A stretch of DNA of 64,000 nt from SAR202 cluster bacterium (lineage in GTDB: Bacteria; Chloroflexota; Dehalococcoidia; Lucifugimonadales; UBA6952): positions 1,633 to 65,632 of the forward strand of contig VFGE01000030.1 in NCBI GenBank assembly GCA_009392515.1. Direction: 5' to 3'. The notes beneath the pieces are model-generated. The model had not been told where the DNA came from. It saw nothing but the letters and a program-made list of their open reading frames with translations, and ran no database searches. The translations under genes were made by a program, and so were the position numbers. Shown in pieces: positions 1 through 64,000 of this stretch (the first letter of the stretch is position 1; every line of letters starts with the position of its first letter).

Positions 1-46
1 AAAAGTAAGAGTTTGTAATTTATGTAGTGAAATGGTAGATCAGTAA
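1..46 (+). CDS. rplX: 50S ribosomal protein L24, C-terminal fragment (truncated by window edge)
   Basis: Frame from nt 2 reads KVRVCNLCSEMVDQ*, a typical L24 C-terminus, directly upstream of rplE. Confidence 0.8.
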   Translation, partial: KVRVCNLCSEMVDQ

Positions 47-48
47 TC

Positions 49-627
49 ATGACAAGTAAACAAGTAGCAACACCAACTTTATTAAATAAATATCGTCAAG
101 ATATTATGCCTGTAATGATTGAAGAATTTGGGTATAAATCACCGATGCAAGTTCCAAAATTAGAAAAAGTTGTATTTAACGTTGGGGTTGGAGAATCACT
201 AACAAATTCAAATGCTATCGAATCAGTTGTTAGAATGATTTCAACCATTTCTGGACAAAAACCTGTAATTACAAAAGCAAGAAATTCATTGGCAGGGTTC
301 AAAATTCGTGAAGGTATGAGTATAGGCGTTATGGCAACTTTACGATCTAAACGAATGTATGAATTTGTGGATAGATTGATAAATGTTGCCTTACCTAGGA
401 TTAGGGATTTTAGAGGTATACCGACAAAATCATTTGATGGAAGAGGAAACTATTCTTTGGGAATAAATGAGCAAGTAATATTTCCTGAAATAGATTATGC
501 CCAAATAGATAAATTAAGATCTTTTCAGGTTACTGTTGTAACCTCAGCAAATTCAGATAAAGAGGCATTAAGATTATTACAGTTGATGGGATTTCCTTTT
601 ATACAAAATCAAAATCGTCAAAATTAA
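49..627 (+). CDS. rplE: 50S ribosomal protein L5
   Basis: VPKLEKVVFNVGVGE, GQKPVITKAR, RIRDFRG motifs; spc operon position. Confidence 0.98.
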   Translation: MTSKQVATPTLLNKYRQDIMPVMIEEFGYKSPMQVPKLEKVVFNVGVGESLTNSNAIESVVRMISTISGQKPVITKARNSLAGFKIREGMSIGVMATLRSKRMYEFVDRLINVALPRIRDFRGIPTKSFDGRGNYSLGINEQVIFPEIDYAQIDKLRSFQVTVVTSANSDKEALRLLQLMGFPFIQNQNRQN

Positions 628-638
628 CGAGGTAGAAA

Positions 639-944
639 ATGGCAAGAAAAGCTTGTGTAGAAAGAGATAAAAAAAGAGATAGAATGATCGAAAAATATAG
701 TGATCAGTGGGAAACAAATCGCTCTATAGCATTAGATAGTAATTTAAGTTGGGATGAAAGACAACAAGCACGTTTAAACATGGCAAAACTCCCTAAAAAT
801 TCCCATTCAACAAGAAAAAAGAATCGATGTTTCGTAACTGGCAGATCACGTGGTTACATTCGTCATTTTGGACTTTCAAGAATAACATTTAGAGAATTAG
901 CCCTTCGAGGTGAACTTCCAGGTATAAGAAAAGCAAGTTGGTAG
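639..944 (+). CDS. rpsN: 30S ribosomal protein S14, long zinc-independent (C-) form, 101 aa
   Basis: [28 protein letters not shown]...RKASW; only one of the four Zn-ribbon Cys retained. Confidence 0.97.
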
Positions 945-951
945 GTGCTAA

Positions 952-1347
952 GTGAGTATGACAGATCCTATAGCTGATATGTTAACAGTAATACGAAACG
1001 GTATTCTAGTACGACGTGAGAAAGTTGATACTCCTCACTCAAAACTAAAAGTTTCGATACTTGAAATATTAAGACAAAGTAATTTTATCGATAATTATGA
1101 AATTACTGCGGATGGAAATAAGAAAAGATTACAAATTGGTTTGTTATACGATAGTGATAAACCAGCTATTGAAGGACTGAGAAGAGTTAGCAAGCCAGGT
1201 TTAAGAGTTTATATGAATAACAAAGAACTTTCTAAGTTTTTCGGCTCAAGAGGAATTTCAGTCATTTCCACCCCTGATGGGGTTATGACAAGCCAACAGG
1301 CCTGGAAAAAAGGAATTGGAGGAGAATTGCTTTGCCATGTATGGTAA
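952..1347 (+). CDS. rpsH: 30S ribosomal protein S8
   Basis: MTDPIADMLT, RVSKPGLRVY, IGGELLCHVW. Confidence 0.98.
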   Translation: MSMTDPIADMLTVIRNGILVRREKVDTPHSKLKVSILEILRQSNFIDNYEITADGNKKRLQIGLLYDSDKPAIEGLRRVSKPGLRVYMNNKELSKFFGSRGISVISTPDGVMTSQQAWKKGIGGELLCHVW

Positions 1348-1369
1348 ACAATTTAACTAAGGAGAAAAA

Positions 1370-1915
1370 ATGTCAAGGATAGGAAACAAACCAATACAAA
1401 TACCGTCTGGTGTAACAATTGAGATAGCTGAGAGCATGGTGACAGTAAAGGGACCAAAAGGCGAGCTTTCACAATATGTTAACGATGGGATTATACTCAA
1501 ACAAGAAGAAGATCAAGTTTTGGTTACTCGTCAAAGTGAATCAAAAGAACACAAATCTCTCCATGGTTTAATACGGTCACTTGTTGCAAATATGGTAGAG
1601 GGTGTTTCCTCTGGTTTCGAAAAAACACTAGAATTAGTTGGTGTTGGGTACAGAGTACAACAATCAGGCAAAGGGGTAAATTTGCAATTAGGCTACTCGC
1701 ATACTATTGATGTTCAACCCAAAGAAGGAATAACTTTTGAATTAGAAGGAAATAATTTGATTAAAATACAAGGTATTGATAAACAGGCTGTTGGTGAAAC
1801 TGCGGCAAATATCAGAAAATTACGAAAACCTAATGTTTATACTGGCAAAGGTGTTCGTTACCAAGGTGAACAAGTTAGAAGAAAAGCCGGTAAGAGTGGA
1901 GCTAGCGGTGGCTAA
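1370..1915 (+). CDS. rplF: 50S ribosomal protein L6
   Basis: [26 protein letters not shown]. Confidence 0.98.
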
Positions 1916-2264
1916 AATAACAACAAAAAAAGGACAAATGATTTCTAGACATGCAAGAGTGCGTAAGAAGGTGATAGGGACATCCCAAAGACCCCGACTT
2001 ACAGTATTTAGAAGTTTAAATAATGTTTATGCACAAATCATTGATGATTCGTTAGGCAATACTATAGTAGCTTCCTCAAGCTTGAAACTTGATACTGGTG
2101 GTCAAAAAAAATCTGAAATTGCATATATTGTAGGTAAAAACATTGCTGAACTTGCTAAAAAAGCAGGAATTAGCAAAGTGGTTTTTGACAGAGGTGGTTA
2201 CAAATATCACGGCAGAGTTAAATCTTTAGCAGATGGTGCTAGAGAGGGAGGAATTGAATTCTAA
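1908..2264 (+). CDS. rplR: 50S ribosomal protein L18 (start reassigned to GTG 1908)
   Basis: [32 protein letters not shown]; in-frame GTG overlaps the rplF stop. Confidence 0.96.
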
Positions 2265-2785
2265 TGACATTCAACAGAAATAATACAAATCAGCAAGATT
2301 ATCAACCTGAATTTTCTGAAAAAGTTGTTGATATTAAAAGAGTTGCTAAAGTTGTCAAAGGTGGTCGTAATTTAAGTTTTAGAACACTAGTAGTGATAGG
2401 CAATGGCAAAGGTAAAGTTGGTGTGGGATTAGGGAAATCCGAGGCTATACCTGACGCCGTGCAAAAAGCCACATCTGTTGCTCAAAAAAACCTTGTAAGT
2501 TTTGATTTGAAAGAAACTACAATTCCATATCAAGTTGAAGCTAAATATGGTGCAGCTCAGGTTATTATTAAGCCTGCTCCGCAAGGTACAGGAATTCGTG
2601 CCGGTGCTTCTATGCGTGCAGTTTTGGAACAAAGTGGGGTCAAGGATGTTGTTGCGAAATCTTTAAGAAGCCAAAATCCAATCAATGTAGTACGTGCAAC
2701 TATTTCAGCTCTAGGACAATTAAGCGAAAAAAATTCTGGTGCTGAAGAAGTCCAAGATGGAGGCTCTGAAGATGTCCAAAATTAA
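2264..2785 (+). CDS. rpsE: 30S ribosomal protein S5
   Basis: RVAKVVKGGR, PAPQGTGIRAG, SQNPINVVRAT. Confidence 0.98.
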   Translation: MTFNRNNTNQQDYQPEFSEKVVDIKRVAKVVKGGRNLSFRTLVVIGNGKGKVGVGLGKSEAIPDAVQKATSVAQKNLVSFDLKETTIPYQVEAKYGAAQVIIKPAPQGTGIRAGASMRAVLEQSGVKDVVAKSLRSQNPINVVRATISALGQLSEKNSGAEEVQDGGSEDVQN

Positions 2786-2981
2786 GATAACTTTAGTCAG
2801 AAGTACAATAGGTTTGCCTCAAAACCAAAGAAAGATAGTAAAGGCCTTAGGTTTTAGAAAATTAAATCAGAATGTTATTCATGAAAGTTCACCCACAATT
2901 AATGGGATGCTTCATAAAGTTAAACATTTAGTATCCATAGAGGATGTTTCCATTACAGATGGAAAGAAAGGTGGCTCATGA
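2772..2981 (+). CDS. rpmD: 50S ribosomal protein L30 (start ATG 2772)
   Basis: KIKITLVRSTIG...LGFRKLNQ...GMLHKVKHLV; GGAGG upstream. Confidence 0.95.
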   Translation: MSKIKITLVRSTIGLPQNQRKIVKALGFRKLNQNVIHESSPTINGMLHKVKHLVSIEDVSITDGKKGGS

Positions 2982-3421
2982 AACTACATGAATTAAAGCC
3001 TGCCGATGGTTCAAAACGTAATAGAAGAAGAGTTGGGAGAGGAAATGGTAGTGGAATGGGAAATTATGCTACTAGAGGGATGAAAGGCCAGAAATCAAGA
3101 AGTGGCGGATCAATAAAACGAGGTTTCGCTGGAGGTCAATTGTCTATGATTAAGGGGCTTCCTATGCTTAGAGGTTTTACCAATAAGTTTAGAACTGAAT
3201 ATCATCCTGTGAATATCTCATCTTTAAATTCTTTTGAATCCGGTAGTACTGTTGGACTGGAAGAGCTTAGGGCAAAAGGGCTCATAAAAAACGAAAAAAC
3301 AAAAATAAAAGTTCTTGCAAGAGGATCAATTGATGTAGCTTTAACTGTCAAAGCACATAAATTCTCAGAACAAGCTCAAAGTGCAATTGAAAATGCAGGA
3401 GGAAAGATAGAGCTGCTATAA
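2978..3421 (+). CDS. rplO: 50S ribosomal protein L15
   Basis: RVGRGNGSGMG...GQKSRSGG. Confidence 0.98.
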   Translation: MKLHELKPADGSKRNRRRVGRGNGSGMGNYATRGMKGQKSRSGGSIKRGFAGGQLSMIKGLPMLRGFTNKFRTEYHPVNISSLNSFESGSTVGLEELRAKGLIKNEKTKIKVLARGSIDVALTVKAHKFSEQAQSAIENAGGKIELL

Positions 3422-3423
3422 GT

Positions 3424-4779
3424 ATGACTACCTCAGCGTCAAGAAATAAAGGACCGGGAAGACCAGCGTTGTTACAAGCGCTGATTGATTCATTTCGCAC
3501 ACCTGACTTAAGATTTAAAATATTATTTACTCTTGGTATGTTAGTTGTGTTTAGAGCCCTAGCTCACGTTCCGGTTGTTAATGTCGATAAAGGAATGATT
3601 AGCCGTCTATTTGAACAAGGGGACCCTACTGGTCAACTATTAGGATTTTTTGATCTTTTCAGTGGTGGTGGGCTTAGATCCCTTAGCATCATTTCTCTTG
3701 GTGTTTATCCTTATATTACTGCTTCAATTATTATGCAAATAATGAATCCTGTAATCCCGTACCTACAAAACCTTGCAAAGGAAGGTGAACAGGGTAGACA
3801 GAAGATTAACCAAATAACTCATTATATGATGATACCAATAGCCATAGCACAAGGATATGGTCAATTAACTTTAATGAAGCGACTTGGAGGTATTAGTGAG
3901 GAGTCATTTAGTTCGACATTTGGCTTAGACACTATTGCGATTTTGTTATCACTTGCTGCTGGTACTGCTTTTTTAGTTTGGCTTGGTGAATTGATTACAG
4001 AACATGGAATTGGTAACGGTGTTTCAATAATTATATTTGCTGGTATAGTTGCAAACTTTCCAACAGTGATTGGACAAGGGTTTATACAAAGGAATAGTAA
4101 CCTGGGAGGCCTTTTAACATTGGTTATACTAGGTTTGGTTATTGTCTTTTTGATAGTTTTGTTTAACGAAGCACAAAGAAGAATTCCTGTGCAATATGGG
4201 CGGAGCTCCTTTCGAGGGGGGCGTATGTATCGCCAACAAGGTACAAGCTATTTACCTTTGAGGGTAAATTCGGCAGGTATGATTCCCTTGATATTTGCTT
4301 TTTCAATAATGATTTTGCCAGCAACCCTTGCATCCTTTTTTGCAGACCCCACCAGTGAATCAATTGGTGGCAAGATAGCTAATTTTTTTACTGTTACTTT
4401 TTCTCCTGATACAGCCTGGTATTGGCTATTTGTGTTTATATTAGTTGTAGCTTTTACTTTTTTTTACACGATGATTATGTTCCAACAACAAAACCTACCA
4501 GCTACATTGCAGAGAAATGGCGGTTTTATACCAGGAATAAGACCAGGTAAACCTACAGGGGATTACCTTAATCGGTTAATCATACGAATAACTTGGGGTG
4601 GCGCCATATTTCTTGGACTTATAGCAGTAATGCCGTATTTTGCCACATTAATAACAGACATTAAAGCTATTCAATTAAGTTCTGCGAGTCTACTAATTGT
4701 AGTTGGTGTTGCTCTTGATACATTACGCCAGCTGGAATCCCAATTGCTTATGAGAAATTATGAAGGGTTTATGAATTAG
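3424..4779 (+). CDS. secY: Preprotein translocase subunit SecY
   Basis: LGVYPYITASII, GIGNGVSIIIFAGI, FIPGIRPG; multiple TM segments. Confidence 0.98.
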   Translation: MTTSASRNKGPGRPALLQALIDSFRTPDLRFKILFTLGMLVVFRALAHVPVVNVDKGMISRLFEQGDPTGQLLGFFDLFSGGGLRSLSIISLGVYPYITASIIMQIMNPVIPYLQNLAKEGEQGRQKINQITHYMMIPIAIAQGYGQLTLMKRLGGISEESFSSTFGLDTIAILLSLAAGTAFLVWLGELITEHGIGNGVSIIIFAGIVANFPTVIGQGFIQRNSNLGGLLTLVILGLVIVFLIVLFNEAQRRIPVQYGRSSFRGGRMYRQQGTSYLPLRVNSAGMIPLIFAFSIMILPATLASFFADPTSESIGGKIANFFTVTFSPDTAWYWLFVFILVVAFTFFYTMIMFQQQNLPATLQRNGGFIPGIRPGKPTGDYLNRLIIRITWGGAIFLGLIAVMPYFATLITDIKAIQLSSASLLIVVGVALDTLRQLESQLLMRNYEGFMN

Positions 4780-4780
4780 T

Positions 4781-5431
4781 ATGAATAATATTGTTTTTTT
4801 AGGCCTAGCAGGTGCTGGTAAAGGGACTCAGGCTAAAATACTTTCAAATGTTATGAATATCCCTATGGTTTCATCTGGGGATTTGTTTCGTTTTCATTTA
4901 AGTAATGAAACAGCATTAGGTATTGAAGCTAATAAATATATGAGTACAGGTGCACTAGTGCCAGATGACATAACAATAAATATGATTCTTCAAAGAATTG
5001 AAGAAGAGGACTGCAATAACGGTTTTATATTAGATGGGTTTCCAAGAACACTGGAACAAGCAGAAAGTTTACATAAAGCTGTTAATGGAAATATAAACAA
5101 TGTTGTATATATCGAAGTGGCACAAAATGAATTGGTAAGACGGCTTTCTGATAGAGTTATATGTACGATTAAGTCATGTAACGCTATTTTGTCAAAATCC
5201 GATATTATGGGGATGGATTCAAATTGTCCAGTATGTAATGAGCAGAGTTTAACCCAAAGGAAAGATGATTTACCTGACGTGGTTGAAAATAGATTAAAAA
5301 CACAGATCCCTTTAATTAACCAATTATTGGATTACTATAAAAATCAAGAAATTTTAATCAGTGTAGATGGTGAACAGGATGTTGATATCGTTGAATCTGA
5401 GATACAAATCAAATTAGGTATAAATCAATGA
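4781..5431 (+). CDS. adk: Adenylate kinase with Cys4 lid
   Basis: GAGKGTQ P-loop, LDGFPRT, QRKDD. Confidence 0.96.
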   Translation: MNNIVFLGLAGAGKGTQAKILSNVMNIPMVSSGDLFRFHLSNETALGIEANKYMSTGALVPDDITINMILQRIEEEDCNNGFILDGFPRTLEQAESLHKAVNGNINNVVYIEVAQNELVRRLSDRVICTIKSCNAILSKSDIMGMDSNCPVCNEQSLTQRKDDLPDVVENRLKTQIPLINQLLDYYKNQEILISVDGEQDVDIVESEIQIKLGINQ

Positions 5432-5432
5432 T

Positions 5433-5461
5433 TTGGATTAATTGATACTTTGATGTACAAT
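5433..5461 (+). promoter_or_regulatory. Possible internal sigma70 promoter for map-infA-alpha genes
   Basis: TTGGAT-N17-TACAAT in the adk-map gap. Confidence 0.4.
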
Positions 5462-5490
5462 ACCATATCTCGGGAAAAGGGAAAAAAAGA

Positions 5491-6261
5491 GTGAATATAA
5501 TTTTAGGAACACAACAGCAAGGAATAATAATAAAATCTCAGAAAGAGATAGATATTATGCGTCGTGCAGGAGAAGTAGCTATAGGTACAAAAGAAACAAT
5601 AAAAAAAGAAATACGAATAGGTATGACGACAAAAGAATTAGATCTTATTGCAGAAAATCAGATAAGAAGCATGGGTGCCATACCCGCCTTTAAGGGGTAT
5701 AGAGGTTTCCCGGGAACTCTTTGTATTTCTATAAATGATGAAATCGTTCACGGAATTCCTGGTGACAGGGTGTTTCAGGAAGGCGATGTCGTTAGTATTG
5801 ATCAAGGTGCAATTGTTGAAGGGTTTTATAGTGATACTGCTATTACTTTAATTATGGGAGAATCAGACAATAAAACAAAAAACTTAGTTTTAGACACTAA
5901 AGCTGCAATGGAAGCAGGAATAGCTCAGGCAATCCCAGGTAATCGAATTGGTGATATTGCTGCAGCAGTACAAAATATAGGTGACTCAAAAGGGTATGGG
6001 GTGATAAAAGATTTTGTTGGGCATGGTATTGGTCGATCTTTACACGAGGAACCAAGTGTTCCCAACGTTGGTGTGGCTGGAAGGGGCCCAAAACTTGTTC
6101 CGGGGATGGTTCTGGCAATAGAACCTATGTTTACTTTAGGCACATGGAAAACTCGCACTCTTGATGATGAATGGACAATAGTTACAGCTGACAATAGTCT
6201 TGCTGCACATTGGGAACACACCGTTGCTATAACCGAAAATGGTCCAGAAGTACTAACTTAG
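5491..6261 (+). CDS. map: Methionine aminopeptidase type I
   Basis: SINDEIVHGIP, GHGIG, LAIEPM, HWEHTV metal-ligand motifs. Confidence 0.97.
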   Translation: MNIILGTQQQGIIIKSQKEIDIMRRAGEVAIGTKETIKKEIRIGMTTKELDLIAENQIRSMGAIPAFKGYRGFPGTLCISINDEIVHGIPGDRVFQEGDVVSIDQGAIVEGFYSDTAITLIMGESDNKTKNLVLDTKAAMEAGIAQAIPGNRIGDIAAAVQNIGDSKGYGVIKDFVGHGIGRSLHEEPSVPNVGVAGRGPKLVPGMVLAIEPMFTLGTWKTRTLDDEWTIVTADNSLAAHWEHTVAITENGPEVLT

Positions 6262-6282
6262 GGGTGGAATTTAAGGGAGAAT

Positions 6283-6501
6283 ATGTCAAAAAAAGAAACA
6301 ATAGAAGTAGAAGGGACAGTAATAGATACATTACCAAATGCACAGTTTAAGGTTGAACTAGCAAATGGACATGAGGTTTTAGCCCATATATCAGGAAGAA
6401 TGAGAATGAATTACATAAGGGTTTTACCTGGAGACAAAGTTTTAGTAGAACTTTCTCCATATGATTTAACTAGAGGAAGAGTTACTTTTAGATTTAGATA
6501 G
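6283..6501 (+). CDS. infA: Translation initiation factor IF-1
   Basis: [29 protein letters not shown]. Confidence 0.98.
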
Positions 6502-6509
6502 AGGATAAA

Positions 6510-6626
6510 ATGAAAATAAGAGCTTCTGTAAAAAAAAGATGTGACAAGTGCAAAATAATTAAAAGAAATAATGTTGTACAAGTTATTTGTTCAACAACAC
6601 CTAGGCATAAACAAAAACAAGGTTAA
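6510..6626 (+). CDS. rpmJ: 50S ribosomal protein L36, zinc-binding form (not in ORF track)
   Basis: Manual translation [38 protein letters not shown], with GAGG RBS. Confidence 0.97.
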
Positions 6627-6647
6627 TAAACTTTGTAAGGAGGAAAG

Positions 6648-7028
6648 ATGGCTCGTATAGCTGGTGTAGATATACCTGATAATAAAAGAATAGAATTGGG
6701 ACTTACGATGATTTATGGCATAGGTCCAACAGCTGCTTCCAAAATACTAAAGCAAGTTCGTTTAGAAGGAAATCCCAAGATTGGCGATATTGAAGAATCT
6801 CAACTTCAACAGATTAGAGAAATTGTAGACCAAGATCACACAGTTGAAGGAGATTTACGCCGAGAAGTTAATATGAATATAAGGCGATTGATTGACATTG
6901 GGACTTATCGAGGAGTTCGTCACAGAACTGGTCTTCCAGTGAGAGGACAAAGAACGAAAACAAATGCAAGAGGTCGAAAAGGTGGAAAACGAACTATTGC
7001 AAATAAAAAGAAAGTAATAAAGAAATAG
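6648..7028 (+). CDS. rpsM: 30S ribosomal protein S13
   Basis: [24 protein letters not shown]. Confidence 0.98.
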
Positions 7029-7043
7029 ATATAAGGAGAAATA

Positions 7044-7433
7044 ATGACACAATCTCGTCAGAGGCCTAGAAGAAGAGATAGAAAATCTGTACCAAAAGGT
7101 AATGCTTATATATCCTCAACCTTTAATAATACCATCATTACACTGACTGATTTAGAAGGTAATGCTATAGCATCTGGAAGTGCTGGAATGGTTGGATTTA
7201 AGGGAGCAAGGAAAAGTACTGCATTTGCTGCCCAGAGAGCAGCGGAAGCGGTTGCTAAAAGAGGAATGGAGCATGGTTTAAGAGAAATTGATGTTATGGT
7301 TAAAGGCCCTGGTGCTGGACGAGAAGCTGCAATACGAGCTATACAATCCTCAGGTATAGCTGTGAACAGTATTCGTGATGTTACCCCAGTTCCGCATAAT
7401 GGATGCAGACCTCCAAAAAAGAGGAGAGTATAA
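7044..7433 (+). CDS. rpsK: 30S ribosomal protein S11
   Basis: [27 protein letters not shown]. Confidence 0.98.
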
Positions 7434-8024
7434 ATGGCAAGATATACTGGCCCAAAAAATAAAAAAAATAGAAGATTTGGATTACCTTTAAAAAATGGGA
7501 AACCTGATACCAAGAGGACAGGTACTGGAAGAGGGAGACGTTTATCAGATTATGGACTTCAGTTGAGAGAAAAACAGAAGGCTAAATATCTCTATGGGAT
7601 TTTAGAAAGACAGTTCCGTAATTACTATTTGAAGGCTTCAAATCTTGAAGGTGTTACTGGAGATAGGTTACTTCAACTACTCGAAAATCGCTTGGATAAC
7701 GTTGTGTATAGACTTGGTTTTGCAAAAACAAGACCACAAGCCCGTCAGTACGTTAGCCATGGCCACATTCAAGTAAATTCTAAGAAGGTTAATATCCCTT
7801 CTTATCAACTTAAAACTGGTGATCAAATTACATGGAAAGAAAGTTCTCAATCATCTGACATTGTGAAAAATGCCTCAGATAACGCTGGGTTTGAGTCAGT
7901 AGTCCCTACATGGCTAAATGTCGATTCAAGTCGGCTTTCTGGTGAAGTATTATCCGAGCCAACGCTTAGTGATGTTGAATTAATTATTGATACTAGATTA
8001 ATTGTTGAGTTTTATTCAAGATAA
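7434..8024 (+). CDS. rpsD: 30S ribosomal protein S4
   Basis: MARYTGP, LENRLDNVVYRLG, ARQYVSHGHI. Confidence 0.98.
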   Translation: MARYTGPKNKKNRRFGLPLKNGKPDTKRTGTGRGRRLSDYGLQLREKQKAKYLYGILERQFRNYYLKASNLEGVTGDRLLQLLENRLDNVVYRLGFAKTRPQARQYVSHGHIQVNSKKVNIPSYQLKTGDQITWKESSQSSDIVKNASDNAGFESVVPTWLNVDSSRLSGEVLSEPTLSDVELIIDTRLIVEFYSR

Positions 8025-8053
8025 TTAAATTCTTGTAACGACAGGAGGAAATC

Positions 8054-9073
8054 ATGGCAATGATGCCATCAACAGAAGAAGAATTAAATGATTCTATGGC
8101 AGTAATACCAGTATTACTAGTCGAAGAAGAAGACGAAAGATATGGTCGTTTTTCTCTAGGTCCTTTAGATAGAGGTTACGGTATGACTTTAGGTAATCCA
8201 CTAAGGAGGGTTTTACTTGGTTCAATACCTGGAGCTGCCATAACTTGGGTTAAAATAGATGGTGTTTCGCATGAATATACTTCTGTTCCCCATGTTCGTG
8301 AGGAAGTTTTTGAATTATTGCTTAAATTCAAAGAAATAAGGATAAAAGCACTCTCTGATCGCCCAGGAAAATTAAGGCTAGATGTTTCTGGAGAAGGAGT
8401 AATTACAGCCGGAGATATTATGGTTCCAGGCGACTTTGAAATTGTAAATCCGGAACTGTATATTGCAACACTAGATTCTCCAGATGCTCATTTAGTTATA
8501 GAATTTAATGTTGAAAAAGGATCAGGATATATTTCAGCAAATAGTAATGAAGGGTATCCTATAGGAGTTTTGCCCGTAGATTCTATTTATACCCCAGTAT
8601 CAAAAGTTAGTTATGCAGTAGAACCAATGAGAATTGGTCAAGTTACAGATTATGAAAAGCTAATTGTTGAAATTTGGACAGATGGTACTATTATGCCATC
8701 TGAATCCCTCATCGAATCAGGTAATCTTCTAGTAAAAAGTGCAAATTTATTGACAGCAATAGGAACTAGTATTGCAGAAGGTGGGGAAGAAGAATCTTCC
8801 AGTAGTACAAATTCTTCAGTCCCTCCAGAGATTTATAATAGTCTTGTCGATGGATTAGGCTTATCAGCCAGAACTTTAAATTGTTTAAAAAGAGCTAAAC
8901 TTAATCGAGTTGGAGAAATATTAGAAAAAGATAAATCTGAACTAATGCAAATTAGAAATTTTGGACAAAAATCTATGGATGAGCTCTTCGATAAATTAAA
9001 AGAACTTAATCTTCTTCCTGAAGAAAACACTGAAAATGTAGAATCTTCAGATGACGAAGATGCTGAAGAGTAA
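8054..9073 (+). CDS. rpoA: RNA polymerase alpha subunit
   Basis: GYGMTLGNPLRRVLL, LSARTLNCLKRA, RNFGQKS. Confidence 0.98.
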   Translation: MAMMPSTEEELNDSMAVIPVLLVEEEDERYGRFSLGPLDRGYGMTLGNPLRRVLLGSIPGAAITWVKIDGVSHEYTSVPHVREEVFELLLKFKEIRIKALSDRPGKLRLDVSGEGVITAGDIMVPGDFEIVNPELYIATLDSPDAHLVIEFNVEKGSGYISANSNEGYPIGVLPVDSIYTPVSKVSYAVEPMRIGQVTDYEKLIVEIWTDGTIMPSESLIESGNLLVKSANLLTAIGTSIAEGGEEESSSSTNSSVPPEIYNSLVDGLGLSARTLNCLKRAKLNRVGEILEKDKSELMQIRNFGQKSMDELFDKLKELNLLPEENTENVESSDDEDAEE

Positions 9074-9084
9074 AGAGGTTTTAT

Positions 9085-9435
9085 ATGAGACATAGAATAA
9101 AAGGAAGACATTTTAATAGACCTGCTGATCAAAGAAAGGCATTATATCGGTCTTTAGTACGATCTGTAATTATTAACGAAAGAATTACGACTACTGAAGC
9201 AAAAGCTAAAGAAGCAAAAGCTTTAGTTGAAAAATTGATTACCTATGGTAAAAAAGGTTCTTTACATGATAGAAGACAAGCAATGTCTTTTTTACCTGAT
9301 AGTAGGGTTGTTTCGAAAGTATTTGATGATATTAGTCCTAGATATAATGAAAGAAATGGTGGTTACACCAGAGTACTTAAAATAGGAAATAGAAAAGGCG
9401 ATAATGCCCCTATGGCCATATTGGAATTGGTGTAA
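9085..9435 (+). CDS. rplQ: 50S ribosomal protein L17
   Basis: MRHR, ITTTEAKAKE, GGYTRVLK. Confidence 0.98.
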   Translation: MRHRIKGRHFNRPADQRKALYRSLVRSVIINERITTTEAKAKEAKALVEKLITYGKKGSLHDRRQAMSFLPDSRVVSKVFDDISPRYNERNGGYTRVLKIGNRKGDNAPMAILELV

Positions 9436-9445
9436 AAGGATTAGA

Positions 9446-10210
9446 ATGGATAGGAAAATCGCTTTACTAATTGAATATGATGGAACTAAGTATTATGGTT
9501 TTCAATATCAACCAAATTATCCCACAATACAAGGTGAAATTGAAAATGCATTGAATAACCTAAATCTTTCAACAGAACGAATAGAAGGTGCTGGAAGGAC
9601 AGATACAGGTGTTCATGCAAAAGGACAGATAGCATCGTTTGTAACAAATACTAATCTAAATATTAAAGATATAGAATCAGGGATAAATCATTTTCTACCA
9701 TCTGATATTGCAGTTCAGAAGGCTTACGAAACTCCAATAACCTTTAGTCCTAGAAGAGATGCTATTAGTAGAAGATATAGATATACATTTTTAAATAGGC
9801 CTACAAGATCTCCATTATCAGAAAGATATGCATATCGGGTATCCAAACATATAAATGTTGATAAAATGACAAAGGCATTGTTTGCGTTAAAAGGTACACA
9901 CGATTTTGTAAATCTTTGTGGGAAATATAATGGTAGTACAGTTAGAAATATAATGGACGTGAGTATAAATATTGATGATGAAAGACTGTACATTGATTTA
10001 GAAGCAAATGCATTCTTACCTCATCAGGTAAGAAGGACAGCAGGTCTACTTTATCAGGTTGGTTTGAATAAGTTTGATTCAGAAGAAGTTGAAAAACTCA
10101 TTGACATTGATAATCAGATTACTAGACCAAATATACCCACATTACCGGCATGTGGTTTAGTTCTATTAAAAGTTAAATACAAGGATATGTTTGAATATGA
10201 CTATTATTAA
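9446..10210 (+). CDS. truA: tRNA pseudouridine(38-40) synthase (start ATG 9446)
   Basis: EYDGT, AGRTDTGVHA catalytic Asp motif, FLPHQVR. Confidence 0.95.
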   Translation: MDRKIALLIEYDGTKYYGFQYQPNYPTIQGEIENALNNLNLSTERIEGAGRTDTGVHAKGQIASFVTNTNLNIKDIESGINHFLPSDIAVQKAYETPITFSPRRDAISRRYRYTFLNRPTRSPLSERYAYRVSKHINVDKMTKALFALKGTHDFVNLCGKYNGSTVRNIMDVSINIDDERLYIDLEANAFLPHQVRRTAGLLYQVGLNKFDSEEVEKLIDIDNQITRPNIPTLPACGLVLLKVKYKDMFEYDYY

Positions 10211-10634
10211 AAGAAAAAAAACCTATACAGCTAAAAGTGGATCTTTAGACCCAAATTGGCATTTAATTGATGCAACAGATCAACCTTTGGGTAGATTGGC
10301 TTCTAAAGTTGCCGTAATACTTCAGGGCAAAGATAAGCCAACATACACACCTAATTTATTGACAGGAGACTTTGTAGTTGTTATAAATGCCAAAGATATT
10401 GCTCTTACAGGAAATAAAATTGAGGACAAAGTTTATTATCATCATTCTGGCTATCCTGGGGGTCTTAAAGAAAGACCTTTGTCCAAGTTAATGGAAACGG
10501 TTCCAGAAAAAGTTATATACAATGCAGTAAAAGGAATGTTACCGAAGAATGCAATAGGTAGACAAATGTTTAAACGATTAAAAGTTTATCCTTCTCAAGA
10601 ACATCCACATAATTCACAAATTTCAAACAGTTAG
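10191..10634 (+). CDS. rplM: 50S ribosomal protein L13
   Basis: GRLASKVA, GDFVVVINA, HSGYPGG, KGMLPK. Confidence 0.98.
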   Translation: MNMTIIKRKKTYTAKSGSLDPNWHLIDATDQPLGRLASKVAVILQGKDKPTYTPNLLTGDFVVVINAKDIALTGNKIEDKVYYHHSGYPGGLKERPLSKLMETVPEKVIYNAVKGMLPKNAIGRQMFKRLKVYPSQEHPHNSQISNS

Positions 10635-10651
10635 AAATAGGAGACTTCATA

Positions 10652-11047
10652 ATGGCTAATGAACAGTATTACCATGGTGTTGGTAAAAGAAAAACATCTA
10701 TAGCACAGGTTAGATTATATAAAGAACCTGGTAGCGTAGTTGTCAATGGAAAACCTTTTACTGAGGCTTTTGGTTGGGATACATGGCAAACTATGATAAA
10801 TAGACCATTAGACGTCACAAATAATACGGGTAAGTGCAGCATTCAGGTAAAGGTTGCTGGCGGTGGTATAGTTAGCCAGGCTGGTGCAATTAGACATGGA
10901 ATTGCTAGAGCATTGGTAGCTATGGACGAGGAATTAAAACCAATTCTCAAAAAAAATGGGTTACTTACCAGAGATTCGAGAATCAAGGAACGAAAAAAAT
11001 ATGGGCTTAAACGCGCTCGTAAAGCTCAACAATATAGCAAGAGATAA
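10652..11047 (+). CDS. rpsI: 30S ribosomal protein S9
   Basis: GKRKTSIA, ERKKYGLKRARKAQQYSKR. Confidence 0.98.
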   Translation: MANEQYYHGVGKRKTSIAQVRLYKEPGSVVVNGKPFTEAFGWDTWQTMINRPLDVTNNTGKCSIQVKVAGGGIVSQAGAIRHGIARALVAMDEELKPILKKNGLLTRDSRIKERKKYGLKRARKAQQYSKR

Positions 11048-11071
11048 GTATAATTTTTATCAAAGATATTA

Positions 11072-12121
11072 CTATTTCGATTCGGTAATAATAGGATTAT
11101 AGTGAGGGTCTAATTCGTTAGCCATTGCTAAATAATAACTTATATGGTCACCAAGTGTTAATAAAGAAAACAGGTGCGTAAGTTTGTAATTACCAACTCC
11201 ATTTATCTCTCTATACAACAAGTCCTGTTTTTTCAATAAGCTTTTTAGTTGATTAAATTTTTTCTTTACTGATTCAGGATATAAATTTGATGTAAGTAAA
11301 ATAAAAAAGGGATTTGTTTGTTTAAAAACTTTTGATTGATAACCCTCAATAGAATTGTGAAACATTTCCGGTATATTATCTATTACAGCAATTGTTTTAC
11401 TATTTTCGTTTATTTGAGTTCTCCAACGGTTCGCTGTAGATGTAAGAAAATCCCCACTTATAATAATAGGAAGGCAGTTGAGAATTTTAGTACTAATATC
11501 CTTTGCTAGATTTTGCGAAGTTGGAATTCGAATTTGCAAACCATCAATCAAGGTTTCATTTATACTCAAACAGTCATTTATTTCTTCGTGATTAATATCA
11601 ATTAAGTTATTTTTTGAAAAAAAAGCGATAAGAGAACCTAGTACAAAGGATAAGGAGCTTCTTGCTTCGAGAGTGTTAGGTATTTCTATTAAAGGAATTT
11701 TTCGTTGCTTCGCTATATTAGTTAAATCTCCTCCTTGTGAAATGATTACTATACTAGCTTTTTGCTCAATTGAGTCATTAAACATTTTTATTGTTTCTTC
11801 TGTATTTCCTGAGTATGAACAAATAAATACCAAAGATTGCTCATTGATTGACTTAGGTGTATTCCATGTTTTAACTATTTGTGTAGGTAGCTTGAGTTGA
11901 TCTTTGACTAGATCTACAAATACTTCTCCGCCTATTCCTGATCCCCCCATTCCCATAAAGTAAATCGATGTAATATTGGGGTCAATCGCAATATTATTAA
12001 CATTTTTTGTATTAATTCCATCCTGAAATAATTCAGTTGAATTAGTTATTCTTTGGATATATTTTGTGGAATCGTATTTTTTATATATATTAAGCTGATC
12101 TAAATAATCTGAATTTCTCAA
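11072..12121 (-). CDS. Bifunctional phosphoglucose/phosphomannose isomerase (SIS fold, archaeal-type PGI/PMI)
   Basis: GMGGSGIGG, SYSGNTEET, RWRTQINENSK, PEMFHN motifs. Confidence 0.85.
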   Translation of the reverse strand: MRNSDYLDQLNIYKKYDSTKYIQRITNSTELFQDGINTKNVNNIAIDPNITSIYFMGMGGSGIGGEVFVDLVKDQLKLPTQIVKTWNTPKSINEQSLVFICSYSGNTEETIKMFNDSIEQKASIVIISQGGDLTNIAKQRKIPLIEIPNTLEARSSLSFVLGSLIAFFSKNNLIDINHEEINDCLSINETLIDGLQIRIPTSQNLAKDISTKILNCLPIIISGDFLTSTANRWRTQINENSKTIAVIDNIPEMFHNSIEGYQSKVFKQTNPFFILLTSNLYPESVKKKFNQLKSLLKKQDLLYREINGVGNYKLTHLFSLLTLGDHISYYLAMANELDPHYNPIITESK

Positions 12122-12128
12122 TAATCTC

Positions 12129-13529
12129 CTAACAAAATATGTAATCTTTTAACTCATTAATTATATTTGTAACTTCATGTTGGCTGTGCGATTCGGCATA
12201 AATTCTTATTAACGGTTCTGTTCCTGAAATTCGTATAGTACCCCAAGAATCATCTTTCAAGTAAAATTTAATACCATCCATATCAGAAGTAGATATAATT
12301 GATTTATTATCAATGCTTTCTATTGTTATATCTTGTAATTTTTTAACAATAATGGAATATTGCTTTGCTGTATAGCCAAAATCTGATCTGTCAAAAAATG
12401 TTCTACCAAATTTAGAATACATTTCATTTTTAAGTTGTTGTAAACTTTTTTTGCTTGTTGCTAATAATTCAAGGATTAGTAACGCGCTTATTATTCCATC
12501 TCTTTCAGGTACATGAAATTTAAAAGCATATCCTCCACTTTCTTCTCCAGCAATTAGTGCGTTTTGGGAAAGCATAGCCTCACATAAATGAGGAAATCCA
12601 ACAGCGGTTTCTATTATTGGGACATTGTAATATTTAGCTATTTTAGTAAATATACTTCCCATTGTTATAGAAGTAACAATCCCGCCTAATAATTTTTTAT
12701 TCTCAAATAAATGTAAAATAATAAGAGCAAAAGCTTCAGCGGTATTGATGTAATTTCCTTGACCGTCAAATAACCCAAGTCGATCAGCATCTCCATCAAA
12801 AGCAATTCCGAGATCATATTTATTCTCTAATAGTTGTGTTTGCATTTCCTCGAGATTTTTGGGTATAGGCTCTGGTTGGTTGATATCTGGAAATGAGGGG
12901 TTAGGATCTTTATGCAATTCAATGACATTTCCTCGATTATTATTAAAGAAATCGTCTAAAAAACCTATTCCTGCTCCATACATATAGTCTACAAGAATAT
13001 TTATTTTACTTGAATTAATTAACTCCAAATCAACGAAATTTTTTATATTGTCGATATAATTTGGTTTTGGATCAAAATTTGTTAATAGATTGTTTTTAGA
13101 TTTAGTTAAGATATTAGAGTTTACTTTAGATATTTCTTCTTCTACTTGCTTAATCACGTCTAAAGAAGCACTTCCACCATATTCAGACTTGTACTTTATT
13201 CCATTCCAGTTATAAGGATTGTGGCTTGATGTAACTATTAAAGCCCCACCTGCGTTTTTATCGATTACGCTAAAACTAAGAGATGGTGTTGGAGAAAATG
13301 TATTGGACAAGATGCAAGGTATTGAATTGGCGGTCAATATCTTCGCTATTTCCTTGGCATAAAAATTAGAATCTTTTCTTGTGTCGTATCCAACTATAAT
13401 TGGTTTATTGTTTTGATTTGTATTAATCAAGTAATTTGATAGACCTTGAATACATTCTCTAACTGTTTGGATATTAAATCCTTGGCCCATAATGTCACGC
13501 CAGCCATCTGTTCCAAATTTAATTTCCAA
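12129..13529 (-). CDS. Phosphoglucomutase/phosphomannomutase family protein
   Basis: FGTDGWR, TSSHNP phospho-Ser loop, DGDADR, GEESGG, RISGTEP. Confidence 0.92.
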   Translation of the reverse strand: MEIKFGTDGWRDIMGQGFNIQTVRECIQGLSNYLINTNQNNKPIIVGYDTRKDSNFYAKEIAKILTANSIPCILSNTFSPTPSLSFSVIDKNAGGALIVTSSHNPYNWNGIKYKSEYGGSASLDVIKQVEEEISKVNSNILTKSKNNLLTNFDPKPNYIDNIKNFVDLELINSSKINILVDYMYGAGIGFLDDFFNNNRGNVIELHKDPNPSFPDINQPEPIPKNLEEMQTQLLENKYDLGIAFDGDADRLGLFDGQGNYINTAEAFALIILHLFENKKLLGGIVTSITMGSIFTKIAKYYNVPIIETAVGFPHLCEAMLSQNALIAGEESGGYAFKFHVPERDGIISALLILELLATSKKSLQQLKNEMYSKFGRTFFDRSDFGYTAKQYSIIVKKLQDITIESIDNKSIISTSDMDGIKFYLKDDSWGTIRISGTEPLIRIYAESHSQHEVTNIINELKDYIFC

Positions 13530-13537
13530 AATGTCTC

Positions 13538-14740
13538 CTATAATTGCTCTTTTATTAATTTGGCAATATCAGTTGATTCCCAAGGCAAATCTAAGTCTTC
13601 TCTACCAAAATGTCCATAAGAAGCTGTGGGGGTATAAATAGGATTTCTGAGATTCATATTATTAATTATTGCCTGGGGCCTAAGATCAAAGTATGTGTTA
13701 ACAATTTCAGATATCTTTTGATCAGAAAGATGTGATGTTCCAAAAGTTTCCACACTTACGGATATGGGTTTTGCCATACCGATTGCATATGAAATTTGTA
13801 CTTCTGCTCTTTCTGCAATACCAGCAGCAACTAAATTTTTTGCCACATGTCTTGCTGCGTATGCACCAGATCTATCAACTTTTGTAGGATCTTTTCCGGA
13901 AAAAGCTCCCCCACCATGGCGGGCACTACCACCATAGGTGTCTACTAAAATCTTTCTACCTGTAAGTCCAGTATCAGCATTAGGCCCTCCTAATACAAAA
14001 AGACCCGATGGATTGATTTTTATTTCAGTAAATTCATCAATTAAAGATTCGGGTATAATGGGCTTGATTACATTTGATCGTAATTCTTTTTCTAGTTGGT
14101 CAGCTTTAACTTCTGGGCTATGTTGAGCAGAAACGATAATAGTGTGAATTCTTTTCGGTTTTCCCTGCGAGTATTCTACTGTAACCTGCGATTTTCCATC
14201 TGGCCTTAAATAATTTAAAGTGGAATTTTTCCGAACTTCAGCAAGTCTTTTTGTTAATTTGTGAGCTAGAGAGATTGGTAATGGCATTAGTTCGGGGGTT
14301 TCATTACATGCATACCCTACCATCATTCCCTGATCTCCTGCTCCAATGGTTTCATTTTCATTCTCATTTTTTGATTCTCGTGCTTCTAGAGATTTACTAA
14401 CAGCAGAAGAAATTTCTGGAGATTGTTCTTTTACTGAAACCATAACACCACATGTGTTGTAATCTATTCCAAATTCAGCATTAGTATAACCAATATTTTT
14501 TAGTGTTGATCGCACAATATCAGGAATATCCACATATGTTTTAGTAGTCATTTCGCCCATAATAATTACTAATCCTGTAGTTACGCATGTTTCACACGCT
14601 ACTCTTGCATTGGGATCTTGTGCTAATACTGAGTCTAAAATTGCATCAGATATTTGATCACAAACCTTATCAGGATGGCCTTCTGTTACAGATTCAGATG
14701 TAAACAAAAAACTATTGGAATCGTTAAAAGTAGATACCAT
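13538..14740 (-). CDS. metK: S-adenosylmethionine synthetase
   Basis: [25 protein letters not shown]. Confidence 0.98.
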
Positions 14741-14752
14741 ATCTCTCTCTTT

Positions 14753-16021
14753 CTACGTACCTGTGGTCCAGCTATGTAAGTATTTAATTTGTTCTTGAGT
14801 TAAATTGTCTATAGATACACCCATAGTAGATAATTTTAGTCTCCCTATTTCTTCATCTATTTCTTTTGGTACGTCATGGACTGAAATTGATAATGATTTA
14901 TTGAATTTAATGATATGTTCTACACATAATGCCTGATTAGCAAAACTCATATCCATTACACTAGAAGGATGGCCTTCAGCAGCGGCAAGATTTACCAAGC
15001 GGCCTTCCGCAAGTAAATTTATCTTTTTATCATTTACAGTATATTGTTCGATATATTGTCTTGTGAGTTTAGAAGATAAGGATATTTCTTGTAGTCCTGG
15101 TATATTAATTTCAACATTAAAATGCCCACTATTAGCTATAATTGCTCCGTCTTTCATATTTAACATATGATTTGTGTCAATTGCCTTAATACCTCCAGTG
15201 GCTGTGATAAACACATCTCCAACAACTGAAGCTTCCTCCATAGGCATTACGGAAAAACCATCCATTATTGCTTCTAAAGCTCTTGTGGGATTAACTTCAG
15301 TGACTATAACATTGGAACCTAATCCTCTAGCTCTTGAAGCAATACCTCTTCCACACCATCCATAGCCGGCAACCACAACTTTTCTACCAGACCAGAGTAT
15401 ATTTGTTGCTCTAGTTATTCCGTCTAATGTGCTTTGACCTGTTCCATATCGATTATCAAAAAGATGTTTTGTAGCCGCTTCATTTACTGCAATTATTGGA
15501 TATATTAATTTATTTTCACTTGATAAGGCTTTTAATCGTATAACTCCTGTAGTTGTTTCTTCAGTACCTCCAATGATTGAATTACTGTATTCTTTCGGAT
15601 TGTTATGTATTACTGATACTAAATCTGCCCCGTCATCCATAGTTATATTTGGCTTATACGACAAGGTTGCTTTTATATGTTCATAATATTTGTCATTATT
15701 TTCACCTTTGATTGCGAATGTTGATATCCCATATTCATTGACTAAAGCAGCAGCAACATCGTCTTGTGTACTTAAAGGGTTGCTAGCGCAAAGCAATACG
15801 TTTGCCCCCCCACTCTTTAAGGTAATCATTAAATTTGCAGTTTCTGTGGTTACATGTAGGCAGGCAGCTATGGTTATCCCTTTTAAGGGTTTTTCATTAA
15901 CAAACCTTGTTTTGATTGAGTTAAGCACAGGCATATCTGTTGATGCCCAATTAATTCTTTCAATTCCAACATCAGATAATTTGTGGTCTGCTATATCATT
16001 TGGTGTTAAATTAGATGCCAT
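14753..16021 (-). CDS. ahcY: Adenosylhomocysteinase (short form)
   Basis: ACLHVT, SNPLSTQD, EETTTG, KHLFDNRYGTGQS, GHPSSVMDMSF. Confidence 0.97.
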   Translation of the reverse strand: MASNLTPNDIADHKLSDVGIERINWASTDMPVLNSIKTRFVNEKPLKGITIAACLHVTTETANLMITLKSGGANVLLCASNPLSTQDDVAAALVNEYGISTFAIKGENNDKYYEHIKATLSYKPNITMDDGADLVSVIHNNPKEYSNSIIGGTEETTTGVIRLKALSSENKLIYPIIAVNEAATKHLFDNRYGTGQSTLDGITRATNILWSGRKVVVAGYGWCGRGIASRARGLGSNVIVTEVNPTRALEAIMDGFSVMPMEEASVVGDVFITATGGIKAIDTNHMLNMKDGAIIANSGHFNVEINIPGLQEISLSSKLTRQYIEQYTVNDKKINLLAEGRLVNLAAAEGHPSSVMDMSFANQALCVEHIIKFNKSLSISVHDVPKEIDEEIGRLKLSTMGVSIDNLTQEQIKYLHSWTTGT

Positions 16022-16119
16022 TCATCTCTCCTATGGAAAACTTCCGCACATGTATATGATAGTATATTTAATAACTATTTTAGTTGGACTATTATTTTCT
16101 TTTTCATGTCATAAAAAAG

Positions 16120-16431
16120 CTAAGACTTATCAGTTGGTTCTTTTTTAGTAGTAGTGGCTTTTTTAGCAGTAGTTTTTTTAGCAGTAGTTTTTTTAGTAGT
16201 AGTAGTAGCTTTTTTAGTAGTAGCTTTTTTAGTAGTAGTTTTTTTGGCAACACTAGGTTTTTTAGCAGTAGTAGGTTTTGTAACTTCAGCGACTGTTTCT
16301 AAATTATTAACACGAGAGGTTCGTGTTGGAACTCTAGTTTTTACAACTGGATTTTCTAACCTTGTTTTTATCTGTAGTTTATTAGCCCTTTTTCGTCTTT
16401 TCATCAAAGATACGCGTTTTGTTTTATTCAC
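16120..16431 (-). CDS. Basic Lys/Thr/Ala-repeat, histone-H1-like protein
   Basis: Basic N-terminus MNKTKRVSLMKRRKRANK plus KKTT/KKAT repeats; GAGG upstream of start. Confidence 0.7.
   Translation of the reverse strand: MNKTKRVSLMKRRKRANKLQIKTRLENPVVKTRVPTRTSRVNNLETVAEVTKPTTAKKPSVAKKTTTKKATTKKATTTTKKTTAKKTTAKKATTTKKEPTDKS
16136..16270 (-). repeat. Low-complexity coding repeat (KKxTT-type units)
   Basis: Plus-strand runs such as tttttagtagtag and tttttagcagtag recur through this interval. Confidence 0.85.
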
Positions 16432-16460
16432 GATTGATTACCTCACTTCTAGTTAATTAA

Positions 16461-16796
16461 TTACTCTGCTGGGTAGCCCTTGGCTATCCAAGAGGGAGTT
16501 CCTTCTTCTATATTAAACAGTCTTTCTGATTCTATACCAACAGATGCTGCTAATTCACACGCCAAGGCACTTCTTACTCCTGCTGCACAAATGAATAATA
16601 ATGACCCAGAATCTGGCAGTTGATCAACTTTAGAAAGAATTTCATCAACTGGTATATGTATTGCATTCTTAACATGGCCACTATCCCATTCGTCTTGTTG
16701 CCTAACATCAACAACTGTACATTCTTCACTATCAATTTTTTCTTTTGCTTTATCTATAGTGATTCTTTGGAATGGTTCCCCTGTATTAGAACTCAT
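16461..16796 (-). CDS. Single-domain rhodanese/sulfurtransferase
   Basis: VVDVRQQDEWDSGHVKNAIHIP; active-site loop CAAGVRS. Confidence 0.88.
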   Translation of the reverse strand: MSSNTGEPFQRITIDKAKEKIDSEECTVVDVRQQDEWDSGHVKNAIHIPVDEILSKVDQLPDSGSLLFICAAGVRSALACELAASVGIESERLFNIEEGTPSWIAKGYPAE

Positions 16797-16827
16797 AAAA
16801 TTCTCCTTTTATTATTTATAAACTTCA

Positions 16828-17847
16828 CTAAAAAGTATTATTGAATGGTGGATATATTATACCAGACTCGGTAATAAATCCAGAAATATTTTCATGTGGG
16901 GTTATATCTGTTGTTATATTTGTCACAGAGATGGACTTAGGTGCTATCTCTGAATCATTAATATGTATAACTTCATTTCTGTTGCGTTCTTCGATTGGCA
17001 ATGAAGCTCCGTTTGCTGATTCTATATCAATTATTGATGTCGGGGCGGCAACATAAAATGGAACATTGTTTTGCTTCGCGATTACGCTTAGAGAATAAGT
17101 TCCTATTTCATTTGCAAAATCGCCATTTTTAGCTATCCTTTGAGCTCCTACAATAACAGAATCTATTTTTTTATTTATCATCATAAAACCTGCTGCTGAA
17201 TCGACAATTAAGTTTGTTGGTATGCCTAGTTGTGCTAATTCCCAAGTAGTAAGTCTTGCCCCATGTAAGAATGGCCTAGTTTCTGTGACGACCACATTGA
17301 TATTTTTCTTGGATTCATGGGCTTTTCGTATTATACCTAGAGCTGTCCCATATCCTGAAGTTGATAGTGCACCAGTATTACCATGGGTTAATATTGTTTG
17401 TCCGGTAGATATTAGATTTTCACCTAAATTTACTATTCGATAGTTAATTGATAGATCCTCTTTATGTATTTTTTCTGCTTCTTTTTGCACAAAATCTTTC
17501 ATTTCTTGCACAGTTGAGAGTGAATTTAATTTATCAAAAATTTTATATGTAACTTTTAATAAGCTATCCATAGATGGTCGAGAATTTATAATTTCATGAA
17601 TGACATTTTCTAGATATTCTAAAAATTTTTGAACATCATTAGTAGAAACACTCTTTGCAGCTAAAGTTAAAGCATATGCAGCTGCAATGCTAAGTATAGA
17701 TCCACCTCTAATAGACATAGATTTAATACTGTCTAGTACATCAATATAGTTGTTAGCAATAATCACTGCTTGTTCTTTTGGAAGTTTAGTCTGGTCAAGT
17801 ATTTTTAATCGTTCATTTGACCATTCTAAAGGGTAAATTTCTGGCAT
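16828..17847 (-). CDS. MtnA/eIF-2B family protein with substituted catalytic residues (probable pseudoenzyme)
   Basis: Aligns along its length to methylthioribose-1-P isomerase (LDQTKLP, GYGTALG, ETRP..GARLT.WEL, IEER, DITP) but reads THGN, GAQR, ANEIG. Confidence 0.85.
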   Translation of the reverse strand: MPEIYPLEWSNERLKILDQTKLPKEQAVIIANNYIDVLDSIKSMSIRGGSILSIAAAYALTLAAKSVSTNDVQKFLEYLENVIHEIINSRPSMDSLLKVTYKIFDKLNSLSTVQEMKDFVQKEAEKIHKEDLSINYRIVNLGENLISTGQTILTHGNTGALSTSGYGTALGIIRKAHESKKNINVVVTETRPFLHGARLTTWELAQLGIPTNLIVDSAAGFMMINKKIDSVIVGAQRIAKNGDFANEIGTYSLSVIAKQNNVPFYVAAPTSIIDIESANGASLPIEERNRNEVIHINDSEIAPKSISVTNITTDITPHENISGFITESGIIYPPFNNTF

Positions 17848-17859
17848 ATCTCCCTTTCT

Positions 17860-18915
17860 CTAATATACAACAATAGATCTCCCAAGAATTTCCCCATTAG
17901 AAAGTGATTGGTATGCTTCATTAATTTCATCAAATTTATATCGTTTGGTGATTAGTTTGTCGAGAGGGAACTGCCCATTTTTATACCAATCTAGGAACAT
18001 GGGGAAATCGGTATCAGGATATGTAGCCCCTAAACTTCCTTTGTAAAGTCTTTGCCCACCAACAAACAATCTGGGTGGAATGGACATTGTGTGATTCCCG
18101 TGTGGCAATCCTATTAAGACAGCTGTTCCTCCAAGATTATTTGCTCCAGAACCGCCTGATCTTGTAGATTCAAGAATTTGCTCATTAGTGATTTTCACAC
18201 CAATTGCATCGAATGCGTAATCTACTCCTCCATTTGTGATGTCTTTAATTTGTTCAATTGGATCGTTTTGAGAAGCATTGATTAAATGTGTTGCTCCAAA
18301 TTCTTGCGCAAATTTTAATTTTTCATCATCTAGGTCAACTGCAATTACTGGATTTGCTTTGCTAATAGAAGCAGCTTGTATGGCGCATAATCCAACTCCG
18401 CCAACTCCAAATACTGCAACTGATTCCCCAGGTTTTACTTGTGCGGTATTTATTACTGCCCCCGCACCTGTTAAAACTGCACATCCAACAATACAGGATA
18501 TATCTGTTGGATATTCCTTATCAATCGGTACAACATAATCACTATTTGTTAATACATCTTCTCCTAATGTGTAAACATTTCCATTAACCGGGATTTCATG
18601 ATATGAAGCACCACTAAGTTCGGCAGGTATAGACCCTTGTGTTTCGACCCGCTTAACCCATGTAACGATTACATGGTCTCCTTCAGAAACATGAGAAACA
18701 TTTTTTCCTGTTTTTGTGACAAATCCAGTGCCTTCATGACCAAGCACAAGTGGTCTAGGGAGGTTTGGATTTGCCATTTGGTGAAGTTGGGAATGGCATA
18801 CACCGCTAGAATACATTTTTACTATTACTTGGTTTTCTCTAGGATCAGGAATTTCTAAATCTACAAGTTCCAAAGGTCCATCTAAGGTGAATTGAACAGC
18901 TGCTTTTGTTTTCAA
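17860..18915 (-). CDS. Zinc-dependent medium-chain alcohol dehydrogenase
   Basis: GVCHS, LGHEG, GCAVLTG, GVGGVG; TTG start with AAGGAG. Confidence 0.88.
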   Translation of the reverse strand: MKTKAAVQFTLDGPLELVDLEIPDPRENQVIVKMYSSGVCHSQLHQMANPNLPRPLVLGHEGTGFVTKTGKNVSHVSEGDHVIVTWVKRVETQGSIPAELSGASYHEIPVNGNVYTLGEDVLTNSDYVVPIDKEYPTDISCIVGCAVLTGAGAVINTAQVKPGESVAVFGVGGVGLCAIQAASISKANPVIAVDLDDEKLKFAQEFGATHLINASQNDPIEQIKDITNGGVDYAFDAIGVKITNEQILESTRSGGSGANNLGGTAVLIGLPHGNHTMSIPPRLFVGGQRLYKGSLGATYPDTDFPMFLDWYKNGQFPLDKLITKRYKFDEINEAYQSLSNGEILGRSIVVY

Positions 18916-19041
18916 ATTAACTCCTTGTAAAAATAAAATTGCATGTAAATTATGACTGAGGAATTTGGGATCATCATTATAACATAAAAAGTCTGGTTTT
19001 AATCTATTTTGTTGTTATTGGAGGCGTTAATTTTTCTAATC

Positions 19042-19070
19042 TTGACACAACTTTATATAGGTAATAATAT
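19042..19070 (+). promoter_or_regulatory. Sigma70-type promoter of groESL
   Basis: TTGACA-N17-TAATAT. Confidence 0.65.
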
Positions 19071-19147
19071 ATCAGTCTGATCAGCTAGTGGAGTGTCCGT
19101 TTGCTGATTTTGTACGCAAAGTTGTTATTGTATTTAAGGAGGAAAAT

Positions 19148-19441
19148 GTGAACCGATCTTTTCAACCACTTGGCGATAGAGTAGTTGTAAAACCTATCGA
19201 GAAAGAAGAAGTAACTAGTTCAGGGTTAGTGCTACCAGATACTGCAAAAGAGAAACCACAGGAAGGTGAAATTGTTGCAGTGGGAAGAGGTAGGGTAACA
19301 GATGATGGTAAAACTATTGAACTTGAAGTAAAAGTTGGAGATATAGTTGTATATTCAAAGTACGCTGGAACTGAACTCAAAGAAGAAGGCGAGGATTATT
19401 TAGTACTCAGGGAGTCAGATATACTTGCTAAAGTAGGATAA
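19148..19441 (+). CDS. groES: Co-chaperonin GroES (start GTG 19148)
   Basis: [33 protein letters not shown]; AAGGAGG RBS. Confidence 0.97.
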
Positions 19442-19465
19442 TTCATTAGGTAATAGAAAAAATAA

Positions 19466-21097
<1,632 letters not shown>

Positions 21098-21123
21098 TAC
21101 ACTGGATTAACAATAAATACATC

Positions 21124-21161
21124 AATAGAGGGTACTCAAAATATTATGAGTACCCTCTATT
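21124..21161 (+). terminator. 15-bp stem hairpin after groEL
   Basis: aatagagggtactca-N8-tgagtaccctctatt perfect inverted repeat. Confidence 0.8.
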
Positions 21162-21259
21162 TGTAAAAAACGTCTTTATTATTCATGTTCTTTTATTGTA
21201 AATAACAATTTGCTGAGTGATACTATCAGGCAATAAAGAAAAAGCAGTGGAGGATTTAT

Positions 21260-22432
21260 ATGACAGATTTGCGCAAATCGGCTGCAATTGTAGGCGCTTA
21301 TGAACACCCGGTTAGATATGCTCCTGACAAAAGCGAAACTTTAATAATGGCAGAGAGTATTATTGGTGCTTTAGCAGATGCAGGATTAGAAAAAAAAGAT
21401 GTAGATGCTATTTTTAGCGCTGGCGGTTTGAGTGGATATAATTTGGTAGATTATCTCAATATGCAACCTAAATATGCAGATTTTACAACTGTTGGAGGTG
21501 CATCTTTTGAATTTCATTTGTCTCATGCAGTTACTGCCATTGCTGCAGGAAGAATCAATTGTGCTGTTATAGTATATGCATCAACTCCACGCGTAACTGG
21601 TACTTTAGTAGGAACAGGTGGATTTGCTCGATATGGTTCAAGTCTTTCAGATCCCGTACCAGGAAGTTTTGAAGACCTATATGGAAAAACAACAGTTGGA
21701 TTATATGCAATGATTGCTAGAAGACATATGCATCAGTACGGAACAACCAGTGAACAGTTGGCAGAAGTTGCAGTGGCTATGAGAAAACATGCAGGATTAA
21801 ATCCCAATGCACTATTTCGAGATCCGATAACTGTTGAAGATGTATTGGCGTCAAGAATCATTTCAGATCCATTGCATTTGAATGATTGTTGTATTATTTC
21901 TGATGGTGGAGGTGCTGTCGTTGTAGCCTCTCCAGAGGTTGCAAGAAATTGTAAAACAAAACCTGCATGGGTGTTGGGTATGGCGGAAGCTATAGCACAT
22001 CAGGGTGCTGGCAAAAGAGATTTGATTAACATAGCTGCGGCACAAACCGGAGCCCCTGCGATGGAAATGGCAGGAGTAAAACATAAAGATTTAGATATGG
22101 CTATGATTTATGATTCATTTACCATTACTGTTGTCGAAACTTTAGAAGATTTAGGGTTTTGTAAAAAAGGCGAAGGTGGAGATTTTGTAAGTGGTGGAAG
22201 AATTGAACTGGGAGGGGAATTGCCATTGAATCCTGACGGGGGAGGGCTTTCTTCTAATCATCCAGGTATGAGAGGTATGTTTTTACTTATTGAGGCCACT
22301 AGGCAGCTTAGAGGAGATTTTGCAGGTACTCCAAGACAAGTGGAAAATTGCAATCTTGTATTAGCACATGGAACAGGCGGTGCATTAGGTGATAGACATA
22401 GCGGTGGTACGATTATTCTAGGAGGTGATTAG
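21260..22432 (+). CDS. Thiolase-superfamily protein (SCP2/Ltp2-like, Cys-less active site)
   Basis: CCIISDGGGAVVV, MIYDSFT, NPDGGGLS..HP, AHGTGG. Confidence 0.85.
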   Translation: MTDLRKSAAIVGAYEHPVRYAPDKSETLIMAESIIGALADAGLEKKDVDAIFSAGGLSGYNLVDYLNMQPKYADFTTVGGASFEFHLSHAVTAIAAGRINCAVIVYASTPRVTGTLVGTGGFARYGSSLSDPVPGSFEDLYGKTTVGLYAMIARRHMHQYGTTSEQLAEVAVAMRKHAGLNPNALFRDPITVEDVLASRIISDPLHLNDCCIISDGGGAVVVASPEVARNCKTKPAWVLGMAEAIAHQGAGKRDLINIAAAQTGAPAMEMAGVKHKDLDMAMIYDSFTITVVETLEDLGFCKKGEGGDFVSGGRIELGGELPLNPDGGGLSSNHPGMRGMFLLIEATRQLRGDFAGTPRQVENCNLVLAHGTGGALGDRHSGGTIILGGD

Positions 22433-22846
22433 ATGGTAAATCAAATTCAATGGAAAAAACCATTACCTACAGTGACAGGTGAAACTAGAAAATTTTGGGA
22501 TGCTGCAAGAAAAGGGCATTTAATGATTCAGCATTGTGAATCTTGTGGATATCAATGGTATCCGAGGGGGTTTTGTTCAGGGTGTTGGTCTAAGGATATA
22601 GAATATGTTGAGGCTAAAGGTACTGGAAAGGTTTGGACATATACAGTCACTTATCAAAACAGGACTCCTGGATTTAACGAAGATGTTCCGTACGTATTAG
22701 CGTTGGTTGAACTTGATGAGGGTGTTAAATTATTTTCAAATATTATAAATTGTGACCCTAAAAGTGTCACAATTGGTATGGATGTAAAAGTAACGTTTGT
22801 TCAAGCAACAAATGAAATTCATGTACCTATGTTTGAACCTTTATAA
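22433..22846 (+). CDS. Zn-ribbon/OB-fold DUF35 protein (acyl-CoA-associated)
   Basis: QHCESCG..YPRGFCSGC, GTGKVWTYTV, PYVLALVELDEG. Confidence 0.9.
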   Translation: MVNQIQWKKPLPTVTGETRKFWDAARKGHLMIQHCESCGYQWYPRGFCSGCWSKDIEYVEAKGTGKVWTYTVTYQNRTPGFNEDVPYVLALVELDEGVKLFSNIINCDPKSVTIGMDVKVTFVQATNEIHVPMFEPL

Positions 22847-23338
22847 CCAATTTGGCTGGTCTACAGTCATTTTTTGACTTTTGATATTTACATCAACAAT
22901 TACTGATTTTATAGCTGGTACGAGTACTTCTTCATTATTATCAGTTGTTATAACGTAAACATCATTTGCACCAGTAGTAAGAATATTTGATATTCTACCC
23001 AGATATTGTTTGTTAACGTTGAATACATTTATACCAATTAATTCATAATAATAATAAGTATCGTTTTGCTGTGGCGGGGTTTGTGAAGGCTTTACGTAAA
23101 TATATTTCTCTTTAAGTGTTTTTGCTTTTTCTGGAGTGTTATAACCATCGAGTAGTAAAATGTAATACCACTTTTGTTTAGAAGATTTTTGTATTAATAC
23201 CTCTTGGTTATTAATTATTATTTTGTTGCCAGTGGTGAAACGGGACTTAATATCAGACAGGGGTCTTACTTTTATTTGCCCCTTGACTCCAAAAATGGAA
23301 AAAATCTGACCAACAGCAACAAGATCTGATTCCATCAT
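22841..23338 (-). CDS. rimM: 16S rRNA processing protein RimM
   Basis: VGQI..IFGVKGQIKV, TGANDVYVI, LVPAIK. Confidence 0.93.
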   Translation of the reverse strand: MMESDLVAVGQIFSIFGVKGQIKVRPLSDIKSRFTTGNKIIINNQEVLIQKSSKQKWYYILLLDGYNTPEKAKTLKEKYIYVKPSQTPPQQNDTYYYYELIGINVFNVNKQYLGRISNILTTGANDVYVITTDNNEEVLVPAIKSVIVDVNIKSQKMTVDQPNWL

Positions 23339-23345
23339 TTAAACT

Positions 23346-23576
23346 TTAGAGAATTTCTAAATTAACTCTGGTTCCTGCTTTAACTGCAGCTACTCTTAAG
23401 AGAACTCTTATTGCTTGAGCAACTCTTCCCTCGCGGCCTATCAGTTTTCCTTTATCTTCTTCAGCAACTGTGAGTTTAAGAATAACTTTCCCTTCGTCGT
23501 CCTCTTCTTCCTCTACTATTACCTCGTCAGGGTTACTAGCTAAGGATTTTGCGATGTATTCAACAAGTTCTTTCAT
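23346..23576 (-). CDS. khpA: KH-domain RNA-binding protein (KhpA/YlqC)
   Basis: MKELVEYIAKSL, DKGKLIGREGR; lies between rpsP and rimM. Confidence 0.9.
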   Translation of the reverse strand: MKELVEYIAKSLASNPDEVIVEEEEDDEGKVILKLTVAEEDKGKLIGREGRVAQAIRVLLRVAAVKAGTRVNLEIL

Positions 23577-23590
23577 AATAAACCAATCCT

Positions 23591-23830
23591 CTATTCTTTT
23601 GTAGTTTGGTTAAGAATACTTTTCATTGCATCAGAGGGCTGAGCTCCTTTAGCAATCCATTCATCTATTTTACTATGGTTTAAGTTAATTGTTGGGGGGT
23701 CAGTTTTTGGGTCATATGTGCCGACGAGCTCAATGAATGCTCCATCTCTTGGAGATCGAGAATCAGCAACCACAACTCTGTATGAAGGTTGTTTTTTTGC
23801 TCCAACACGTTTCAATCTTATTTTTAGCAT
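23591..23830 (-). CDS. rpsP: 30S ribosomal protein S16
   Basis: [25 protein letters not shown]. Confidence 0.98.
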
Positions 23831-23867
23831 TTAAAACCTTATAATTACTATATGAGCTAGAAAGAAA

Positions 23868-23896
23868 ATTCTATCTTTGTTCCTCGTTATTGTCAA
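23868..23896 (-). promoter_or_regulatory. Near-consensus sigma70 promoter of rpsP-khpA-rimM
   Basis: Minus strand TTGACA-N17-TAGAAT. Confidence 0.7.
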
Positions 23897-23953
23897 ACTT
23901 GTGCATATTTTTGCATTGTGTTAGGTTTAATTTAAATTTGCGAGGGGATTAAA

Positions 23954-25159
23954 TTGCTAAATTCATTAAAAAATCCAATGGTTTTTTTACTAACCTCTAT
24001 ATTAGTCTTGAGCTTAGTTCCGTTTTCTACTTTTGTTGCCGCTATACCCTTAATTGAAAACCAGTGGGAATTGATCAATACCGAGGTTGGAGCAATTAGC
24101 GGTGTATATTTTTTGGGATATGTTTTAGGTGCAATTTTATTGGTCCCTATGTCAGATAAATATTCAACGAAAAATACATTCTTTTTTGCTGTTTGTGTAT
24201 CATCATTTTCACACTTAGCTTTTAGTATTTTTGCGAATGGATTATTCTCAGCTTTATTATTGAGGTTCATAAGTGGAGCATCATTTTCTGCTATATATGT
24301 CATTGGTCAAAAAATTATTGGGCAAAACATATCTGCTGAATTGAGGGGTTCTTCAATTGGATTATATGTAACAGGATTTTATGCAGGTAGTGGTATTTCA
24401 TTATTACTAGCTGGTTATTTATTACTTCTTTTTTCTTGGGAAACAGTTTATTTATTGGTTTCTTGTATTTCTATTATTAGTATATTATTAGGATTAATTT
24501 TTATAATTAAAATTGATCTTCTTCCAACAAACCCTGGTTCCGCGTTACTGAATCTTAAGGTTTTACTAAACAAAAGACTATTTGTTGCTTCATTTAGTTA
24601 CGCAATGCATGCATGGGAATTATATATAATGAGAATGTGGTTTCCAGTATTTTTGGCATATTTATATATAGAATCTGGCTCGGAATTGAATTCTAGTGCT
24701 GCATTAGCATCTACGATAGCTGGAATTATAGCTATTGTCGCATCGTTTACGCCTCTTTTAGGTGCATCATATTCTGATGGTAAAAATAGAGCAAAAATAG
24801 CAATATTTATACTTGCTATAAGTAGTGTTCTTTCTTTACTCATAGGTTTAACAGTTTTATTACCAATAATATTTGCTATTATTATCGGGTTCATTTGGAC
24901 GCTTTTTGTAGGTTCTGATTCAGCAATATACACTACGTTGATCACAGAAAATGCACAACCTGAAGAGCTGTCATCTAGTTTAGCTGTACATACAGTATTT
25001 GCTTTTGGGACAGCAGCAATTTCACCATTAATATTTGGGGTAATACTAGATGTTTTCGGAAGAAACGAATTAGGATGGTTTGTAGGGTTTTTTACATCTT
25101 CAATATGTGCATTATTTGCTATGATGTTTTTATATTTGGTCTATGTTCGTAAAGAGTAA
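23954..25159 (+). CDS. MFS transporter
   Basis: About 12 hydrophobic segments; PMSDKYSTK and ASYSDGKNR motif-A-like loops. Confidence 0.85.
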   Translation: MLNSLKNPMVFLLTSILVLSLVPFSTFVAAIPLIENQWELINTEVGAISGVYFLGYVLGAILLVPMSDKYSTKNTFFFAVCVSSFSHLAFSIFANGLFSALLLRFISGASFSAIYVIGQKIIGQNISAELRGSSIGLYVTGFYAGSGISLLLAGYLLLLFSWETVYLLVSCISIISILLGLIFIIKIDLLPTNPGSALLNLKVLLNKRLFVASFSYAMHAWELYIMRMWFPVFLAYLYIESGSELNSSAALASTIAGIIAIVASFTPLLGASYSDGKNRAKIAIFILAISSVLSLLIGLTVLLPIIFAIIIGFIWTLFVGSDSAIYTTLITENAQPEELSSSLAVHTVFAFGTAAISPLIFGVILDVFGRNELGWFVGFFTSSICALFAMMFLYLVYVRKE

Positions 25160-26388
25160 TCAACCTTAGGATTTTTAATACTAAGAAACATAAAGCTCGA
25201 ACAAAATAATGTAATAATGAATAAACTGAATGGGATTAAATATGATCCATTAATGCTAAATAGAAGACCTGCGATAAATGGGCCTATTGCTCTACTTAAT
25301 AGTTGAAACGGTAAGCTAAATCCTCTTATTGTAGCAAGGACATTTCTGTCAAAATATTCCGACCAGGCAACTGCATTTAGCAATTGTTCACCGCCAATAT
25401 TCAATCCATAGATAATAGCAAATACTAAAGCCATTGGTATAGATGATGCCTGCAGTAAAATCAATGTGGCTAATGCAGCACCAAAGGATGAAATTGCTAG
25501 ACAATATTTCACGGCAATTTTATCTGCAAAGTATCCCCAAACAAATCTTCCGCATATGCCTGAGAAAGCATGTATACTAACAATAAAAGCTGCAGTATAG
25601 GCAGAAAAGCCATTGTCTAATAGGTAACTCAATTCATGTACAACTATTCCGGTAATGGCAAGTCCATTAAGATTGAAAGCGATAATTAATTGCCAGAAAA
25701 CAATTGTTTTCATTGCACTATATCCTTCTCTTATTTCATTATTACTTACATGTATTTCTAGATCATTTTTATCAATCGGTATTCCATCTGGAAGTAATCC
25801 AATATCTTCAGGCCTTCGTTTCATAAAAAACGAAGCAGGAATTATTGTTATTAAGGTAAATCCAGATATAAAAAACCATCCATATTTCCATCCATAGTTA
25901 TCCATTAAAATGGCCATAATAGGTGTTATAAAAACTCCAACTAGCACCCCTCCCATAGTCCCAAAAGCCAAAGCTTTTCCACGTTTTTTAATAAACCATT
26001 TAGGAATAACAGACCCGATAGCAAATTCACCTGCCCCGGCCGAAGCAAATCCTCCAGCAATTCCAAAAAGGATAAGAAATTGCCATGGAGAATACACTTT
26101 AGTAATTAAATAAGTGCATAGAGAAGCAATTAATCCAGACAAGAACATAATTTTACCGATACCGTATCGATCTATTATTGGGCCTATTAATAAACTTAAT
26201 AGTCCACCAACAATTATTCGAAAAGACATTCCAAGGGAAATTATTGCCCTGCTCCATTTTAGAGAAACCGACATAGGTTTAATAAAGGCAGTATATCCAA
26301 ATTGCATCATTGTGCCGGATCCGGTACTAGATAGCATAATGGCAGCCACAATGACCCATCCGTAATATATTCTGTGTATAGTTTTTAT
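25141..26388 (-). CDS. MFS transporter (OFA-like); probable non-canonical ATA start at 26388
   Basis: IIDRYG and FADKIA loops; IYYGWVIV lies upstream of the tracked GTG; AGGAG SD 6 nt before ATA; in-frame stops just upstream. Confidence 0.8.
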   Translation of the reverse strand: MKTIHRIYYGWVIVAAIMLSSTGSGTMMQFGYTAFIKPMSVSLKWSRAIISLGMSFRIIVGGLLSLLIGPIIDRYGIGKIMFLSGLIASLCTYLITKVYSPWQFLILFGIAGGFASAGAGEFAIGSVIPKWFIKKRGKALAFGTMGGVLVGVFITPIMAILMDNYGWKYGWFFISGFTLITIIPASFFMKRRPEDIGLLPDGIPIDKNDLEIHVSNNEIREGYSAMKTIVFWQLIIAFNLNGLAITGIVVHELSYLLDNGFSAYTAAFIVSIHAFSGICGRFVWGYFADKIAVKYCLAISSFGAALATLILLQASSIPMALVFAIIYGLNIGGEQLLNAVAWSEYFDRNVLATIRGFSLPFQLLSRAIGPFIAGLLFSINGSYLIPFSLFIITLFCSSFMFLSIKNPKVDYSLRT

Positions 26389-26416
26389 AATTTACTCCTA
26401 ATGTGGATATAGATGC

Positions 26417-26445
26417 TTGAATTTACAATCTTTGAACCATAATAT
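26417..26445 (+). promoter_or_regulatory. Possible sigma70 promoter of qor
   Basis: TTGAAT-N17-TAATAT. Confidence 0.45.
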
Positions 26446-26480
26446 TTATCGAGAGTTTTTACAATAGTTTTGGAGGATTT

Positions 26481-27449
26481 ATGAAAGCGGTTCAAGTTAA
26501 AGAGTTTGGTGGTAGTGAGGTTTTAAATTACACGGATGTTGAGACTCCATCAATATCTAGTAACGAACTTTTGATAAAGCACGAATCTATAGGTGTTAAT
26601 TTTATAGATATCTATCAAAGATCAGGGGCTTATCCAATGGATTTACCATTTATTCCGGGTTCAGAAGGTGCAGGCATAGTTACTGAGGTGGGCAAAAACA
26701 TAAAAAATTTTAAAGTTGGAGATAAAGTAGCATATTCTATGGCAAGTGGTGGATATGCAGAATATACCAAAGTCACTGAAAATACAGTTGTTTCAGTTCC
26801 AGAGAGCATTGATTTTACCATTGCTGCTGCATCAATTTTACAGGGAATGACTGCACATTATTTAGCATATTCTACATTTCAATTACAGCCTGAACACACA
26901 TGTTTAATCCATGCAGGTGCTGGAGGAGTTGGGTTACTCCTTATACAAATGGCCAAAAATATTGGAGCAAAGGTTATAACTACAGTTTCAACAGAAGAGA
27001 AAAAGCAATTGGCATTAGAGGCAGGTGCAGATGAAGTGATTATATATACGAAACAAAATTTTGTGGAGGAAGTAAGTAAGATTACCAACGGAAAGGGATT
27101 GCCTGTTGTTTATGATTCTGTAGGAAATACTACGTTTAATGGAAGCGTAGATTGTTTACATTCTCGTGGGTACATGGTTCTTTATGGGCAATCAAGTGGT
27201 GCAGTATCCCCAGTAGACCCCCAGTTATTGAATAGAAAAGGTTCTATATATTTAACAAGACCTAGTTTGGGAGCTTATATGCAAACTAGAGATGAGTTAA
27301 ATTGGAGGTCTGGCGATATTTTTAAATGGATAGAAGAGGAAAAGTTAAAGGTGAGAATAGGTTTGTCTTTACCTTTATCTAAGGCAGCGCAAGCACAGGA
27401 TGACTTGGGTGCACGAAAAACTACTGGCAAAGTAGTTCTTATTCCATAA
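26481..27449 (+). CDS. qor: NADPH:quinone oxidoreductase (zeta-crystallin/Qor family)
   Basis: GVNFIDIYQRSG, GMTAHYL, HAGAGGVG, VVYDSVG, TTGKVVLIP. Confidence 0.9.
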   Translation: MKAVQVKEFGGSEVLNYTDVETPSISSNELLIKHESIGVNFIDIYQRSGAYPMDLPFIPGSEGAGIVTEVGKNIKNFKVGDKVAYSMASGGYAEYTKVTENTVVSVPESIDFTIAAASILQGMTAHYLAYSTFQLQPEHTCLIHAGAGGVGLLLIQMAKNIGAKVITTVSTEEKKQLALEAGADEVIIYTKQNFVEEVSKITNGKGLPVVYDSVGNTTFNGSVDCLHSRGYMVLYGQSSGAVSPVDPQLLNRKGSIYLTRPSLGAYMQTRDELNWRSGDIFKWIEEEKLKVRIGLSLPLSKAAQAQDDLGARKTTGKVVLIP

Positions 27450-28268
27450 TTATAGATTTCTGAAATGTAATATTTTAGCAGTCAGAGATCCAAGATTGAT
27501 CGATATAGCAATTCCATACGACCAGGTTAATAAACATATTACTGACTGAAGCGATCCGTAAACTATCTCTATTTGGGGATTAATTTCAAAATACCAACTA
27601 AGTATTGTTGTACATATATGAACACCAAAGCTAGCAACAAAAGATCCATAAAATATAAATAATGGCCTCACTTTGGTATATAGAGCAGTCTTAAATACCA
27701 AATACATTGCTAAACTTGTGAAAATTAGTTTAGTTGTAATAATAAGTATCCAAATAAAAAAATTAGTATCTTGATCTATTGTGGGGAAAGTGAAAATTTT
27801 GAAATGAATTGTTGGTATAAATGAAATAGTAGAACTATTTAATAGAACTAATATAGAGATAAATATATAGGTATAGAAAAGCATTTTAATGTCAATTAAC
27901 CATTTTGAAATGTAAGATGGACCTTCGTGATCGATTCCCCACACATAATTAAAAGTGTTCCTAATAGCACTGAACACACTTAAGGTAGTAATTAATAACC
28001 CAATCATTCCTAGAAGACTGCCAATTTGGTTGTTTTTTGCAGAATTTAGTATTTGTACTTCTATGAATTCTTGGGAGAATGTGGGAATTATTGTGCTAAT
28101 AAAACCTTCAACTAAAAGCATTTGAGTATCTTTATCTTGTGTTGTATATTCTCCCACTGATCCAATAAGCAATATAATTGGAAACATAGAAAAGAATAAC
28201 CAGAAAGCTATTGACGATGCAAAATAATGTGATTTGGTTTCAAAAAAGTGTTTTAAAAAATATCTCAT
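27450..28268 (-). CDS. YihY/BrkB family membrane protein
   Basis: ASSIAFWLFFSMFP, FNYVWG, YGSLQSVICLLTWSY. Confidence 0.8.
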   Translation of the reverse strand: MRYFLKHFFETKSHYFASSIAFWLFFSMFPIILLIGSVGEYTTQDKDTQMLLVEGFISTIIPTFSQEFIEVQILNSAKNNQIGSLLGMIGLLITTLSVFSAIRNTFNYVWGIDHEGPSYISKWLIDIKMLFYTYIFISILVLLNSSTISFIPTIHFKIFTFPTIDQDTNFFIWILIITTKLIFTSLAMYLVFKTALYTKVRPLFIFYGSFVASFGVHICTTILSWYFEINPQIEIVYGSLQSVICLLTWSYGIAISINLGSLTAKILHFRNL

Positions 28269-28331
28269 AAGGAATGTTATAAATCTTTACTTCTAATTTG
28301 TAAAATACTTTATCCTTATTTTGTATCTATT

Positions 28332-29585
28332 TTATTGGTTTCTTAAAGCCGTTATTGGATCTAATAGCGAAGCTCTCCATGCTGGGTATAAACCAGAAAC
28401 AATTCCCACAACAGAAGCCACAGTAAAAGCAAGAACTATACTCCAAGGGGTTATTATTGTTATTAGTGGGGTTTCGGCAATTTCATAACCATCCAATAAT
28501 GTAGAGCTTGTAATTCCGAGCAATATTCCTGCTATACCGCCCAATATTGATAGTGCAAGTGCTTCTATTAAAAATTGAAGAGCAATATCTGGACCTGTGG
28601 CACCTATAGCTCGCCTGATACCAATTTCTCTTGTTCTTTCTGTAACCGATACAAGCATGATATTCATAACTCCAATTCCTCCAACAAACAGGGATATTCC
28701 AGCTATACTACCTAGTAGTAGTGATATTGTAGTTCCTATTTCATTAACTGTTTCCAATAATTGAGTTTGGCTCGTTACAGTGAAATCGGGTTCATCAACT
28801 TGGTGATGTCGTTTTAAAAATTCTGTTATGAATTCTGAAACCTTTTGTTGGTCAATATTTGGCGAAGTTTTAATAGTTATTTGGTTAATAATCGTTTTTC
28901 CCGATGTGTTTTGAAGCCCTCTTAGTCGTTGTTGTGCCGAACTCACTGGGATGAAAGCATAATCATCTTGTACACTTTCTCCCCCAGTTGGTAGCAATAC
29001 ACCAATAACTTTAAAATTGAATGAAATTCTTCCATTAAAAAAAGAAGTTCTAATTGTTTTTCCTACTGGATTTTCTTCAGGAAATAAAGCGGTTGCAATA
29101 TTTGAACCGAGTACCATATATAAAGAACCTGATGAAATATCTTTTGGCGAAATGAATGTTCCTTCAGATACGGATAAATTTCGTACATTAAGATAATCAC
29201 TATCAGTACCTACTAGCTGTATTTCTTGGTTTAATGAGCCTACAATTGCTTGTGCGTTCCCAATATTTAATTGCGGAGCTGCAGCTTCTACTCCAGGTAA
29301 ATTAGCCTCTCGTATAGCTATAACATCTTCAGCAAATAGAGTTCTGGCACTACCTCGGCGACCCCTAACACCTTGTTCACTAGCAGAACCAGGGCTAACA
29401 AACAATAAATCTGTACCAAGATTAGTAATTTCTTCTTTAATTCCTGCTTGAGTTCCTTGCCCAATCGATACTAGAACAATTACTGAGCCAACACCAATAA
29501 GTAAACCTAACATGGTTAGAAAACTTCTTAAACCATTTGCGCTTATTGCTTTTAAGGCAGTTAAAAATCCATCAAATAAACTCAT
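28332..29585 (-). CDS. MacB/FtsX-like ABC transporter permease
   Basis: RSFLTMLGLLIGV, GGIGVMNIMLVSVTERTREIGIR, LYPAWRAS.LDPI.AL. Confidence 0.93.
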   Translation of the reverse strand: MSLFDGFLTALKAISANGLRSFLTMLGLLIGVGSVIVLVSIGQGTQAGIKEEITNLGTDLLFVSPGSASEQGVRGRRGSARTLFAEDVIAIREANLPGVEAAAPQLNIGNAQAIVGSLNQEIQLVGTDSDYLNVRNLSVSEGTFISPKDISSGSLYMVLGSNIATALFPEENPVGKTIRTSFFNGRISFNFKVIGVLLPTGGESVQDDYAFIPVSSAQQRLRGLQNTSGKTIINQITIKTSPNIDQQKVSEFITEFLKRHHQVDEPDFTVTSQTQLLETVNEIGTTISLLLGSIAGISLFVGGIGVMNIMLVSVTERTREIGIRRAIGATGPDIALQFLIEALALSILGGIAGILLGITSSTLLDGYEIAETPLITIITPWSIVLAFTVASVVGIVSGLYPAWRASLLDPITALRNQ

Positions 29586-30274
29586 AGAGCTACACCATTA
29601 TTTTTTGTGTATAAATCTTCGGTAATATTTCCATCGCTCATTTTTATTTGTCGTTCAGCTAAAGATGCAATATGTGGCTCATGGGTAACTAGGACAATAG
29701 TTATCCCCTGTTCTTTGGCTAATTTAATCAAAATATCCATAACTTCTGAGCTAGTTTTTGTATCTAATGCCCCAGTGGGTTCATCGGCAAGAATGATTTT
29801 GGGATTTATAACAATGGATCTTGCTATCGCTACTCTTTGTTGTTCTCCACCAGATAGTTGATTAGGCGTGTGATAAATTCTTTCAGCTAACCCAAGCATT
29901 GCTAGTGCAGTGGCCGCTTTTTTCCTTCTATTAGAATCTTTTTGATAAATCAAGGGTAATTCCACTTGCTCCAAAGCAGTTAGACGTGGAAGTAGATTAT
30001 AACTTTGGAAAATGAATCCAAAAATCTTACCGCGAAGTCGTGATAATTGAAAATCAGATAATAAGCTGATATCTGCCGTATCAATGTAGTACTTTCCAGA
30101 AGTTGGTGTATCCAAACATCCTATAACGTTCATTAAACTACTTTTTCCAGATCCAGATTGCCCAGTAATAGCTATAATTTCTCCGTCCGGTATTGATAAA
30201 TTAATTCCATTAAGGGCTTTTACTTTACCAGCATCAGTTATGTATTCTTTTGTAATATTTTCGAGTTTTATCAT
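29582..30274 (-). CDS. MacB/LolD-like ABC ATP-binding subunit
   Basis: GQSGSGKS, LSGGEQQRVAIAR, ILADEPTGALD. Confidence 0.95.
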   Translation of the reverse strand: MIKLENITKEYITDAGKVKALNGINLSIPDGEIIAITGQSGSGKSSLMNVIGCLDTPTSGKYYIDTADISLLSDFQLSRLRGKIFGFIFQSYNLLPRLTALEQVELPLIYQKDSNRRKKAATALAMLGLAERIYHTPNQLSGGEQQRVAIARSIVINPKIILADEPTGALDTKTSSEVMDILIKLAKEQGITIVLVTHEPHIASLAERQIKMSDGNITEDLYTKNNGVAL

Positions 30275-32412
30275 CGTATTCTTCTGATATTTGGGCTTTC
30301 AAGAGAAGTGCCTTCCCTTTCTTCTTCTGTAGTTGTATTTGTTGTAGATTTTACTACTTGTGTTTCAATCAAAATAATATTTCCTTCTTCAAGACCAGAA
30401 ATAATTTCCGTCTGAGAAAAATCTGTAAATCCGGTGGTTATAAATTGTTTTTCTGAAGTTTTGCTTATTTCATTTTGTAACAAAACATAAGATTTTCCGC
30501 CTTCTTCTTTAATTGATTTAGAAGGTATCACCAAGGCATCTAATTTTATCTCAGTTATTATTGTTACTGAACCATTCATACCGATGTGTGGAGGTGTAGG
30601 ATTTAATAAACTTCTCAAAGAGTTTAATTGTTGTTGAGACCTGTTAGTTCCTCGTTCAGACCTATTGCCATTAAGGCAGCCGGCTTCTTGTAATTGAGTT
30701 CGTTGCTCAGGAGTTAGATTTCTTATATCTCTTGGATTTGAAATAGAGGTACCAATAGCTTTTTCCACACAAGCTAGCAGTTCGGTTCTATCGCCACTTC
30801 CTTCAGTTCTATTATTATTTCCTTCAGTTCTTTCTTCGGTAGAAATTCCTAGCGAAACCAGTATAGGTTGTAAATTTTCCATATCTAAAGATCCGATATT
30901 ATTTCTAGTAATAATATTTGCTTTTACAGGATAAGAAACCACACCCTGGCTTATTTCTGGAATGAAACTTATCGTAGATATTTCAAAGAGATAAGATTGA
31001 TCGGGCATGGCATTGAAATTAGCTATACCAAATTGTCCGGTTTTTATGTTAGGTAAATCTGTTTCAGATATGTTCATATCTATACTTATAGAATCCAAAT
31101 TTGATAACAAGAAAGCATTTGTATTTGTAGTTACATTTTGACCTTTAACTATGTCAACACTTCCTATAGTTCCTGAAAATGGAGCTTTTAGCGTTAGATC
31201 ATTTATGGTTTCTTCAGCTTCTGCAAGCGTGATTTTTGCTTTTTCAATAGAAAATTGTAATTGTTTAATGTCTATTTCACTAAGCCCAGCTAAATCTTCA
31301 GCATTACGTGCGTTTGCAACTGTTAAAGAAGCTTGTGCTTGATTTAAAGTGTTATTTGCTTGCTGTAACTCCTCAGTTGTTGGTTCAGCTAATAAGTCGG
31401 TATTCTGATCATTTTTATTTTGTAATCGTTTTTCTGCTATATCTAAAGATTCTTGCGAACTTACTTTAGCTTCATCTAATAGTTGTTTTTGCAATTTATG
31501 ATTATCTAGAGCATTTTTATAGGATGCATCAGATTGTAATAAAGATGTAGTTAATGAGTATAAATCGTTACTAATAGCATTTACATTATTAATTTGATCA
31601 CTTAAAGCTTTTATATTTATAGCACTAAGTGGAATATCATCTGCTCCACATACATCAACGCCCGAATTTTGATTTGTTGTGCAATAGTTTTGCCTAGCAA
31701 CTTTTAAACTAGCCAATGTTGTATCTATTTGCCGACCTGCAGTAATTACAGCTTTTTCTGTTGTGCTGATATTTGTGGCTGTTTCAGGATTAGATTTAGT
31801 TAAATTTTCTAATGTTGTTTTGGCTGTATTAACTTGTTGTTTAGCCGTAGCAAGATCATATTCCATTGAAGACTTTTGTAAATTTGTTGCGCCAGCTAGT
31901 AAGTTGTCTAGTGTAATTTGAGCATTTAACACCTGAGATTGAGCATTTATTATAGATTGATTATTAGATGCTGTTTCCAGAGCAGAAAGAGGTTGTGTTT
32001 GTTCTTGCAGTATTAATTCTGCTTCTTCGAGTGTAATTTTGGCTCGATTCAATGTTCTTTCAGAATCATTGTTTATTAATTTAGCTAATGGTTGGTTTTT
32101 TTCTACATAATCTCCAACTGAAACATAGATTTCTAGAACTTTGCCAGATGTATTAAATCGAGTTTGTAATTGTTCGTCTGCAATAATTGTTGAAGCAGCC
32201 TCAACCGAGGTTGTTAAATTGGTTTTTTCAACTACATGTTCTGTTGTAATAGTTTCAAAAACAGCTTCTTCATTTTCATTGTTTATATAATCATATAAGA
32301 AATAAGAGCCTATTAAAGCTATCACTAGAAGAAATATAAGAACTTTGCTGAAACGGTTTGGATTTTTACCGGATAATAAAGAGTCGATATCAATGTTTGT
32401 ACTCATACTCAC
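30271..32412 (-). CDS. Unusually long membrane-fusion/periplasmic adaptor protein (HlyD/MacA-like)
   Basis: N-terminal TM, SGKVLEIYVSVGDYVEKNQPLAKL and LKAPFSGTI lipoyl halves, long helical insert, C-terminal EIISGLEEG. Confidence 0.85.
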   Translation of the reverse strand: MSMSTNIDIDSLLSGKNPNRFSKVLIFLLVIALIGSYFLYDYINNENEEAVFETITTEHVVEKTNLTTSVEAASTIIADEQLQTRFNTSGKVLEIYVSVGDYVEKNQPLAKLINNDSERTLNRAKITLEEAELILQEQTQPLSALETASNNQSIINAQSQVLNAQITLDNLLAGATNLQKSSMEYDLATAKQQVNTAKTTLENLTKSNPETATNISTTEKAVITAGRQIDTTLASLKVARQNYCTTNQNSGVDVCGADDIPLSAINIKALSDQINNVNAISNDLYSLTTSLLQSDASYKNALDNHKLQKQLLDEAKVSSQESLDIAEKRLQNKNDQNTDLLAEPTTEELQQANNTLNQAQASLTVANARNAEDLAGLSEIDIKQLQFSIEKAKITLAEAEETINDLTLKAPFSGTIGSVDIVKGQNVTTNTNAFLLSNLDSISIDMNISETDLPNIKTGQFGIANFNAMPDQSYLFEISTISFIPEISQGVVSYPVKANIITRNNIGSLDMENLQPILVSLGISTEERTEGNNNRTEGSGDRTELLACVEKAIGTSISNPRDIRNLTPEQRTQLQEAGCLNGNRSERGTNRSQQQLNSLRSLLNPTPPHIGMNGSVTIITEIKLDALVIPSKSIKEEGGKSYVLLQNEISKTSEKQFITTGFTDFSQTEIISGLEEGNIILIETQVVKSTTNTTTEEEREGTSLESPNIRRIR

Positions 32413-32425
32413 TCAATTCTTTGAA

Positions 32426-32456
32426 CGTTTATTATTAATATATATTATAATAAACG
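32426..32456. promoter_or_regulatory. 31-bp near-perfect palindrome, candidate operator between divergent genes
   Basis: cgtttattat-t-aatatatatt-ataataaacg; perfect dyad apart from one extra T. Confidence 0.5.
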
Positions 32457-32491
32457 AATAGTATTGGAAAATGTCATTTAAACGAGGGAAA

Positions 32492-32842
32492 ATGAAAGAA
32501 TTGGCTAATCAAAAATGTGTTGCTTGTGAAAGAGGCGCACCTAAGGCTGATGATGAATTAATTCATCAGTTTTTACAAACATTTGATGAGTGGAACCTGA
32601 TTACAGAAAACAACATTCCTAAATTAAAGAGGATATATAAATTTAATAATTTTAAATTAGCTTTAGAATTTTCTAATTTAATTGGAGACATGGCAGAAGA
32701 AGAAGGACATCATCCCTTAATCATTACAGAATGGGGTAAAGTTACTATTAAGTGGTGGACTCATAAAATAAAAAACCTGCATTTAAATGACCTTATTGCT
32801 GCTTCTAAAACTGAGAATTTGTACATAAATGTTTCTCAATAG
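32492..32842 (+). CDS. phhB: Pterin-4a-carbinolamine dehydratase (start ATG 32492)
   Basis: AEEEGHHP, TEWGKVTIKWWTH, LHLND. Confidence 0.9.
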   Translation: MKELANQKCVACERGAPKADDELIHQFLQTFDEWNLITENNIPKLKRIYKFNNFKLALEFSNLIGDMAEEEGHHPLIITEWGKVTIKWWTHKIKNLHLNDLIAASKTENLYINVSQ

Positions 32843-32884
32843 ATTGAATCAACAATTCATCACAAGATTTACAAAGAATTATTC

Positions 32885-34099
32885 ATGGATTTAATTTTAA
32901 AAAATCGAAATTTTCGAACCTTTGTTTTTGCACAAACATTTAGAGATATAACTCTAATGTTATTTGTTACGTCCAATGGTTGGTTAGTTTTGGATTTAAC
33001 AGATTCAACAATATTTGTCGGTTTAGCTGCAGGTTGTGGTGGGCTAGGAATGCTTATTACTAGTTTGTTAGCTGGATCAATTGTTGATAGGGTGGATAGA
33101 AAAAAGATTTTAGCACTCAGCCATTTTATTTTATCTATAACTTTTCTTGTAGTAGTGCTTTTTATTTGGACAGGAAGTATTAATATATGGATTTTGTTAC
33201 TCACAACATTTATAGATGGAAGTTGTACATCATTTAGATTTGTGTGTGGCGGCACAATTACTATGGATTTGGTTGGGTCTAAAGATCTTTCTCGTGCCAC
33301 GGCAATCAATTTTTCTTGTATGACTATTACAGGTATTTTCATTACAGCTATTGGCGGTAATTTAATTGATAGATACGGGTTTGAATCAACTTACTTATTA
33401 ATGTCTATATGTGCATTTATTTCTAGTGTGATATTAATGTTTGGATTACCGAATATATCTAAAAATATAAATGATGGTAACCGTACCTCAATACAAGAAT
33501 TAAGAGACGGGATTTCATATATAAAACAAAATAAACGAATTCGTTCTTTATTACTTTTGGGACTTAGTTCTGAGGTTTTTGGATGGGCCCATGAAAGTAT
33601 GGTCCCTGTAGTAACTAAATATGTCTTAGGAGGAGGTTCAGTTGAACTTGGTTATATTTTGGCATCTGGGCAAGTCGGAGCATTAATTTCTACGTTAGTA
33701 TTGTCTAATTATCGAATTAAAAAAAACCGAACGCTAATATTATATTTAGCATATATTTTATTTGGTTTATTCTTGATAGGTTTTGTTTGGTCAAAAATTT
33801 TATTATTGTCGATGTTTTTGTATTGTTTGGCATTATTAGCAGTTGCAACATACGAAGTAGTGTTACATTCTTTGGTTCAAACCATAGTACCTAATATAAT
33901 GAGAGGGCGTGTTGTTAGTTTTCAAATTTTGACATGGGGCGCAACAGGAATATCAGGTTTTATGTTGGGAGTATTAGCTGGTTTCACGAGCCCACCCATA
34001 GCTATCACAATAAATACATCTATTCTTGTTTTAAACGGGACGAGAAATGTAGTCAAAAAAATATTAACGAATAAAAGTATATTGAGTTACTGGCAGTAA
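32885..34099 (+). CDS. MFS transporter (DHA3/EntS-like)
   Basis: GSIVDRVDRKK motif A; VPNIMRGRV. Confidence 0.85.
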   Translation: MDLILKNRNFRTFVFAQTFRDITLMLFVTSNGWLVLDLTDSTIFVGLAAGCGGLGMLITSLLAGSIVDRVDRKKILALSHFILSITFLVVVLFIWTGSINIWILLLTTFIDGSCTSFRFVCGGTITMDLVGSKDLSRATAINFSCMTITGIFITAIGGNLIDRYGFESTYLLMSICAFISSVILMFGLPNISKNINDGNRTSIQELRDGISYIKQNKRIRSLLLLGLSSEVFGWAHESMVPVVTKYVLGGGSVELGYILASGQVGALISTLVLSNYRIKKNRTLILYLAYILFGLFLIGFVWSKILLLSMFLYCLALLAVATYEVVLHSLVQTIVPNIMRGRVVSFQILTWGATGISGFMLGVLAGFTSPPIAITINTSILVLNGTRNVVKKILTNKSILSYWQ

Positions 34100-34116
34100 T
34101 TACCTATACTTTCATT

Positions 34117-34389
34117 ATGGAATCTGGAGTTGATTTTTTTAAAGGGTGTTTAGTTTTTCTTTTATTTATTTTAGTTGGTGCTACGATAGGTGGTTTGGTA
34201 GCAACTTTATTTACTTATATATATATTCAAGGAAGTGATTTAAAGAACGATCCAGGTCTGATATATATATATTTGTCGTATTCATTCATAGGAGTAATTA
34301 TTGGTTCAGTTGTAGGTTTTGTAGCATGCCAGGTAATGAATATAATTATCGAAAAGAGGCGCTATAATTATTGGAGATATGGGGGATAA
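34117..34389 (+). CDS. Small hypothetical membrane protein (2 TM)
   Basis: Two hydrophobic Gly-rich segments; co-oriented, 3 nt from the next gene. Confidence 0.6.
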   Translation: MESGVDFFKGCLVFLLFILVGATIGGLVATLFTYIYIQGSDLKNDPGLIYIYLSYSFIGVIIGSVVGFVACQVMNIIIEKRRYNYWRYGG

Positions 34390-34392
34390 AAA

Positions 34393-34713
34393 ATGGATAT
34401 TGTTGTATATATGTCACCCAGTTGTGATCATACAGATGAAATATTACAGTTGATGGAAGAATGTTTAGCAGAATGTGGTGTTACTACGGGATATCAAACT
34501 GTAGAAACACGAGATTTCGAAGATGCAAAAGAGAAAAAAAGCTTAGGATGTCCAACAATTAGAACAAATGGAGTGGATATCGAGTATGGGCCCCAAGAAC
34601 CTGAAGAATATACTTCAGGTTGTCGATATTACAATACATTAGATGGATGGAAACCCATGCCTCCAAAAAATCTTATTATTGGCGGAATTAAACGAGCCCA
34701 AGAGAAACTGTAA
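34393..34713 (+). CDS. Thioredoxin-fold protein (DF-family/DUF2703-like)
   Basis: SPSCDH, LGCPTIRTNGVD (cis-Pro loop), CRYY. Confidence 0.7.
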   Translation: MDIVVYMSPSCDHTDEILQLMEECLAECGVTTGYQTVETRDFEDAKEKKSLGCPTIRTNGVDIEYGPQEPEEYTSGCRYYNTLDGWKPMPPKNLIIGGIKRAQEKL

Positions 34714-34731
34714 ATTGTAGGGAGATCTATT

Positions 34732-36693
34732 ATGGCGCTTAGTGGAGTGAGAATAAATTCAAAAGAAATATATGCTAACGGTAAATCATATGGCAAATAT
34801 GGACGATATGTTGAATTGAAGGGATATCTAGATTTTAAAGTTGATCCCATAATATCAGCAAATTTATCTATCAAAGATTTAGACTTAGCTCCTAGGGATT
34901 CTGAAGGATTTGTGCAATTTTCTTCTAAGTTTATATTGGTTACTCCTGAAGATAATACCAAAGCAGGTGAAAGAATTATTGTTGATGTAGTAAATCGAGG
35001 AAGGCCGAGAGTTATTCCAACATTTAATCGATCCGATGTAGCTGATCAACCAGAAGGAGATGGTTTTTTATTGAGTCATGGTTTTTCGGTGATTTCAATA
35101 GGTTGGCAGTGGGATGTTGTAGAAAGTGAACAATTATTAGGCTTAATTCCTCCATATGTGGATATGGAAGAATTTGAATTGCATGGAGAAACTGTCGTAC
35201 AAATTAGTCCTAATGTTGTACATACTGGGGCGTTGCTAGCAAATAGAATTCATACACCATACTCTGTAGCAGATTTAGATGATAACACCGCAAAACTTAT
35301 TGTACGAGATTGGGAAGATGGTCCGGATACTCTGATAGATAGATCTAGATGGCATTTTGCAATCGAGGAAAATGGCACAATTAAACCTGACCAAGATCAT
35401 ATTTATTTTCCTGAAGGATTTATTCCTGGTAAATATTATTATGTGTCGTATCATCCAAAAATCGCACCTGTAGTTGGTACCGGTTTACTATCCTTACGAG
35501 ATACAGCATCTTTTTTGAAAAGTGATAATAGTGCGAATCAATTTGGGAATAAGTTTAAATATGTTTATGCGTATGGAGTTTCTCAAACAGCACGAATGCT
35601 GAGGCATTTGTTATATTTAGGGTTAAATTCAGATGAAAACGGATCTATGGCTTTCGATGCTATGCTTCCACATGTAGGTGGAAGTCGTATGGGGGAATTT
35701 AATCATAGGTTTGCTCAGCCTTCGCAACAAGCAGCTTCAGGTTTTGGACACACCTTTCCTTTTGATGATAATGATTCTGAAGATATATATTCTGGTAAAA
35801 AAGATGGATTACTGAATAAATTACGAGTATTAAATCAGGTTCCTAAAATTATATATACTAATTCTTCTTCAGAATACTGGAGAGGTGATGGATCTCTAGC
35901 CCACATACATCCGAATGGATATGATTTAGAACAAGCGTCTGAGTCTAGGAGGTACCATTTTTCAGGTACACAACATGGTGCTGGATATTTAGGTGAAGAA
36001 ACGGTTGTAGTGGGAGGAGGAGCTCATGAAGTCAATGGTAGATATACTTTTAATGTGGTTGACTATCGGCCACTATTGAGAGCTGCTCTTATAAATTTAG
36101 ATCTTTGGGTGCGACAAGGGATTGAGCCTCCACCTAGTAAAAATCCTTCTATTAATAATGGTACTGCAATTTTACCTTCAGAATTTATGGAGGCATTTAC
36201 GATGGTGCCAGGAATTGAAAATCCTAGTCTAAATAAATTATGGGGAATTAGGGAAATAGAGGAAGATGAACATTTTCAATATGGGGTAGGTTTTTTCCCT
36301 GTAAAAGAAGGCCGACGTTACCAAAATTATGTTGCTAACATTGATTCAGATGGAAATGAGCTTGGTGGAATTCGTTTACCCGATTTGGATGTTCCAGTTG
36401 GTACACATACTGGTTGGAATTTACGTCATCCGGATTCAGGTTCTCCAGATGATATTATTCCTATGAAAGGTATTTCGGTAGCCTTTGCTAATACCAGAGT
36501 GAATAAAGAGAAAAATCAAGATACTAGAAGATCCTTAGAAGAACGATATGAGTCTAGAGAACAATTTATTGAATTAGTGCGTGAATCAGCGCAAAAATTA
36601 GTGGATCAGAACTATCTTCTTAATGATGATATTGCGATAGTTATAGAAGCTTGTTTGGATAGATATGATGCTGCAATCAATGGTGGTTTTTAA
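34732..36693 (+). CDS. Large alpha/beta-hydrolase-domain protein
   Basis: SIGWQWD, YGVSQTAR nucleophile elbow, SSEYWRGDGSL, GTQH, GGIRLP. Confidence 0.75.
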   Translation: MALSGVRINSKEIYANGKSYGKYGRYVELKGYLDFKVDPIISANLSIKDLDLAPRDSEGFVQFSSKFILVTPEDNTKAGERIIVDVVNRGRPRVIPTFNRSDVADQPEGDGFLLSHGFSVISIGWQWDVVESEQLLGLIPPYVDMEEFELHGETVVQISPNVVHTGALLANRIHTPYSVADLDDNTAKLIVRDWEDGPDTLIDRSRWHFAIEENGTIKPDQDHIYFPEGFIPGKYYYVSYHPKIAPVVGTGLLSLRDTASFLKSDNSANQFGNKFKYVYAYGVSQTARMLRHLLYLGLNSDENGSMAFDAMLPHVGGSRMGEFNHRFAQPSQQAASGFGHTFPFDDNDSEDIYSGKKDGLLNKLRVLNQVPKIIYTNSSSEYWRGDGSLAHIHPNGYDLEQASESRRYHFSGTQHGAGYLGEETVVVGGGAHEVNGRYTFNVVDYRPLLRAALINLDLWVRQGIEPPPSKNPSINNGTAILPSEFMEAFTMVPGIENPSLNKLWGIREIEEDEHFQYGVGFFPVKEGRRYQNYVANIDSDGNELGGIRLPDLDVPVGTHTGWNLRHPDSGSPDDIIPMKGISVAFANTRVNKEKNQDTRRSLEERYESREQFIELVRESAQKLVDQNYLLNDDIAIVIEACLDRYDAAINGGF

Positions 36694-36699
36694 ATGGTT

Positions 36700-38544
36700 T
36701 TAGAAATTCACCCATTTTTCTAATTCATCACTAAGTTGTTTTTCAATAATTGTATATTGTTTTCCAAATTCACTTAGTTCTGAAATATTTTGTGTTTTGG
36801 TTGCATTATTTAATTTAATTTCGAGTATTTTTAATTTCTTTTCTAAATCCTTGATAAGGTTTTCTTGTTGTTCAAATTTATATTTATTTATTTTTTTAGA
36901 TTTACTTTTGTTATTTTGTTTAGTGGCATTTTCTTTTTTTATAGTAGAATTATTGAAAAATTCTTCCCATTGGTTAAAAGTTCCTTTAAATAAATTAATT
37001 TGATTGTTTTCTACTATTAGTAGCTGCTCTGCAATATTATTTATAAATAAACGATCGTGAGATACAAATAATACGGCTCCTTCGTAATTTTGCAATATTG
37101 TTTCTAATGCTTCTCGACTTTGGATATCTAAATGAGTAGTTGGTTCATCTAAAATCAAAAAATTAGGATTTTGGATCATTGTTCGGGCAATTTGCAATCT
37201 AGTTAATTGTCCACCACTTAATGAATTCACATTTTGAAAAACTTGTTCTCCAGTGAATAAAAATCGTGCTAAGTAGCTACGTGCTTCATTTATTGGAATA
37301 TTTTTTGCTTCTAAAAAAGCAGTTAATACATCAACATTTTCGGGAATATATGATAAGTTCTGATCCACATATCCATATGATATTTGGTGTCCGAAATCAA
37401 TTATGCCATTTAAGGGAGGAATTTCTCCAATAATTGTTTTTAAGAAAGTAGTTTTGCCAATACCATTTTTGCCCACAAAAGCAGTCTTAGTGCCACGAAG
37501 TAATTCTATGTCTGAAACATTTAATAAAATTGTTTCTTTATTTTTTTCTATAAATCCAATATTTGCTTGATGGGTGCTCAAAATAACTCTACCCGTTCTT
37601 TTTACTTGCAGATCAGGTAGGTTTATAGTTTGAGTTTTATTTGGTGCTTTTAATAATTGAATTCTATTTAATCTTGTTTCTCTGCCATGTGCTTGCCTAG
37701 CTTTTTGACCAGCTCTATATTTTTCTATAAATGCCTGTTCTTTTTCTATAAATGCTTTTTGTGATTCATATTCTTTTTGTTGTCTTAATATATGTTCTGA
37801 TTTAAGTTTTTTATATTTAGTATAGTTACCAGTATAAGTAGTAATTGATTGGTTTTCTAGTTCCCAAATTGATGTACTTACTTGGTCAAGAAAATGTCTA
37901 TCATGTGATACAACTAATACTGCCCCTTCATAATGGTTAATAAAATCTTCTAGCCATCGTAAACTTTCAAAGTCTAGGTAATTTGTTGGTTCATCAAGTA
38001 TAAGCAAGTCAGGTTTTTGTAATAAAGCTTTTGCTAAATTTGCTTTTGTTTTTTCGCCACCACTTGCTGAGTTGAAGGAATTATTTAGAACCTCTGTAGT
38101 CAAATTTAAACCTGTAACAGTTTTATTAAATTCTATTAAATATCTATATCCGCCGATCATTTCATATTTATGTAACAAATTTAAGTGGGTATTCTGATTT
38201 GTAGTATTATTACTATTTTCCAGAGTTTTTGAACTCTCTTCTATTTTGTTTTCTAATTCAAGGATGCTTTTAAAAACATCCATAATATGAGCTTTAACTG
38301 AAGAAGATTTTACATTTTCAGCCGTTTGGGGCACATATCCTACGGATAAGTTTTTCTGTAATAGTATTTCTCCTTGTTGAAAGTCTGTTTCTCCTACAAG
38401 GATTTTTACTAATGAAGTTTTTCCTGTTCCATTTTCTCCAACAAGTCCAATTCTAGAACGTGGATTTATATCTAAATTTATATTAGACAGTATTGGTATG
38501 TCGCCATAATGCAAATAAAGTTTTGAAGTCGACAAGATAGCCAT
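36700..38544 (-). CDS. ABC-F family ribosome-associated ATPase
   Basis: Two ABC domains (GENGTGKT/LDEPTNYLD; GKNGIGKT/LDEPTTHLD), no TM, C-terminal coiled coil. Confidence 0.92.
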   Translation of the reverse strand: MAILSTSKLYLHYGDIPILSNINLDINPRSRIGLVGENGTGKTSLVKILVGETDFQQGEILLQKNLSVGYVPQTAENVKSSSVKAHIMDVFKSILELENKIEESSKTLENSNNTTNQNTHLNLLHKYEMIGGYRYLIEFNKTVTGLNLTTEVLNNSFNSASGGEKTKANLAKALLQKPDLLILDEPTNYLDFESLRWLEDFINHYEGAVLVVSHDRHFLDQVSTSIWELENQSITTYTGNYTKYKKLKSEHILRQQKEYESQKAFIEKEQAFIEKYRAGQKARQAHGRETRLNRIQLLKAPNKTQTINLPDLQVKRTGRVILSTHQANIGFIEKNKETILLNVSDIELLRGTKTAFVGKNGIGKTTFLKTIIGEIPPLNGIIDFGHQISYGYVDQNLSYIPENVDVLTAFLEAKNIPINEARSYLARFLFTGEQVFQNVNSLSGGQLTRLQIARTMIQNPNFLILDEPTTHLDIQSREALETILQNYEGAVLFVSHDRLFINNIAEQLLIVENNQINLFKGTFNQWEEFFNNSTIKKENATKQNNKSKSKKINKYKFEQQENLIKDLEKKLKILEIKLNNATKTQNISELSEFGKQYTIIEKQLSDELEKWVNF

Positions 38545-38555
38545 TTTATACCTGA

Positions 38556-39044
38556 TTAATCTCTAAAATTTACGTACTGTAAGGGTTGATCAATATCCAT
38601 GTCTTTAATAAATTGAATGATTTTTTGTAAATCATCTCTATTTTTCCCTGATACTCTAAGCTCATCACCTTCAATAGCTGCCTGAACTTTAATTTTTGTA
38701 CCTCTTATTGCTTTAGTTATTTTTTGCGCTGTTTCTTTATCTATCCCATTTTTGATTATAACCTGTTGCCTTAGTGAATCACCTGTTGCTTTATCAGCAG
38801 GCTGAAAATCTAAAGCTTTTTGATCTATTCCTCTTCGTATAAAGTTTGTTTGTATTAAATCATCAAGTTGGGTAAGTTTCATATTATCATCTGCAGTTAC
38901 TGTCATTGTGTGTTCAGATCTTTCGATATTACAGTTTGAACCTTTGAAGTCAAATCTATTTTTAATTTCGCGTAAAACATTGTTGATCGCATTATCAACT
39001 TCCATTAAATCAGTATTTGAAACAACTTGGAAAGACGGCATCAT
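38556..39044 (-). CDS. yajQ: YajQ family nucleotide/c-di-GMP-binding protein
   Basis: MPSF.VVS, RFDFKGS, KVQAAIEGDELRVSGK.RDDLQ, NFRD. Confidence 0.95.
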   Translation of the reverse strand: MMPSFQVVSNTDLMEVDNAINNVLREIKNRFDFKGSNCNIERSEHTMTVTADDNMKLTQLDDLIQTNFIRRGIDQKALDFQPADKATGDSLRQQVIIKNGIDKETAQKITKAIRGTKIKVQAAIEGDELRVSGKNRDDLQKIIQFIKDMDIDQPLQYVNFRD

Positions 39045-39161
39045 TCCCCCCTTAATTTAATTAGATTCTAGTTATTTACTGTGTTCAAGTTTACTAGTAG
39101 TATGTGTTATTGTATCTAGAATTTGATTTGTTTTCAAAAAATAATATGAATAAGGATAATT

Positions 39162-40424
39162 ATGGATGAGATATTAGAGATTAAACGCGAACGAATAGAG
39201 AATGATTTCAAAATGTTAGAAACATTTACTGATCCAGAGGCACCTTGGACAAGGCGAGCGTTTTCTTCACAAAATAAAGAAGCTAGGAAATGGCTAGCTG
39301 ACCAATTTAGAGCAGCAGGGCTAGATGTATATAATGATGCAGCTTCTAATCTTATTGGGAGACGTGGAGGAGAAGGTGATCAAGTATTTATGATGGGATC
39401 ACATTCCGACACAGTAATAGAGGGAGGTAGATTTGATGGTATTGTGGGGGTATTAGGAGCTCTTGAAATTGCTAGATGTCTTCAGGACTCAGATATCGAA
39501 CTTTCACTACCTTTGGAAATCGTAGATTTTACTTGCGAAGAACCAACAGTTCCTATAAGTCCTGTAGGAAGTCGTATAATTGCAGGAGATATAACTCAAA
39601 AAGATTTAGAGGGAGTGATTACTCCATTTGGAGATACAATTCATAAAGCAATAGATGACTTGGGGGGTGATTCTTCAGATATATCCAAGGCAAAAAGAGC
39701 CTTAGGGCAGATTGTTGGATATTTAGAATTACATATTGAACAAGGAGCAGTTTTAGAAAAAGAAGAATTAGCTGCAGGCATAGTTACTGCTATTGCTGGA
39801 CCTTGCCGAGGAACTGTACAGTTTATAGGTCAACCAGAACATGCTGGGGGTACACCAATGCCAGATAGAAAAGATGCATTAGTTGCGGCTGCAGAATTAG
39901 TCATAGCTATTGAAAAAATTGTCACGACTACGGGCATGTCGGAAGAAAACGTAGGTACGGTGGGATGGATGAATGTTAGCCCAAATATGATTAATGTTAT
40001 TCCTGGCCAAGTTGATATGAGTGTGGAAGTTAGAAGTACAGATTTAGAATCTTTGGTTCTAGTAAGAAAGTCTTTAGAAGAAGAAGTAGAAAAGATTTCA
40101 GAAAAGAGAAAAATAGAATCTAAACTAACATGGGATCATCTAGAAGATCCTGTACCCTTGCCATTATTTATGCAAGATGTTGTGAAAAGTGCTTTTACAG
40201 ATTTATCTATACCAATAAAATATTTACCAAGTCGCGCGTCGCATGATGCAGCGCGGATTGCACCTATTACTCCTGCAGGTATGGTTTTTATTCGCTGTTT
40301 AGAAGGCAAGAGTCATTGTCCAGAAGAATGGGCAAGTATGGATGATATAGTTTTAGGAATAAGGCTATTAGGTCAATCATTATTGAGATTAAATGAAAAT
40401 TTCCTTAAGAATAAGAAAGGATAA
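39162..40424 (+). CDS. M20 Zn amidohydrolase (N-carbamoyl-amino-acid/allantoate/beta-ureidopropionase family)
   Basis: GSHSDTV, GRFDG, CEE, ELHIEQG, HAGGTPM, SHDA. Confidence 0.9.
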   Translation: MDEILEIKRERIENDFKMLETFTDPEAPWTRRAFSSQNKEARKWLADQFRAAGLDVYNDAASNLIGRRGGEGDQVFMMGSHSDTVIEGGRFDGIVGVLGALEIARCLQDSDIELSLPLEIVDFTCEEPTVPISPVGSRIIAGDITQKDLEGVITPFGDTIHKAIDDLGGDSSDISKAKRALGQIVGYLELHIEQGAVLEKEELAAGIVTAIAGPCRGTVQFIGQPEHAGGTPMPDRKDALVAAAELVIAIEKIVTTTGMSEENVGTVGWMNVSPNMINVIPGQVDMSVEVRSTDLESLVLVRKSLEEEVEKISEKRKIESKLTWDHLEDPVPLPLFMQDVVKSAFTDLSIPIKYLPSRASHDAARIAPITPAGMVFIRCLEGKSHCPEEWASMDDIVLGIRLLGQSLLRLNENFLKNKKG

Positions 40425-40432
40425 TAATTAAT

Positions 40433-41254
40433 ATGGCTAATACACTGGGCGAAAATAAAACTGTTCTAATTAATGGTATTAACATTGGTTATGTAGATTG
40501 GGGAGGGGAAGGAAGAAATATAGTACTTTTGCATGGATTGCAAGATACTGCCAGAAATTGGGATCATATTGCAAAAGAGCTTTCAGAAAATTACCACGTT
40601 TTTGCAGTTGATGCTCGCGGGCATGGAAATAGTGATTGGGTCCCTGGTCAATACCAATTTGATAAATATGTTCAAGATGTAAAGGGATTTTTGGAAGAAT
40701 TAGACTTACAAGACGTTGTTTTGATTGGGCATTCTGCTGGTGGTAAATACGCTTTTACTCACACAGCAAATGATTCTTCCAGAGTTTCTGGTTTAGTAAT
40801 TATTGACATGGATCCAGATGCTGTGAATCCTGGATCAGGAAATATGTTTGTTAGATATCGTGAGGAAAGTGACGAATGGGCTGATTTGCAATCAGTTGTA
40901 GAACGGCTACGATCTAGAGAACCTAAAACAAGTGAAGAAATATTAAATCATCTCGCTGAAATTATGACTAACCCTTTACCGAATGGTGGACGAGTTTGGA
41001 AAAGAGATCGTCAAATAGTTTTAGAGTATGAAAGGCCAGAAGCATGGCATATTTTGCCAACAATAAATGTGAAAACATTAATAATAAGGGGTAGTGAATC
41101 ACCTCTACTACGTTTGGAAGTTGCAGAAAAAATGAACGAAATTATTCCAAACTGTGATCTTGTTCAAATTTCTAACGGAGGACATTGGTGCCTGGATGAA
41201 AATCCTAAAGAGGTTATACATCATCTCAATAGTTTTATTAAAAGCTTAAGTTGA
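40433..41254 (+). CDS. Alpha/beta fold hydrolase
   Basis: LLHG, DARGHGNS, GHSAGG, GGHW. Confidence 0.9.
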   Translation: MANTLGENKTVLINGINIGYVDWGGEGRNIVLLHGLQDTARNWDHIAKELSENYHVFAVDARGHGNSDWVPGQYQFDKYVQDVKGFLEELDLQDVVLIGHSAGGKYAFTHTANDSSRVSGLVIIDMDPDAVNPGSGNMFVRYREESDEWADLQSVVERLRSREPKTSEEILNHLAEIMTNPLPNGGRVWKRDRQIVLEYERPEAWHILPTINVKTLIIRGSESPLLRLEVAEKMNEIIPNCDLVQISNGGHWCLDENPKEVIHHLNSFIKSLS

Positions 41255-41260
41255 TAATTA

Positions 41261-42007
41261 ATGAGATATATAGCAGGGATTATACTCTTAATCGTTATTT
41301 TGATATCGATTAATCGGTTCTTTTTTGGTGATGATATTGCTGGGTATTCAATTGTTGAAAATTCTATTGATAATGAAATTAAATTTTCTCCAACCCCTAT
41401 ACTAGATTTGAATATAAAACCTACAGTCACGCAAACTCCTAATCCGTCTCCAATTTCGCCTCCTATTCCTTTAGCTACAGAAACACCAGTACTAATTCAA
41501 ACCCCCACACCAACTTTGGCTCTCATTGCAACACCAACACCAACAGTTACACCAATACCGACAGTTACACCAACACCAACAGCTACAACTATTCCAACGC
41601 CTTTACCTACACCAGACCCAAATAAATATGGACCTAACTTAGAGGCCATTGGAATTTCTTTAGAAAATAATGAAATTAGAACAGTTATAGTTGTGGATTC
41701 CTATTCAAGTTCTGTTATTGAATCAGTTATTTATATAATGAATCCATTTGGTGAAACAATTAGTGTAGGTTGTTCTCCTTTTGAAAAAAATAGTGGTGTA
41801 GAGATATGTAGTGCAAAATTTCGACCTTCTGATCAATTTTTATCTTATACAGGATGGTATTCATTCGAAAGAATTTTTTTAAAAAATAGTAATAATATAC
41901 AATCAAATTATTGGGGTGATGGTAGATTACAGAAAGGACAATCATTTCCTATAGAAAACAATGCTCATTCAAACCTATCGACAGAAGTTGGATTTACAAA
42001 AGAATAA
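41261..42007 (+). CDS. Membrane-anchored exported protein with Pro/Thr-rich linker
   Basis: N-terminal hydrophobic segment; TPTPTVTPIPTVTPTPT linker; globular C-terminus. Confidence 0.7.
   Translation: MRYIAGIILLIVILISINRFFFGDDIAGYSIVENSIDNEIKFSPTPILDLNIKPTVTQTPNPSPISPPIPLATETPVLIQTPTPTLALIATPTPTVTPIPTVTPTPTATTIPTPLPTPDPNKYGPNLEAIGISLENNEIRTVIVVDSYSSSVIESVIYIMNPFGETISVGCSPFEKNSGVEICSAKFRPSDQFLSYTGWYSFERIFLKNSNNIQSNYWGDGRLQKGQSFPIENNAHSNLSTEVGFTKE
41482..41620 (+). repeat. Pro-Thr coding repeats
   Basis: Recurrent acaccaac/ccaacac units encoding (TP)n. Confidence 0.75.
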
Positions 42008-42026
42008 ACTAGATAAAAGCAAAACG

Positions 42027-42050
42027 AATAATATAAGTATTTATATTATT
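42027..42050. terminator. AT-only inverted repeat (weak terminator or operator)
   Basis: aataatataa-gtat-ttatattatt followed by T-rich sequence. Confidence 0.4.
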
Positions 42051-42115
42051 TTGTTGTTGAGAACAAGGTATAGCTATTTGATCAATTGATATAAAATAAT
42101 GTTAAGGATTTTGCC

Positions 42116-43009
42116 ATGAGATTTATGCTAATTGTTAATCCTTTTAGTGGGAAAAAACAAGGTTTAGAAATACTAAAAAAAATCCAACCACTTATTATAA
42201 GATCTGATATAGAAATTGATGTTATAAAAACATGTTATTCTGGTCATGCTGAAAATATTGCTAGAGAATTTGATATAACAAAATACAATGGTCTTTTAAT
42301 GATTGGTGGCGATGGTACTTTCCACGAAGTTATTAATGGTTTGTTAAATAGAGGTGATCATCAAAAAATTCCTATAGGGATTATACCTGCAGGATCTGGC
42401 AACTCTTTTATGAATGATTTAGATATAGCAGATCCCATAAAAGCAGTTGAGCCGATTATTTTAAATAAAACCCGTTTAATAGATGTTATGAGTTTACAAA
42501 TGGGTGACGAAACTCGTTACGGTATTAATTTGATTGGATGGGGCATGGTGACAGATGTGGGATTAACTGCAGAAAATATTAGGTGGATTGGTCCTATTAG
42601 ATATACTTTAGCTGCATTGTTTCAAATTTTGTTTAAAAAATCTAGAAAAGCAATTTTAAAAATACAAAATAAAGCTATAGATACGAAATTTATGTTTATC
42701 ATAGGATGTAATTCAATACACATTGGTAAAGGAATGAAAATGGCACCTAAAGCACGTATTGATGATGGTTTAATAGACGTAGTAGTTGTGGATGATGAAA
42801 TAAGCAGGTTTAGACTTTTAAGAGTTCTTCCTAAACTTTACAAAGGTACTCATATTTTTGAACCAGAAGTTAAATATTTTCAGTCAGATAGTTTTTCAAT
42901 AGAGACTAATCAAAATGATGTATTGAATATAGATGGAGAAATAATAGGTAAAACACCGATTAAAGTGGAAGTAATTCCTAAAGTAATAGAAATATTTGCG
43001 ACAAGATAA
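42116..43009 (+). CDS. Diacylglycerol/sphingosine kinase family (YegS/BmrU-like) lipid kinase
   Basis: IVNPFSG, GGDGTFHEVING, PAGSGN, NIDGE. Confidence 0.9.
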   Translation: MRFMLIVNPFSGKKQGLEILKKIQPLIIRSDIEIDVIKTCYSGHAENIAREFDITKYNGLLMIGGDGTFHEVINGLLNRGDHQKIPIGIIPAGSGNSFMNDLDIADPIKAVEPIILNKTRLIDVMSLQMGDETRYGINLIGWGMVTDVGLTAENIRWIGPIRYTLAALFQILFKKSRKAILKIQNKAIDTKFMFIIGCNSIHIGKGMKMAPKARIDDGLIDVVVVDDEISRFRLLRVLPKLYKGTHIFEPEVKYFQSDSFSIETNQNDVLNIDGEIIGKTPIKVEVIPKVIEIFATR

Positions 43010-43152
43010 ATGTTTTAACCAATGATTTAGATAATCTACCTTTCCTTAATCCCTAATTGTTATTGCAATATAGATAAATTGAGAGGTAAACTAATTGGCA
43101 CCACTTGTGAAGTTGTGGTGGTGATAAGTTATAGTTCATAAACAAAGGAGGA

Positions 43153-43593
43153 ATGCTTATGTCTATGATAGATGGGTTAGAGCGTCCAGTGCCAGTTCCG
43201 TTTGATTGGGCAAAACCTTTTTGGGATGCCGCTAATGAAAGAAAATTAGTAGTACAAAATTGTGGTAGTTGTGGTATTAATCATTACCCTCCTAAAGAAA
43301 AATGCAATAATTGTGATACTACTGAACCATTAGGATGGAAAGAAGTAGAAGGCAAGGGCCATATTGACGTCTATTTGGTAATAAAAGATTCACGAATCAA
43401 AGGATTTAGAGGCGCACAGCCAATAAATTTCGCAATTATTACTTTGGATGAAGATCCTGGTTTAAATTTTCTTTCTAACCTTCCTGGGACTCCTGCTGGA
43501 GAAGTACCTGTAGGAGCTGCAGTTGAAGTTATATTTGATGAATCAGTTGAGGTTGGTAGACAACTCGTTCCAGAGTGGCGAGTAATAGGATAA
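43153..43593 (+). CDS. Zn-ribbon/OB-fold DUF35 protein
   Basis: PFWDAA, QNCGSCG..YPP..KCNNC, VGAAVEVIF. Confidence 0.88.
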   Translation: MLMSMIDGLERPVPVPFDWAKPFWDAANERKLVVQNCGSCGINHYPPKEKCNNCDTTEPLGWKEVEGKGHIDVYLVIKDSRIKGFRGAQPINFAIITLDEDPGLNFLSNLPGTPAGEVPVGAAVEVIFDESVEVGRQLVPEWRVIG

Positions 43594-43661
43594 TTTAATA
43601 ACTATAAATATTTGCTTAATCAAGCAATAGATCTGTATTGAGGCAAGAAAGGAATTATGTC

Positions 43662-44951
43662 ATGGCAAACTGGCAAAGAGATAAGGAAGGAATGGGACTT
43701 TGGGAACATAGAGGTAAAGTTGCGGTTGTTGGTTGGGGACAGTCTTATATTCAACGTCGATGGGACGGAGTAGATCTTGAAAGGTCATGTGGTGGTACGA
43801 GTAAAGAATCAATTTTAAAAGCTATTTCAGATGCAGGAATCGGTCTTGATGAAATTGATGGCCTGATGACAAGTAAAGAGACAAGAGCCGAACAAACTTG
43901 GGCTCCTCGCCCATATTTTGCTCCTCCATATGATACTGAAGATGGATTAACCTATTGTTCAGGAGAATTTATTCAAAAAGAACTAGGTTTAAAAAATGTA
44001 AAATATATTGAATCAGATGCTCCATACATAGGACCTATGCTTGGTATGGCTGCACAGGCTGTAGGCGATGGAATGGCTGAGACTTTAGTATGTTGGTATC
44101 CAATGGTTAATTTATCTGGGCGTTATGGCCATAATAATCCAGCTAATAATAGTAATGAGGCTAAAGGCGGTAATGCATTTACATTACCTTGGGGTTATCA
44201 ATCAGGTGCTATGTTTAACAATGCAATAGTTTTTCAACAATATTGTCAGAGATATAATACATCTCATGAAGCTTTGGCACCTTTTGTAATGAATCAGAGG
44301 CGAAATGGTTTACTTACCCCGTGGTCATATTATTCATTACACGAACCATACCAATTAACCAAAGAAGATTATCTAAATGGAAGAGTAGTTGAAGAGCCTT
44401 TAGTTGTATACGATTGCGATAGGCCAGTAATGGCATGTGCTGCTTTCATATTTACTACTGCTGAGAAAGCAAAAACACTACGCCAAAAACCAGTTTACAT
44501 ATTAAACCATGCGCAAAATAGTGTTCGTGGTAGAAGTACAATGGCAACATTGGATGAACACCAAGAAGCTGTATCTAGTTTAGCTAGAAAAATGGAAGAA
44601 GGCTCTGGTGTTAATATTAAAGACGTAGATATCTTTAATCCATATGACGGATATGCAACCTTTACACAACAATTCCTTGAAGGTTTTCAATGGCATGGTG
44701 TTGGGCGAGGTGAAGCTCATGACTTTTATGCCGATGACATACGAGTGGAAGGGCCACATCCATTTTTATCTAGTGGAGGAAATCTAGGTACAGGTCGTAC
44801 AAGATCTGCACTTCATAGTGATAGTATCGAACAATTAAGAGGAACAGCTGGACCAAGACAAGTTAATGTTAAAGCGGAGATTGCTTTAGCAGGAAGTAAC
44901 ACCCCTGATGCATGTGGCTTTGTTATGTACAGTAGCCATCAAGGATCATAG
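43662..44951 (+). CDS. Divergent thiolase-superfamily protein (start ATG 43662)
   Basis: KVAVVGWG, YDCDRPV, NPYDGY, SGGNLG; follows a DUF35 gene. Confidence 0.8.
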   Translation: MANWQRDKEGMGLWEHRGKVAVVGWGQSYIQRRWDGVDLERSCGGTSKESILKAISDAGIGLDEIDGLMTSKETRAEQTWAPRPYFAPPYDTEDGLTYCSGEFIQKELGLKNVKYIESDAPYIGPMLGMAAQAVGDGMAETLVCWYPMVNLSGRYGHNNPANNSNEAKGGNAFTLPWGYQSGAMFNNAIVFQQYCQRYNTSHEALAPFVMNQRRNGLLTPWSYYSLHEPYQLTKEDYLNGRVVEEPLVVYDCDRPVMACAAFIFTTAEKAKTLRQKPVYILNHAQNSVRGRSTMATLDEHQEAVSSLARKMEEGSGVNIKDVDIFNPYDGYATFTQQFLEGFQWHGVGRGEAHDFYADDIRVEGPHPFLSSGGNLGTGRTRSALHSDSIEQLRGTAGPRQVNVKAEIALAGSNTPDACGFVMYSSHQGS

Positions 44952-44962
44952 GGGTATTATAA

Positions 44963-45304
44963 GTGAAAGTATTAGTTAGTTTTGATATAGATGGAACATT
45001 GGAAGCAGGCGATCCGCCAGGACCAATTACTATGCAAATGGTAAAGAAGGCTAAAGAACATGGATGCATTATAGGCAGCAGTTCCGATCGTCCTCTTCCA
45101 GTTCAACAGAATATTTGGGATAGATTTGATATTGAGGTAAGCTTCGTTTCCGCAAAGCATCAGCTTCCAGATATAAAAACCAAATTTCCAGCCGATAAGT
45201 ATTATCATATAGGTGACACCGAAATAGATCAGCAATACGCCAAACAAGCTGGATTTGATTTTTTATGGGAGCAAGAAGGTTTAGATGAACCTTGGATTAC
45301 ATAA
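44963..45304 (+). CDS. Minimal HAD-superfamily hydrolase
   Basis: FDIDGT motif I, HIGDTEID motif IV. Confidence 0.8.
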   Translation: MKVLVSFDIDGTLEAGDPPGPITMQMVKKAKEHGCIIGSSSDRPLPVQQNIWDRFDIEVSFVSAKHQLPDIKTKFPADKYYHIGDTEIDQQYAKQAGFDFLWEQEGLDEPWIT

Positions 45305-45329
45305 GATAGATCAATACCATCTTATGTAA
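45297..45329. terminator. Hairpin between convergent HAD gene and tRNA
   Basis: ttacataagat-N11-atcttatgtaa. Confidence 0.55.
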
Positions 45330-45332
45330 ATT

Positions 45333-45408
45333 TGGTGCCCCTGATGCGACTCGAACGCACGACACACGGTTTAGGAAACCGTTGCTCTATCCTCTGAGCT
45401 ACAGGGGC
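45333..45408 (-). tRNA. tRNA-Arg (anticodon CCT), CCA encoded
   Basis: Acceptor stem GCCCCTG/CAGGGGC-ACCA, anticodon arm ACGGT-TTCCTAA-ACCGT, TTCGAGT T-loop; 76 nt. Confidence 0.97.
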
Positions 45409-45475
45409 TGAAGGGCTATTTTAAACTTAATAACTTCGATTTACAATGAATTAATTCTTAATGCTAGGTTCTTAA

Positions 45476-46627
45476 ATGAAAAATTCAAAACGTGGTAATG
45501 TTGATCCATTTATAGTTATGGATGTTATGGAGGCTGCACGTAAAGCAGAAGAATCTGGACGAAGAATTATTCACATGGAAGTAGGCCAACCTGGAACTGC
45601 TGCACCAAAACAAGCTACAAATTCTGTAATTGAATCCATGACTAATAACAATTTAGGATATACTGTCGCTTTAGGTTTACCTGAATTACGTATGCGTATT
45701 TCTCAATTATATGGGGAATGGTATAACGTAGATATAAATCCAAACAGAATAGCTATTACTCCCGGTTCTTCTAGTGCATTTGTGGCATCTTTTACCTCTC
45801 TTTTTGATTCAGGAGATCGAGTAGGCATAGCAGCTCCAGGATATCCAAGCTATAAGCAAATACTTAAAGCACTTGATTTAGTACCTGTGACGATCAGAAC
45901 AATTATAGAAAATCGATTTCAGCCTTTACCAGAAGATTTGCCTAATAATGACCTTTCGGGTTTTTTGATTGCATCTCCTGCAAATCCAACAGGTTCAATG
46001 CTTGATTACCAATCTTTATCAGATTTGATACATATATCTCAGGAGAATAACATTTCATTTATAAGTGATGAAATATACCATGGTATTGAATATGAAACAA
46101 AAGCAGTTACAGCTTTAGAGATAACAGATGATTGTTATGTTATAAATTCCTTTTCAAAGTATTTTTCTATGACGGGTTGGCGAATAGGATGGATCATTGT
46201 TCCTGAAAATCATATTCGTCAAATAGAAAGCATTGTACAAAATATGTTTATTTGTGCCCCACATGTCAGTCAAATTGCTGCAATTGCTGCTATGGATGCT
46301 AAAGATGAGTTAGAATATAATATGTCAGTCTATCGTAAAAATCGTAGTTTAATGATTGAAGGATTAGCAAAAGCTGGTTTTACTGAAATAGCTCCACCAG
46401 ATGGCGCTTTTTATATATATGCAAATATTAGTAAATTTAGTAATAATAGTTTTAAATTTACTCGTGAAATTTTAGATGAAGCCGGAATTGCTATAACCCC
46501 AGGATTTGATTTTGATGCAGAGCGAGGTAATGAAACAATTAGATTTTCATATGCTGGTACAACAGATGATATGAAAGAGGGGTTAAACAGACTGTATAAA
46601 TATATGAAATCAAAAGATTTTATTTAA
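45476..46627 (+). CDS. PLP-dependent class I/II aminotransferase (AspC-like)
   Basis: HMEVGQP, SPANPTG, SDEIYHG, NSFSKYFSMTGWRIGW. Confidence 0.92.
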   Translation: MKNSKRGNVDPFIVMDVMEAARKAEESGRRIIHMEVGQPGTAAPKQATNSVIESMTNNNLGYTVALGLPELRMRISQLYGEWYNVDINPNRIAITPGSSSAFVASFTSLFDSGDRVGIAAPGYPSYKQILKALDLVPVTIRTIIENRFQPLPEDLPNNDLSGFLIASPANPTGSMLDYQSLSDLIHISQENNISFISDEIYHGIEYETKAVTALEITDDCYVINSFSKYFSMTGWRIGWIIVPENHIRQIESIVQNMFICAPHVSQIAAIAAMDAKDELEYNMSVYRKNRSLMIEGLAKAGFTEIAPPDGAFYIYANISKFSNNSFKFTREILDEAGIAITPGFDFDAERGNETIRFSYAGTTDDMKEGLNRLYKYMKSKDFI

Positions 46628-46649
46628 TTAGGAAATATAGGAGTTAAAT

Positions 46650-47705
46650 ATGAGTGAAGTAAAAATGATAATGGTAGGAGATACTAATGTAGGCAGGCCT
46701 AATCCTGATTCAGCTTTTGAATCTGTTCAACATCTTACCCAAGATTCTGATATAGCATTTTGTAATTTAGAAACAGTGCTTGCAGATGCAAAATATCTTT
46801 CTCCATATGATAGAGTTACTCTCCCTCGTTCTGATGAATCGGTTCTTGATTCGTATCTAAAAGCTGGTTTTAATGTTATGAATCAGGCAAATAACCCTAA
46901 CACTTATCACGGCTTAGATCCATTGGTAAGAGCGGTAGAGGTCTTAGATCAGGCTGGTGTTATTCATGCTGGTGCAGGACATAATCTTGAAGAGGCAAGA
47001 AAACCAGCATTAATTGAGAAAAATGGAGTTAAAGTGGCTTTTGTATGTAGAACATCAGTAGGTACTCCAGATATGGGGGCAACTATTGATACACCAGGAG
47101 TTGCTTTTTACCCAATATATACATCATATGAACCAACTACACGAGTACATTCCAATCCAGGATGGTTCCCAATAATTCGTACTACTCCTGACCGTGGAAA
47201 ATACCGTGATGAACTTGCTGAAGATATTAAAAAAGCTAAAGAAATTGCTGACTTAGTAGTAATGTCTTGGCATTGGGGACTTTCTCCATATCAACTACAC
47301 CCAGGTGCAGGGCCAGGAGATGTTGAGGTTATGGAATATCAGAAAGAAATGGCACATTTTGTTATTGATTGTGGAGTGGATTTAGTTTTGGGACATCATT
47401 CTCATCAACCACAACCAATTGAAATATATAATGGAAAAGCTATTTTTTATTCTTTAGCAAATTTTGTACATGACTTAGCTGACTTTAAAGAAATGCAATT
47501 TATGGCAATATTTTCCAAATGTTTGATTAAAGATGGCAAAATTTCCCAATTATCCTTTATTCCAGGAACAATTGATGGTAATGGGCCTCCAGTATTTGGA
47601 AAACCTTCAGAATTACCAGATGTTGTAACCAGGATGCAAGAAATGTCCTCTTCATATGGAACTAAGTTTAAAGTTACTGATGAAGAAGTAATTATTGTCT
47701 TGTAA
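46650..47705 (+). CDS. CapA/PgsA-family metallophosphoesterase without signal peptide
   Basis: VGD, FCNLE, ANN, SWHWG, GHHSHQPQ, YSLANF. Confidence 0.85.
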   Translation: MSEVKMIMVGDTNVGRPNPDSAFESVQHLTQDSDIAFCNLETVLADAKYLSPYDRVTLPRSDESVLDSYLKAGFNVMNQANNPNTYHGLDPLVRAVEVLDQAGVIHAGAGHNLEEARKPALIEKNGVKVAFVCRTSVGTPDMGATIDTPGVAFYPIYTSYEPTTRVHSNPGWFPIIRTTPDRGKYRDELAEDIKKAKEIADLVVMSWHWGLSPYQLHPGAGPGDVEVMEYQKEMAHFVIDCGVDLVLGHHSHQPQPIEIYNGKAIFYSLANFVHDLADFKEMQFMAIFSKCLIKDGKISQLSFIPGTIDGNGPPVFGKPSELPDVVTRMQEMSSSYGTKFKVTDEEVIIVL

Positions 47706-48497
47706 TTATATTTTGGGAACTCCAAGGTGTAGGGATAAATAGTCCAATAAAGAGGAAAGATTTTCTGGGTTTTTTTCAATACTTAGATTGGTAGTCATTG
47801 GTGTGATAGATATTAGGTCGTTACGAACAGCCCATACATCGGTATGTTCTATTTCATCCCAATCAGGCCTAGTTCTTGTTACCCAATGAAATCTTTGAGT
47901 TCGAAAATCTTCAACATTAATTGAATCAGAATATACTCTATCAGCTAGTGTAGTTTGAGTAATACCTTTTATTTCAGTTGGTTTTTTATTTGGCATGTTG
48001 ATATTTAACAAAGATATATCTTGGTATATTTTTGATTCATATGCTTCAGCCATTAAAGTTGCTACTTTTGCGCCTATATCGAAATTGTCTGGTGTTAAAG
48101 AAGCAATTGAAAGAGCGATGGAGGGGATTTTTCTTACATATCCCTGAAGAGCTGCTCCAATGGTTCCAGAAAAAACCACGTCATCTCCAAAATTACTTCC
48201 ATTATTAATTCCAGAAATAACTAAATCCACCTTTCCGATTATTGTTTCAAGCCCAAGTATTGCAGAATCGGCAGGTGTTCCACTAGTTGCGTAGCAAGGG
48301 AAGTTAATATTAGAATTCGGTAAGTCATTGATACAATTTATAGTTATTGGGCTAAATAGAGAAATAGAGCAACCTGCACCGCTACAGTTTTTATTTGGAG
48401 CTGTTATAGCAATCTCATGGTTTTCAGATAATGTATTTGCAATTGCCCAAATGCCCGGAGCATAAACTCCATCATCATTAGTGAGTAGTATTTTCAT
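47706..48497 (-). CDS. surE: 5'/3'-nucleotidase SurE
   Basis: ILLTNDDG, SGTPAD, SGINNGSN, SGTIGAA. Confidence 0.95.
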   Translation of the reverse strand: MKILLTNDDGVYAPGIWAIANTLSENHEIAITAPNKNCSGAGCSISLFSPITINCINDLPNSNINFPCYATSGTPADSAILGLETIIGKVDLVISGINNGSNFGDDVVFSGTIGAALQGYVRKIPSIALSIASLTPDNFDIGAKVATLMAEAYESKIYQDISLLNINMPNKKPTEIKGITQTTLADRVYSDSINVEDFRTQRFHWVTRTRPDWDEIEHTDVWAVRNDLISITPMTTNLSIEKNPENLSSLLDYLSLHLGVPKI

Positions 48498-48506
48498 AAA
48501 TTTTCC

Positions 48507-49337
48507 TTAAAATGTTAGATTATCGATAAGCCTTGTTTTTCCTATACAAACTGAAATTAGTATAATTGATGACGGTGAGACCAAATCTACCGGCTCAAAT
48601 GTAACTTTATCACGAATACTAATATATTCAATTCTTATTAAAGATTCTTTTTCAAGATAGTTTTTAATAGATATAATAATATTACTTGCAAGTGTTTCAC
48701 CCTCTAAGTATAAACGTTTACCATATTTTAATGAAGAATATATTTTATTAGCCGCATTTTTTTCTTTTATATTTAAATAGACATTTCTACTACTTAAAGC
48801 TAGCCCATCATTTTCACGTACTGTTGGAATAGCTATAATTTTTGATCCGTGATTTAAATCATTATTTAGTCGATCAATTATCAAGTACTGTTGAAAATCT
48901 TTTTGCCCAAAGTAGGCGTTATTTGGTTTTGTTATATTAAGCAATTTTGAAACGACTGTTGATACTCCTCTAAAATGACTAGGTCTCTTTTCACCTTCTA
49001 GAACAGAACTTAATTGATCATTAATTACAATAGTTTGAAACTCTTTGGGATACATTGTAGACGCATCTGGTGCAAATAATATATCAATTTCTAGATCTGA
49101 AAGTATTTTTTTATCTCTTTGAAAATTTCTAGGATATGTATTAAAGTCCTCATTTTGGCCAAATTGTGTTGGATTAACAAATAGTGTGACTATTGTGGTT
49201 GTATTTTGTTTTTTTGATTCATTGATTAATTTGATATGACCTTCATGTATAGAACCCATGGTTGGCACTAGACCAATAGGTCTTTGAACACTATTGCATA
49301 TTCTTTGCATCAATGGTATGGATTTTATTATTTTCAT
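48507..49337 (-). CDS. panC: Pantoate--beta-alanine ligase
   Basis: VPTMGSIHEGH, FVNPTQF, RPSHFRGV, FGQKDFQQ, GLALSSRN, RLIDN. Confidence 0.96.
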   Translation of the reverse strand: MKIIKSIPLMQRICNSVQRPIGLVPTMGSIHEGHIKLINESKKQNTTTIVTLFVNPTQFGQNEDFNTYPRNFQRDKKILSDLEIDILFAPDASTMYPKEFQTIVINDQLSSVLEGEKRPSHFRGVSTVVSKLLNITKPNNAYFGQKDFQQYLIIDRLNNDLNHGSKIIAIPTVRENDGLALSSRNVYLNIKEKNAANKIYSSLKYGKRLYLEGETLASNIIISIKNYLEKESLIRIEYISIRDKVTFEPVDLVSPSSIILISVCIGKTRLIDNLTF

Positions 49338-49415
49338 GAGTTTATAAGAAACTTTTCTAGATGATTTTAGCTACTTATTCTTTGTGAATAGATCGATCAC
49401 ATTTTTGTTGGATAA

Positions 49416-50420
49416 CTATTTCTGGTCTTTCGATAATTGTATTTCATTACAACTGGGTACTCCGCCTAGTGATGAAGCAATTCTAGTACCTCTGATAATT
49501 GCTTCAGACATTACCATAGGTGCTAGAGCATATATGGATGTAAGTGTTGATCTATCGATATTTTGAGAAGATTCCCAGGTAGATATTGAGAAAACCACAT
49601 CACCATCTCCTGGCATATGGCAGGGTTGTATTGTCATTGCAAACCCATCTTGCCCTCTCTCGGCTAGTTTGTTTGTTTGAGACTTATCCAAGCATAAATT
49701 TGTTGCCACAATACCTAATGTTGTATTTTCTCTAATATTTTGATCCTCATTATTAGATGATTGGGATGAATTCAGCAAAGAGTTCATATAGGTATCGAAT
49801 GTTTTATTTTTTCTATCATATGGTTTTGATACATAGGTACCGGTTTTAGGGTCTACTATATCACCAGCGGCATTAACTGCAGCAATTGCTCCAATTTGTA
49901 TGCCATTATCCAAGGTTATACAATAACTACCGATACCACCTTTTAGGCATCTATCCCAACCTAGCATTTTAGATACCGTAGCACCTGTTGCGGCGCCTAC
50001 GCTACCTTCATCAAATTCAATAGATGCATTTTTTGCTGCTGTGTAGCCTTCAGTTATACTTGGGCTAAAATCATTACTTAATAAGTTTAAATCAAATAAA
50101 ATAGCACTAGGTACAATTGGTATGACATTTGTTCCAATGTTATATCCAACGTTCTTTTCTACAAGATATCTCATTACACCACCTGCTGTATCTAGACCAA
50201 ACGCACTTCCGCCACTTAGAGATATTCCATGGATTTTTTCAACCAATTGACCCGATTTTAATAAATCAGTTTCTCTTGTTCCAGGTGCAGTTCCTCTAAC
50301 ATCTACACCACCTGTGGCTCCGTTTTCACAAAGAAGTACAGTACAACCAGTGCCTTTTTCTTTATTAGTATAATGACCTACGGTTATTCCCTTAATATCT
50401 GTTATTTTTCCTATTTTCAT
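49416..50420 (-). CDS. P1/DmpA-family autoproteolytic Ntn hydrolase (ThnT/NylC-like Asn-Thr site)
   Basis: ITDIKGITVGH, GVDVRGTAPGTRE, GGSAFGL, ENTTLGIVATN, DGDVVF. Confidence 0.88.
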   Translation of the reverse strand: MKIGKITDIKGITVGHYTNKEKGTGCTVLLCENGATGGVDVRGTAPGTRETDLLKSGQLVEKIHGISLSGGSAFGLDTAGGVMRYLVEKNVGYNIGTNVIPIVPSAILFDLNLLSNDFSPSITEGYTAAKNASIEFDEGSVGAATGATVSKMLGWDRCLKGGIGSYCITLDNGIQIGAIAAVNAAGDIVDPKTGTYVSKPYDRKNKTFDTYMNSLLNSSQSSNNEDQNIRENTTLGIVATNLCLDKSQTNKLAERGQDGFAMTIQPCHMPGDGDVVFSISTWESSQNIDRSTLTSIYALAPMVMSEAIIRGTRIASSLGGVPSCNEIQLSKDQK

Positions 50421-50443
50421 TTATATTCATTTCTCATTTAAAT

Positions 50444-50466
50444 AAAAAAACGACTCCTAAAAGTCG
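50444..50466 (-). terminator. Intrinsic terminator about 23 nt upstream of the P1 hydrolase start
   Basis: Minus strand CGACUU-UUAG-GAGUCG followed by U7. Confidence 0.75.
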
Positions 50467-50562
50467 CTGGGATGTTCATATTTTACTTGTCTAGGTCATT
50501 AACGATCCCAGCAGTAGTTATCAATTTAAAACAATCTTCGCTCATCCCAGATGTGGACTGCC
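50444..50562 (-). ncRNA. Candidate structured leader/attenuator RNA (about 120 nt)
   Basis: Promoter upstream, two alternative CUGGGAU strands for one AUCCCAG strand, terminator at the 3' end; no recognised Rfam class. Confidence 0.5.
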
Positions 50563-50567
50563 AGTAG

Positions 50568-50596
50568 ATACTATCAATCATTACATCTTTGGTCAA
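50568..50596 (-). promoter_or_regulatory. Sigma70 promoter of the leader and P1 hydrolase block
   Basis: Minus strand TTGACC-N17-TAGTAT. Confidence 0.6.
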
Positions 50597-50712
50597 ATAT
50601 TAATAAATCTTATATACGATATAAAAAACTGACTATTACGGAATTCGAAATTGTAGTAATATACACAATATTAATGTTCTTGAAATACTTTGAAATACTA
50701 AGGATAGTAGTT

Positions 50713-51864
50713 GTGTCGGATAATTTTGGGCAATCGAGTCAATTTAAAACTATAAGTCATGCTTATGGGTTTGAAGATGTCGGAATTGTGCCAGGTGAGA
50801 TTACAATTAATCCAGACCAAACCGATTTAAGCGTTTATATTGGAGAATACAAACTCGATATTCCTGTGTTAGCTTCTGCTATGGATGCCGTTATGTCTCC
50901 CGAATATGCTATATTAATGAGCCAAATGGGCGGACTTGGGGTTTTAAACCTTGAGGGTATTTATTCACGATATGAAGACTACCATGAGATAATTGATAGA
51001 ATTGTCAATTCTGATGCTACACAGGCTACTAATTTGATGCAAGAAATATATGCACAACCTATTCGAGAAGAATTGATTGCTGTAAGAATCAAACAAATTA
51101 AAGACCAAGGTGCAATTTGTGCAGTATCATTTACCCCGCAAAATGCTAAAAGACTAGCCCCAGTTGCAGTTGATGCTGGAGCTGATTTAGTTGTGATACA
51201 AGCAACGGTGACAACAGCAAGGCATCTTTCAAAAAGTAATGTGGGATTAAATTTCGATACGTTAAAAGAAATTGTCAAAGTACCTTTATTAGTTGGTAAT
51301 TGTGCATCATTTGGTGCTGCTAAAGAACTTATGAATTGTGGTATTGATGGTTTATTAGTGGGTGTAGGCCCAGGAGCTGCTTGTACAACAAGAGAAGTAG
51401 TTGGAGTTGGTGTGCCACAAGTAACAGCAACTATGGAATGTGCTGCTGCAAGAGAGCAGTATTATAATGATTCTGGAAAATATGTACCAATATTCACAGA
51501 TGGAGGTATCAGAACAGGTGGTGATTTGTGTAAATCAATTGCCTCTGGTGCTGATGGAGTAATGATCGGTACCCCTTTTGCTCAAACTGAAGAAGCAATT
51601 GGTAGAGGTTTCAATTGGGGAATGGCTACTCCTCATCCAGCCTTACCTAGGGGTATTAGAATAAATGCAGGAGTGAAAGGTTCTATAAAACAACTTTTAT
51701 ACGGACCATCAAGTCGCACAGATGGGACTCAAAATCTCATTGGGGCTTTAGAGGTAGGAATGGGAATGTGTGGTGCATATAATATCAAAGAAATGCAACA
51801 GGCAGATTTAGTTATAGCACCTTCCATACGTACAGAGGGGAAAATATTTCAGCACTCAATCTGA
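50713..51864 (+). CDS. guaB3: GuaB3-type IMP dehydrogenase (no CBS domains); start reassigned to GTG 50713
   Basis: AYGFEDVGIVPG, ASAMDAV, GVGPGAACTTR catalytic Cys, DGGIRTGGD. Confidence 0.9.
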   Translation: MSDNFGQSSQFKTISHAYGFEDVGIVPGEITINPDQTDLSVYIGEYKLDIPVLASAMDAVMSPEYAILMSQMGGLGVLNLEGIYSRYEDYHEIIDRIVNSDATQATNLMQEIYAQPIREELIAVRIKQIKDQGAICAVSFTPQNAKRLAPVAVDAGADLVVIQATVTTARHLSKSNVGLNFDTLKEIVKVPLLVGNCASFGAAKELMNCGIDGLLVGVGPGAACTTREVVGVGVPQVTATMECAAAREQYYNDSGKYVPIFTDGGIRTGGDLCKSIASGADGVMIGTPFAQTEEAIGRGFNWGMATPHPALPRGIRINAGVKGSIKQLLYGPSSRTDGTQNLIGALEVGMGMCGAYNIKEMQQADLVIAPSIRTEGKIFQHSI

Positions 51865-52653
51865 TATTATATTTTTGGTACTTTTTGATTTTTCCCAAAG
51901 ATTTTCTTTCTCTTCAAAAGATAATTCATTAAATTTTGTTTCTGTTCTAGTGCAATAATTTTCAATTCGTTTAAATCTTGTAATAAATTTTGACGTACTT
52001 TCTTGTAAAGCTATTTCAGAATCTATATCGATCCATCTAGCGAAATTGACCAAAGTAAAAAATATATCCCCAAGTTCTTCTTGTTTGGATGTTTTTGTAT
52101 CAGCTTTTTTGTATTCCAATATTTCTTCTTGCAATTTTTCCATTACACCATCTATATCTTTCCAATCAAGGCCATAGGAAGCAGCTTTTCTCTGAATTTT
52201 GGTGGCATACATTAAGCCAGGTAAATTGGGGGTAACTGAATCTAAAGCAGAAGTTAAGCCTTTTGAATATAAACTTTGTTTTTTTATTTCTTCCCATTGG
52301 GACACAACTTCATTTGATGATAGTGTGGTTTTTATGCTAAATATATGTGGATGACGATCTATGAGTTTTTTTTGTAAATTATAAATAACATCATTTATAG
52401 TAAATTGGTTATTTTTTTCTGCAATATCTGAATGAAAAAGGATTTGAAGTAAAACATCTCCTAGCTCTTCTAATAAATTTTGTTGATCATTTTTATCAAT
52501 AGCATTAAGTGTTTCATATGATTCTTCAATTAAATTAGATTTCAAACTTTCATGTGTTTGTTCTTTATCCCAAGGGCAACCATCAGGTCCTCTGAGCATT
52601 TGTATTAATTTGATTAGATCTGAAAATTGTTCGGTTGGATTTATATTTATCAT
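51856..52653 (-). CDS. mazG: Nucleoside triphosphate pyrophosphohydrolase MazG
   Basis: GCPWDKEQT, EELGDVLLQ, RHPHIF, second EELGDIFF. Confidence 0.95.
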   Translation of the reverse strand: MININPTEQFSDLIKLIQMLRGPDGCPWDKEQTHESLKSNLIEESYETLNAIDKNDQQNLLEELGDVLLQILFHSDIAEKNNQFTINDVIYNLQKKLIDRHPHIFSIKTTLSSNEVVSQWEEIKKQSLYSKGLTSALDSVTPNLPGLMYATKIQRKAASYGLDWKDIDGVMEKLQEEILEYKKADTKTSKQEELGDIFFTLVNFARWIDIDSEIALQESTSKFITRFKRIENYCTRTETKFNELSFEEKENLWEKSKSTKNIISD

Positions 52654-52718
52654 ATCTATTTCCTATATTTAATTTATGAATCATTGACTAGTTCTACAAA
52701 TAGAAATAACATTTTTAT

Positions 52719-53498
52719 ATGATAATTCTAGGTAAACTATTTCAAATATTATATAAAGTACTTTTTATAATTAGTATCACATTTATTGCTACTATGTTTC
52801 TAGTGCGAATAGCGTTTAATTCTTTGGATTGGTATGACAATGGATTTGATAGACATAGAGTCTATGAGGCAAAACAGTATGTTGGGGGATATGCAGAAAA
52901 GTTACCTTTTACACGTATTCAAATATCTGAAATTGCATCAGATATTATTAGTTATTTTAATTCAGAAGAAGAATTTCTTGATGTTAAAAAACAAAATATA
53001 AATGGTGAAATTGTCAATGTATTTAATCAAAGAGAAATAGACCACATGTGGGATGTGAAAAATTTACTTGAATTTTTATATCGAATACAAGAAGGATTAA
53101 TAATTTATGTAATGCTAGTACTTACTATAGGTTTTTTCATGTCTGGTGGAGGGTATGCCCGGCAAATAATTTCATTGATCAATATTTCGTGTTATTTTAC
53201 AATTTCGTTAGTTTTACTATTTGGTGTAATATCAAGTATTGCATTTAATCAGCTTTTTATTATTTTTCATCAATTAAGTTTCAGTAATGATAAATGGATT
53301 TTAAATCCCCTAACATCTAACTTAATTAGATTGTTTCCCACCCAATTTTGGGTGGAGTCAGTAACGTTAATCGGCATGTTGTTGATTTTGTTTTTTATTT
53401 CAATCCTCTTATCGCTTTATATAATAAAATGGTGGATTTATTTAAAACAAAAAGAGTCAGAAAATCGTGCTCCTAAGTATTTAAGTCCTGAAAATTAA
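52719..53498 (+). CDS. Integral membrane protein, TIGR01906/DUF1461-like
   Basis: REIDHMWDVK, FIIFHQLSFSNDKW, LIRLFP motifs. Confidence 0.8.
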   Translation: MIILGKLFQILYKVLFIISITFIATMFLVRIAFNSLDWYDNGFDRHRVYEAKQYVGGYAEKLPFTRIQISEIASDIISYFNSEEEFLDVKKQNINGEIVNVFNQREIDHMWDVKNLLEFLYRIQEGLIIYVMLVLTIGFFMSGGGYARQIISLINISCYFTISLVLLFGVISSIAFNQLFIIFHQLSFSNDKWILNPLTSNLIRLFPTQFWVESVTLIGMLLILFFISILLSLYIIKWWIYLKQKESENRAPKYLSPEN

Positions 53499-54745
53499 TC
53501 TACATATTTTTTTAATATGATACATGAGTTTTGCCCACCAAAACCAAATGAATTTGATAGAACATATTGAACATCGGCGCATCTAGATTCATTTGGAACA
53601 TAGTCTAAATCGCATTCTGGATCTGGTGTTTCTAGGTTAATTGTTGGGTGAATAATCCCAGAGTTTATAGTTTGGATACACGCTATTGCTTCCATTGCTC
53701 CTGCTCCCCCAAGTGCGTGGCCAATCATTGATTTGGTAGAGCTTATAGGAGTTGTAATTGCGTCTTCTCCGAATACAAGTTTAATTGCTTTGGTTTCAAT
53801 CATATCATTCAAAGGTGTAGAAGTGCCGTGTGCGTTAATATAGTCTATATCCTTTGGACGGAGATTTGCTTGCTTAAGAGCCATGGACATTGCGTTTGCA
53901 GCTTGTTGTCCGTTTTGTTCTGGTTGAACGGGATGAAATGCATCTGAGGAAACACCAAATCCTATTATTTCTCCATAAATTGTAGCATTTCTGTTTAACG
54001 CATGATTGAGTTCTTCTAATATAATAGTTCCTGAACCTTCGGCTGGTACAAACCCATCTCGATTTTTGTCAAAGGGTCTACTTGCCTTGGTAGGATCATC
54101 ATTATTTGTTGATAAAGCTCTCATAGAACAAAAACCAGCTAAACCTAATTGACTAATTCCGGCTTCAGTTCCTCCAGTTATCATAATATCTGTTGTACCT
54201 CGTTTGATTATTTCAGCAGCTTCACCTATTGCGTGTGTTCCAGCTGCACAGGCAGTTGCTATTGTGGCGTTATAACCTGTTGCCTTTGTAAATCTACTTA
54301 CGGCAGCTGATGCCATGTTGGGTAGCACTGTTGGGATGAAAAAGGGGGATATTTTTGACCCTCCTCTTGATACTAAAGTTCGTACGGAGCTTTCTAGGGT
54401 AGGAAATCCTCCATTGCCATTTCCCAATATGACTCCAGTTTTATTAAGATCAATTTTACTTAGATTTAATTGGCTATGTTCAACAGCCATAAGGGCTGAA
54501 GCTATAGCTATTTGGATGAATCTAGATAAACGATTAGATTCTTTGACTTCAATAAATTCATGTGGGTCAAAATCAGATGCTTCCCCTGCTATTTTGCAGG
54601 GGTAATCTGTGGTGTCACAAAGAGTCATAGGCCCTATTCCAGATATACCATGAATTAATTTATCCCAAAAATTATCTACATCATTTCCAAGAGGTGAAAT
54701 GATTCCCATACCAGTAATTACAACTCTAGTAGAATTTGTATTCAC
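53495..54745 (-). CDS. fabF: 3-oxoacyl-ACP synthase II (probable GTG start 54745)
   Basis: RVVITGMG, TACAAG, NAHGTST, GHALGGAG, NSFGFGG. Confidence 0.96.
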   Translation of the reverse strand: MNTNSTRVVITGMGIISPLGNDVDNFWDKLIHGISGIGPMTLCDTTDYPCKIAGEASDFDPHEFIEVKESNRLSRFIQIAIASALMAVEHSQLNLSKIDLNKTGVILGNGNGGFPTLESSVRTLVSRGGSKISPFFIPTVLPNMASAAVSRFTKATGYNATIATACAAGTHAIGEAAEIIKRGTTDIMITGGTEAGISQLGLAGFCSMRALSTNNDDPTKASRPFDKNRDGFVPAEGSGTIILEELNHALNRNATIYGEIIGFGVSSDAFHPVQPEQNGQQAANAMSMALKQANLRPKDIDYINAHGTSTPLNDMIETKAIKLVFGEDAITTPISSTKSMIGHALGGAGAMEAIACIQTINSGIIHPTINLETPDPECDLDYVPNESRCADVQYVLSNSFGFGGQNSCIILKKYVD

Positions 54746-54833
54746 ATTCTCAACCGTCAAAATGTTCAAATGATAAATAAAAGTGACACAATTTGTAGTA
54801 TATGACAAAGATTATAAATTGAGAAGTAATGAT

Positions 54834-56192
54834 TTAGGAATTAAATACATAGCTTTCTTTAGATATTCCCAATATTTTTTCACGAGCTTCTGCAGCAATA
54901 AATAAAGAACCTGTTATTAGAATTAAATCATCAGGACCTAATGTGTTTTTTGCTATTTCAATTGATTTTTTTATTGAGTTAACCGTTGAAATTGTGACAC
55001 CAAAGTGTTTAAAAGTATCTTGAAGGACATTTATTGGGGTATGTTTGGGATGTCTTGAATGAGTGGCAATATATTTTGTATTACCTTTATCATTTTCTAA
55101 TAGAATCTTTATCATATTTTTAATGTCTTTATCTTTTGATGTTCCAAGGATTATGGTGATATTGCGAAAAGTATAGTTGTCATGTATTGCTTGTATCATT
55201 TTTTCGACTGAGTAAGGATTATGAGCTCCGTCTAATATAATTAAAGGATCAGTAGAAACCTTTTCAAGTCTACAAGGCCAGTAAGTGTCTTTAAATCCTG
55301 TATCTATTGATGTTTCTGAGATAGGGAAGTTAGATTCTTGTAACAATTTTGCTGTTATAAATGCTGTTGCAGAATTCTCTATTTGATAATCACCAATCAG
55401 TGGAATTGTTAATGTGGTTTTTCCAAATTCAGAGTTTAAAATATATGTTTGAAAATCCATTGATTTTCTTATTGGGATAATTTCACAAGACTCTTGAATT
55501 GCAATGTATCGATTATTCTGTTTCTTGCAAACTTCTTTGATGATTTTTAAAACTTCAGGTTTTTGTGGAGCAATAACTGTAAATTTATTTGGTTTAATTA
55601 TTCCAGATTTTTGTAGAGCGATTTCTTTTAATGTACCGCCTAATATTCCAGTATGATCCAAGCTGATAGATGTAATAATACTAATGTGCGGGGTAAGAAT
55701 GTTAGTAGAATCTAATTTCCCACCTAAGCCAACTTCTATAACATTGATATCTGTATTTTCTTTATCAAAAATGTAAAAGGCTAAAACCGTTAAAAACTCA
55801 AATAATGTTATTTGATTATCAGGATTTTTTTGATTGTATTGTTGGACTTCAGGCCACATTTCGTAAAATGAGTTTGTAAATTTATTTTTGGATATTTCCT
55901 TACTTCCGATTTGAATTCGCTCGGTAATTTTATGGATATGTGGAGATGTAAATAATCCTGTTTTATAACCCTCAGTTTTTAGTATAGAGGATATAAACAC
56001 TGCGGTACTTCCTTTGCCTTTCGTTCCAGCAATATGTATGTTAGGGGAAGAGTTTTCAGGATTTCCAAATATTGTTGAAAAATTTATAATCCTATTTAAA
56101 TTATAACGTCTTTTTTTAGCAATATTGTTATTCGCAATAGTTCCAAAATCGGTAAGACTCATTAAATCTTTAAGTGCTTCTTTGTAACGCAT
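54834..56192 (-). CDS. folC: Folylpolyglutamate synthase/dihydrofolate synthase
   Basis: HIAGTKGKGS, FTSPH, EVGLGGKLDSTN, LDGAHN, ITGSLF. Confidence 0.95.
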   Translation of the reverse strand: MRYKEALKDLMSLTDFGTIANNNIAKKRRYNLNRIINFSTIFGNPENSSPNIHIAGTKGKGSTAVFISSILKTEGYKTGLFTSPHIHKITERIQIGSKEISKNKFTNSFYEMWPEVQQYNQKNPDNQITLFEFLTVLAFYIFDKENTDINVIEVGLGGKLDSTNILTPHISIITSISLDHTGILGGTLKEIALQKSGIIKPNKFTVIAPQKPEVLKIIKEVCKKQNNRYIAIQESCEIIPIRKSMDFQTYILNSEFGKTTLTIPLIGDYQIENSATAFITAKLLQESNFPISETSIDTGFKDTYWPCRLEKVSTDPLIILDGAHNPYSVEKMIQAIHDNYTFRNITIILGTSKDKDIKNMIKILLENDKGNTKYIATHSRHPKHTPINVLQDTFKHFGVTISTVNSIKKSIEIAKNTLGPDDLILITGSLFIAAEAREKILGISKESYVFNS

Positions 56193-56375
56193 TATCGCCC
56201 AATAGATAAAGTAAAATTGCTTTAGGTAATTTATATTAAGTTATTAGTTTTTTTTAATCAATGAAGATAAAATTAAATTTGTATAATGTGATAGAATTGT
56301 GTAGTTGTTTTATATCTAATATAAATAATTGAAACTAATATTAAATCAAAAATATTTTGGAACATAGATAATATT

Positions 56376-58106
56376 TTGGAACAAAACGATAAATATCACG
56401 CATTAAGACATTCAGCTGCGCACATTATGGCATCTGCAGTGTGTAAGTTATATCCAGATACAAAATTTGGTATTGGACCGGTAATTACTGATGGGTTTTA
56501 CTATGATTTTGTATTAGATAAACGATTATCTGAATCGGATTTAGATGAAATTGAAAAGATAATGCAGCAAGAAATTAATAAGAATCTTTCTTTTGAAAAA
56601 CAAATTATTACAAGACTCGAAGCATTAGAACTGTTCTCCGATCAACCATTTAAGCTAGAGATAATAGATGAAATTGATAAAGAGGAAGATATTTCTATTT
56701 ATAAACATGGTGATTTTCAAGATCTTTGCGCAGGGCCTCATGTTGTATCAAGTAAAGATGTAACGGCATTTAAACTTCTATCAGTTGCAGGAGCATATTG
56801 GCGGGGAGATGAAAATCGACCAATGATGCAAAGAATTTATGGTACAGCTTTTGATTCTAATGAATTACTAGATGAACATTTAAAATTAATTGAAGAGGCT
56901 AAAAAAAGAGACCATCGGGTTTTAGGAAAAGAATTAGGTTTGTTTTTTATGGACCCTATAGCACCTGCTAGTCCATTTTTTCTACCTAAAGGTACAATAA
57001 TTTATAACGAATTAGTTAATTATGTTCGCGAACTATATCATCAATACGAATATCAGGAAGTTATTACCCCGCAAATTTTTTCTACTGATTTATGGAAACA
57101 ATCAGGCCATTATGATAACTACAAGGATAATATGTATTTTGTTATGGCAGAAGATAGAGAATTCGGTATAAAACCTATGAATTGTCCTGCTCATGCAGTT
57201 TTATATAAATCAGGCCTAAGATCATATAGAGAATTACCTTTTAGGGTTGCAGATTTTGGACGATTACATAGATTTGAACGATCAGGAGTTGTACAGGGTT
57301 TAACTCGAGTTAGACCTTTTTCTCAAGATGATGCCCATATATTCTGCACAATTGACCAGGTAGATCATGAAATTGATTCTCTAATTGCAATGTTCAAACA
57401 AACTTATGATATATTCAATTTTAATGATGTCAGGATAGCTTTGTCATTACGACCAGAGAAAAGAGTGGGCGAAGAAGAAATGTGGGATAGGGCTGAGTTA
57501 AAACTTCAAAAATGCCTAGAAGATAATAATATTAATTTTAAAGCGTTTCCTGGTGAGGGTGCTTTTTATGGGCCCAAAGTGGATTTTTTTGTTCCTGATG
57601 CCTTAGGAAGAGAATGGCAATTAGGAACAATTCAATTAGATTTTTCTTTACCAGAACGATTTGATTTAGAGTTTGTTAATGAAGATGGGCAAAGATCTCG
57701 TCCTGTTATGGTTCACCGTGCCATGTTAGGTTCTTTGGAAAGATTTATGGGGGTCCTAATTGAACATTTTGCCGGAGCAATGCCGCCATGGCTTTCTCCA
57801 TTACAAGTTTTAATAATTCCTATTGCTGATAGACATCAAGATAAAGCATTAGAATTAAAGTCCAGGTTGGTAGATTTGAATGTACGAGTCGATATAGATT
57901 CAAGAAATGAAAGAATGAATTCAAAAATACGTGAAGGTCAAATGAATAAAACACCATATATGGTTATTTTGGGCGATAAAGAAATTGAATCAGGTGGAGT
58001 TTCTATAAGGCTAAGAACTGGAGAAAATTTACAATCAATATCAGTAGAAGACTTTATCAATACAATTAAAGATAAAATTGATAAACGTGCAATAGAACTT
58101 TGGTAA
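56376..58106 (+). CDS. thrS: Threonine--tRNA ligase (lacks N-terminal TGS domain)
   Basis: RHSAAH, DLCAGPH, DHR.LG, KPMNCP, GAFYGPK, HRAMLGS. Confidence 0.98.
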   Translation: MEQNDKYHALRHSAAHIMASAVCKLYPDTKFGIGPVITDGFYYDFVLDKRLSESDLDEIEKIMQQEINKNLSFEKQIITRLEALELFSDQPFKLEIIDEIDKEEDISIYKHGDFQDLCAGPHVVSSKDVTAFKLLSVAGAYWRGDENRPMMQRIYGTAFDSNELLDEHLKLIEEAKKRDHRVLGKELGLFFMDPIAPASPFFLPKGTIIYNELVNYVRELYHQYEYQEVITPQIFSTDLWKQSGHYDNYKDNMYFVMAEDREFGIKPMNCPAHAVLYKSGLRSYRELPFRVADFGRLHRFERSGVVQGLTRVRPFSQDDAHIFCTIDQVDHEIDSLIAMFKQTYDIFNFNDVRIALSLRPEKRVGEEEMWDRAELKLQKCLEDNNINFKAFPGEGAFYGPKVDFFVPDALGREWQLGTIQLDFSLPERFDLEFVNEDGQRSRPVMVHRAMLGSLERFMGVLIEHFAGAMPPWLSPLQVLIIPIADRHQDKALELKSRLVDLNVRVDIDSRNERMNSKIREGQMNKTPYMVILGDKEIESGGVSIRLRTGENLQSISVEDFINTIKDKIDKRAIELW

Positions 58107-58215
58107 TCTTTAAAATAATTCTCTTTCTAAATTGCAGAATGCACTTTACCACAATTAATGTATATGTTAATATTCTTATCCTATGATTTTTGTTGTTTCT
58201 ATAAGGTAGTTTAAT

Positions 58216-58767
58216 ATAGCTAAAGATTACAGAATTAATAATCAAATAAGATCTCAGACGGTCAGAGTTATATCTGATAAGGATGAACAGGTTGGAATAA
58301 TTAGTTTGCAGGAAGCATTAGATTTGGCTAATCAGCGCGATTTAGATTTAGTTGAAGTCGCTCCTGGAGCAGAACCACCAGTTTGTAGAATTCTTGATTA
58401 TGGTAAATTTAAGTATGTTCAAACTAAAAAAGAGAAGGAAGCAAGAAAGTCGCAAAAGACAGTTAGTTTGAGAGAAGTTAGGTTTAAATCTGGTATTGAT
58501 AAACATGATTTAGATGCAAAGATACGAGTTGTAGGTAAATTGCTTGATTCTGGCAACAAGGTTAAGGTTAGTGTTATGTTTAGAGGAAGAACTATAGCTC
58601 ATCCTGATATTGGGGTCTCTTTATTAAAGACAGTAGTTGAAGCAACTCAAGAAACTGCTAAAATAGATAAGGCTCCAGCTTTTGAGGGAAGAAATTTAAG
58701 TATAATTTTAGCCCCTGGTGCAAAAAAAGAAGTAAAAGAAACTACTGCTGTGGTTCAGGAAACTTAG
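58216..58767 (+). CDS. infC: Translation initiation factor IF-3 with ATA start
   Basis: In-frame IAKDYRINNQIRSQTVRVI upstream of the tracked start; in-frame TAG at 58207 precludes an earlier ATG; PPVCRILDYGK. Confidence 0.95.
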   Translation: MAKDYRINNQIRSQTVRVISDKDEQVGIISLQEALDLANQRDLDLVEVAPGAEPPVCRILDYGKFKYVQTKKEKEARKSQKTVSLREVRFKSGIDKHDLDAKIRVVGKLLDSGNKVKVSVMFRGRTIAHPDIGVSLLKTVVEATQETAKIDKAPAFEGRNLSIILAPGAKKEVKETTAVVQET

Positions 58768-58804
58768 TAAGTTTTGTTTTTACTAGACTGAAAGAGGAAG
58801 AGAA

Positions 58805-59002
58805 ATGCCTAAAATGAAAACCCATAAGGGGACTAAAGCAAGATTTCGTTTTTCTGCAAATGGAAAACCACTTAGAATGAAAGGTGGTAGTAGTCATTTA
58901 AGAAGAAAAAAATCTAAGCGTGCGAAAAGAATGTATGATGATGTTTTGTCCGTGAGTAAAGCAGACGCACCTAAATTAAAACGCTTATTACCATACGGAT
59001 AA
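58805..59002 (+). CDS. rpmI: 50S ribosomal protein L35
   Basis: MPKMKTHKG..RF, HLRRKKS, LLPYG. Confidence 0.97.
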   Translation: MPKMKTHKGTKARFRFSANGKPLRMKGGSSHLRRKKSKRAKRMYDDVLSVSKADAPKLKRLLPYG

Positions 59003-59019
59003 GTTAAAAAGGAGAAATC

Positions 59020-59385
59020 GTGGCCAGAGTAAAACGAGGCGTAACTAAACAAAAAAGACACTCAAAAGTGCTTAATTTAACAAAAGGACATAAAGGTGTA
59101 AGGCATCGCTTATATAAAAGAGCTCATGAATCCCTAGTTCATGCCTTATCATATGCATATGCTCATAGAAGAGAGCGAAAGGGTGATTTTAGGCGTTTAT
59201 GGATCACTAGGATTAATGCTGCAGCAAAGTTGAATGGCATTAGTTATAGTAAATTCATTAATATGTGTAAAATTGCTGATTTTGATGTTGATAGAAAGAT
59301 ACTAGCAGAAATAGCTGTAAGCGATCCCCAAGCGTTTGCATCGATCGTGGAGCACGTAAGTACTACATCTTCTAAAGCTAGCTAA
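59020..59385 (+). CDS. rplT: 50S ribosomal protein L20
   Basis: MARVKRG, FRRLWITRINAAA, DRKILAEIAV. Confidence 0.98.
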   Translation: MARVKRGVTKQKRHSKVLNLTKGHKGVRHRLYKRAHESLVHALSYAYAHRRERKGDFRRLWITRINAAAKLNGISYSKFINMCKIADFDVDRKILAEIAVSDPQAFASIVEHVSTTSSKAS

Positions 59386-59391
59386 AACCTT

Positions 59392-60129
59392 TTAAAAATA
59401 GGTCTGTATCATATATGTCGCCATGCTAATCATGATTAAGTTTTCTATGAGAGTCAATGAAGAGAGTGGAAGACTAATTGCAGAGCCCATACATGCACAT
59501 TGAATTTGTTCAGAACTTCGCAGTGAGTTATAGACCCCTATAGATTGGGATATCATAAAAATCAATGTAAATATCATTGCATACATTAATAATGATTCTG
59601 TTAAGAAAGCTATTGCAAGGGCTAATTCAATATATGGATATATTGTTGAGAATACAGGGATTTTCTTGGAAATCAAGTCATATTTTCTAAACGTCATACT
59701 AAAACCGCTTACATTTAGTAGCTTTAAAAATGAGAAGAGCATAAAAAAAAGACCCATGTATGTCATAAACCATTTATTTATATCAAATGTATTAGTAGGT
59801 ACTTGTAAAGCCAGTGATGATATAGTAACTAAAGATAGTGCAATAACAATGGGTTTTTTAGAAACAAAATATTCTACAATGTTAGATATTAAACTGGGGT
59901 TATTATCCCTAATTCTGTAGTCACCTAGATTTGTTACTACCGAGTTTATATGGTTTATTTCGAAAATTGTGTCCGATTGAATTCTCAATTCTTTTTTCTC
60001 TAACGAGACATGAGCCAATAAAACACCTAAATTTGTTTTTATACCAGCCTCAATAGTGTCAGCACAGGCCTGACATGTCATACCTTCTACTTTGTATACA
60101 GTTTCATATGTAGTTAATAGCGACTTCAT
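59392..60129 (-). CDS. HMA (GMTCxxC) domain fused to MauE/DoxX-like membrane domain
   Basis: VEGMTCQAC; FSFLKLL, YPYIEL, CACMG. Confidence 0.82.
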   Translation of the reverse strand: MKSLLTTYETVYKVEGMTCQACADTIEAGIKTNLGVLLAHVSLEKKELRIQSDTIFEINHINSVVTNLGDYRIRDNNPSLISNIVEYFVSKKPIVIALSLVTISSLALQVPTNTFDINKWFMTYMGLFFMLFSFLKLLNVSGFSMTFRKYDLISKKIPVFSTIYPYIELALAIAFLTESLLMYAMIFTLIFMISQSIGVYNSLRSSEQIQCACMGSAISLPLSSLTLIENLIMISMATYMIQTYF

Positions 60130-60142
60130 TTGATTACAACAG

Positions 60143-60598
60143 CTAATTCAATGAGAGTGTAGTTTCAGTGGTAACCTGGTGTTTCTTTGTTCTGTTTCTT
60201 ATAACCTCTCGTATTCCATAATACATGTCATTAGTCAACATTCGGTAGAGTTTAGCAGGAGTGGGTAGCCACATATTGTTTGGATCGACCCATCTATCTT
60301 GGAGTGTTTCATATATATGAGAGATAGTAGTAGGCTTATTGCCATTACATATAAGAATACGGAAAATTGCTTCCATAGCAGGCATATGTGATTGTATGAA
60401 ATTTTCACTAGAAGAACAGCAATTATTTATTTGTTCTAGAGCATTTGAATCATCTTTGTTTGTGCATTTTTCACAAGCTCTTTGAGAAACCATTCTGTTG
60501 AGTTCTCGATTTAACTCATTTAATGCTTGATCTGAAATTTTAAATTTCATTTTTGCGTATACAGTTTCTTCTTGGTATTTAACTCTTGTTCTAACCAT
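60143..60598 (-). CDS. Hypothetical Cys-containing soluble protein
   Basis: CEKC, NCCS, EAIFRILICNGNKP, YYGIR; co-oriented and tightly spaced within the pheT-moeA run. Confidence 0.7.
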   Translation of the reverse strand: MVRTRVKYQEETVYAKMKFKISDQALNELNRELNRMVSQRACEKCTNKDDSNALEQINNCCSSSENFIQSHMPAMEAIFRILICNGNKPTTISHIYETLQDRWVDPNNMWLPTPAKLYRMLTNDMYYGIREVIRNRTKKHQVTTETTLSLN

Positions 60599-60624
60599 TT
60601 CAGTCCCCCCATATCTTAAATTTG

Positions 60625-61917
60625 CTACAAGTCATCAACATGCCAATCTATCATTTGTACTTCAATTGTTTGTCCAGATTTAATTTCTAATATATTCTCA
60701 GGACATATGGCTAAGCCATTGGCTTTTGCCATAGAAGTAAGGACATGAGATCCTTGGTTTCCGGTTGCCTCTGCATAATAATCGACTCCTTCTTTTTTTA
60801 CAAGAACCCTAATGTACATTCTTCTACCATCTTCATTTTTTATTGTGTTTTTTAAAATTGCTTGTATGGATGGTTTATTTAATTTTGTATATCCTTTGAG
60901 TTTCAATATTGAAGGTCGTACAAATTGTTCAAATGCCACCATTGCACTTACTGGATTGCCAGGTAGTCCTAGCAAAGGTAATTTTGTAGTTTTCGATTTA
61001 TTGATCCAGCCGAACGCAATTGGTTTTGCTGGTTTCATATTGACCGACCAAAATTCGATATTTCCTCTTTGGCTTAATATGTTTTTGACAATATCGTAGT
61101 CACCTTTTGAAACACCAGCAGATGTGACGAGAATATCGTATTCTAAAGCCTTATCAAGGAGTGCATTTAATGATTCTTCATTATCTCTAGCTATTCCAAT
61201 AATAATCGGAATTCCTCCATATTTTTCGACAGATGTTGCTATACTGTATGTATTGGCGTCATAAATTTTACCTAGTTCTATAGGTTCACCAATATCTGTT
61301 AGCTCATTACCAGTAGATATTATTGCAATTTTCGGTTTTCGAATAACTGGGATATCTTTAAATCCAAGTGTTGCCAAAACTCCAATTTCACTTGGTCTGA
61401 GAATTGTTCCTTTTGTAAATATATTATCTCCTGATTTAATATCCTCACCACAAAATCGAATATAATCGTTTTCTTTGACAGGTTTTAAAATACTTATTGT
61501 GTTTAATTGTTGATGAGTGTTTTTTTGTTGTGTTTCGTTTGTCTGCTCAAATGGAACAACTGCATTGGCCCCGTCTGGTATAGGTGCTCCAGTCATTATT
61601 CTTATTGCAGTATTGTGAGAGACTTTCGAGTTAGGCATATCACCTGCATATACTGAATCAATAACATTTAGGTTTACTGGATTAACGTCGCTTGCACCAT
61701 TGGTATCACTGGCTATAACTGCAAACCCGTCCATTGCAGAATTATTCCATGGAGGTACATTAATGATTGATGAAATATCCTCAGATAATACATGGCCCAA
61801 GGATTTTGAAATTGGTAAATGCTCAGAATTCAAAACAGACATCATTTCAAGTATATTGTTTCTTGCTTCTTCAACAGATAACATATTTTCAGAAAAATTT
61901 GGATTATTAGTAGTCAT
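60625..61917 (-). CDS. moeA: Molybdopterin molybdotransferase MoeA/Glp
   Basis: SAMDGFAV, IMTGAP, STGNEL, SAGVSKG, PGNPVSA. Confidence 0.96.
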   Translation of the reverse strand: MTTNNPNFSENMLSVEEARNNILEMMSVLNSEHLPISKSLGHVLSEDISSIINVPPWNNSAMDGFAVIASDTNGASDVNPVNLNVIDSVYAGDMPNSKVSHNTAIRIMTGAPIPDGANAVVPFEQTNETQQKNTHQQLNTISILKPVKENDYIRFCGEDIKSGDNIFTKGTILRPSEIGVLATLGFKDIPVIRKPKIAIISTGNELTDIGEPIELGKIYDANTYSIATSVEKYGGIPIIIGIARDNEESLNALLDKALEYDILVTSAGVSKGDYDIVKNILSQRGNIEFWSVNMKPAKPIAFGWINKSKTTKLPLLGLPGNPVSAMVAFEQFVRPSILKLKGYTKLNKPSIQAILKNTIKNEDGRRMYIRVLVKKEGVDYYAEATGNQGSHVLTSMAKANGLAICPENILEIKSGQTIEVQMIDWHVDDL

Positions 61918-61919
61918 AG

Positions 61920-64000
61920 TTAACTTGATTCTCTAATTGTTGCTCCCGTAGTATGTCGCAATTTATTAAGTATTTTATTAACGCTTTCATTTATTTCATC
62001 AGAAGTAAGGGTATGATCTGGATCATAAAAATGAATTCTAAATGCAAGAGACCTATGATCGTCTGGTAAAGAATTCCCTGTAAATTCGTCAAATAAGTCT
62101 GCGTTTATAACAAGTTTATGATCTTTGATAATTTTTAATAAATTAGCAGCAGTTATTTCTTTGTTAACGATAAGTGCAATATCTCTGTAAGAAATTGGGA
62201 ATCGTGGTAGTTTAGTAAACAGTCGAGATGTATTTTTTGTTAATGATAGTAGCTTATGTAAATTTAATTCAAACATTATTACAGGTTTAGTATTTATTCC
62301 AAAGTTTTTGGCAATTTCATTTTTTACCTGTCCTACTACACCTATTTCTATACCCTGAACAACGATGGCTGAAGATATGTCATTTTCGAATAATATATCA
62401 GTTTTTGGTGTAAATATACTTTCAAGTTTAAGTTCTTTCAAAACTGAGGTGATGACACCTGTGGCATCAAAAAAATTCATAGAGTCCTGATTATTAGTCC
62501 AATTAATTTGAGATCTGTTGCCGCAAAAACCGCCCAGAGCAACCCGAACTTCTTCAGGCAAATCGCTATCTTTTGGAATATATTGTTTTCCGACTTCAAA
62601 TAATTTTAGGTTATCGGCGCCAAATCTAACATTGTGTGCTATCGTCTCAAGCATTCCAACTCTAAGGTTTGTACGCAGGTACTCTCTAAAACCTAATGTG
62701 TCAGAAATATTTGAATAAGTAAAGTCATCAGGTTTTTGACTCATCGGGTTAGAAAGTTTCATTGGCTCTATATCTTTTTTATTTTCAACAAATGACAATG
62801 CTTCTTTGCTTGTTAAAGGGTATGTAATAATTTCTTGCATACCTGATAATACGAATAGATCTTGTAGTTTAAGGGATAAATTGCGTTCTGGTTGTTCTTC
62901 TCTCGGTGGAATAGGTTGGGAAATATATTTGGTAGGTATGATTTCATAGCCCTGTATTCTTGCTAATTCCTCAATTAAATCTTCTACAATGTTAATATCA
63001 CTTCTCCAGTACGGTTGGGTAATTTCTAAAGTTGTTTTATTTATTTCTTTTGATTTAATACCCAGTGAGGTGAAAATTTTCTTCATTTGGTTTAAAGTAA
63101 ATTTTGTCCCTAACACTTCAGCTACTTTTTTTGTAGTTATTGTTATAGATTGACTAGTACTTTTGTTTGGATAAACATCAATGATGTTTTTACAAACTGA
63201 CCCTTTAGTAATTTGCTGGATTAAATGTATAGCTCTTTTTTGTCCCATCATTGCTAATTCAGGATTAAGATGTCTTTCAAACCTATGAGAAGCTTCGGTT
63301 CTCATTTTTAATTCTGTTCGAGTCTTTCGAATATTTGCCGGAAGAAAACTAGCAGACTCTAATAGAATGGTTGTAGTTTTATCTGTAACTTCAGAGTCTA
63401 ATCCGCCCATAATACCTGCTAGTCCTATAGGTTTGTTTTCATCTGCAATTACTAACATATCGTTCGTTAAAGTTCGTTTTTCTTCGTCTAAAGTTACAAG
63501 AATTTCTTTATCTTTAGCTCTTCGTATTTTTATAGTAGAGTTTTGTATTTTTGTAAGATCAAAAGCGTGTAATGGTTGTCCAATTTCTAACATTACGTAA
63601 TTTGTTATATCTACCACATTGTTTATAGGTCTTTGACCTGCATTGATAAGCTTTTCTTTTAGCCATTCTGGGGATTCTTCTATTTGTATTCCAGAAATGA
63701 TTGAAGCAGTATATCTTCCACAAAGATCAGGATCTTCTATTTCAACAGATGCTTTTGTATTTGTGTTTTCATCCGATTCTATGTATTGAAGTGAAGGTTC
63801 TTTTATATTTGAATCATTTAATGCAGCAATTTCTCTAGCTACACCAAGTACTGAAAGCCAATCTGGTCTATTAGGGGTAGGTTCAGTTTCTAATATTACT
63901 TGCCCTAATATAGATTCTAATTTAGTACCTTTCGGTACTTTTGGGGGTAATACAAGTATTCCATCGTGGTTGTCGCCAATTCCAAGTTCTTTTTCTGAAC
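61920..64000 (-). CDS. pheT: Phenylalanine--tRNA ligase beta subunit (5' end beyond window)
   Basis: Frame open to the edge (SEKELGIG...TPNRPDWLS); VDITNYVMLEIGQPLHAFD, DLIEELARI, RDIAL FDX-ACB domain. Confidence 0.97.
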   Translation of the reverse strand, partial: SEKELGIGDNHDGILVLPPKVPKGTKLESILGQVILETEPTPNRPDWLSVLGVAREIAALNDSNIKEPSLQYIESDENTNTKASVEIEDPDLCGRYTASIISGIQIEESPEWLKEKLINAGQRPINNVVDITNYVMLEIGQPLHAFDLTKIQNSTIKIRRAKDKEILVTLDEEKRTLTNDMLVIADENKPIGLAGIMGGLDSEVTDKTTTILLESASFLPANIRKTRTELKMRTEASHRFERHLNPELAMMGQKRAIHLIQQITKGSVCKNIIDVYPNKSTSQSITITTKKVAEVLGTKFTLNQMKKIFTSLGIKSKEINKTTLEITQPYWRSDINIVEDLIEELARIQGYEIIPTKYISQPIPPREEQPERNLSLKLQDLFVLSGMQEIITYPLTSKEALSFVENKKDIEPMKLSNPMSQKPDDFTYSNISDTLGFREYLRTNLRVGMLETIAHNVRFGADNLKLFEVGKQYIPKDSDLPEEVRVALGGFCGNRSQINWTNNQDSMNFFDATGVITSVLKELKLESIFTPKTDILFENDISSAIVVQGIEIGVVGQVKNEIAKNFGINTKPVIMFELNLHKLLSLTKNTSRLFTKLPRFPISYRDIALIVNKEITAANLLKIIKDHKLVINADLFDEFTGNSLPDDHRSLAFRIHFYDPDHTLTSDEINESVNKILNKLRHTTGATIRESS

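Follow-up and report, generated by a model that had tools for sequence, protein, structure and literature searches.

The MtnA-like gene located on the minus strand at positions 16828..17847 of the window (the whole stretch of 64,000 nucleotides analysed) encodes a protein of 339 amino acids with the PF01008 fold, in which the catalytic Cys and Asp are replaced and no cysteine is present. The gene is the positional orthologue of canonical mtnA and not an extra paralogue, the adjacent mtnP gene has been deleted, and purifying selection has acted on the MtnA-like gene for as long as its clade has been diversifying. The explanation that we somewhat favour is that the product is a pseudoenzyme maintained by selection and left behind after the loss of MTA phosphorolysis. 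Both elements of the operational definition of a pseudoenzyme, the disappearance of essential catalytic residues and purifying selection, were found, with inactivity itself deduced from the sequence.

MtnA fold and substitutions in the active site

The original prediction of an uninterrupted 339-residue ORF with a good ribosome-binding site was borne out by the ORF at 16828-17847 and by the Shine-Dalgarno-like sequence AAAGGGAG (17850..17857, minus strand), read within the 12-nt spacer between the stop codon of the upstream alcohol dehydrogenase gene (17862-17860) and the ATG at 17847. The protein matched Pfam IF-2B (PF01008) with E=2e-79, was 40-42% identical to the solved MtnAs and scored above the cut-offs of the mtnA equivalog TIGR00512 (358.8 bits vs 279), NF004326 (362.2 bits vs 271) and PRK05720. 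The proposed conservation of the MtnA scaffold was corroborated by an AF2 prediction of the protein alone (pLDDT 92.7, pTM 0.90), with strands at residues 7-31 corresponding to the MtnA-type N-terminal beta-sheet and a TM of 0.92 in the comparison with 2YVK, the B. subtilis enzyme in complex with its product. The predicted structure thus preserves both domains of the MtnA fold. By profile, fold and orthology the protein is an MtnA that lacks the catalytic Cys and Asp, the complete set of four 1-phosphate ligands and the association with mtnP. Its scores were below the cut-offs of R15P isomerase (TIGR00511, 187.4 bits vs 314.1, with Cys and Asp absent) and of the eIF2B/aIF2B group (PRK08335, 116 bits vs 339; PRK06372, 41 bits vs 249), whose members gave PDB matches with E-values of 1e-18 to 1e-21 vs 1e-79 for MtnA. 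The absence of the isomerase catalytic residues, a trait of the eIF2B/aIF2B type, is found in the window protein at G156 and Q236.

Motifs were compared in ungapped HMMER alignments to MtnA from T. maritima (1T9K), A. fulgidus (1T5O) and B. subtilis (2YRF), with the numbering relative to B. subtilis allowing for the 21-residue tag of 2YRF. Every motif change quoted previously was present in these alignments: THCNAG to THGNTG, GADRIA to GAQRIA, LQGARLT to LHGARLT, ANKIGT to ANEIGT, NPAFD to NITTD, RGAPAIG to RGGSILS and RPTAxNL to RPSMDSL. The codon coordinates given for the catalytic sites were also right, with Gly156 (GGT, 17382-17380, minus strand as for all the following residues; Gly in 13/13 clade sequences) in place of the catalytic Cys (B. 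subtilis Cys160) and Gln236 (CAA, 17142-17140; Gln or His within the clade) in place of the catalytic Asp (B. subtilis Asp240). His195 (CAT, 17263..17265) replaces the phosphate-binding Gln (B. subtilis Gln199), and Glu247 (GAA, 17107..17109), which is Glu clade-wide, replaces the phosphate-/sugar-binding Lys (B. subtilis Lys251, PH0208 Lys215). The 1-phosphate ligands of MtnA number four (Arg, Arg, Gln, Lys); the Gln and the Lys are therefore replaced, and the two arginines are kept, Arg47 (17707..17709, equivalent to PH0208 Arg22) and Arg90 (17578..17580, equivalent to PH0208 Arg65), each inside one of the altered motifs RGGSILS and RPSMDSL. Asn and Asp are conserved in NITTD (16906..16920), where Pro-Ala-Phe has become Ile-Thr-Thr clade-wide, and the residues kept in the window protein include R47, G48, R90, T154, H155, N157, G159, D243, N246, N310 and D314.

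The claim that the whole active site had been rewritten holds for the catalytic Cys and Asp, the Gln and the Lys, but it is too broad for the site as a whole, with 92/120 near-invariant positions intact in the clade, both phosphate-binding arginines among them. Another 17/120 are replaced in every clade member, 13 of these 17 stem substitutions being fixed at the new residue, and 11 more are altered in only part of the clade (e.g. Q195H, G53S). Among 150 diverse MtnA-like representatives, Cys occupies the catalytic position in 144 and Asp its own site in 146. Relocation of the catalytic Cys within the protein was ruled out by its content of zero Cys, and an AT mutational bias was rejected as the source of the substitutions, since the changes TGY to GGT and AAR to GAA both oppose it.

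Gene neighbourhood and absence of mtnP

A zinc-type alcohol dehydrogenase (ADH) gene without the structural-zinc lobe (17860..18915, minus strand) lies 12 nt upstream of the MtnA-like gene, an adjacency that is specific to the degenerate-MtnA clade. A gene for a single-domain rhodanese with the active-site loop CAAGVRS (16461..16796, minus strand) begins 31 nt downstream, and such a gene accompanied mtnA(-mtnP) in every relative that was examined. As the rhodanese is also a neighbour at the canonical loci, the possibility that its Cys specifically compensates for the one lost was rejected. The next genes on the same strand encode a small, very basic low-complexity protein (MNKTKRV..., 16120..16431), with an N-terminus conserved across the Dehalococcoidia syntenic block, followed by ahcY (14753-16021), metK (13538-14740), a PGM/PMM-family gene (12129-13529) and a bacterial PGI-family gene (11072-12121), these last four separated by spacers of 7-12 nt. 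The description of the region as a SAM-cycle gene block was correct in that ahcY and metK belong to it, but the link is loose, for in a sub-lineage with 75% identity ahcY is reduced to a relic of about 150 nt at the locus while the MtnA-like ORF is intact.

In high-GC relatives the block reads mtnA-mtnP-rhodanese-basic protein-[pfkB]-ahcY-metK-pgm. The canonical loci L006, L007, L033 and L034 have the same block as the window, and in all four mtnP overlaps the 3' end of mtnA by 8 nt. It is absent in 3/3 degenerate lineages (the window clade, P0010/P0011 and P0121), where the mtnA-like gene is directly followed by the rhodanese gene, so that the presence of mtnP is associated with canonical MtnA (4 canonical vs 3 degenerate, Fisher p=0.029). 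The clean excision of mtnP in the window lineage, together with the ahcY relic, indicates that dispensable genes evidently do not linger in this lineage.

The absence of an MTA phosphorylase, MTR kinase or MtnB gene, as originally noted, was confirmed for those sizeable ORFs of the window that were scanned or that synteny with L001 accounts for: neither PNP_UDP_1, APH and Aldolase_II nor any further methionine-salvage family turned up, tblastn with an MtnP query gave no mtnP in the 64 kb, and no PNP_UDP_1 or other salvage gene was present in the clade loci either. A search by composition among 108 canonical MtnA matches revealed no second canonical MtnA of the same low-GC lineage (FYMINK/GARP of at most 1.31 vs 1.7-1.9 in the clade), which is weak negative evidence. 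L030 and L031, which carry canonical MtnA (36-37% identical) adjoining mtnP, were rejected as this second copy because they derive from a 27%-GC organism. A search of 9000-24000 for riboswitches and other RNAs preceding ahcY or metK gave no Rfam match at E<=1, and promoter and terminator scans gave fewer matches than shuffled sequence and so carry no information.

Conservation in the clade and in other lineages without the cysteine

The 13 distinct sequences that make up the clade come from independent marine metagenomes, MAGs and one SAG; they are 74-100% identical and have in common G156, E247, S50, S92, S95, ITT311-313, N320 and F324. Intact MtnA-like ORFs of equal length were found in all 13+ clade sequences. 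The dN/dS values were 0.11-0.16 at dS 0.34-0.63, 0.11 at dS of about 1.4 and 0.06-0.21 in shallow pairs, and for the neighbouring genes in the same genome pairs they were similar in PGM (0.13-0.18) and PGI (0.16-0.23) and were 0.05-0.07 in AhcY/MetK. Substitutions private to this genome with dN/dS near 1, which would have indicated simple decay, are thus contradicted by changes conserved across the clade and by dN/dS values of 0.06-0.21; among the four replaced sites, Gly and Glu are fixed in 13/13 and the Gln/His sites vary.

At position 236, His is present in two clade sequences and Gln in the rest; at position 195, the ancestral Gln is retained in the 75%-identity sub-lineage and His is found in most of the clade. 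P0009 combines Q195 with H236, others have H195 and Q236, and both sites are Gln in L027 and L028. A compensatory His/Gln swap was rejected because of L027 and L028, and the pattern, as read from the sequences, fits a stepwise path at 236 from Asp through His to Gln, with Gln changing to His separately at 195. In a first variability test the rewritten sites appeared as free as unconstrained ones, a result that was discarded because the class definition biased the test; after correction, the share of variable sites is 24% for stem-changed, 11% for still-canonical and 44% for weakly conserved positions, and the stem-changed sites do not differ significantly from either of the other classes.

Cys-less homologues of MtnA account for 6/150 diverse cluster representatives (about 4%). 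Besides the window clade, Cys-less MtnA-like proteins were found in the clusters P0010/P0011, P0121, P0193, P0216, P0254, P0265 and P0268; these lineages are independent and share 35-51% identity with the window protein. In P0010/P0011, which show a dN/dS of 0.158, the Cys is replaced by Gly/Ser; in the MtnA gene tree these clusters nest with canonical P0012 in 199/200 bootstraps and are never sister to the window clade, which makes the recurrence an independent one. Four-taxon site counts on neighbouring genes, with reference to a loss shared by the window lineage and L005, were 21/26/21 and favoured no grouping; the bootstrapped MtnA gene tree resolves these two losses as independent. P0010/P0011 and P0121 sit in the same syntenic block as the window gene, without mtnP, and P0121 is more heavily eroded than the window clade, with R90, H155 and N246 also lost. 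In P0216 the Cys site holds Ser and the Asp site holds Cys, an Aldolase_II gene precedes it by 12 nt and RelA is nearby; its active site looks altered to another chemistry and not dead. P0268 carries a Tat-like signal.

The same positions are eroded in the other Cys-less clusters as in the window protein (156, 95, 247, 50, 93, 90, 195, 236 and 313 recurring), whereas the replacement residues and the contexts differ. Over eight Cys-less lineages, position 95 is changed in 8/8, 247 in 7/8, 50 in 6/8 and 90, 195, 236 and 313 in 5/8 each. At 195 and 247 the new residue is acidic in 8/13 cases, more than would be expected even if 25% were acidic by chance (binomial p=0.006).

Interpretation and comparison with known systems

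Loss of the canonical isomerase chemistry in the window protein is a sound inference, because the C135S and D204N mutants of the homologous R15P isomerase bind the substrate and do not turn it over (PMC5789824). It is therefore very improbable that the protein has remained an MTR-1-P or 5-deoxyribose-1-P isomerase, perhaps a weak one, supplied by an MTA nucleosidase plus kinase or by an mtnP elsewhere in the genome, and that the family annotation is essentially right. The scores above the TIGR00512 and PRK05720 cut-offs, the retention of the fold, of both arginines and of most sugar-binding residues, and a salvage-gene search whose scope was the window and the clade loci would be compatible with such an activity, but both catalytic residues have gone from a protein with zero Cys, the phosphate-binding Lys is now Glu, and in three lineages a degenerate MtnA goes together with a missing mtnP. 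A decaying relic of an inactivated pathway, open by chance or because its removal disturbs downstream expression, is scarcely credible and is largely refuted by the dN/dS values, which are 0.06-0.21 at every depth to dS of about 1.4 in intact ORFs of equal length. The loss of the partner gene, the heavier erosion in P0121 and the 11 near-invariant positions changed in part of the clade, which suggest that erosion is continuing, would agree with decay; the 92/120 untouched positions and a lineage that cleanly removed mtnP and cut ahcY to a relic in one sub-lineage argue against it.

A re-tooled enzyme is considered rather unlikely, although the original description of the protein as catalytically dead, well founded on the loss of Cys and Asp and on the inactivity of the equivalent R15P isomerase mutants, leaves an enzyme using Glu247 as a rival. 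Such an enzyme would act on another substrate, one without the methylthio group, in an aldose-ketose or related reaction, with Glu247 as new general base, His195 or His236 assisting where present, Arg47/Arg90 holding the phosphate, and the polar NITTD and N320 accepting a hydroxylated or charged 5-substituent. Glu247, fixed in 13/13 sequences, is chemically plausible as a replacement base, and RpiB of M. tuberculosis uses Glu where that of E. coli uses Cys. The stem substitutions fixed at new residues (13/17) and the polar pocket residues invariant in the clade (R47, R90, H155, N157, D243, N246, N310, D314) fit a ligand-binding, possibly catalytic pocket; acidic residues at 195/247 recur in independent Cys-less lineages, P0216 suggests that an alternative active site exists among Cys-less homologues, with its Aldolase_II neighbour as a pathway-like context, and the ADH gene 12 nt upstream clade-wide recalls the aldehyde-reducing step included in the DHAP shunt (PMC10986504). 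However, positions 195 and 236 are not fixed, and no His is available in L027 and L028, with Gln at both; a carboxylate beside the phosphate site should weaken the binding of a 1-phosphate substrate, and the 64-kb window contains no phosphorylase, kinase or aldolase to feed or drain the reaction. The loss of R90, H155 and N246 in P0121, from the same block, argues against a pocket-dependent function common to the degenerate lineages.

The explanation favoured here, a retained pseudoenzyme, would start, in a marine lineage of Dehalococcoidia that is streamlined and low in GC, from an ancestral mtnA whose isomerase function would have stopped when the translationally coupled mtnP was deleted. 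The protein would no longer turn over MTR-1-P and would be retained for a catalysis-independent role that was probably already present in the canonical enzyme, most likely as a homodimeric binding or partner protein; judging by its residues, another, non-catalytic job is the most likely present one. Co-transcription with the upstream ADH and downstream rhodanese genes is probable. Glu247 may keep the pocket between the domains closed, as its carboxylate could replace the substrate phosphate between Arg47 and Arg90, an idea drawn from homologous ligand contacts. It is also possible, and is put forward tentatively, that in this group of Dehalococcoidia a hidden catalysis-independent function of MtnA, probably exerted with the rhodanese or another partner, has been repeatedly exposed on loss of mtnP, with a carboxylate (Glu247, or Glu/Asp195 elsewhere) replacing the phosphate and locking the closed form. 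If true, this would be a recent and repeated bacterial case of the enzyme-to-regulatory-subunit transition that produced eIF2B alpha/beta/delta, with living intermediates in P0010/P0011 (only the Cys lost), then the window clade and then P0121.

No literature was found on MtnA as a pseudoenzyme, on M1Pi in Dehalococcoidia or on recurring Cys-less erosion. The protein is probably misannotated when it is automatically called a working isomerase, since both catalytic residues and the partner gene have been lost; as the protein passes the NCBI MtnA equivalog threshold and JGI names one clade member 'methylthioribose-1-phosphate isomerase', metabolic reconstructions would wrongly credit MTA salvage, an issue that touches abundant surface-ocean Dehalococcoidia. 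A single syntenic block offers a graded natural series, from canonical mtnA with mtnP, through loss of mtnP with the Cys alone replaced and a partly rewritten pocket under purifying selection, to heavy erosion, and the path from enzyme to pseudoenzyme becomes experimentally approachable with soluble bacterial proteins and simple back-mutations. The frequency of about 4% Cys-less homologues, with the same positions eroded and an acidic residue frequent at the phosphate site, points to a general, undescribed trajectory of the family.

The window protein resembles bacterial MtnA/M1Pi (EC 5.3.1.23; 2YVK/2YRF, 1T9K) in the fold, including the N-terminal beta-sheet, and in Arg47, Arg90, THxN, ETRP, the NGD motif and N246, and it differs in the replacement of Cys160 by Gly, Asp240 by Gln/His, Gln199 by His and Lys251 by Glu, in NITTD for NPAFD, in the degraded RGAPAIG and RPTAxNL, in the absence of any cysteine and in the deletion of mtnP. 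The regulatory or scaffold role suggested originally, and the parallel with eIF2B, are analogies. The PF01008 superfamily is already known as a source of regulatory pseudoenzymes (the eIF2B subunits), and eIF2B alpha/beta/delta and aIF2B have likewise lost catalytic residues and kept the fold. In eIF2B-alpha the sugar-phosphate pocket is kept, with Ala or Gly at the Cys position (PMC5789824, PMC4787765), like Gly156 in the window protein. However, these proteins are not phylogenetically close to the window protein (structural TM 0.6-0.76), which derives recently from within one bacterial order. In eIF2B-alpha it is the 1-phosphate ligands that have gone and those for the 5-phosphate and the sugar that remain, in contrast to the window protein with its two retained 1-phosphate arginines. 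To our knowledge, bacteria have no eIF2 partner or expected eIF2 homologue.

Human MRI1/MRDI (4LDQ), an orthologue of MtnA, has been reported to moonlight in Rho-dependent invasion. It is a precedent for a role separate from the isomerase activity, but it is an active eukaryotic enzyme with its catalytic residues kept and is 33% identical. The R15P isomerases of T. kodakarensis (3A11) and P. horikoshii (PH0208) have a homologous active site and differ in oligomeric state and substrate; the changes in the window protein are natural and multiple, and the C135S substitution is reproduced naturally by P0011 (Cys to Ser).

Active-site residues of the MtnA-like protein

The 339-aa MtnA-like ORF (16828-17847, minus strand) is uninterrupted and, in line with the originally predicted ribosome-binding site, has the Shine-Dalgarno-like AAAGGGAG just 5' of its start, inside the 12-nt spacer that follows the stop codon of the upstream alcohol dehydrogenase gene. 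The encoded protein matched Pfam IF-2B (E=2e-79) and passed the NCBI curated MtnA thresholds of TIGR00512 (358.8 bits, cut-off 279) and NF004326 (362.2 bits, cut-off 271). Its AlphaFold2 model (58-sequence alignment; pLDDT 92.7, pTM 0.90) had as top PDB match the product complex of B. subtilis MtnA, 2YVK (TM 0.92, 40% identity), followed by other MtnAs and then by R15P isomerases and eIF2B subunits.

When aligned with HMMER to the solved structures of MtnA from T. maritima, A. fulgidus and B. subtilis, the protein showed no gap in any motif and carried all the substitutions listed in the original prediction, the codon coordinates of which were also correct. The catalytic residues Cys160 and Asp240 (B. 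subtilis numbering, obtained after removing the 21-residue tag of 2YRF) are replaced by Gly156 and Gln236 in the window protein, which contains no cysteine; the 1-phosphate ligand Gln199 is replaced by His195, and the 1-phosphate and sugar ligand Lys251 by Glu247. The 1-phosphate ligands Arg51 and Arg94 are kept as Arg47 and Arg90. In the homologous ribose-1,5-bisphosphate isomerase PH0208, residues equivalent to Arg47, Arg90, Gln195 and Lys247 bind the 1-phosphate, and mutants C135S and D204N still take up their substrate but do not convert it (PMC5789824).

A set of 120 near-invariant positions (conserved in at least 95% of 108 canonical relatives) was examined in the clade formed by the window protein and its 74-100% identical relatives. 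Every clade sequence was unchanged at 92 positions, whereas 17 were replaced on the clade stem (40, 49-51, 92, 93, 95, 99, 156, 236, 247, 254, 311-313, 320 and 324), with a new residue fixed at 13 of them, and 11 were altered in part of the clade only, including Q195H and G53S. The altered positions sit in motif segments contacting the substrate in homologues. The claim that the whole active site was rewritten is nevertheless overstated, because most near-invariant positions remain and Arg47, Gly48, Arg90, Thr154, His155, Asn157, Gly159, Asp243, Asn246, Asn310 and Asp314 are all kept. At positions 195 and 236 an apparent compensatory exchange of His and Gln was ruled out, since loci L027 and L028 carry Gln at both. 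A first variability test at the rewritten positions was set aside because its class definition biased it, and the corrected test did not distinguish relaxed from new constraint.

Distribution, synteny and selection

A homologue search covering 5.8 billion protein clusters revealed a tight clade (P0001-P0009, 75-100% identity), separated by an identity gap from canonical Dehalococcoidia/Chloroflexi MtnAs at about 51%. Genome and metagenome scans raised it to 13 distinct protein sequences, obtained from independent marine metagenomes, from one single-cell genome (GCA_902531995.1) and from three GTDB species representatives with a Dehalococcoidia label (ALOHA_A2.5_17, LRMED-149 and binchicken_co46_686), all on DNA of 34-36% GC. 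The residues G156, E247, S50, S92, S95, ITT311-313, N320 and F324 are common to all 13, and the degenerate MtnA is neither an artefact nor private to one genome.

Eight window genes are arranged on the minus strand with short spacers: ADH (17860-18915), the MtnA-like gene, rhodanese (16461-16796), a small basic protein (16120-16431), ahcY (14753-16021), metK (13538-14740), a PGM-family gene (12129-13529) and a PGI-family gene (11072-12121). A divergent groES borders the cluster on one side and a convergent rpsI on the other, and gene order is identical in all clade contigs. Four related high-GC Dehalococcoidia loci (L006, L007, L033 and L034) encode a canonical MtnA (THCNxG, GADR) in the order mtnA-mtnP-rhodanese-basic protein-[pfkB]-ahcY-metK-pgm, adjoining the same rpsI-rplM-truA-rplQ-rpoA genes, and in all four the 3' end of mtnA shares 8 nt with the MTA phosphorylase gene mtnP. 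Given this shared block, the window gene is the positional orthologue of mtnA, with mtnP deleted. Neither an MtnP homologue nor any other family of methionine salvage was found in the clade loci or in those sizeable ORFs of the 64-kb window that were scanned or matched by synteny with L001, in agreement with the predicted lack of MTA phosphorylase, MTR kinase and MtnB genes in the window. Fold, HMM score and synteny place the protein in the MtnA lineage; as it lacks the catalytic Cys and Asp, the full set of phosphate ligands and the pathway context, its annotation as a working MtnA is not warranted.

Nei-Gojobori dN/dS values of the MtnA-like gene were 0.11-0.16 in pairs with dS of 0.34-0.63 and 0.06-0.21 in shallow pairs; comparison of the window with the 75% sub-lineage (loci L026-L028; dS about 1.4) gave 0.11. 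For neighbouring genes in these genome pairs, values were 0.05-0.07 for AhcY and MetK, 0.05-0.11 for rhodanese, 0.13-0.18 for PGM and 0.16-0.23 for PGI, so the gene is constrained like an ordinary metabolic gene. In the 75% sub-lineage the MtnA-like ORF is full length, though all that remains of ahcY is a frame-broken piece of about 150 nt. Dispensable genes are evidently discarded in this lineage, so that retention of the MtnA-like gene carries more weight; its role is also shown to be independent of ahcY in cis.

Recurrence and interpretation

Two further lineages with the same syntenic block lack both the catalytic Cys and mtnP. The cluster representatives P0010/P0011 (57% GC) carry Gly (GGC) or Ser (AGC) instead of Cys in a nearly intact site, with dN/dS of 0.158 (neighbours, 0.13-0.19); P0121 has Ser and has lost R90, H155, Q195, N246 and K247. 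In an NJ tree P0010/P0011 grouped with the canonical P0012 in 199 of 200 bootstraps and were sister to the window clade in none, which indicates that the Cys losses are independent, and the window clade is one of several independent cases of MtnA degeneration. The presence of mtnP in 4/4 canonical loci and its absence from 3/3 degenerate lineages gave a Fisher p of 0.029. Among the 150 best representatives of 50%-identity clusters, six lacked the Cys. Erosion in the Cys-less lineages affected positions 156 and 95 (8/8), 247 (7/8), 50 and 93 (6/8) and 90, 195, 236 and 313 (5/8), and eight of the 13 replacements at phosphate-binding positions 195 and 247 were acidic. Literature searches yielded no account of bacterial MtnA proteins lacking the Cys.

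The evidence best supports a pseudoenzyme kept by selection: the isomerase residues are gone, as is the substrate supplier at this locus, yet the fold and most family-invariant residues are under purifying selection. Simple decay, for which a dN/dS near 1 had been proposed as the sign, is unlikely at the observed 0.06-0.21. Residual MTR-1-P isomerase activity is also unlikely, as canonical chemistry would have been lost with the catalytic residues and the substrate supply with mtnP. As the main alternative, the protein would be a re-tooled enzyme in which Glu247 serves as base, consistent with the fixation of this residue and many polar pocket residues, and with P0216, a Cys-less relative with Cys at the Asp position whose gene adjoins a class II aldolase gene; however, positions 195 and 236 are variable, feeder or drain enzymes are absent nearby and the P0121 pocket is heavily eroded.

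The window protein is a conserved, probably non-catalytic MtnA derivative that arose when mtnP was lost. The observation is real, and mtnP loss and independent recurrence extend it beyond the original prediction. As independent lineages take the same course after mtnP loss, MtnA of this group probably already had a second, catalysis-independent role, which would be what is retained; candidate partners are rhodanese, its constant neighbour, and the ADH that lies 12 nt upstream specifically in this clade. The recurrent carboxylate gain at the phosphate site suggests, from homologous ligand contacts, an internal phosphate mimic pairing with Arg47 and Arg90 and favouring a closed state. The regulatory eIF2B/aIF2B subunits are likewise PF01008 proteins that have no catalytic residues, and S. 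pombe eIF2B-alpha carries Gly at the Cys position, but the likeness is in kind only and not in sequence affiliation.

Other Cys-less relatives and neighbouring genes

The 509-aa Cys-less P0268 (THGNTG, GAER, ANDIG) is extended at the N-terminus by 110 residues that include a twin-arginine-like signal (RRRFFRSF), and in its organism this MtnA-fold protein may be exported. P0216 (L035, 128-4028) has Ser at the Cys site; its gene lies 12 nt after the aldolase gene and overlaps a RelA/SpoT gene, and the two proteins may form a DHAP-shunt-like pair in which the active site of P0216 is arranged differently. An unrelated 27%-GC marine contig from a pattern scan (L030, 2316-5059), used as contrast only, carries, in this order, canonical mtnP, a PhyH-like gene and mtnA (THCNAG, GTDR, CNKIG).

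The ADH keeps its catalytic-zinc motifs (GVCHSQ, GHEGTG, GCAVLTG), but its four-cysteine structural-zinc lobe is missing owing to a deletion of about 24 residues (query 90-98 vs 88-120 in 8H2A), and it scores well under every NCBIfam equivalog cut-off; some gene callers give 370 aa, whereas the window permits only 351. The small basic protein, extremely basic and of low complexity, follows rhodanese in all lineages (L005 11529-12137, L006 10422-11120, L007 10386-10775), with a conserved N-terminus (MNK[RT]KRV..LK.R.R...), Lys/Thr/Ala- or Arg/Ala-rich repeats and no match in a Pfam search; the antisense ORF 16154-16456 (plus strand) is a by-product of these repeats. The ahcY remnant (L027 5707-6031, also in L026 and L028) consists of two frame-shifted fragments matching only AhcY residues 16-64, located in the 325 nt that separate metK from the basic-protein gene, and in that lineage either SAH hydrolase has moved elsewhere or SAH is handled differently. 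The PGM/PMM-family protein is only 39-42% identical to its high-GC counterparts (70-77% among themselves), a divergence far above that of its neighbours, with intact TSSHNP, DGDADR, GEESGG and SGTEP motifs; a specificity change or a non-orthologous replacement is possible. GroEL is 100% identical between L009 (2136-3746) and L001 (6753-8363; window 19472-21097), with dS of 0.019 against 0.39-0.50 in flanking genes, suggesting recent exchange by homologous recombination between these lineages. Two separate pairs of thiolase-like (Thiolase_C_1) and ChsH2-type OB-fold/zinc-ribbon genes are located at 21260-22846 and 43153-44951, the first being extremely conserved across the clade (dN/dS 0.002-0.02).

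Follow-up and report, generated by a model that had tools for sequence, protein, structure and literature searches.

A ThnT-like S58 hydrolase in a pantothenate operon of a SAR202 bacterium is probably an enzyme of vitamin B5 salvage

The hydrolase and its described relatives

The closest characterised homolog of the protein discussed here is ThnT of Streptomyces cattleya (3S3U, 3TM1), the pantetheine hydrolase of thienamycin biosynthesis. ThnT is encoded in an antibiotic cluster, where its role is the release of cysteamine, and it presumably works with Nudix and phosphatase partners. Nyl50 (9CXR) and NylC are defined by their activity on a man-made polymer, and nylon recycling is now the aim of engineering work on the ThnT/NylC/Nyl50 group. 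DmpA and BapA (1B65, 3N2W) share the Pfam family and the DOM fold; they use Ser as nucleophile and require a free N-terminal beta-amino group. The reaction that we propose below, in which pantetheine is hydrolysed to pantothenate (vitamin B5) and cysteamine, is known from the animal vanins, which recycle the vitamin. Vanins are extracellular and belong to the nitrilase superfamily, whose fold is unrelated. A 2025 review of bacterial CoA metabolism names pantetheinases solely as host enzymes (PMC12570885), and our literature searches for a link between S58 or ThnT-like proteins and panC, or for a bacterial pantetheinase, returned nothing relevant and no published description.

The analysed window is a stretch of 64,000 nucleotides from a SAR202 cluster bacterium of the Dehalococcoidia. 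An earlier note had placed three co-oriented genes in it, and the open reading frames are found at exactly those positions, all on the minus strand: a gene for an S58/P1 hydrolase (49416-50420, 334 aa), panC (48507-49337, 276 aa) and surE, which encodes a 5'/3'-nucleotidase (47706-48497, 263 aa). The gaps, 78 nt between the hydrolase gene and panC and 9 nt between panC and surE, also come out as the note had them. We will call the hydrolase S58.

S58 matches PF03576 with 151 bits (cut-off 23.9, E 6e-44) over profile positions 2-301 of 307. Its AF2 model (pTM 0.83) has the DOM fold, and each of the model's 50 best PDB matches belongs to the S58/P1 family. Structurally, ThnT ranks first (E 1.5e-25, TM 0.76, 33-34% identity); Nyl50 and NylC come next, with the same fold and likewise a Thr nucleophile. 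In the PDB sequence search ThnT is found with E 2e-45 and the best match is Nyl50 (E 5e-51; TM 0.78/0.85). The nearest solved sequence relative is hence a nylonase, an enzyme classed by its activity on nylon rather than by its natural substrate; nothing ties S58 itself to nylon. ThnT and S58 have the Asn-Thr cleavage site, the Thr nucleophile and the core motifs in common, but S58 lacks the N-terminal extension of about 50 residues that ThnT carries. The protein does contain the motif ENTTLGIVATN, from which an Asn-Thr autoproteolysis site had been proposed; N232/T233 falls in the same alignment columns as the N/T pair at which ThnT cleaves itself, and it also aligns with that of Nyl50. Self-cleavage is predicted between N232 and T233 (codons 49722-49727). 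T233, K160, N183 and D272-G-D274 are invariant across 15 S58 orthologs, dN/dS against the same-genus ortholog is 0.08, meaning strong purifying selection, and the protein has no signal peptide. A BapA/DmpA-type beta-aminopeptidase was considered and rejected: the nucleophile is Thr, not Ser, neither DmpA nor BapA is among the PDB sequence matches at E 1e-3, and their identity to S58 in the structural alignment is 16-18%. By sequence and model, S58 groups with ThnT and the nylonases, far from DmpA and BapA, as the label ThnT-like had suggested.

The operon, its leader and its decay

The order S58-panG-panB-panC-surE is kept in 17 of 20 S58 loci, in several families of the order, and 15 further Dehalococcoidia loci keep an S58-pan operon. 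The linkage that the earlier note proposed to look for in relatives is therefore conserved across the order and the class, and pan RNA motifs (described below) come in addition. We call panG those neighbour genes that encode a Rossmann-like domain together with DUF2520 (PF10727 and PF10728), as in L023, L026, L027 and L037; DUF2520 has been tied to PanG-type ketopantoate reductase (PMC4572677). In the tree, the S58 proteins of the Dehalococcoidia operons form one clade, and the linkage in this class is a single inherited arrangement, not many independent events. The ancestral operon consisted of a pan RNA motif, S58, panG (DUF2520), sometimes panD, panB, panC and often surE.

In the present genome this operon has been shortened. 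As the earlier note had seen, panB, panD and panE are missing from the neighbourhood, and panB and panD are found nowhere in the genome (98.45% complete); it also has neither a DUF2520 reductase (panG) nor a type I pantothenate kinase (CoaA). ApbA/PanE-family reductases are encoded on other contigs, CoaBC is present, and CoaX is the only pantothenate kinase. The same-genus locus L021 reads S58-panB-panC-surE, and its alignment to our locus reveals a deletion of about 780 nt of panB; the last ~20 nt of that gene, including the stop codon, remain just before panC. On this alignment, the 78-nt gap (49338-49415, minus strand) is the scar left by the panB deletion. No terminator-like site was found within it. 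The gene panG is missing from the whole genus, and in a sister genome of the genus neither S58 nor panC was found.

The single panC of the genome is intact, with HxGH and SSRN motifs, and its product scores 309.7 bits against the equivalog model TIGR00018 (cut-off 212.75). That losing panB had relaxed the selection on panC was considered and rejected, since dN/dS is 0.23 (G000-G002) versus 0.21 for the two panB-bearing genomes. As this genome shows, B5 synthesis has decayed step by step in a streamlined marine genus of the Dehalococcoidia, with S58 under strong selection throughout.

Leaders of pan RNA motif operons (RF01749) in Chloroflexota and Bacillota consist of hairpins and then a terminator, placed before pantothenate genes; Weinberg et al. 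(2010) list panB, panC and aspartate decarboxylase as the genes so controlled (PMC2864571). The region upstream of S58 resembles such a leader. On the minus strand we find a promoter-like site (TTGACC, 17 nt, TG-TAGTAT; 50568-50596), a diverged pan motif (50483-50562) and, between the motif and the S58 start, a terminator-like hairpin whose 8-bp stem runs into a stretch of T (50440-50468), which folding reproduces and which we read as an attenuator. The promoter-like site comes from a consensus scan and is a pattern match only, such sites being no more frequent in the region than in shuffled sequence. The pan motif scores 21.3 bits (E 0.18), under the RF01749 gathering score of 36.2. It was not recovered when the 4.5 kb surrounding the genes were searched with Rfam at E<=1, nor did a gathering-level Rfam search of the relatives' 4-kb loci find any; pan motifs surfaced only in a narrow search, in a whole-genome search with the family and in longer loci. 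The motif in the window is nevertheless the best pan match of its genome, and the same position gives the best match in three related genomes (G001, G002, G007), so that in four genomes, with the present one (G000), the genome-wide best match lies within about 150 nt of S58.

Two loci, L043 (45.8 bits) and L046 (43.6 bits), have a motif above the threshold ahead of S58. In L066 such a motif stands before a gene for a PanT-like transporter and S58 follows in the same operon; in L121 it also stands before the PanT-like gene, with S58 upstream of the motif; in L101 the motif before the PanT-like gene scores 28.7 bits. Neither the S58 hydrolase nor the PanT-like transporter is mentioned as a target in the original description of the motif (PMC2864571). 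We suggest that S58 belongs to the pantothenate regulon as one of its regular genes and heads its operon behind a promoter, a pan motif and an attenuator hairpin. Whereas the ThnT gene belongs to an antibiotic cluster, S58 sits in a pan operon of primary metabolism with a probable pan RNA leader.

Contexts in other bacterial groups

Outside the Dehalococcoidia the neighbours of S58 differ. A PanT-like ECF S component, whose only significant PDB matches are the ECF-PanT entries 4RFS and 6ZG3 (PMC11521937), adjoins S58 in seven Bacillota loci. L093 has the order S58, PanT-like, CoaX, and of five Bacillota genomes in which the PanT-like gene is paired with S58, four have CoaX only. S58 adjoins coaBC or coaX in Anaerolineales and in one member of the Bacillota (coaBC followed by S58 in L055, L071 and L091), and a Vicinamibacterales locus (L081) reads panB-panC-S58. 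In Acidobacteriota and Gemmatimonadota, SSF symporters adjoin S58, and PanF is the best or near-best of the specific models; this is a hint only, because the PanF scores of 86-116 bits are far under the cut-off of 328.

One could argue that S58 is an ordinary peptidase or amidase that came to lie beside pan genes by inherited chance. The Dehalococcoidia linkage is indeed that of a single clade, no B5/CoA neighbour is seen at about half of the S58 loci (101 examined), and an M20 peptidase occurs near S58 in three loci. However, S58 stands in no fewer than four distinct B5/CoA contexts in different groups, pan motifs accompany it in two phyla, and in four genomes the best pan match lies near it, which makes such a coincidence very improbable. 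S58 heads a B5 operon without panB, and its relatives in four bacterial groups adjoin B5/CoA genes, transporters or pan RNA; therefore it is probably a B5-salvage enzyme, one not described before, and not a stand-in for PanD.

Candidate reactions and their consequences

The idea of a stand-in for PanD came from the earlier note, in which S58 would free beta-alanine from beta-alanyl amides or peptides, in the manner of BapA, DmpA or BapF, and so supply PanC. The present genome has panC and neither panD nor a group II PLP decarboxylase, the S58 family includes enzymes that release beta-alanine, and S58 is probably co-regulated with panC; in this genome alone, the retention of panC without panB and panD fits such a supply about equally well. 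The wider distribution speaks otherwise. S58 is not a PanD substitute, because panD occurs inside S58-headed operons (L043, L046, L067, L089, L095, G022/L029), because 13 relatives with panC lack both S58 and panD, and because S58 is kept without panC in at least three genomes (G014, G033 and Clostridium mobile). All five panD-positive genomes of the order also carry S58, and no replacement gene was found at the S58 position in S58-less operons. Non-orthologous replacement of PanD was rejected accordingly, the two genes not being complementary among panC-bearing genomes. Together with the Thr nucleophile, the clustering with ThnT and NylC and the low identity to DmpA and BapA, and with PanT-like, CoaX and CoaBC neighbours that indicate pantothenate itself, this makes beta-alanine supply unlikely.

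The same note offered SurE as a partner in CoA recycling: SurE would dephosphorylate 4'-phosphopantetheine and S58 would then split pantetheine, a pair that might be likened to ThnH and ThnT. SurE scores 180.3 bits against the equivalog TIGR00087 (cut-off 135.1) and has the N-terminal DDG motif; dN/dS of its gene is 0.04. Its gene lies only 9 nt from panC, and directly after panC in many Dehalococcoidia. Yet it is the only surE of the genome, it stays beside panC in relatives that lack S58, and it is missing from S58 loci outside the Dehalococcoidia. CoaD can take 4'-phosphopantetheine straight back into CoA synthesis, and therefore degrading the intracellular compound would bring no gain. We regard this recycling as quite improbable; surE is linked to S58 by synteny only, and SurE would be a housekeeping nucleotidase carried along by old synteny. 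Of the pantothenate/CoA module proposed at the outset, the tie between hydrolase and pathway is upheld by synteny, pan motifs and likeness to ThnT, while the replacement of PanD and the role of SurE are not.

The bond that S58 cleaves is a separate question, as genomic context fixes the pathway and not the bond. S58 could be a pantothenase, an amidase of phosphopantetheine or pantothenoylcysteine, or a repair or detoxification amidase acting on wrong PanC products or pantothenamide-type antivitamins. Pantothenase, which splits pantothenate into pantoate and beta-alanine, is an orphan activity, and it is common among bacteria to split pantothenate before using it (PMC10393543). But if a pantothenase were made from one leader together with the biosynthetic enzymes, a futile cycle would result; such an enzyme would also harm S58 carriers without panC, and nothing specific favours any of these substrates over pantetheine, the substrate of the closest characterised homolog. 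We consider this group of activities less probable than pantetheine hydrolysis, though the best of the alternatives.

Our preferred reading is that S58 is a cytoplasmic pantetheine-type amidase that gives pantothenate to CoaX, to which we assign about an even chance; the substrate is deduced solely from kinship with ThnT (33-34% identity) and from genomic context. S58 would be an N-terminal-nucleophile amidase of the ThnT/NylC branch of S58/P1 that activates itself by cleavage at N232-T233; its substrate, pantetheine brought into the cell or a closely similar pantothenoyl amide, would be hydrolysed to pantothenate and cysteamine. ThnT acts on a substrate from the very pathway to which the S58 gene is linked, but it serves the release of cysteamine, while S58 is predicted to free pantothenate. 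This product would be usable by the type III kinase CoaX, which does not phosphorylate pantetheine; in Bacillus subtilis growth on pantethine is supported only by CoaA and not by CoaX (PMC11487621). Counting against import of pantetheine, neither a PanT-like nor an S58-linked SSF transporter was found in the present genome. From the ancestral operon, S58-panG-(panD)-panB-panC-(surE), this genome has lost panG and also panB. PanC remains functional and would join beta-alanine to pantoate that is either scavenged or produced from ketopantoate by an ApbA-family reductase.

More generally, the S58 clade might be a hitherto undescribed pantetheinase of primary metabolism by which CoaX-only bacteria make usable B5 from pantetheine-type compounds, co-regulated by the pan motif, in many cases accompanied by a PanT-like transporter, and ancestral in activity to ThnT and the 'nylonases'; we put this at slightly below even. 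If correct, a missing salvage route would be added to the map of the CoA pathway, as CoaX-only bacteria have been thought unable to use pantetheine, and B5 auxotrophy and cross-feeding would have to be predicted differently for oceans, soils and guts. S58 also enlarges the set of genes under the pan RNA motif and suggests new candidates for its ligand. Finally, the B5 context may hint at the natural function of the ThnT/NylC/Nyl50 group.

Gene content and enzyme type

The three genes lie on the minus strand exactly where the earlier note placed them: S58, encoding a 334-aa Peptidase_S58/P1 hydrolase (49416-50420; PF03576, E 6e-44), panC (48507-49337; TIGR00018, 309.7 bits, cut-off 212.75) and surE (47706-48497; TIGR00087, 180 bits, cut-off 135), separated by 78 and 9 nt. 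Each is single-copy in the focal genome (1.55 Mb, ~33% GC, 98.45% complete). Purifying selection still acts on all three: dN/dS relative to the related genome G002 is 0.08 for S58, 0.23 for panC and 0.04 for surE, and the panC value is read as no higher than the 0.21 found between two panB-bearing genomes.

The likeness to ThnT proposed earlier is borne out. A PDB sequence search with S58 returned Nyl50 (5e-51), ThnT (2e-45) and NylC (1e-22), and no match to DmpA or BapA at E 1e-3. The AlphaFold model (pLDDT 74.6, pTM 0.83) is closest to ThnT (E 1.5e-25, 33-34% identity), then to Nyl50 and NylC; DmpA and BapA show only 16-18% identity to it. Nyl50, the nearest relative by sequence, is a nylonase, an enzyme defined by its activity on a man-made polymer. 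The ENTTLGIVATN motif is present, with N232/T233 aligned to the Asn/Thr pair at which ThnT and Nyl50 cleave themselves, and T233, K160, N183 and D272-G-D274 are invariant among 15 orthologs. The protein has no signal peptide and is thus cytoplasmic.

Operon history and the RNA leader

Forty relatives were searched: three belong to the same genus, the remaining 37 to different families within the order. With the focal genome included, S58 is present in 23 of 41 genomes. The S58-panC linkage is kept across the order: of 20 S58 loci retrieved, 17 have panC at 1-5 kb downstream on the same strand, often with surE next. Because a Rossmann-like/DUF2520 oxidoreductase gene and panB lie between S58 and panC in relatives, the ancestral operon was S58-panG-panB-panC-(surE); DUF2520 proteins are described as PanG-type ketopantoate reductases in a passage of PMC4572677 that cites Miller et al. 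2013. Two same-genus genomes have the order S58-panB-panC-surE; in the third (88% complete) neither S58 nor panC was found. When the focal 78-nt gap is aligned to that order, homology runs to the end of S58 and resumes at the last ~20 nt of panB, stop codon included, right before panC. The gap is thus what remained after some 780 nt with most of panB were deleted, and a consensus scan found no terminator-like site within it.

In two relatives, G014 (gene order S58-panG-surE) and G033 (S58-surE), panC has been lost (no whole-genome match) and there is no panB at the locus, while S58 is intact; these gene sets suggest that B5 synthesis is being lost step by step while the hydrolase is kept. One relative has a DUF6504 gene (122 aa; locus L023, 11743-12111) inserted between panC and surE. 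Divergently upstream of the focal operon is an IMPDH/GMP-reductase-family gene (PF00478; 50551-51864, plus strand), as at the same-genus locus L021 (6570-7724); six S58-less relatives (L122-L124, L126, L129, L130) have an ORF of 459-473 aa in that position, alike by size. Just past the IMPDH-like gene of the focal locus is a MazG nucleotide pyrophosphohydrolase gene (51856-52653, minus strand), which nothing ties to the pan unit.

A narrow Rfam search gave a match to the pan motif (RF01749) at 50483-50562 on the minus strand; its 21.3 bits fall short of the gathering score of 36.2. A promoter-like site precedes the match, and a terminator-like hairpin with a T run follows it. In whole-genome searches the single best RF01749 match lies directly upstream of S58 in the focal genome, G001, G002 and G007 (32 bits); in the S58-less G018 a match of 36.4 bits lies upstream of panB-panC. 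Two named Dehalococcoidia MAGs (L043, L046) have above-threshold motifs (45.8 and 43.6 bits) before S58-panG-panD-panB-panC. Since such matches directly precede S58 in the focal genome and in relatives, S58 is predicted to be the first gene of an operon controlled by the pan motif.

Contexts beyond Dehalococcoidia

Among GTDB species genomes, a scan turned up 80 loci in many phyla whose S58 orthologs are 41-49% identical. The pan-linked Dehalococcoidia proteins form one clade (37 rows, 34 linked) when 101 S58 sequences are placed in a tree; the linkage there is therefore largely one inherited arrangement. About half of the 101 S58 loci show no pantothenate-related neighbour. Elsewhere we find panB-panC-S58 in Vicinamibacterales (L081), and in Anaerolineales coaBC then S58 (L055, L071) or panB..panC-panD-coaX-coaBC-S58 (L091). 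An M20 peptidase gene adjoins S58 at three loci unlinked to pan genes (L119, L110, L079).

At seven Bacillota loci an ECF S component gene (PF12822) adjoins S58 on the same strand. In the PDB its product matches significantly only 4RFS (E 1.2e-17) and 6ZG3, which are ECF-PanT structures (PMC11521937); no NCBIfam model matched above its cut-off. The seven PanT-like proteins (L066 5365-5946, L105 5340-5927, L093 3229-3753 and four more loci) share 46-61% mutual identity, are always beside S58, and could transport pantetheine-type compounds instead of pantothenate. An above-threshold pan motif lies directly before the PanT-like gene, then S58, in L066, and precedes the PanT-like gene, with S58 adjoining, in L121; in L101 the motif at that position scores 28.7 bits. 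The order in L093 is S58, PanT-like, CoaX. At five Acidobacteriota/Gemmatimonadota loci an SSF symporter gene adjoins S58; its score as a PanF-like protein falls well short of the cut-off, so this is no more than a hint. What these data show is a ThnT-branch amidase that, in several groups, shares both location and regulation with pantothenate/CoA genes.

What the hydrolase might do

As the earlier note had asked, the focal genome was searched for panD and panB, and neither was found, nor were a DUF2520 reductase, a type I PanK or a group II PLP decarboxylase. ApbA/PanE-family reductases are present elsewhere, and CoaX and CoaBC genes lie side by side on a different contig. PanC must rely on scavenged pantoate or ketopantoate, plus beta-alanine. 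One suggestion was that the hydrolase supplies this beta-alanine in place of PanD, which distribution and operon content argue against. Of the 41 genomes, 34 have panC and five have panD, all five with S58; panD lies inside S58-headed operons (L043, L046, L067, L089, L095, G022). Thirteen relatives (e.g. G006, G010, G017-G019) carry panC but lack both panD and S58, so another source of beta-alanine must exist in the order. Eleven of the 13 have adjacent panB, mostly as panG-panB-panC. S58-less relatives keep panG-panB-panC(-surE), and no other gene was found in the S58 position of their operons; G014 (single contig), G033 and Clostridium mobile keep S58 although they lack panC. The other suggestion, that SurE acts alongside the hydrolase in CoA recycling, is also unlikely. 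Because the genome has a single surE, which lies beside panC even in S58-less relatives and has no S58 linkage among the scanned loci outside Dehalococcoidia, we read SurE as housekeeping.

We infer instead that the substrate of S58 is pantetheine or a closely similar pantothenoyl amide, which it would split into pantothenate and cysteamine. ThnT, the closest characterised homolog, carries out exactly this reaction on pantetheine, and the pantothenate released would be a substrate of CoaX, whose gene neighbours S58 in L091 and L093. Growth of B. subtilis on pantethine is supported by CoaA only and not by CoaX (PMC11487621, section 8). CoaX is the only PanK in the focal genome and, among five Bacillota genomes that have the PanT-like/S58 pair, in four. 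A pantothenate-making salvage enzyme would fit an operon and a leader that serve pantothenate supply, and also the retention of S58 after panC loss. As for uptake of pantetheine, a search of the focal genome found no PanT-like or S58-linked SSF transporter.

To our knowledge ThnT comes solely from an antibiotic pathway, and literature searches found no published link between S58 and pan genes. In a review from 2025 on CoA metabolism in bacteria, pantetheinases appear as host enzymes only (PMC12570885). The original description of the pan motif names only panB, panC and aspartate decarboxylase as targets (PMC2864571); an S58 hydrolase in a pan-motif operon would extend the targets beyond these three.

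Follow-up and report, generated by a model that had tools for sequence, protein, structure and literature searches.

A diverged, low-GC pan RNA in the leader of a pantothenate operon from marine Chloroflexota

The 5' leader of a pantothenate operon in a SAR202 cluster bacterium belongs, as a diverged and low-GC copy, to the pan RNA family (Rfam RF01749) and is not a new riboswitch class; other Chloroflexota have pan motifs ahead of the same gene, and to these it is homologous in both position and fold. The explanation that best accounts for the whole of our observations, and which we consider likely, is that this diverged motif forms part of a transcription attenuator that is OFF when a trans-acting factor stabilises its hairpins. 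The pan motif and its association with panB, panC and panD operons were defined by Weinberg et al. (2010, Genome Biol 11:R31), who originally reported it from three phyla, Chloroflexota being one of them, and who found that its members are mostly tandem, those of the delta-proteobacteria being single. In the literature we found no functional study of pan RNAs beyond this 2010 description and the listings in transcriptome papers, and no experiment showing regulation by any pan RNA was found in the literature searched.

The operon and its leader

The window (the whole 64,000-nucleotide stretch of DNA that was analysed) derives from a Chloroflexota MAG of 34% GC, and relatives of this lineage are present in Tara and other marine assemblies. 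The first gene after the leader encodes an amidohydrolase of the S58/P1 self-processing peptidase family and is followed by panC and surE, so that the description of the downstream block as pantothenate-related, given in an earlier note made from the sequence alone, was borne out by Pfam. The S58 protein shares 80-92% identity with its counterparts in close relatives and the next homologues appear only at 56%. Synteny at the locus extends through the close relatives, which have a divergent GuaB3-like gene upstream of the leader and S58-panB-panC-surE downstream of it; their panB, which is absent from the window operon, sits between the S58 gene and panC, and their surE has the same position as in the window. 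In more distant Chloroflexota the orthologous S58 gene is again the first of a pantothenate operon (S58, DUF2520/PanG-like reductase, panB, panC). When genome contigs were scanned by S58 alignment, the matches listed were all distant (≤49% identity), with no close relatives among them, and these distant homologues, among the matches listed, served as the source of the canonical pan leaders used below. The closest solved relatives of the S58 protein are nylon-oligomer hydrolases and ThnT, which we take to be the pantetheine hydrolase of thienamycin biosynthesis.

The features of the locus, all on the minus strand, are as follows:
50568-50596: sigma-70-type promoter found by consensus scan, with -35 TTGACC (50596-50591), a 17-nt spacer containing a TG ahead of the -10, and -10 TAGTAT (50573-50568)
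50540-50561: pan hairpin 1, GC-A-GUCC-A-C [AUCU] G-GGAU-GA-GC, as aligned by the Rfam pan model and by model R1 (see below)
50515-50539: A/U-rich linker between the hairpins, 25 nt, of a length comparable to the linkers of canonical leaders
50486-50514: pan hairpin 2, C-UG-CUGGG-A-UCG [UUAA] UGA-CCUAG-A-CA-AG, the best-matching part of the Rfam pan alignment
50462-50474: switch strand CAUCCCAG-C-GACU (pre-terminator sequence plus terminator 5' arm), the proposed antiterminator, from duplex energies and the fold of a cut transcript
50444-50467: intrinsic terminator from a terminator scan and hairpin search, (A)GCGACUU-UUAG-GAGUCGU(U), about 50468-50449, then a U7 tract at 50450-50444
49416-50420: S58/P1 self-processing amidohydrolase gene, 334 aa, first after the leader, with its ATG at 50420 (Pfam PF03576, E 6e-44)
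48507-49337: panC (pantoate--beta-alanine ligase), second gene of the operon (Pfam PF02569, E 1e-92)
47706-48497: surE (5'/3'-nucleotidase), last gene of the conserved block (Pfam PF01975)

Read along the minus strand, the promoter is followed by GGCAGUCCACAUCUGGGAUGAGC, the linker, CUGCUGGGAUCGUUAAUGACCUAGACAAG, an 11-nt spacer, CAUCCCAG, the terminator, 23 nt and the ATG. The predicted transcription start, G50562 or G50561, falls at the base of hairpin 1, and the canonical relatives carry a promoter of the form TTGAC(A/C/T)...TAnnnT in the corresponding position, immediately 5' to hairpin 1. The terminator has an energy of -7.0 kcal/mol in the hairpin search and of -7.7 kcal/mol when evaluated within the full leader; its changes in relatives preserve pairing (for example U.G to C-G) and its loop varies freely. 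The 23 nt between the end of the U tract (50444) and the ATG hold no promoter-like site in the consensus scan. The promoter, the terminator ending in U7 and the short gap to the ATG had all been read from the sequence by the earlier note and were recovered here, which supports its view of a 5' leader RNA with an intrinsic terminator just ahead of the first gene of a pantothenate operon. A leader peptide was also considered and rejected, as the small ORF MNIPATFRSRFFI that spans the terminator loses its AUG in leaders L085, L087 and L090.

Tests made on the single sequence were weak: promoter-like sites numbered 8 in the real sequence and 14.2 were expected in shuffles, and the fold energy of the leader was unremarkable (z = -1.2). 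The case for the leader therefore rests on comparison with other sequences, and this comparative evidence is strong.

Assignment to the pan family

At the Rfam gathering threshold the only match in the whole window was a tRNA, and identification of the pan motif required a scan by E-value (50300-50900) together with comparative work. In that scan pan RF01749 ranked first, at 50483-50562 on the minus strand, and at neither the gathering nor the E-value threshold did any validated Rfam riboswitch family match. The earlier note, which regarded the element as an unclassified attenuator or riboswitch candidate, had named an Rfam scan that included pan and covariation among orthologous leaders as ways of checking it. 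The scan did place pan at the top, with a score of 21.3 bits that is below the gathering score of 36.2; the label 'unclassified' is to be given up, since the element agrees with pan in its tandem bulged-A hairpins, its position, its operon and its phylum and since a covariance model built independently of the window (R1) finds the element. Relatives in the window clade obtained 24.7 and 23.5 bits from the Rfam model. These low values reflect a limit of model sensitivity rather than non-membership, because the Rfam model also misses or under-scores clear canonical members: among canonical Chloroflexota leaders, L039 received only 27.8 bits and L001 and L017 were unreported at E ≤ 10, and the same three leaders scored 42-72 bits with R1. 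Directly upstream of the orthologous S58 gene, two leaders exceed the Rfam threshold (L002 with 45.8 and L004 with 43.6 bits), in agreement with the earlier note's statement that the pan motif precedes pantothenate genes in some Chloroflexota.

Model R1 was built from 9 cleanly aligned canonical leaders and contains no window-clade sequence. It was limited to these nine because a MAFFT alignment of all leaders, which was discarded, misaligned the 3' strand of hairpin 1 for the window clade, L035 and L039. Run over the window and 96 loci (650 kb), R1 gave a single match in the window, at 50484-50562 on the minus strand, with 29.1 bits (E 4.5e-4); scores were 26-35 bits for close relatives but fell to 16 bits in the L087 group. 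In a joint alignment of 20 leaders, 92.8% of cells stand in standard pairs and 13 of the 19 pairs are compensatory, compared with 30-41% of cells paired when the partners were slid by 1-3 columns. For the helix of hairpin 1 the corresponding values in the 20 leaders are 93% paired and 7 of 9 pairs compensatory. As this joint alignment is fitted to R1, hairpin 2 was recounted on a sequence-only MAFFT alignment, in which 89.5% of cells are paired and 7 of its 10 pairs are compensatory, with 20-43% paired for slid partners. Covariation, one of the checks that the earlier note had named, is present among these leaders, alongside conservation that is specific to regions of the leader.

The canonical leaders follow one layout, namely promoter, hairpin 1 (GC NNNNN A CC-loop-GG NNNNN A GC), linker, hairpin 2 (CCGCUKGGAUC-loop-GACCGAGACGG), terminator and start codon. 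The window shares with them a tandem arrangement of two hairpins, here joined by the 25-nt linker, each with a stem broken by two bulged A residues that match those of canonical members in both the Rfam and the R1 alignments. Hairpin 1 fits the Chloroflexota pattern GC NNNNN A CC..GG NNNNN A GC, with its bulged A at 50554 (5' strand) and 50542 (3' strand). It differs from the canonical form in a shortened top (one pair plus a tetraloop) and in an A.G mismatch beside the 3' bulge, which turns that bulge into a small internal loop. Hairpin 2, which can also be written CUGCUGGGAUC [GUUAA] UGACCUAGACAAG, has its bulged A at 50506 (5' strand) and 50490 (3' strand), between helices of 2, 5 and 3 pairs, and retains the family signature GGAUC...GACC.AGAC; here the differences are an outer U-A pair (U2-A27) in place of the canonical C-G and a G.U at the position conserved as U.G or G.G. 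The alignment of Weinberg et al. (2010) itself includes AU-rich Clostridial variants and hairpin 1 forms like that of the window.

The genomic setting is likewise that of the family. Among 95 metagenomic loci with a canonical hairpin 2 and enough downstream sequence, 82 have pan genes downstream on the same strand, the first gene being PanG-like (31), panB (29), S58 (18) or panC (4), and in other Chloroflexota the S58 ortholog directly follows the pan motif. The window element thus occupies the 5' leader of a pantothenate operon in a phylum where pan occurs, at the orthologous site before the S58 gene, ahead of S58-panC-surE here and of S58-panB-panC-surE in close relatives. A DUF503 gene, which lies divergently beside some canonical leaders in one related group only and is absent from the window, was set aside as a candidate regulator. 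Overall, sequence comparison assigns the leader to the pan family by its architecture, its context, an independent covariance model and covariation, the Rfam score cut-off being the only measure that it fails.

Competing pairings around the terminator

Of the 20 leaders compared, 18 have a terminator-like hairpin and U tract downstream of the motif, and the same is true of 83 of 115 metagenomic leaders fetched by the canonical hairpin 2 pattern. When the whole pan region of canonical leaders was compared with the terminator arm no clear signal emerged; this whole-motif duplex test is uninformative because GC-rich sequences pair strongly by chance. A clear signal was obtained once the target was narrowed to the 3' strand of hairpin 2, with the reversed strand and the hairpin 2 5' strand as controls. 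The canonical 5' arm of the terminator is typically (G)CCUUCUCGG or CCCUCUCGG, which is the complement of CCGAGACGG in the 3' strand of hairpin 2. In 60 canonical leaders hairpin 2 and the terminator are no more than 35 nt apart; among these, the pairing of the arm with this strand was better than that of 95% of shuffled arms in 24, compared with 3 of 60 for the reversed strand and 1 of 60 for the hairpin 2 5' strand. It follows that a folded hairpin 2 would free the arm whereas an unfolded one could sequester it, and the canonical pan logic, as read from these sequences, would be that of an OFF switch triggered by whatever stabilises hairpin 2. A helix enclosing hairpin 2 was predicted in several leaders, at positions that are not conserved, and was rejected as a general feature of the family.

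Members of the window clade lack the canonical complementarity between the terminator arm and hairpin 2's 3' strand, and in them the competitor of the terminator is hairpin 1. Here CAUCCCAG(C) at 50474-50466 is complementary to the hairpin 1 3' strand CUGGGAUG (50550-50543), and GACU of the terminator arm is complementary to AGUC of the hairpin 1 5' strand (50559-50556). In every member of the clade the best partner of ACAUCCCAGCGACUU is the pair of hairpin 1 strands together (AGUC:GACU plus CUGGGAUG:CAUCCCAG), and the duplex between the switch strand and hairpin 1 amounts to -15.8 kcal/mol against -9.1 ± 2.3 kcal/mol for shuffled arms, which makes it stronger than 99.7% of the shuffles. When the transcript was cut at the terminator loop, this pairing was the minimum-energy fold. 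The conserved alternative predicted by these comparisons is therefore that of CAUCCCAG-C-GACU with both strands of hairpin 1. Covariation within this pairing cannot be demonstrated, as both sides are invariant apart from three one-sided changes to wobble pairs; the changes in clade variants are only C-to-U opposite G and A-to-G opposite U.

Across 20 distinct leaders of the clade, none of the 18 columns in the hairpin 1 stems varies, and the counts of variable columns are 2 of 4 in the hairpin 1 loop, 2 of 8 in CAUCCCAG (both C-to-U opposite G), 3 of 12 in the terminator arms and 3 of 29 in the promoter; by comparison, 4 of 4 columns vary in the terminator loop, 16 of 25 in the linker and 17 of 25 in the strands of hairpin 2, whose GGAUC and GACC have disappeared entirely from the L087 and L110 group. 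The hairpin that takes part in the competing pairing is thus the one that is frozen in sequence, hairpin 2 in canonical leaders and hairpin 1 here, which fits a re-wired expression platform, with the competing pairing apparently transferred to hairpin 1 in the window clade.

The energetics place limits on how such a switch could operate. Hairpin 1 by itself is worth -5.6 kcal/mol and its pairing with the switch strand -11.3 kcal/mol; the proposed antiterminator covers just 4-5 of the 7 bases of the terminator arm. Once the RNA is complete, folds that include the terminator have the lowest energies (-22.1, -21.3 and -20.7 kcal/mol, compared with -17.9 kcal/mol when it is left out), and any ON state would therefore have to be kinetic. 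The minimum-energy fold at full length combines the long-range helix with the terminator and omits hairpin 1.

A proposed attenuator and its alternatives

We infer that the element works as a transcription attenuator. In the mechanism that we propose, a trans-acting factor would hold the pan hairpins folded, leaving the switch strand free; the terminator could then fold, and the operon would be OFF. In line with the suggestion of the motif's discoverers, this factor would most likely be an RNA-binding protein, acting as a dimer, that signals pantothenate or CoA status. When the factor is missing, the weak hairpin 1 would open and its strands would pair with the switch strand, thereby occupying GACU of the terminator arm and favouring read-through. 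In canonical leaders hairpin 2 would play this role, its 3' strand pairing with the terminator 5' arm.

This scheme has a counterpart in the pyr operons, where PyrR-type attenuation provides feedback on a biosynthetic operon: a hairpin stabilised by the protein blocks the antiterminator and allows termination. The PyrR binding loop and the pan element share a leader hairpin upstream of a terminator; they are without similarity in sequence or structure, so that the likeness would be one of logic only, and whereas the PyrR system has its regulatory protein, none is known for pan RNAs. With riboswitches of the terminator/antiterminator OFF type the pan leader has in common a sensor helix, an antiterminator and a terminator that are mutually exclusive, as well as a place at the 5' end of a vitamin or cofactor mRNA, but those RNAs have a multi-helix pocket and a ligand, whereas pan consists of two simple hairpins for which probing with three compounds was negative.

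This last difference bears directly on the possibility of a metabolite riboswitch, in which the hairpins would bind pantothenate, pantetheine, CoA or a pathway intermediate and the ligand would choose between terminator and antiterminator. A biosynthetic operon preceded by a terminator that is coupled through mutually exclusive pairings is typical riboswitch architecture, the conservation of the hairpin 2 sequence goes far beyond what pairing needs, and the niche is open in that no riboswitch of the CoA pathway is known, reviews up to 2022 listing CoA as being without any. We nevertheless regard this reading as unlikely. When Weinberg et al. (2010, Genome Biol 11:R31) subjected a pan RNA from Geobacter to in-line probing, neither pantothenate nor CoA nor beta-alanine modulated it at 1 mM, albeit with only these three compounds ever probed and on one construct, and the discoverers judged a dimeric protein to be the more likely partner of two simple hairpins that have no junction or obvious pocket. 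Furthermore, the decay of hairpin 2 in part of the window clade (the L087/L110 group) is hard to square with a precise ligand pocket. The negative probing and the view of the discoverers lead us to favour protein-mediated attenuation over direct action of a ligand, and we accord little probability to the hairpins sensing directly pantoate, pantetheine, 4'-phosphopantetheine, dephospho-CoA or a like compound of the pathway. If true, direct sensing would make this the first natural riboswitch for the pantothenate/CoA pathway, and the recurrent first gene, the ThnT-like S58 amidohydrolase, would then point to pantetheine salvage as the physiological context. Autoregulation, in which a dimeric enzyme of the operon (for example PanC or the S58 protein) would bind both hairpins, is a second reading that we place on a par with direct sensing.

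Protein-mediated attenuation through hairpin 1 has further to be weighed against other accounts of the leader itself. The earlier note had wired the switch differently: AACAUCCCAGCG would pair with the hairpin 2 5' strand GCUGGGAUCGUU in the ON state and with CUGGGAUG in the OFF state, and a pseudoknot between GGCAGU (50562-50557) and ACUGCU (50515-50510) would sequester the antiterminator. It was right that mutually exclusive pairings touch the 5' flank of the terminator, for all three complementarities exist in the window, including that of AUCCCAGC with GCUGGGAU of hairpin 2 (50512-50505). In stability, too, the ON helix equals the pairing with hairpin 1 (-11.6 and -11.3 kcal/mol respectively), and a state that combines hairpin 1, the ON helix and a shortened terminator (-21.3 kcal/mol) differs from the others by no more than 1 kcal/mol. 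Comparison with relatives argues against this wiring, however: outside the window and the near-identical L119 group the helix GCUGGGAU:AUCCCAGC is imperfect, with a central A.C mismatch in L081, L083, L085 and L086 and two mismatches in L087 and L090; the pseudoknot decays, with pairs lost in L086, L087 and L090; the ON helix overlaps the terminator stem by just 2 bases; and in canonical leaders the 5' strand of hairpin 2 pairs with the arm in only the single case of 60 noted above. We therefore hold it to be improbable. We are similarly doubtful that the motif is a relic whose hairpins no longer act as a sensor, with hairpin 1, the long-range helix and the terminator forming a constitutive or differently controlled attenuator or a 5' structure with a stabilising role (it might, for instance, respond to NTP levels or to how fast the polymerase moves, or serve as a 5'-end stability element). 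Such a relic would accommodate the drift and partial decay of hairpin 2 in a clade whose hairpin 1, CAUCCCAG and terminator stay frozen, and also the full-length fold that retains the long-range helix and terminator and not hairpin 1, but it sits poorly with a hairpin 1 that keeps the family pattern including both bulged A residues, with a good hairpin 2 in the window and most relatives, and with a position, promoter spacing and operon that are those of canonical pan leaders. That there is no functional RNA at all, and that a promoter, a pair of hairpins and a weak terminator-like hairpin came together by chance in an AT-rich intergenic region, we consider highly improbable. The promoter-like hexamers that are commoner in shuffles, the fold z-score and the sub-threshold Rfam score are what would be expected of such a region, yet they are outweighed by region-specific conservation in 24 distinct leaders, by the significant match to an independent covariance model together with covariation, and by the occurrence of the same architecture in about 100 other pan leaders.

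The leader does not reveal a new class of regulator. It extends the pan motif, an orphan since 2010, to a low-GC lineage of marine Chloroflexota that the curated Rfam model missed, and exposes a gap in the sensitivity of that model, by which several GC-rich Chloroflexota members were missed too. The family also gains a testable mechanism, in which the folding of the hairpins would be coupled to an intrinsic terminator by competing pairing, and the motif's repeated association with genes for a ThnT-like S58 amidohydrolase and for a PanG-like reductase focuses the search for its effector on pantothenate or pantetheine metabolism.

Detection of pan leaders and a small ORF over the terminator

The curated Rfam pan family under-detects GC-rich and AT-rich members of the Chloroflexota. 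At E <= 10 the Rfam pan model did not report the clear tandem pan hairpins of two genome contig loci (L001 and L017) and it under-scored a third (L039, 27.8 bits), while all three reached 42-72 bits with our Chloroflexota covariance model, which was built from nine canonical leaders. In the window, the sole Rfam family above its own gathering score was a tRNA gene:

45336-45408, minus strand, tRNA gene (Rfam, 65 bits)

A small open reading frame overlies the 3' part of the pan leader:

50441-50482, minus strand, 13-codon ORF MNIPATFRSRFFI, covering the switch strand (the proposed antiterminator) and the terminator

We considered whether this ORF could encode a leader peptide, which is probably not the case: a Shine-Dalgarno sequence is absent, and three of the comparison loci (L085, L087 and L090) have lost the AUG.

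Upstream of the pan promoter, towards the divergent gene

The divergent neighbour on the plus strand is a GuaB3-family gene related to IMP dehydrogenase (TIGR01304; in relatives the product has 383 aa), and it probably starts near 50713 and not at the first ATG (50551) of the listed ORF. Two features lie in this region:

50636-50660, 25-nt block ATTACTACAATTTCGAATTCCGTAA (sequence given for the minus strand), conserved in the clade
within 50680-50713, ending at 50708, plus strand, promoter-like site TTGAAA-17-GATAGT

Because the promoter-like site ends only ~5 nt ahead of the predicted start, there are hints that the GuaB3-family mRNA is leaderless or nearly so. The ATTACTACAATTTCGAATTCCGTAA block, placed between the pan promoter (40-65 nt upstream of its -35 element) and the GuaB3-like gene, is nearly invariant among the close relatives that share 80-92% S58 protein identity (23 of 25 nt in all 11 sequences), where its flanks are variable; it may bind a transcription factor or act as an UP-like element.

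Gene content of the pan operon

The operon is headed by a peptidase gene that lacks an NCBIfam model:

49416-50420, minus strand, S58/P1 peptidase gene with self-cleavage motif ENTT

The nearest solved structures to its product are nylon-oligomer hydrolases and ThnT (E ~1e-45), the latter being the pantetheine hydrolase of thienamycin biosynthesis. The putative substrate may be pantetheine or a beta-alanyl amide, hydrolysis of which would supply pantothenate synthesis. S58 follows the canonical motif as first gene in 18/82 metagenomic pan operons. The most frequent first gene 3' of the motif in metagenomes (31/82) encodes a Rossmann-like and DUF2520 protein, which we take to resemble PanG-type ketopantoate reductase; NCBIfam gave no confirmation of this identity. 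In canonical Chloroflexota operons this gene lies between S58 and panB, and the window clade is without it:

L094 3674-4588, Rossmann-like + DUF2520 gene
L095 3495-4439, the same
L096 3495-4439, the same

No panB lies in the interval that separates the S58 stop from the start of panC (49338-49415), or elsewhere in the 64-kb window. A 277-aa panB occupies this position in close relatives (L081-L089, and the L119 group, whose leader RNA is identical to the window's); in the window ~790 nt are cleanly deleted here. Since panC also directly follows S58 in a separate lineage (P0135/P0136; L105-L109 and L128-L130, Tara Oceans), the panB-less operon is a real, recurrent variant, which suggests dependence on external pantoate or pantothenate precursors.
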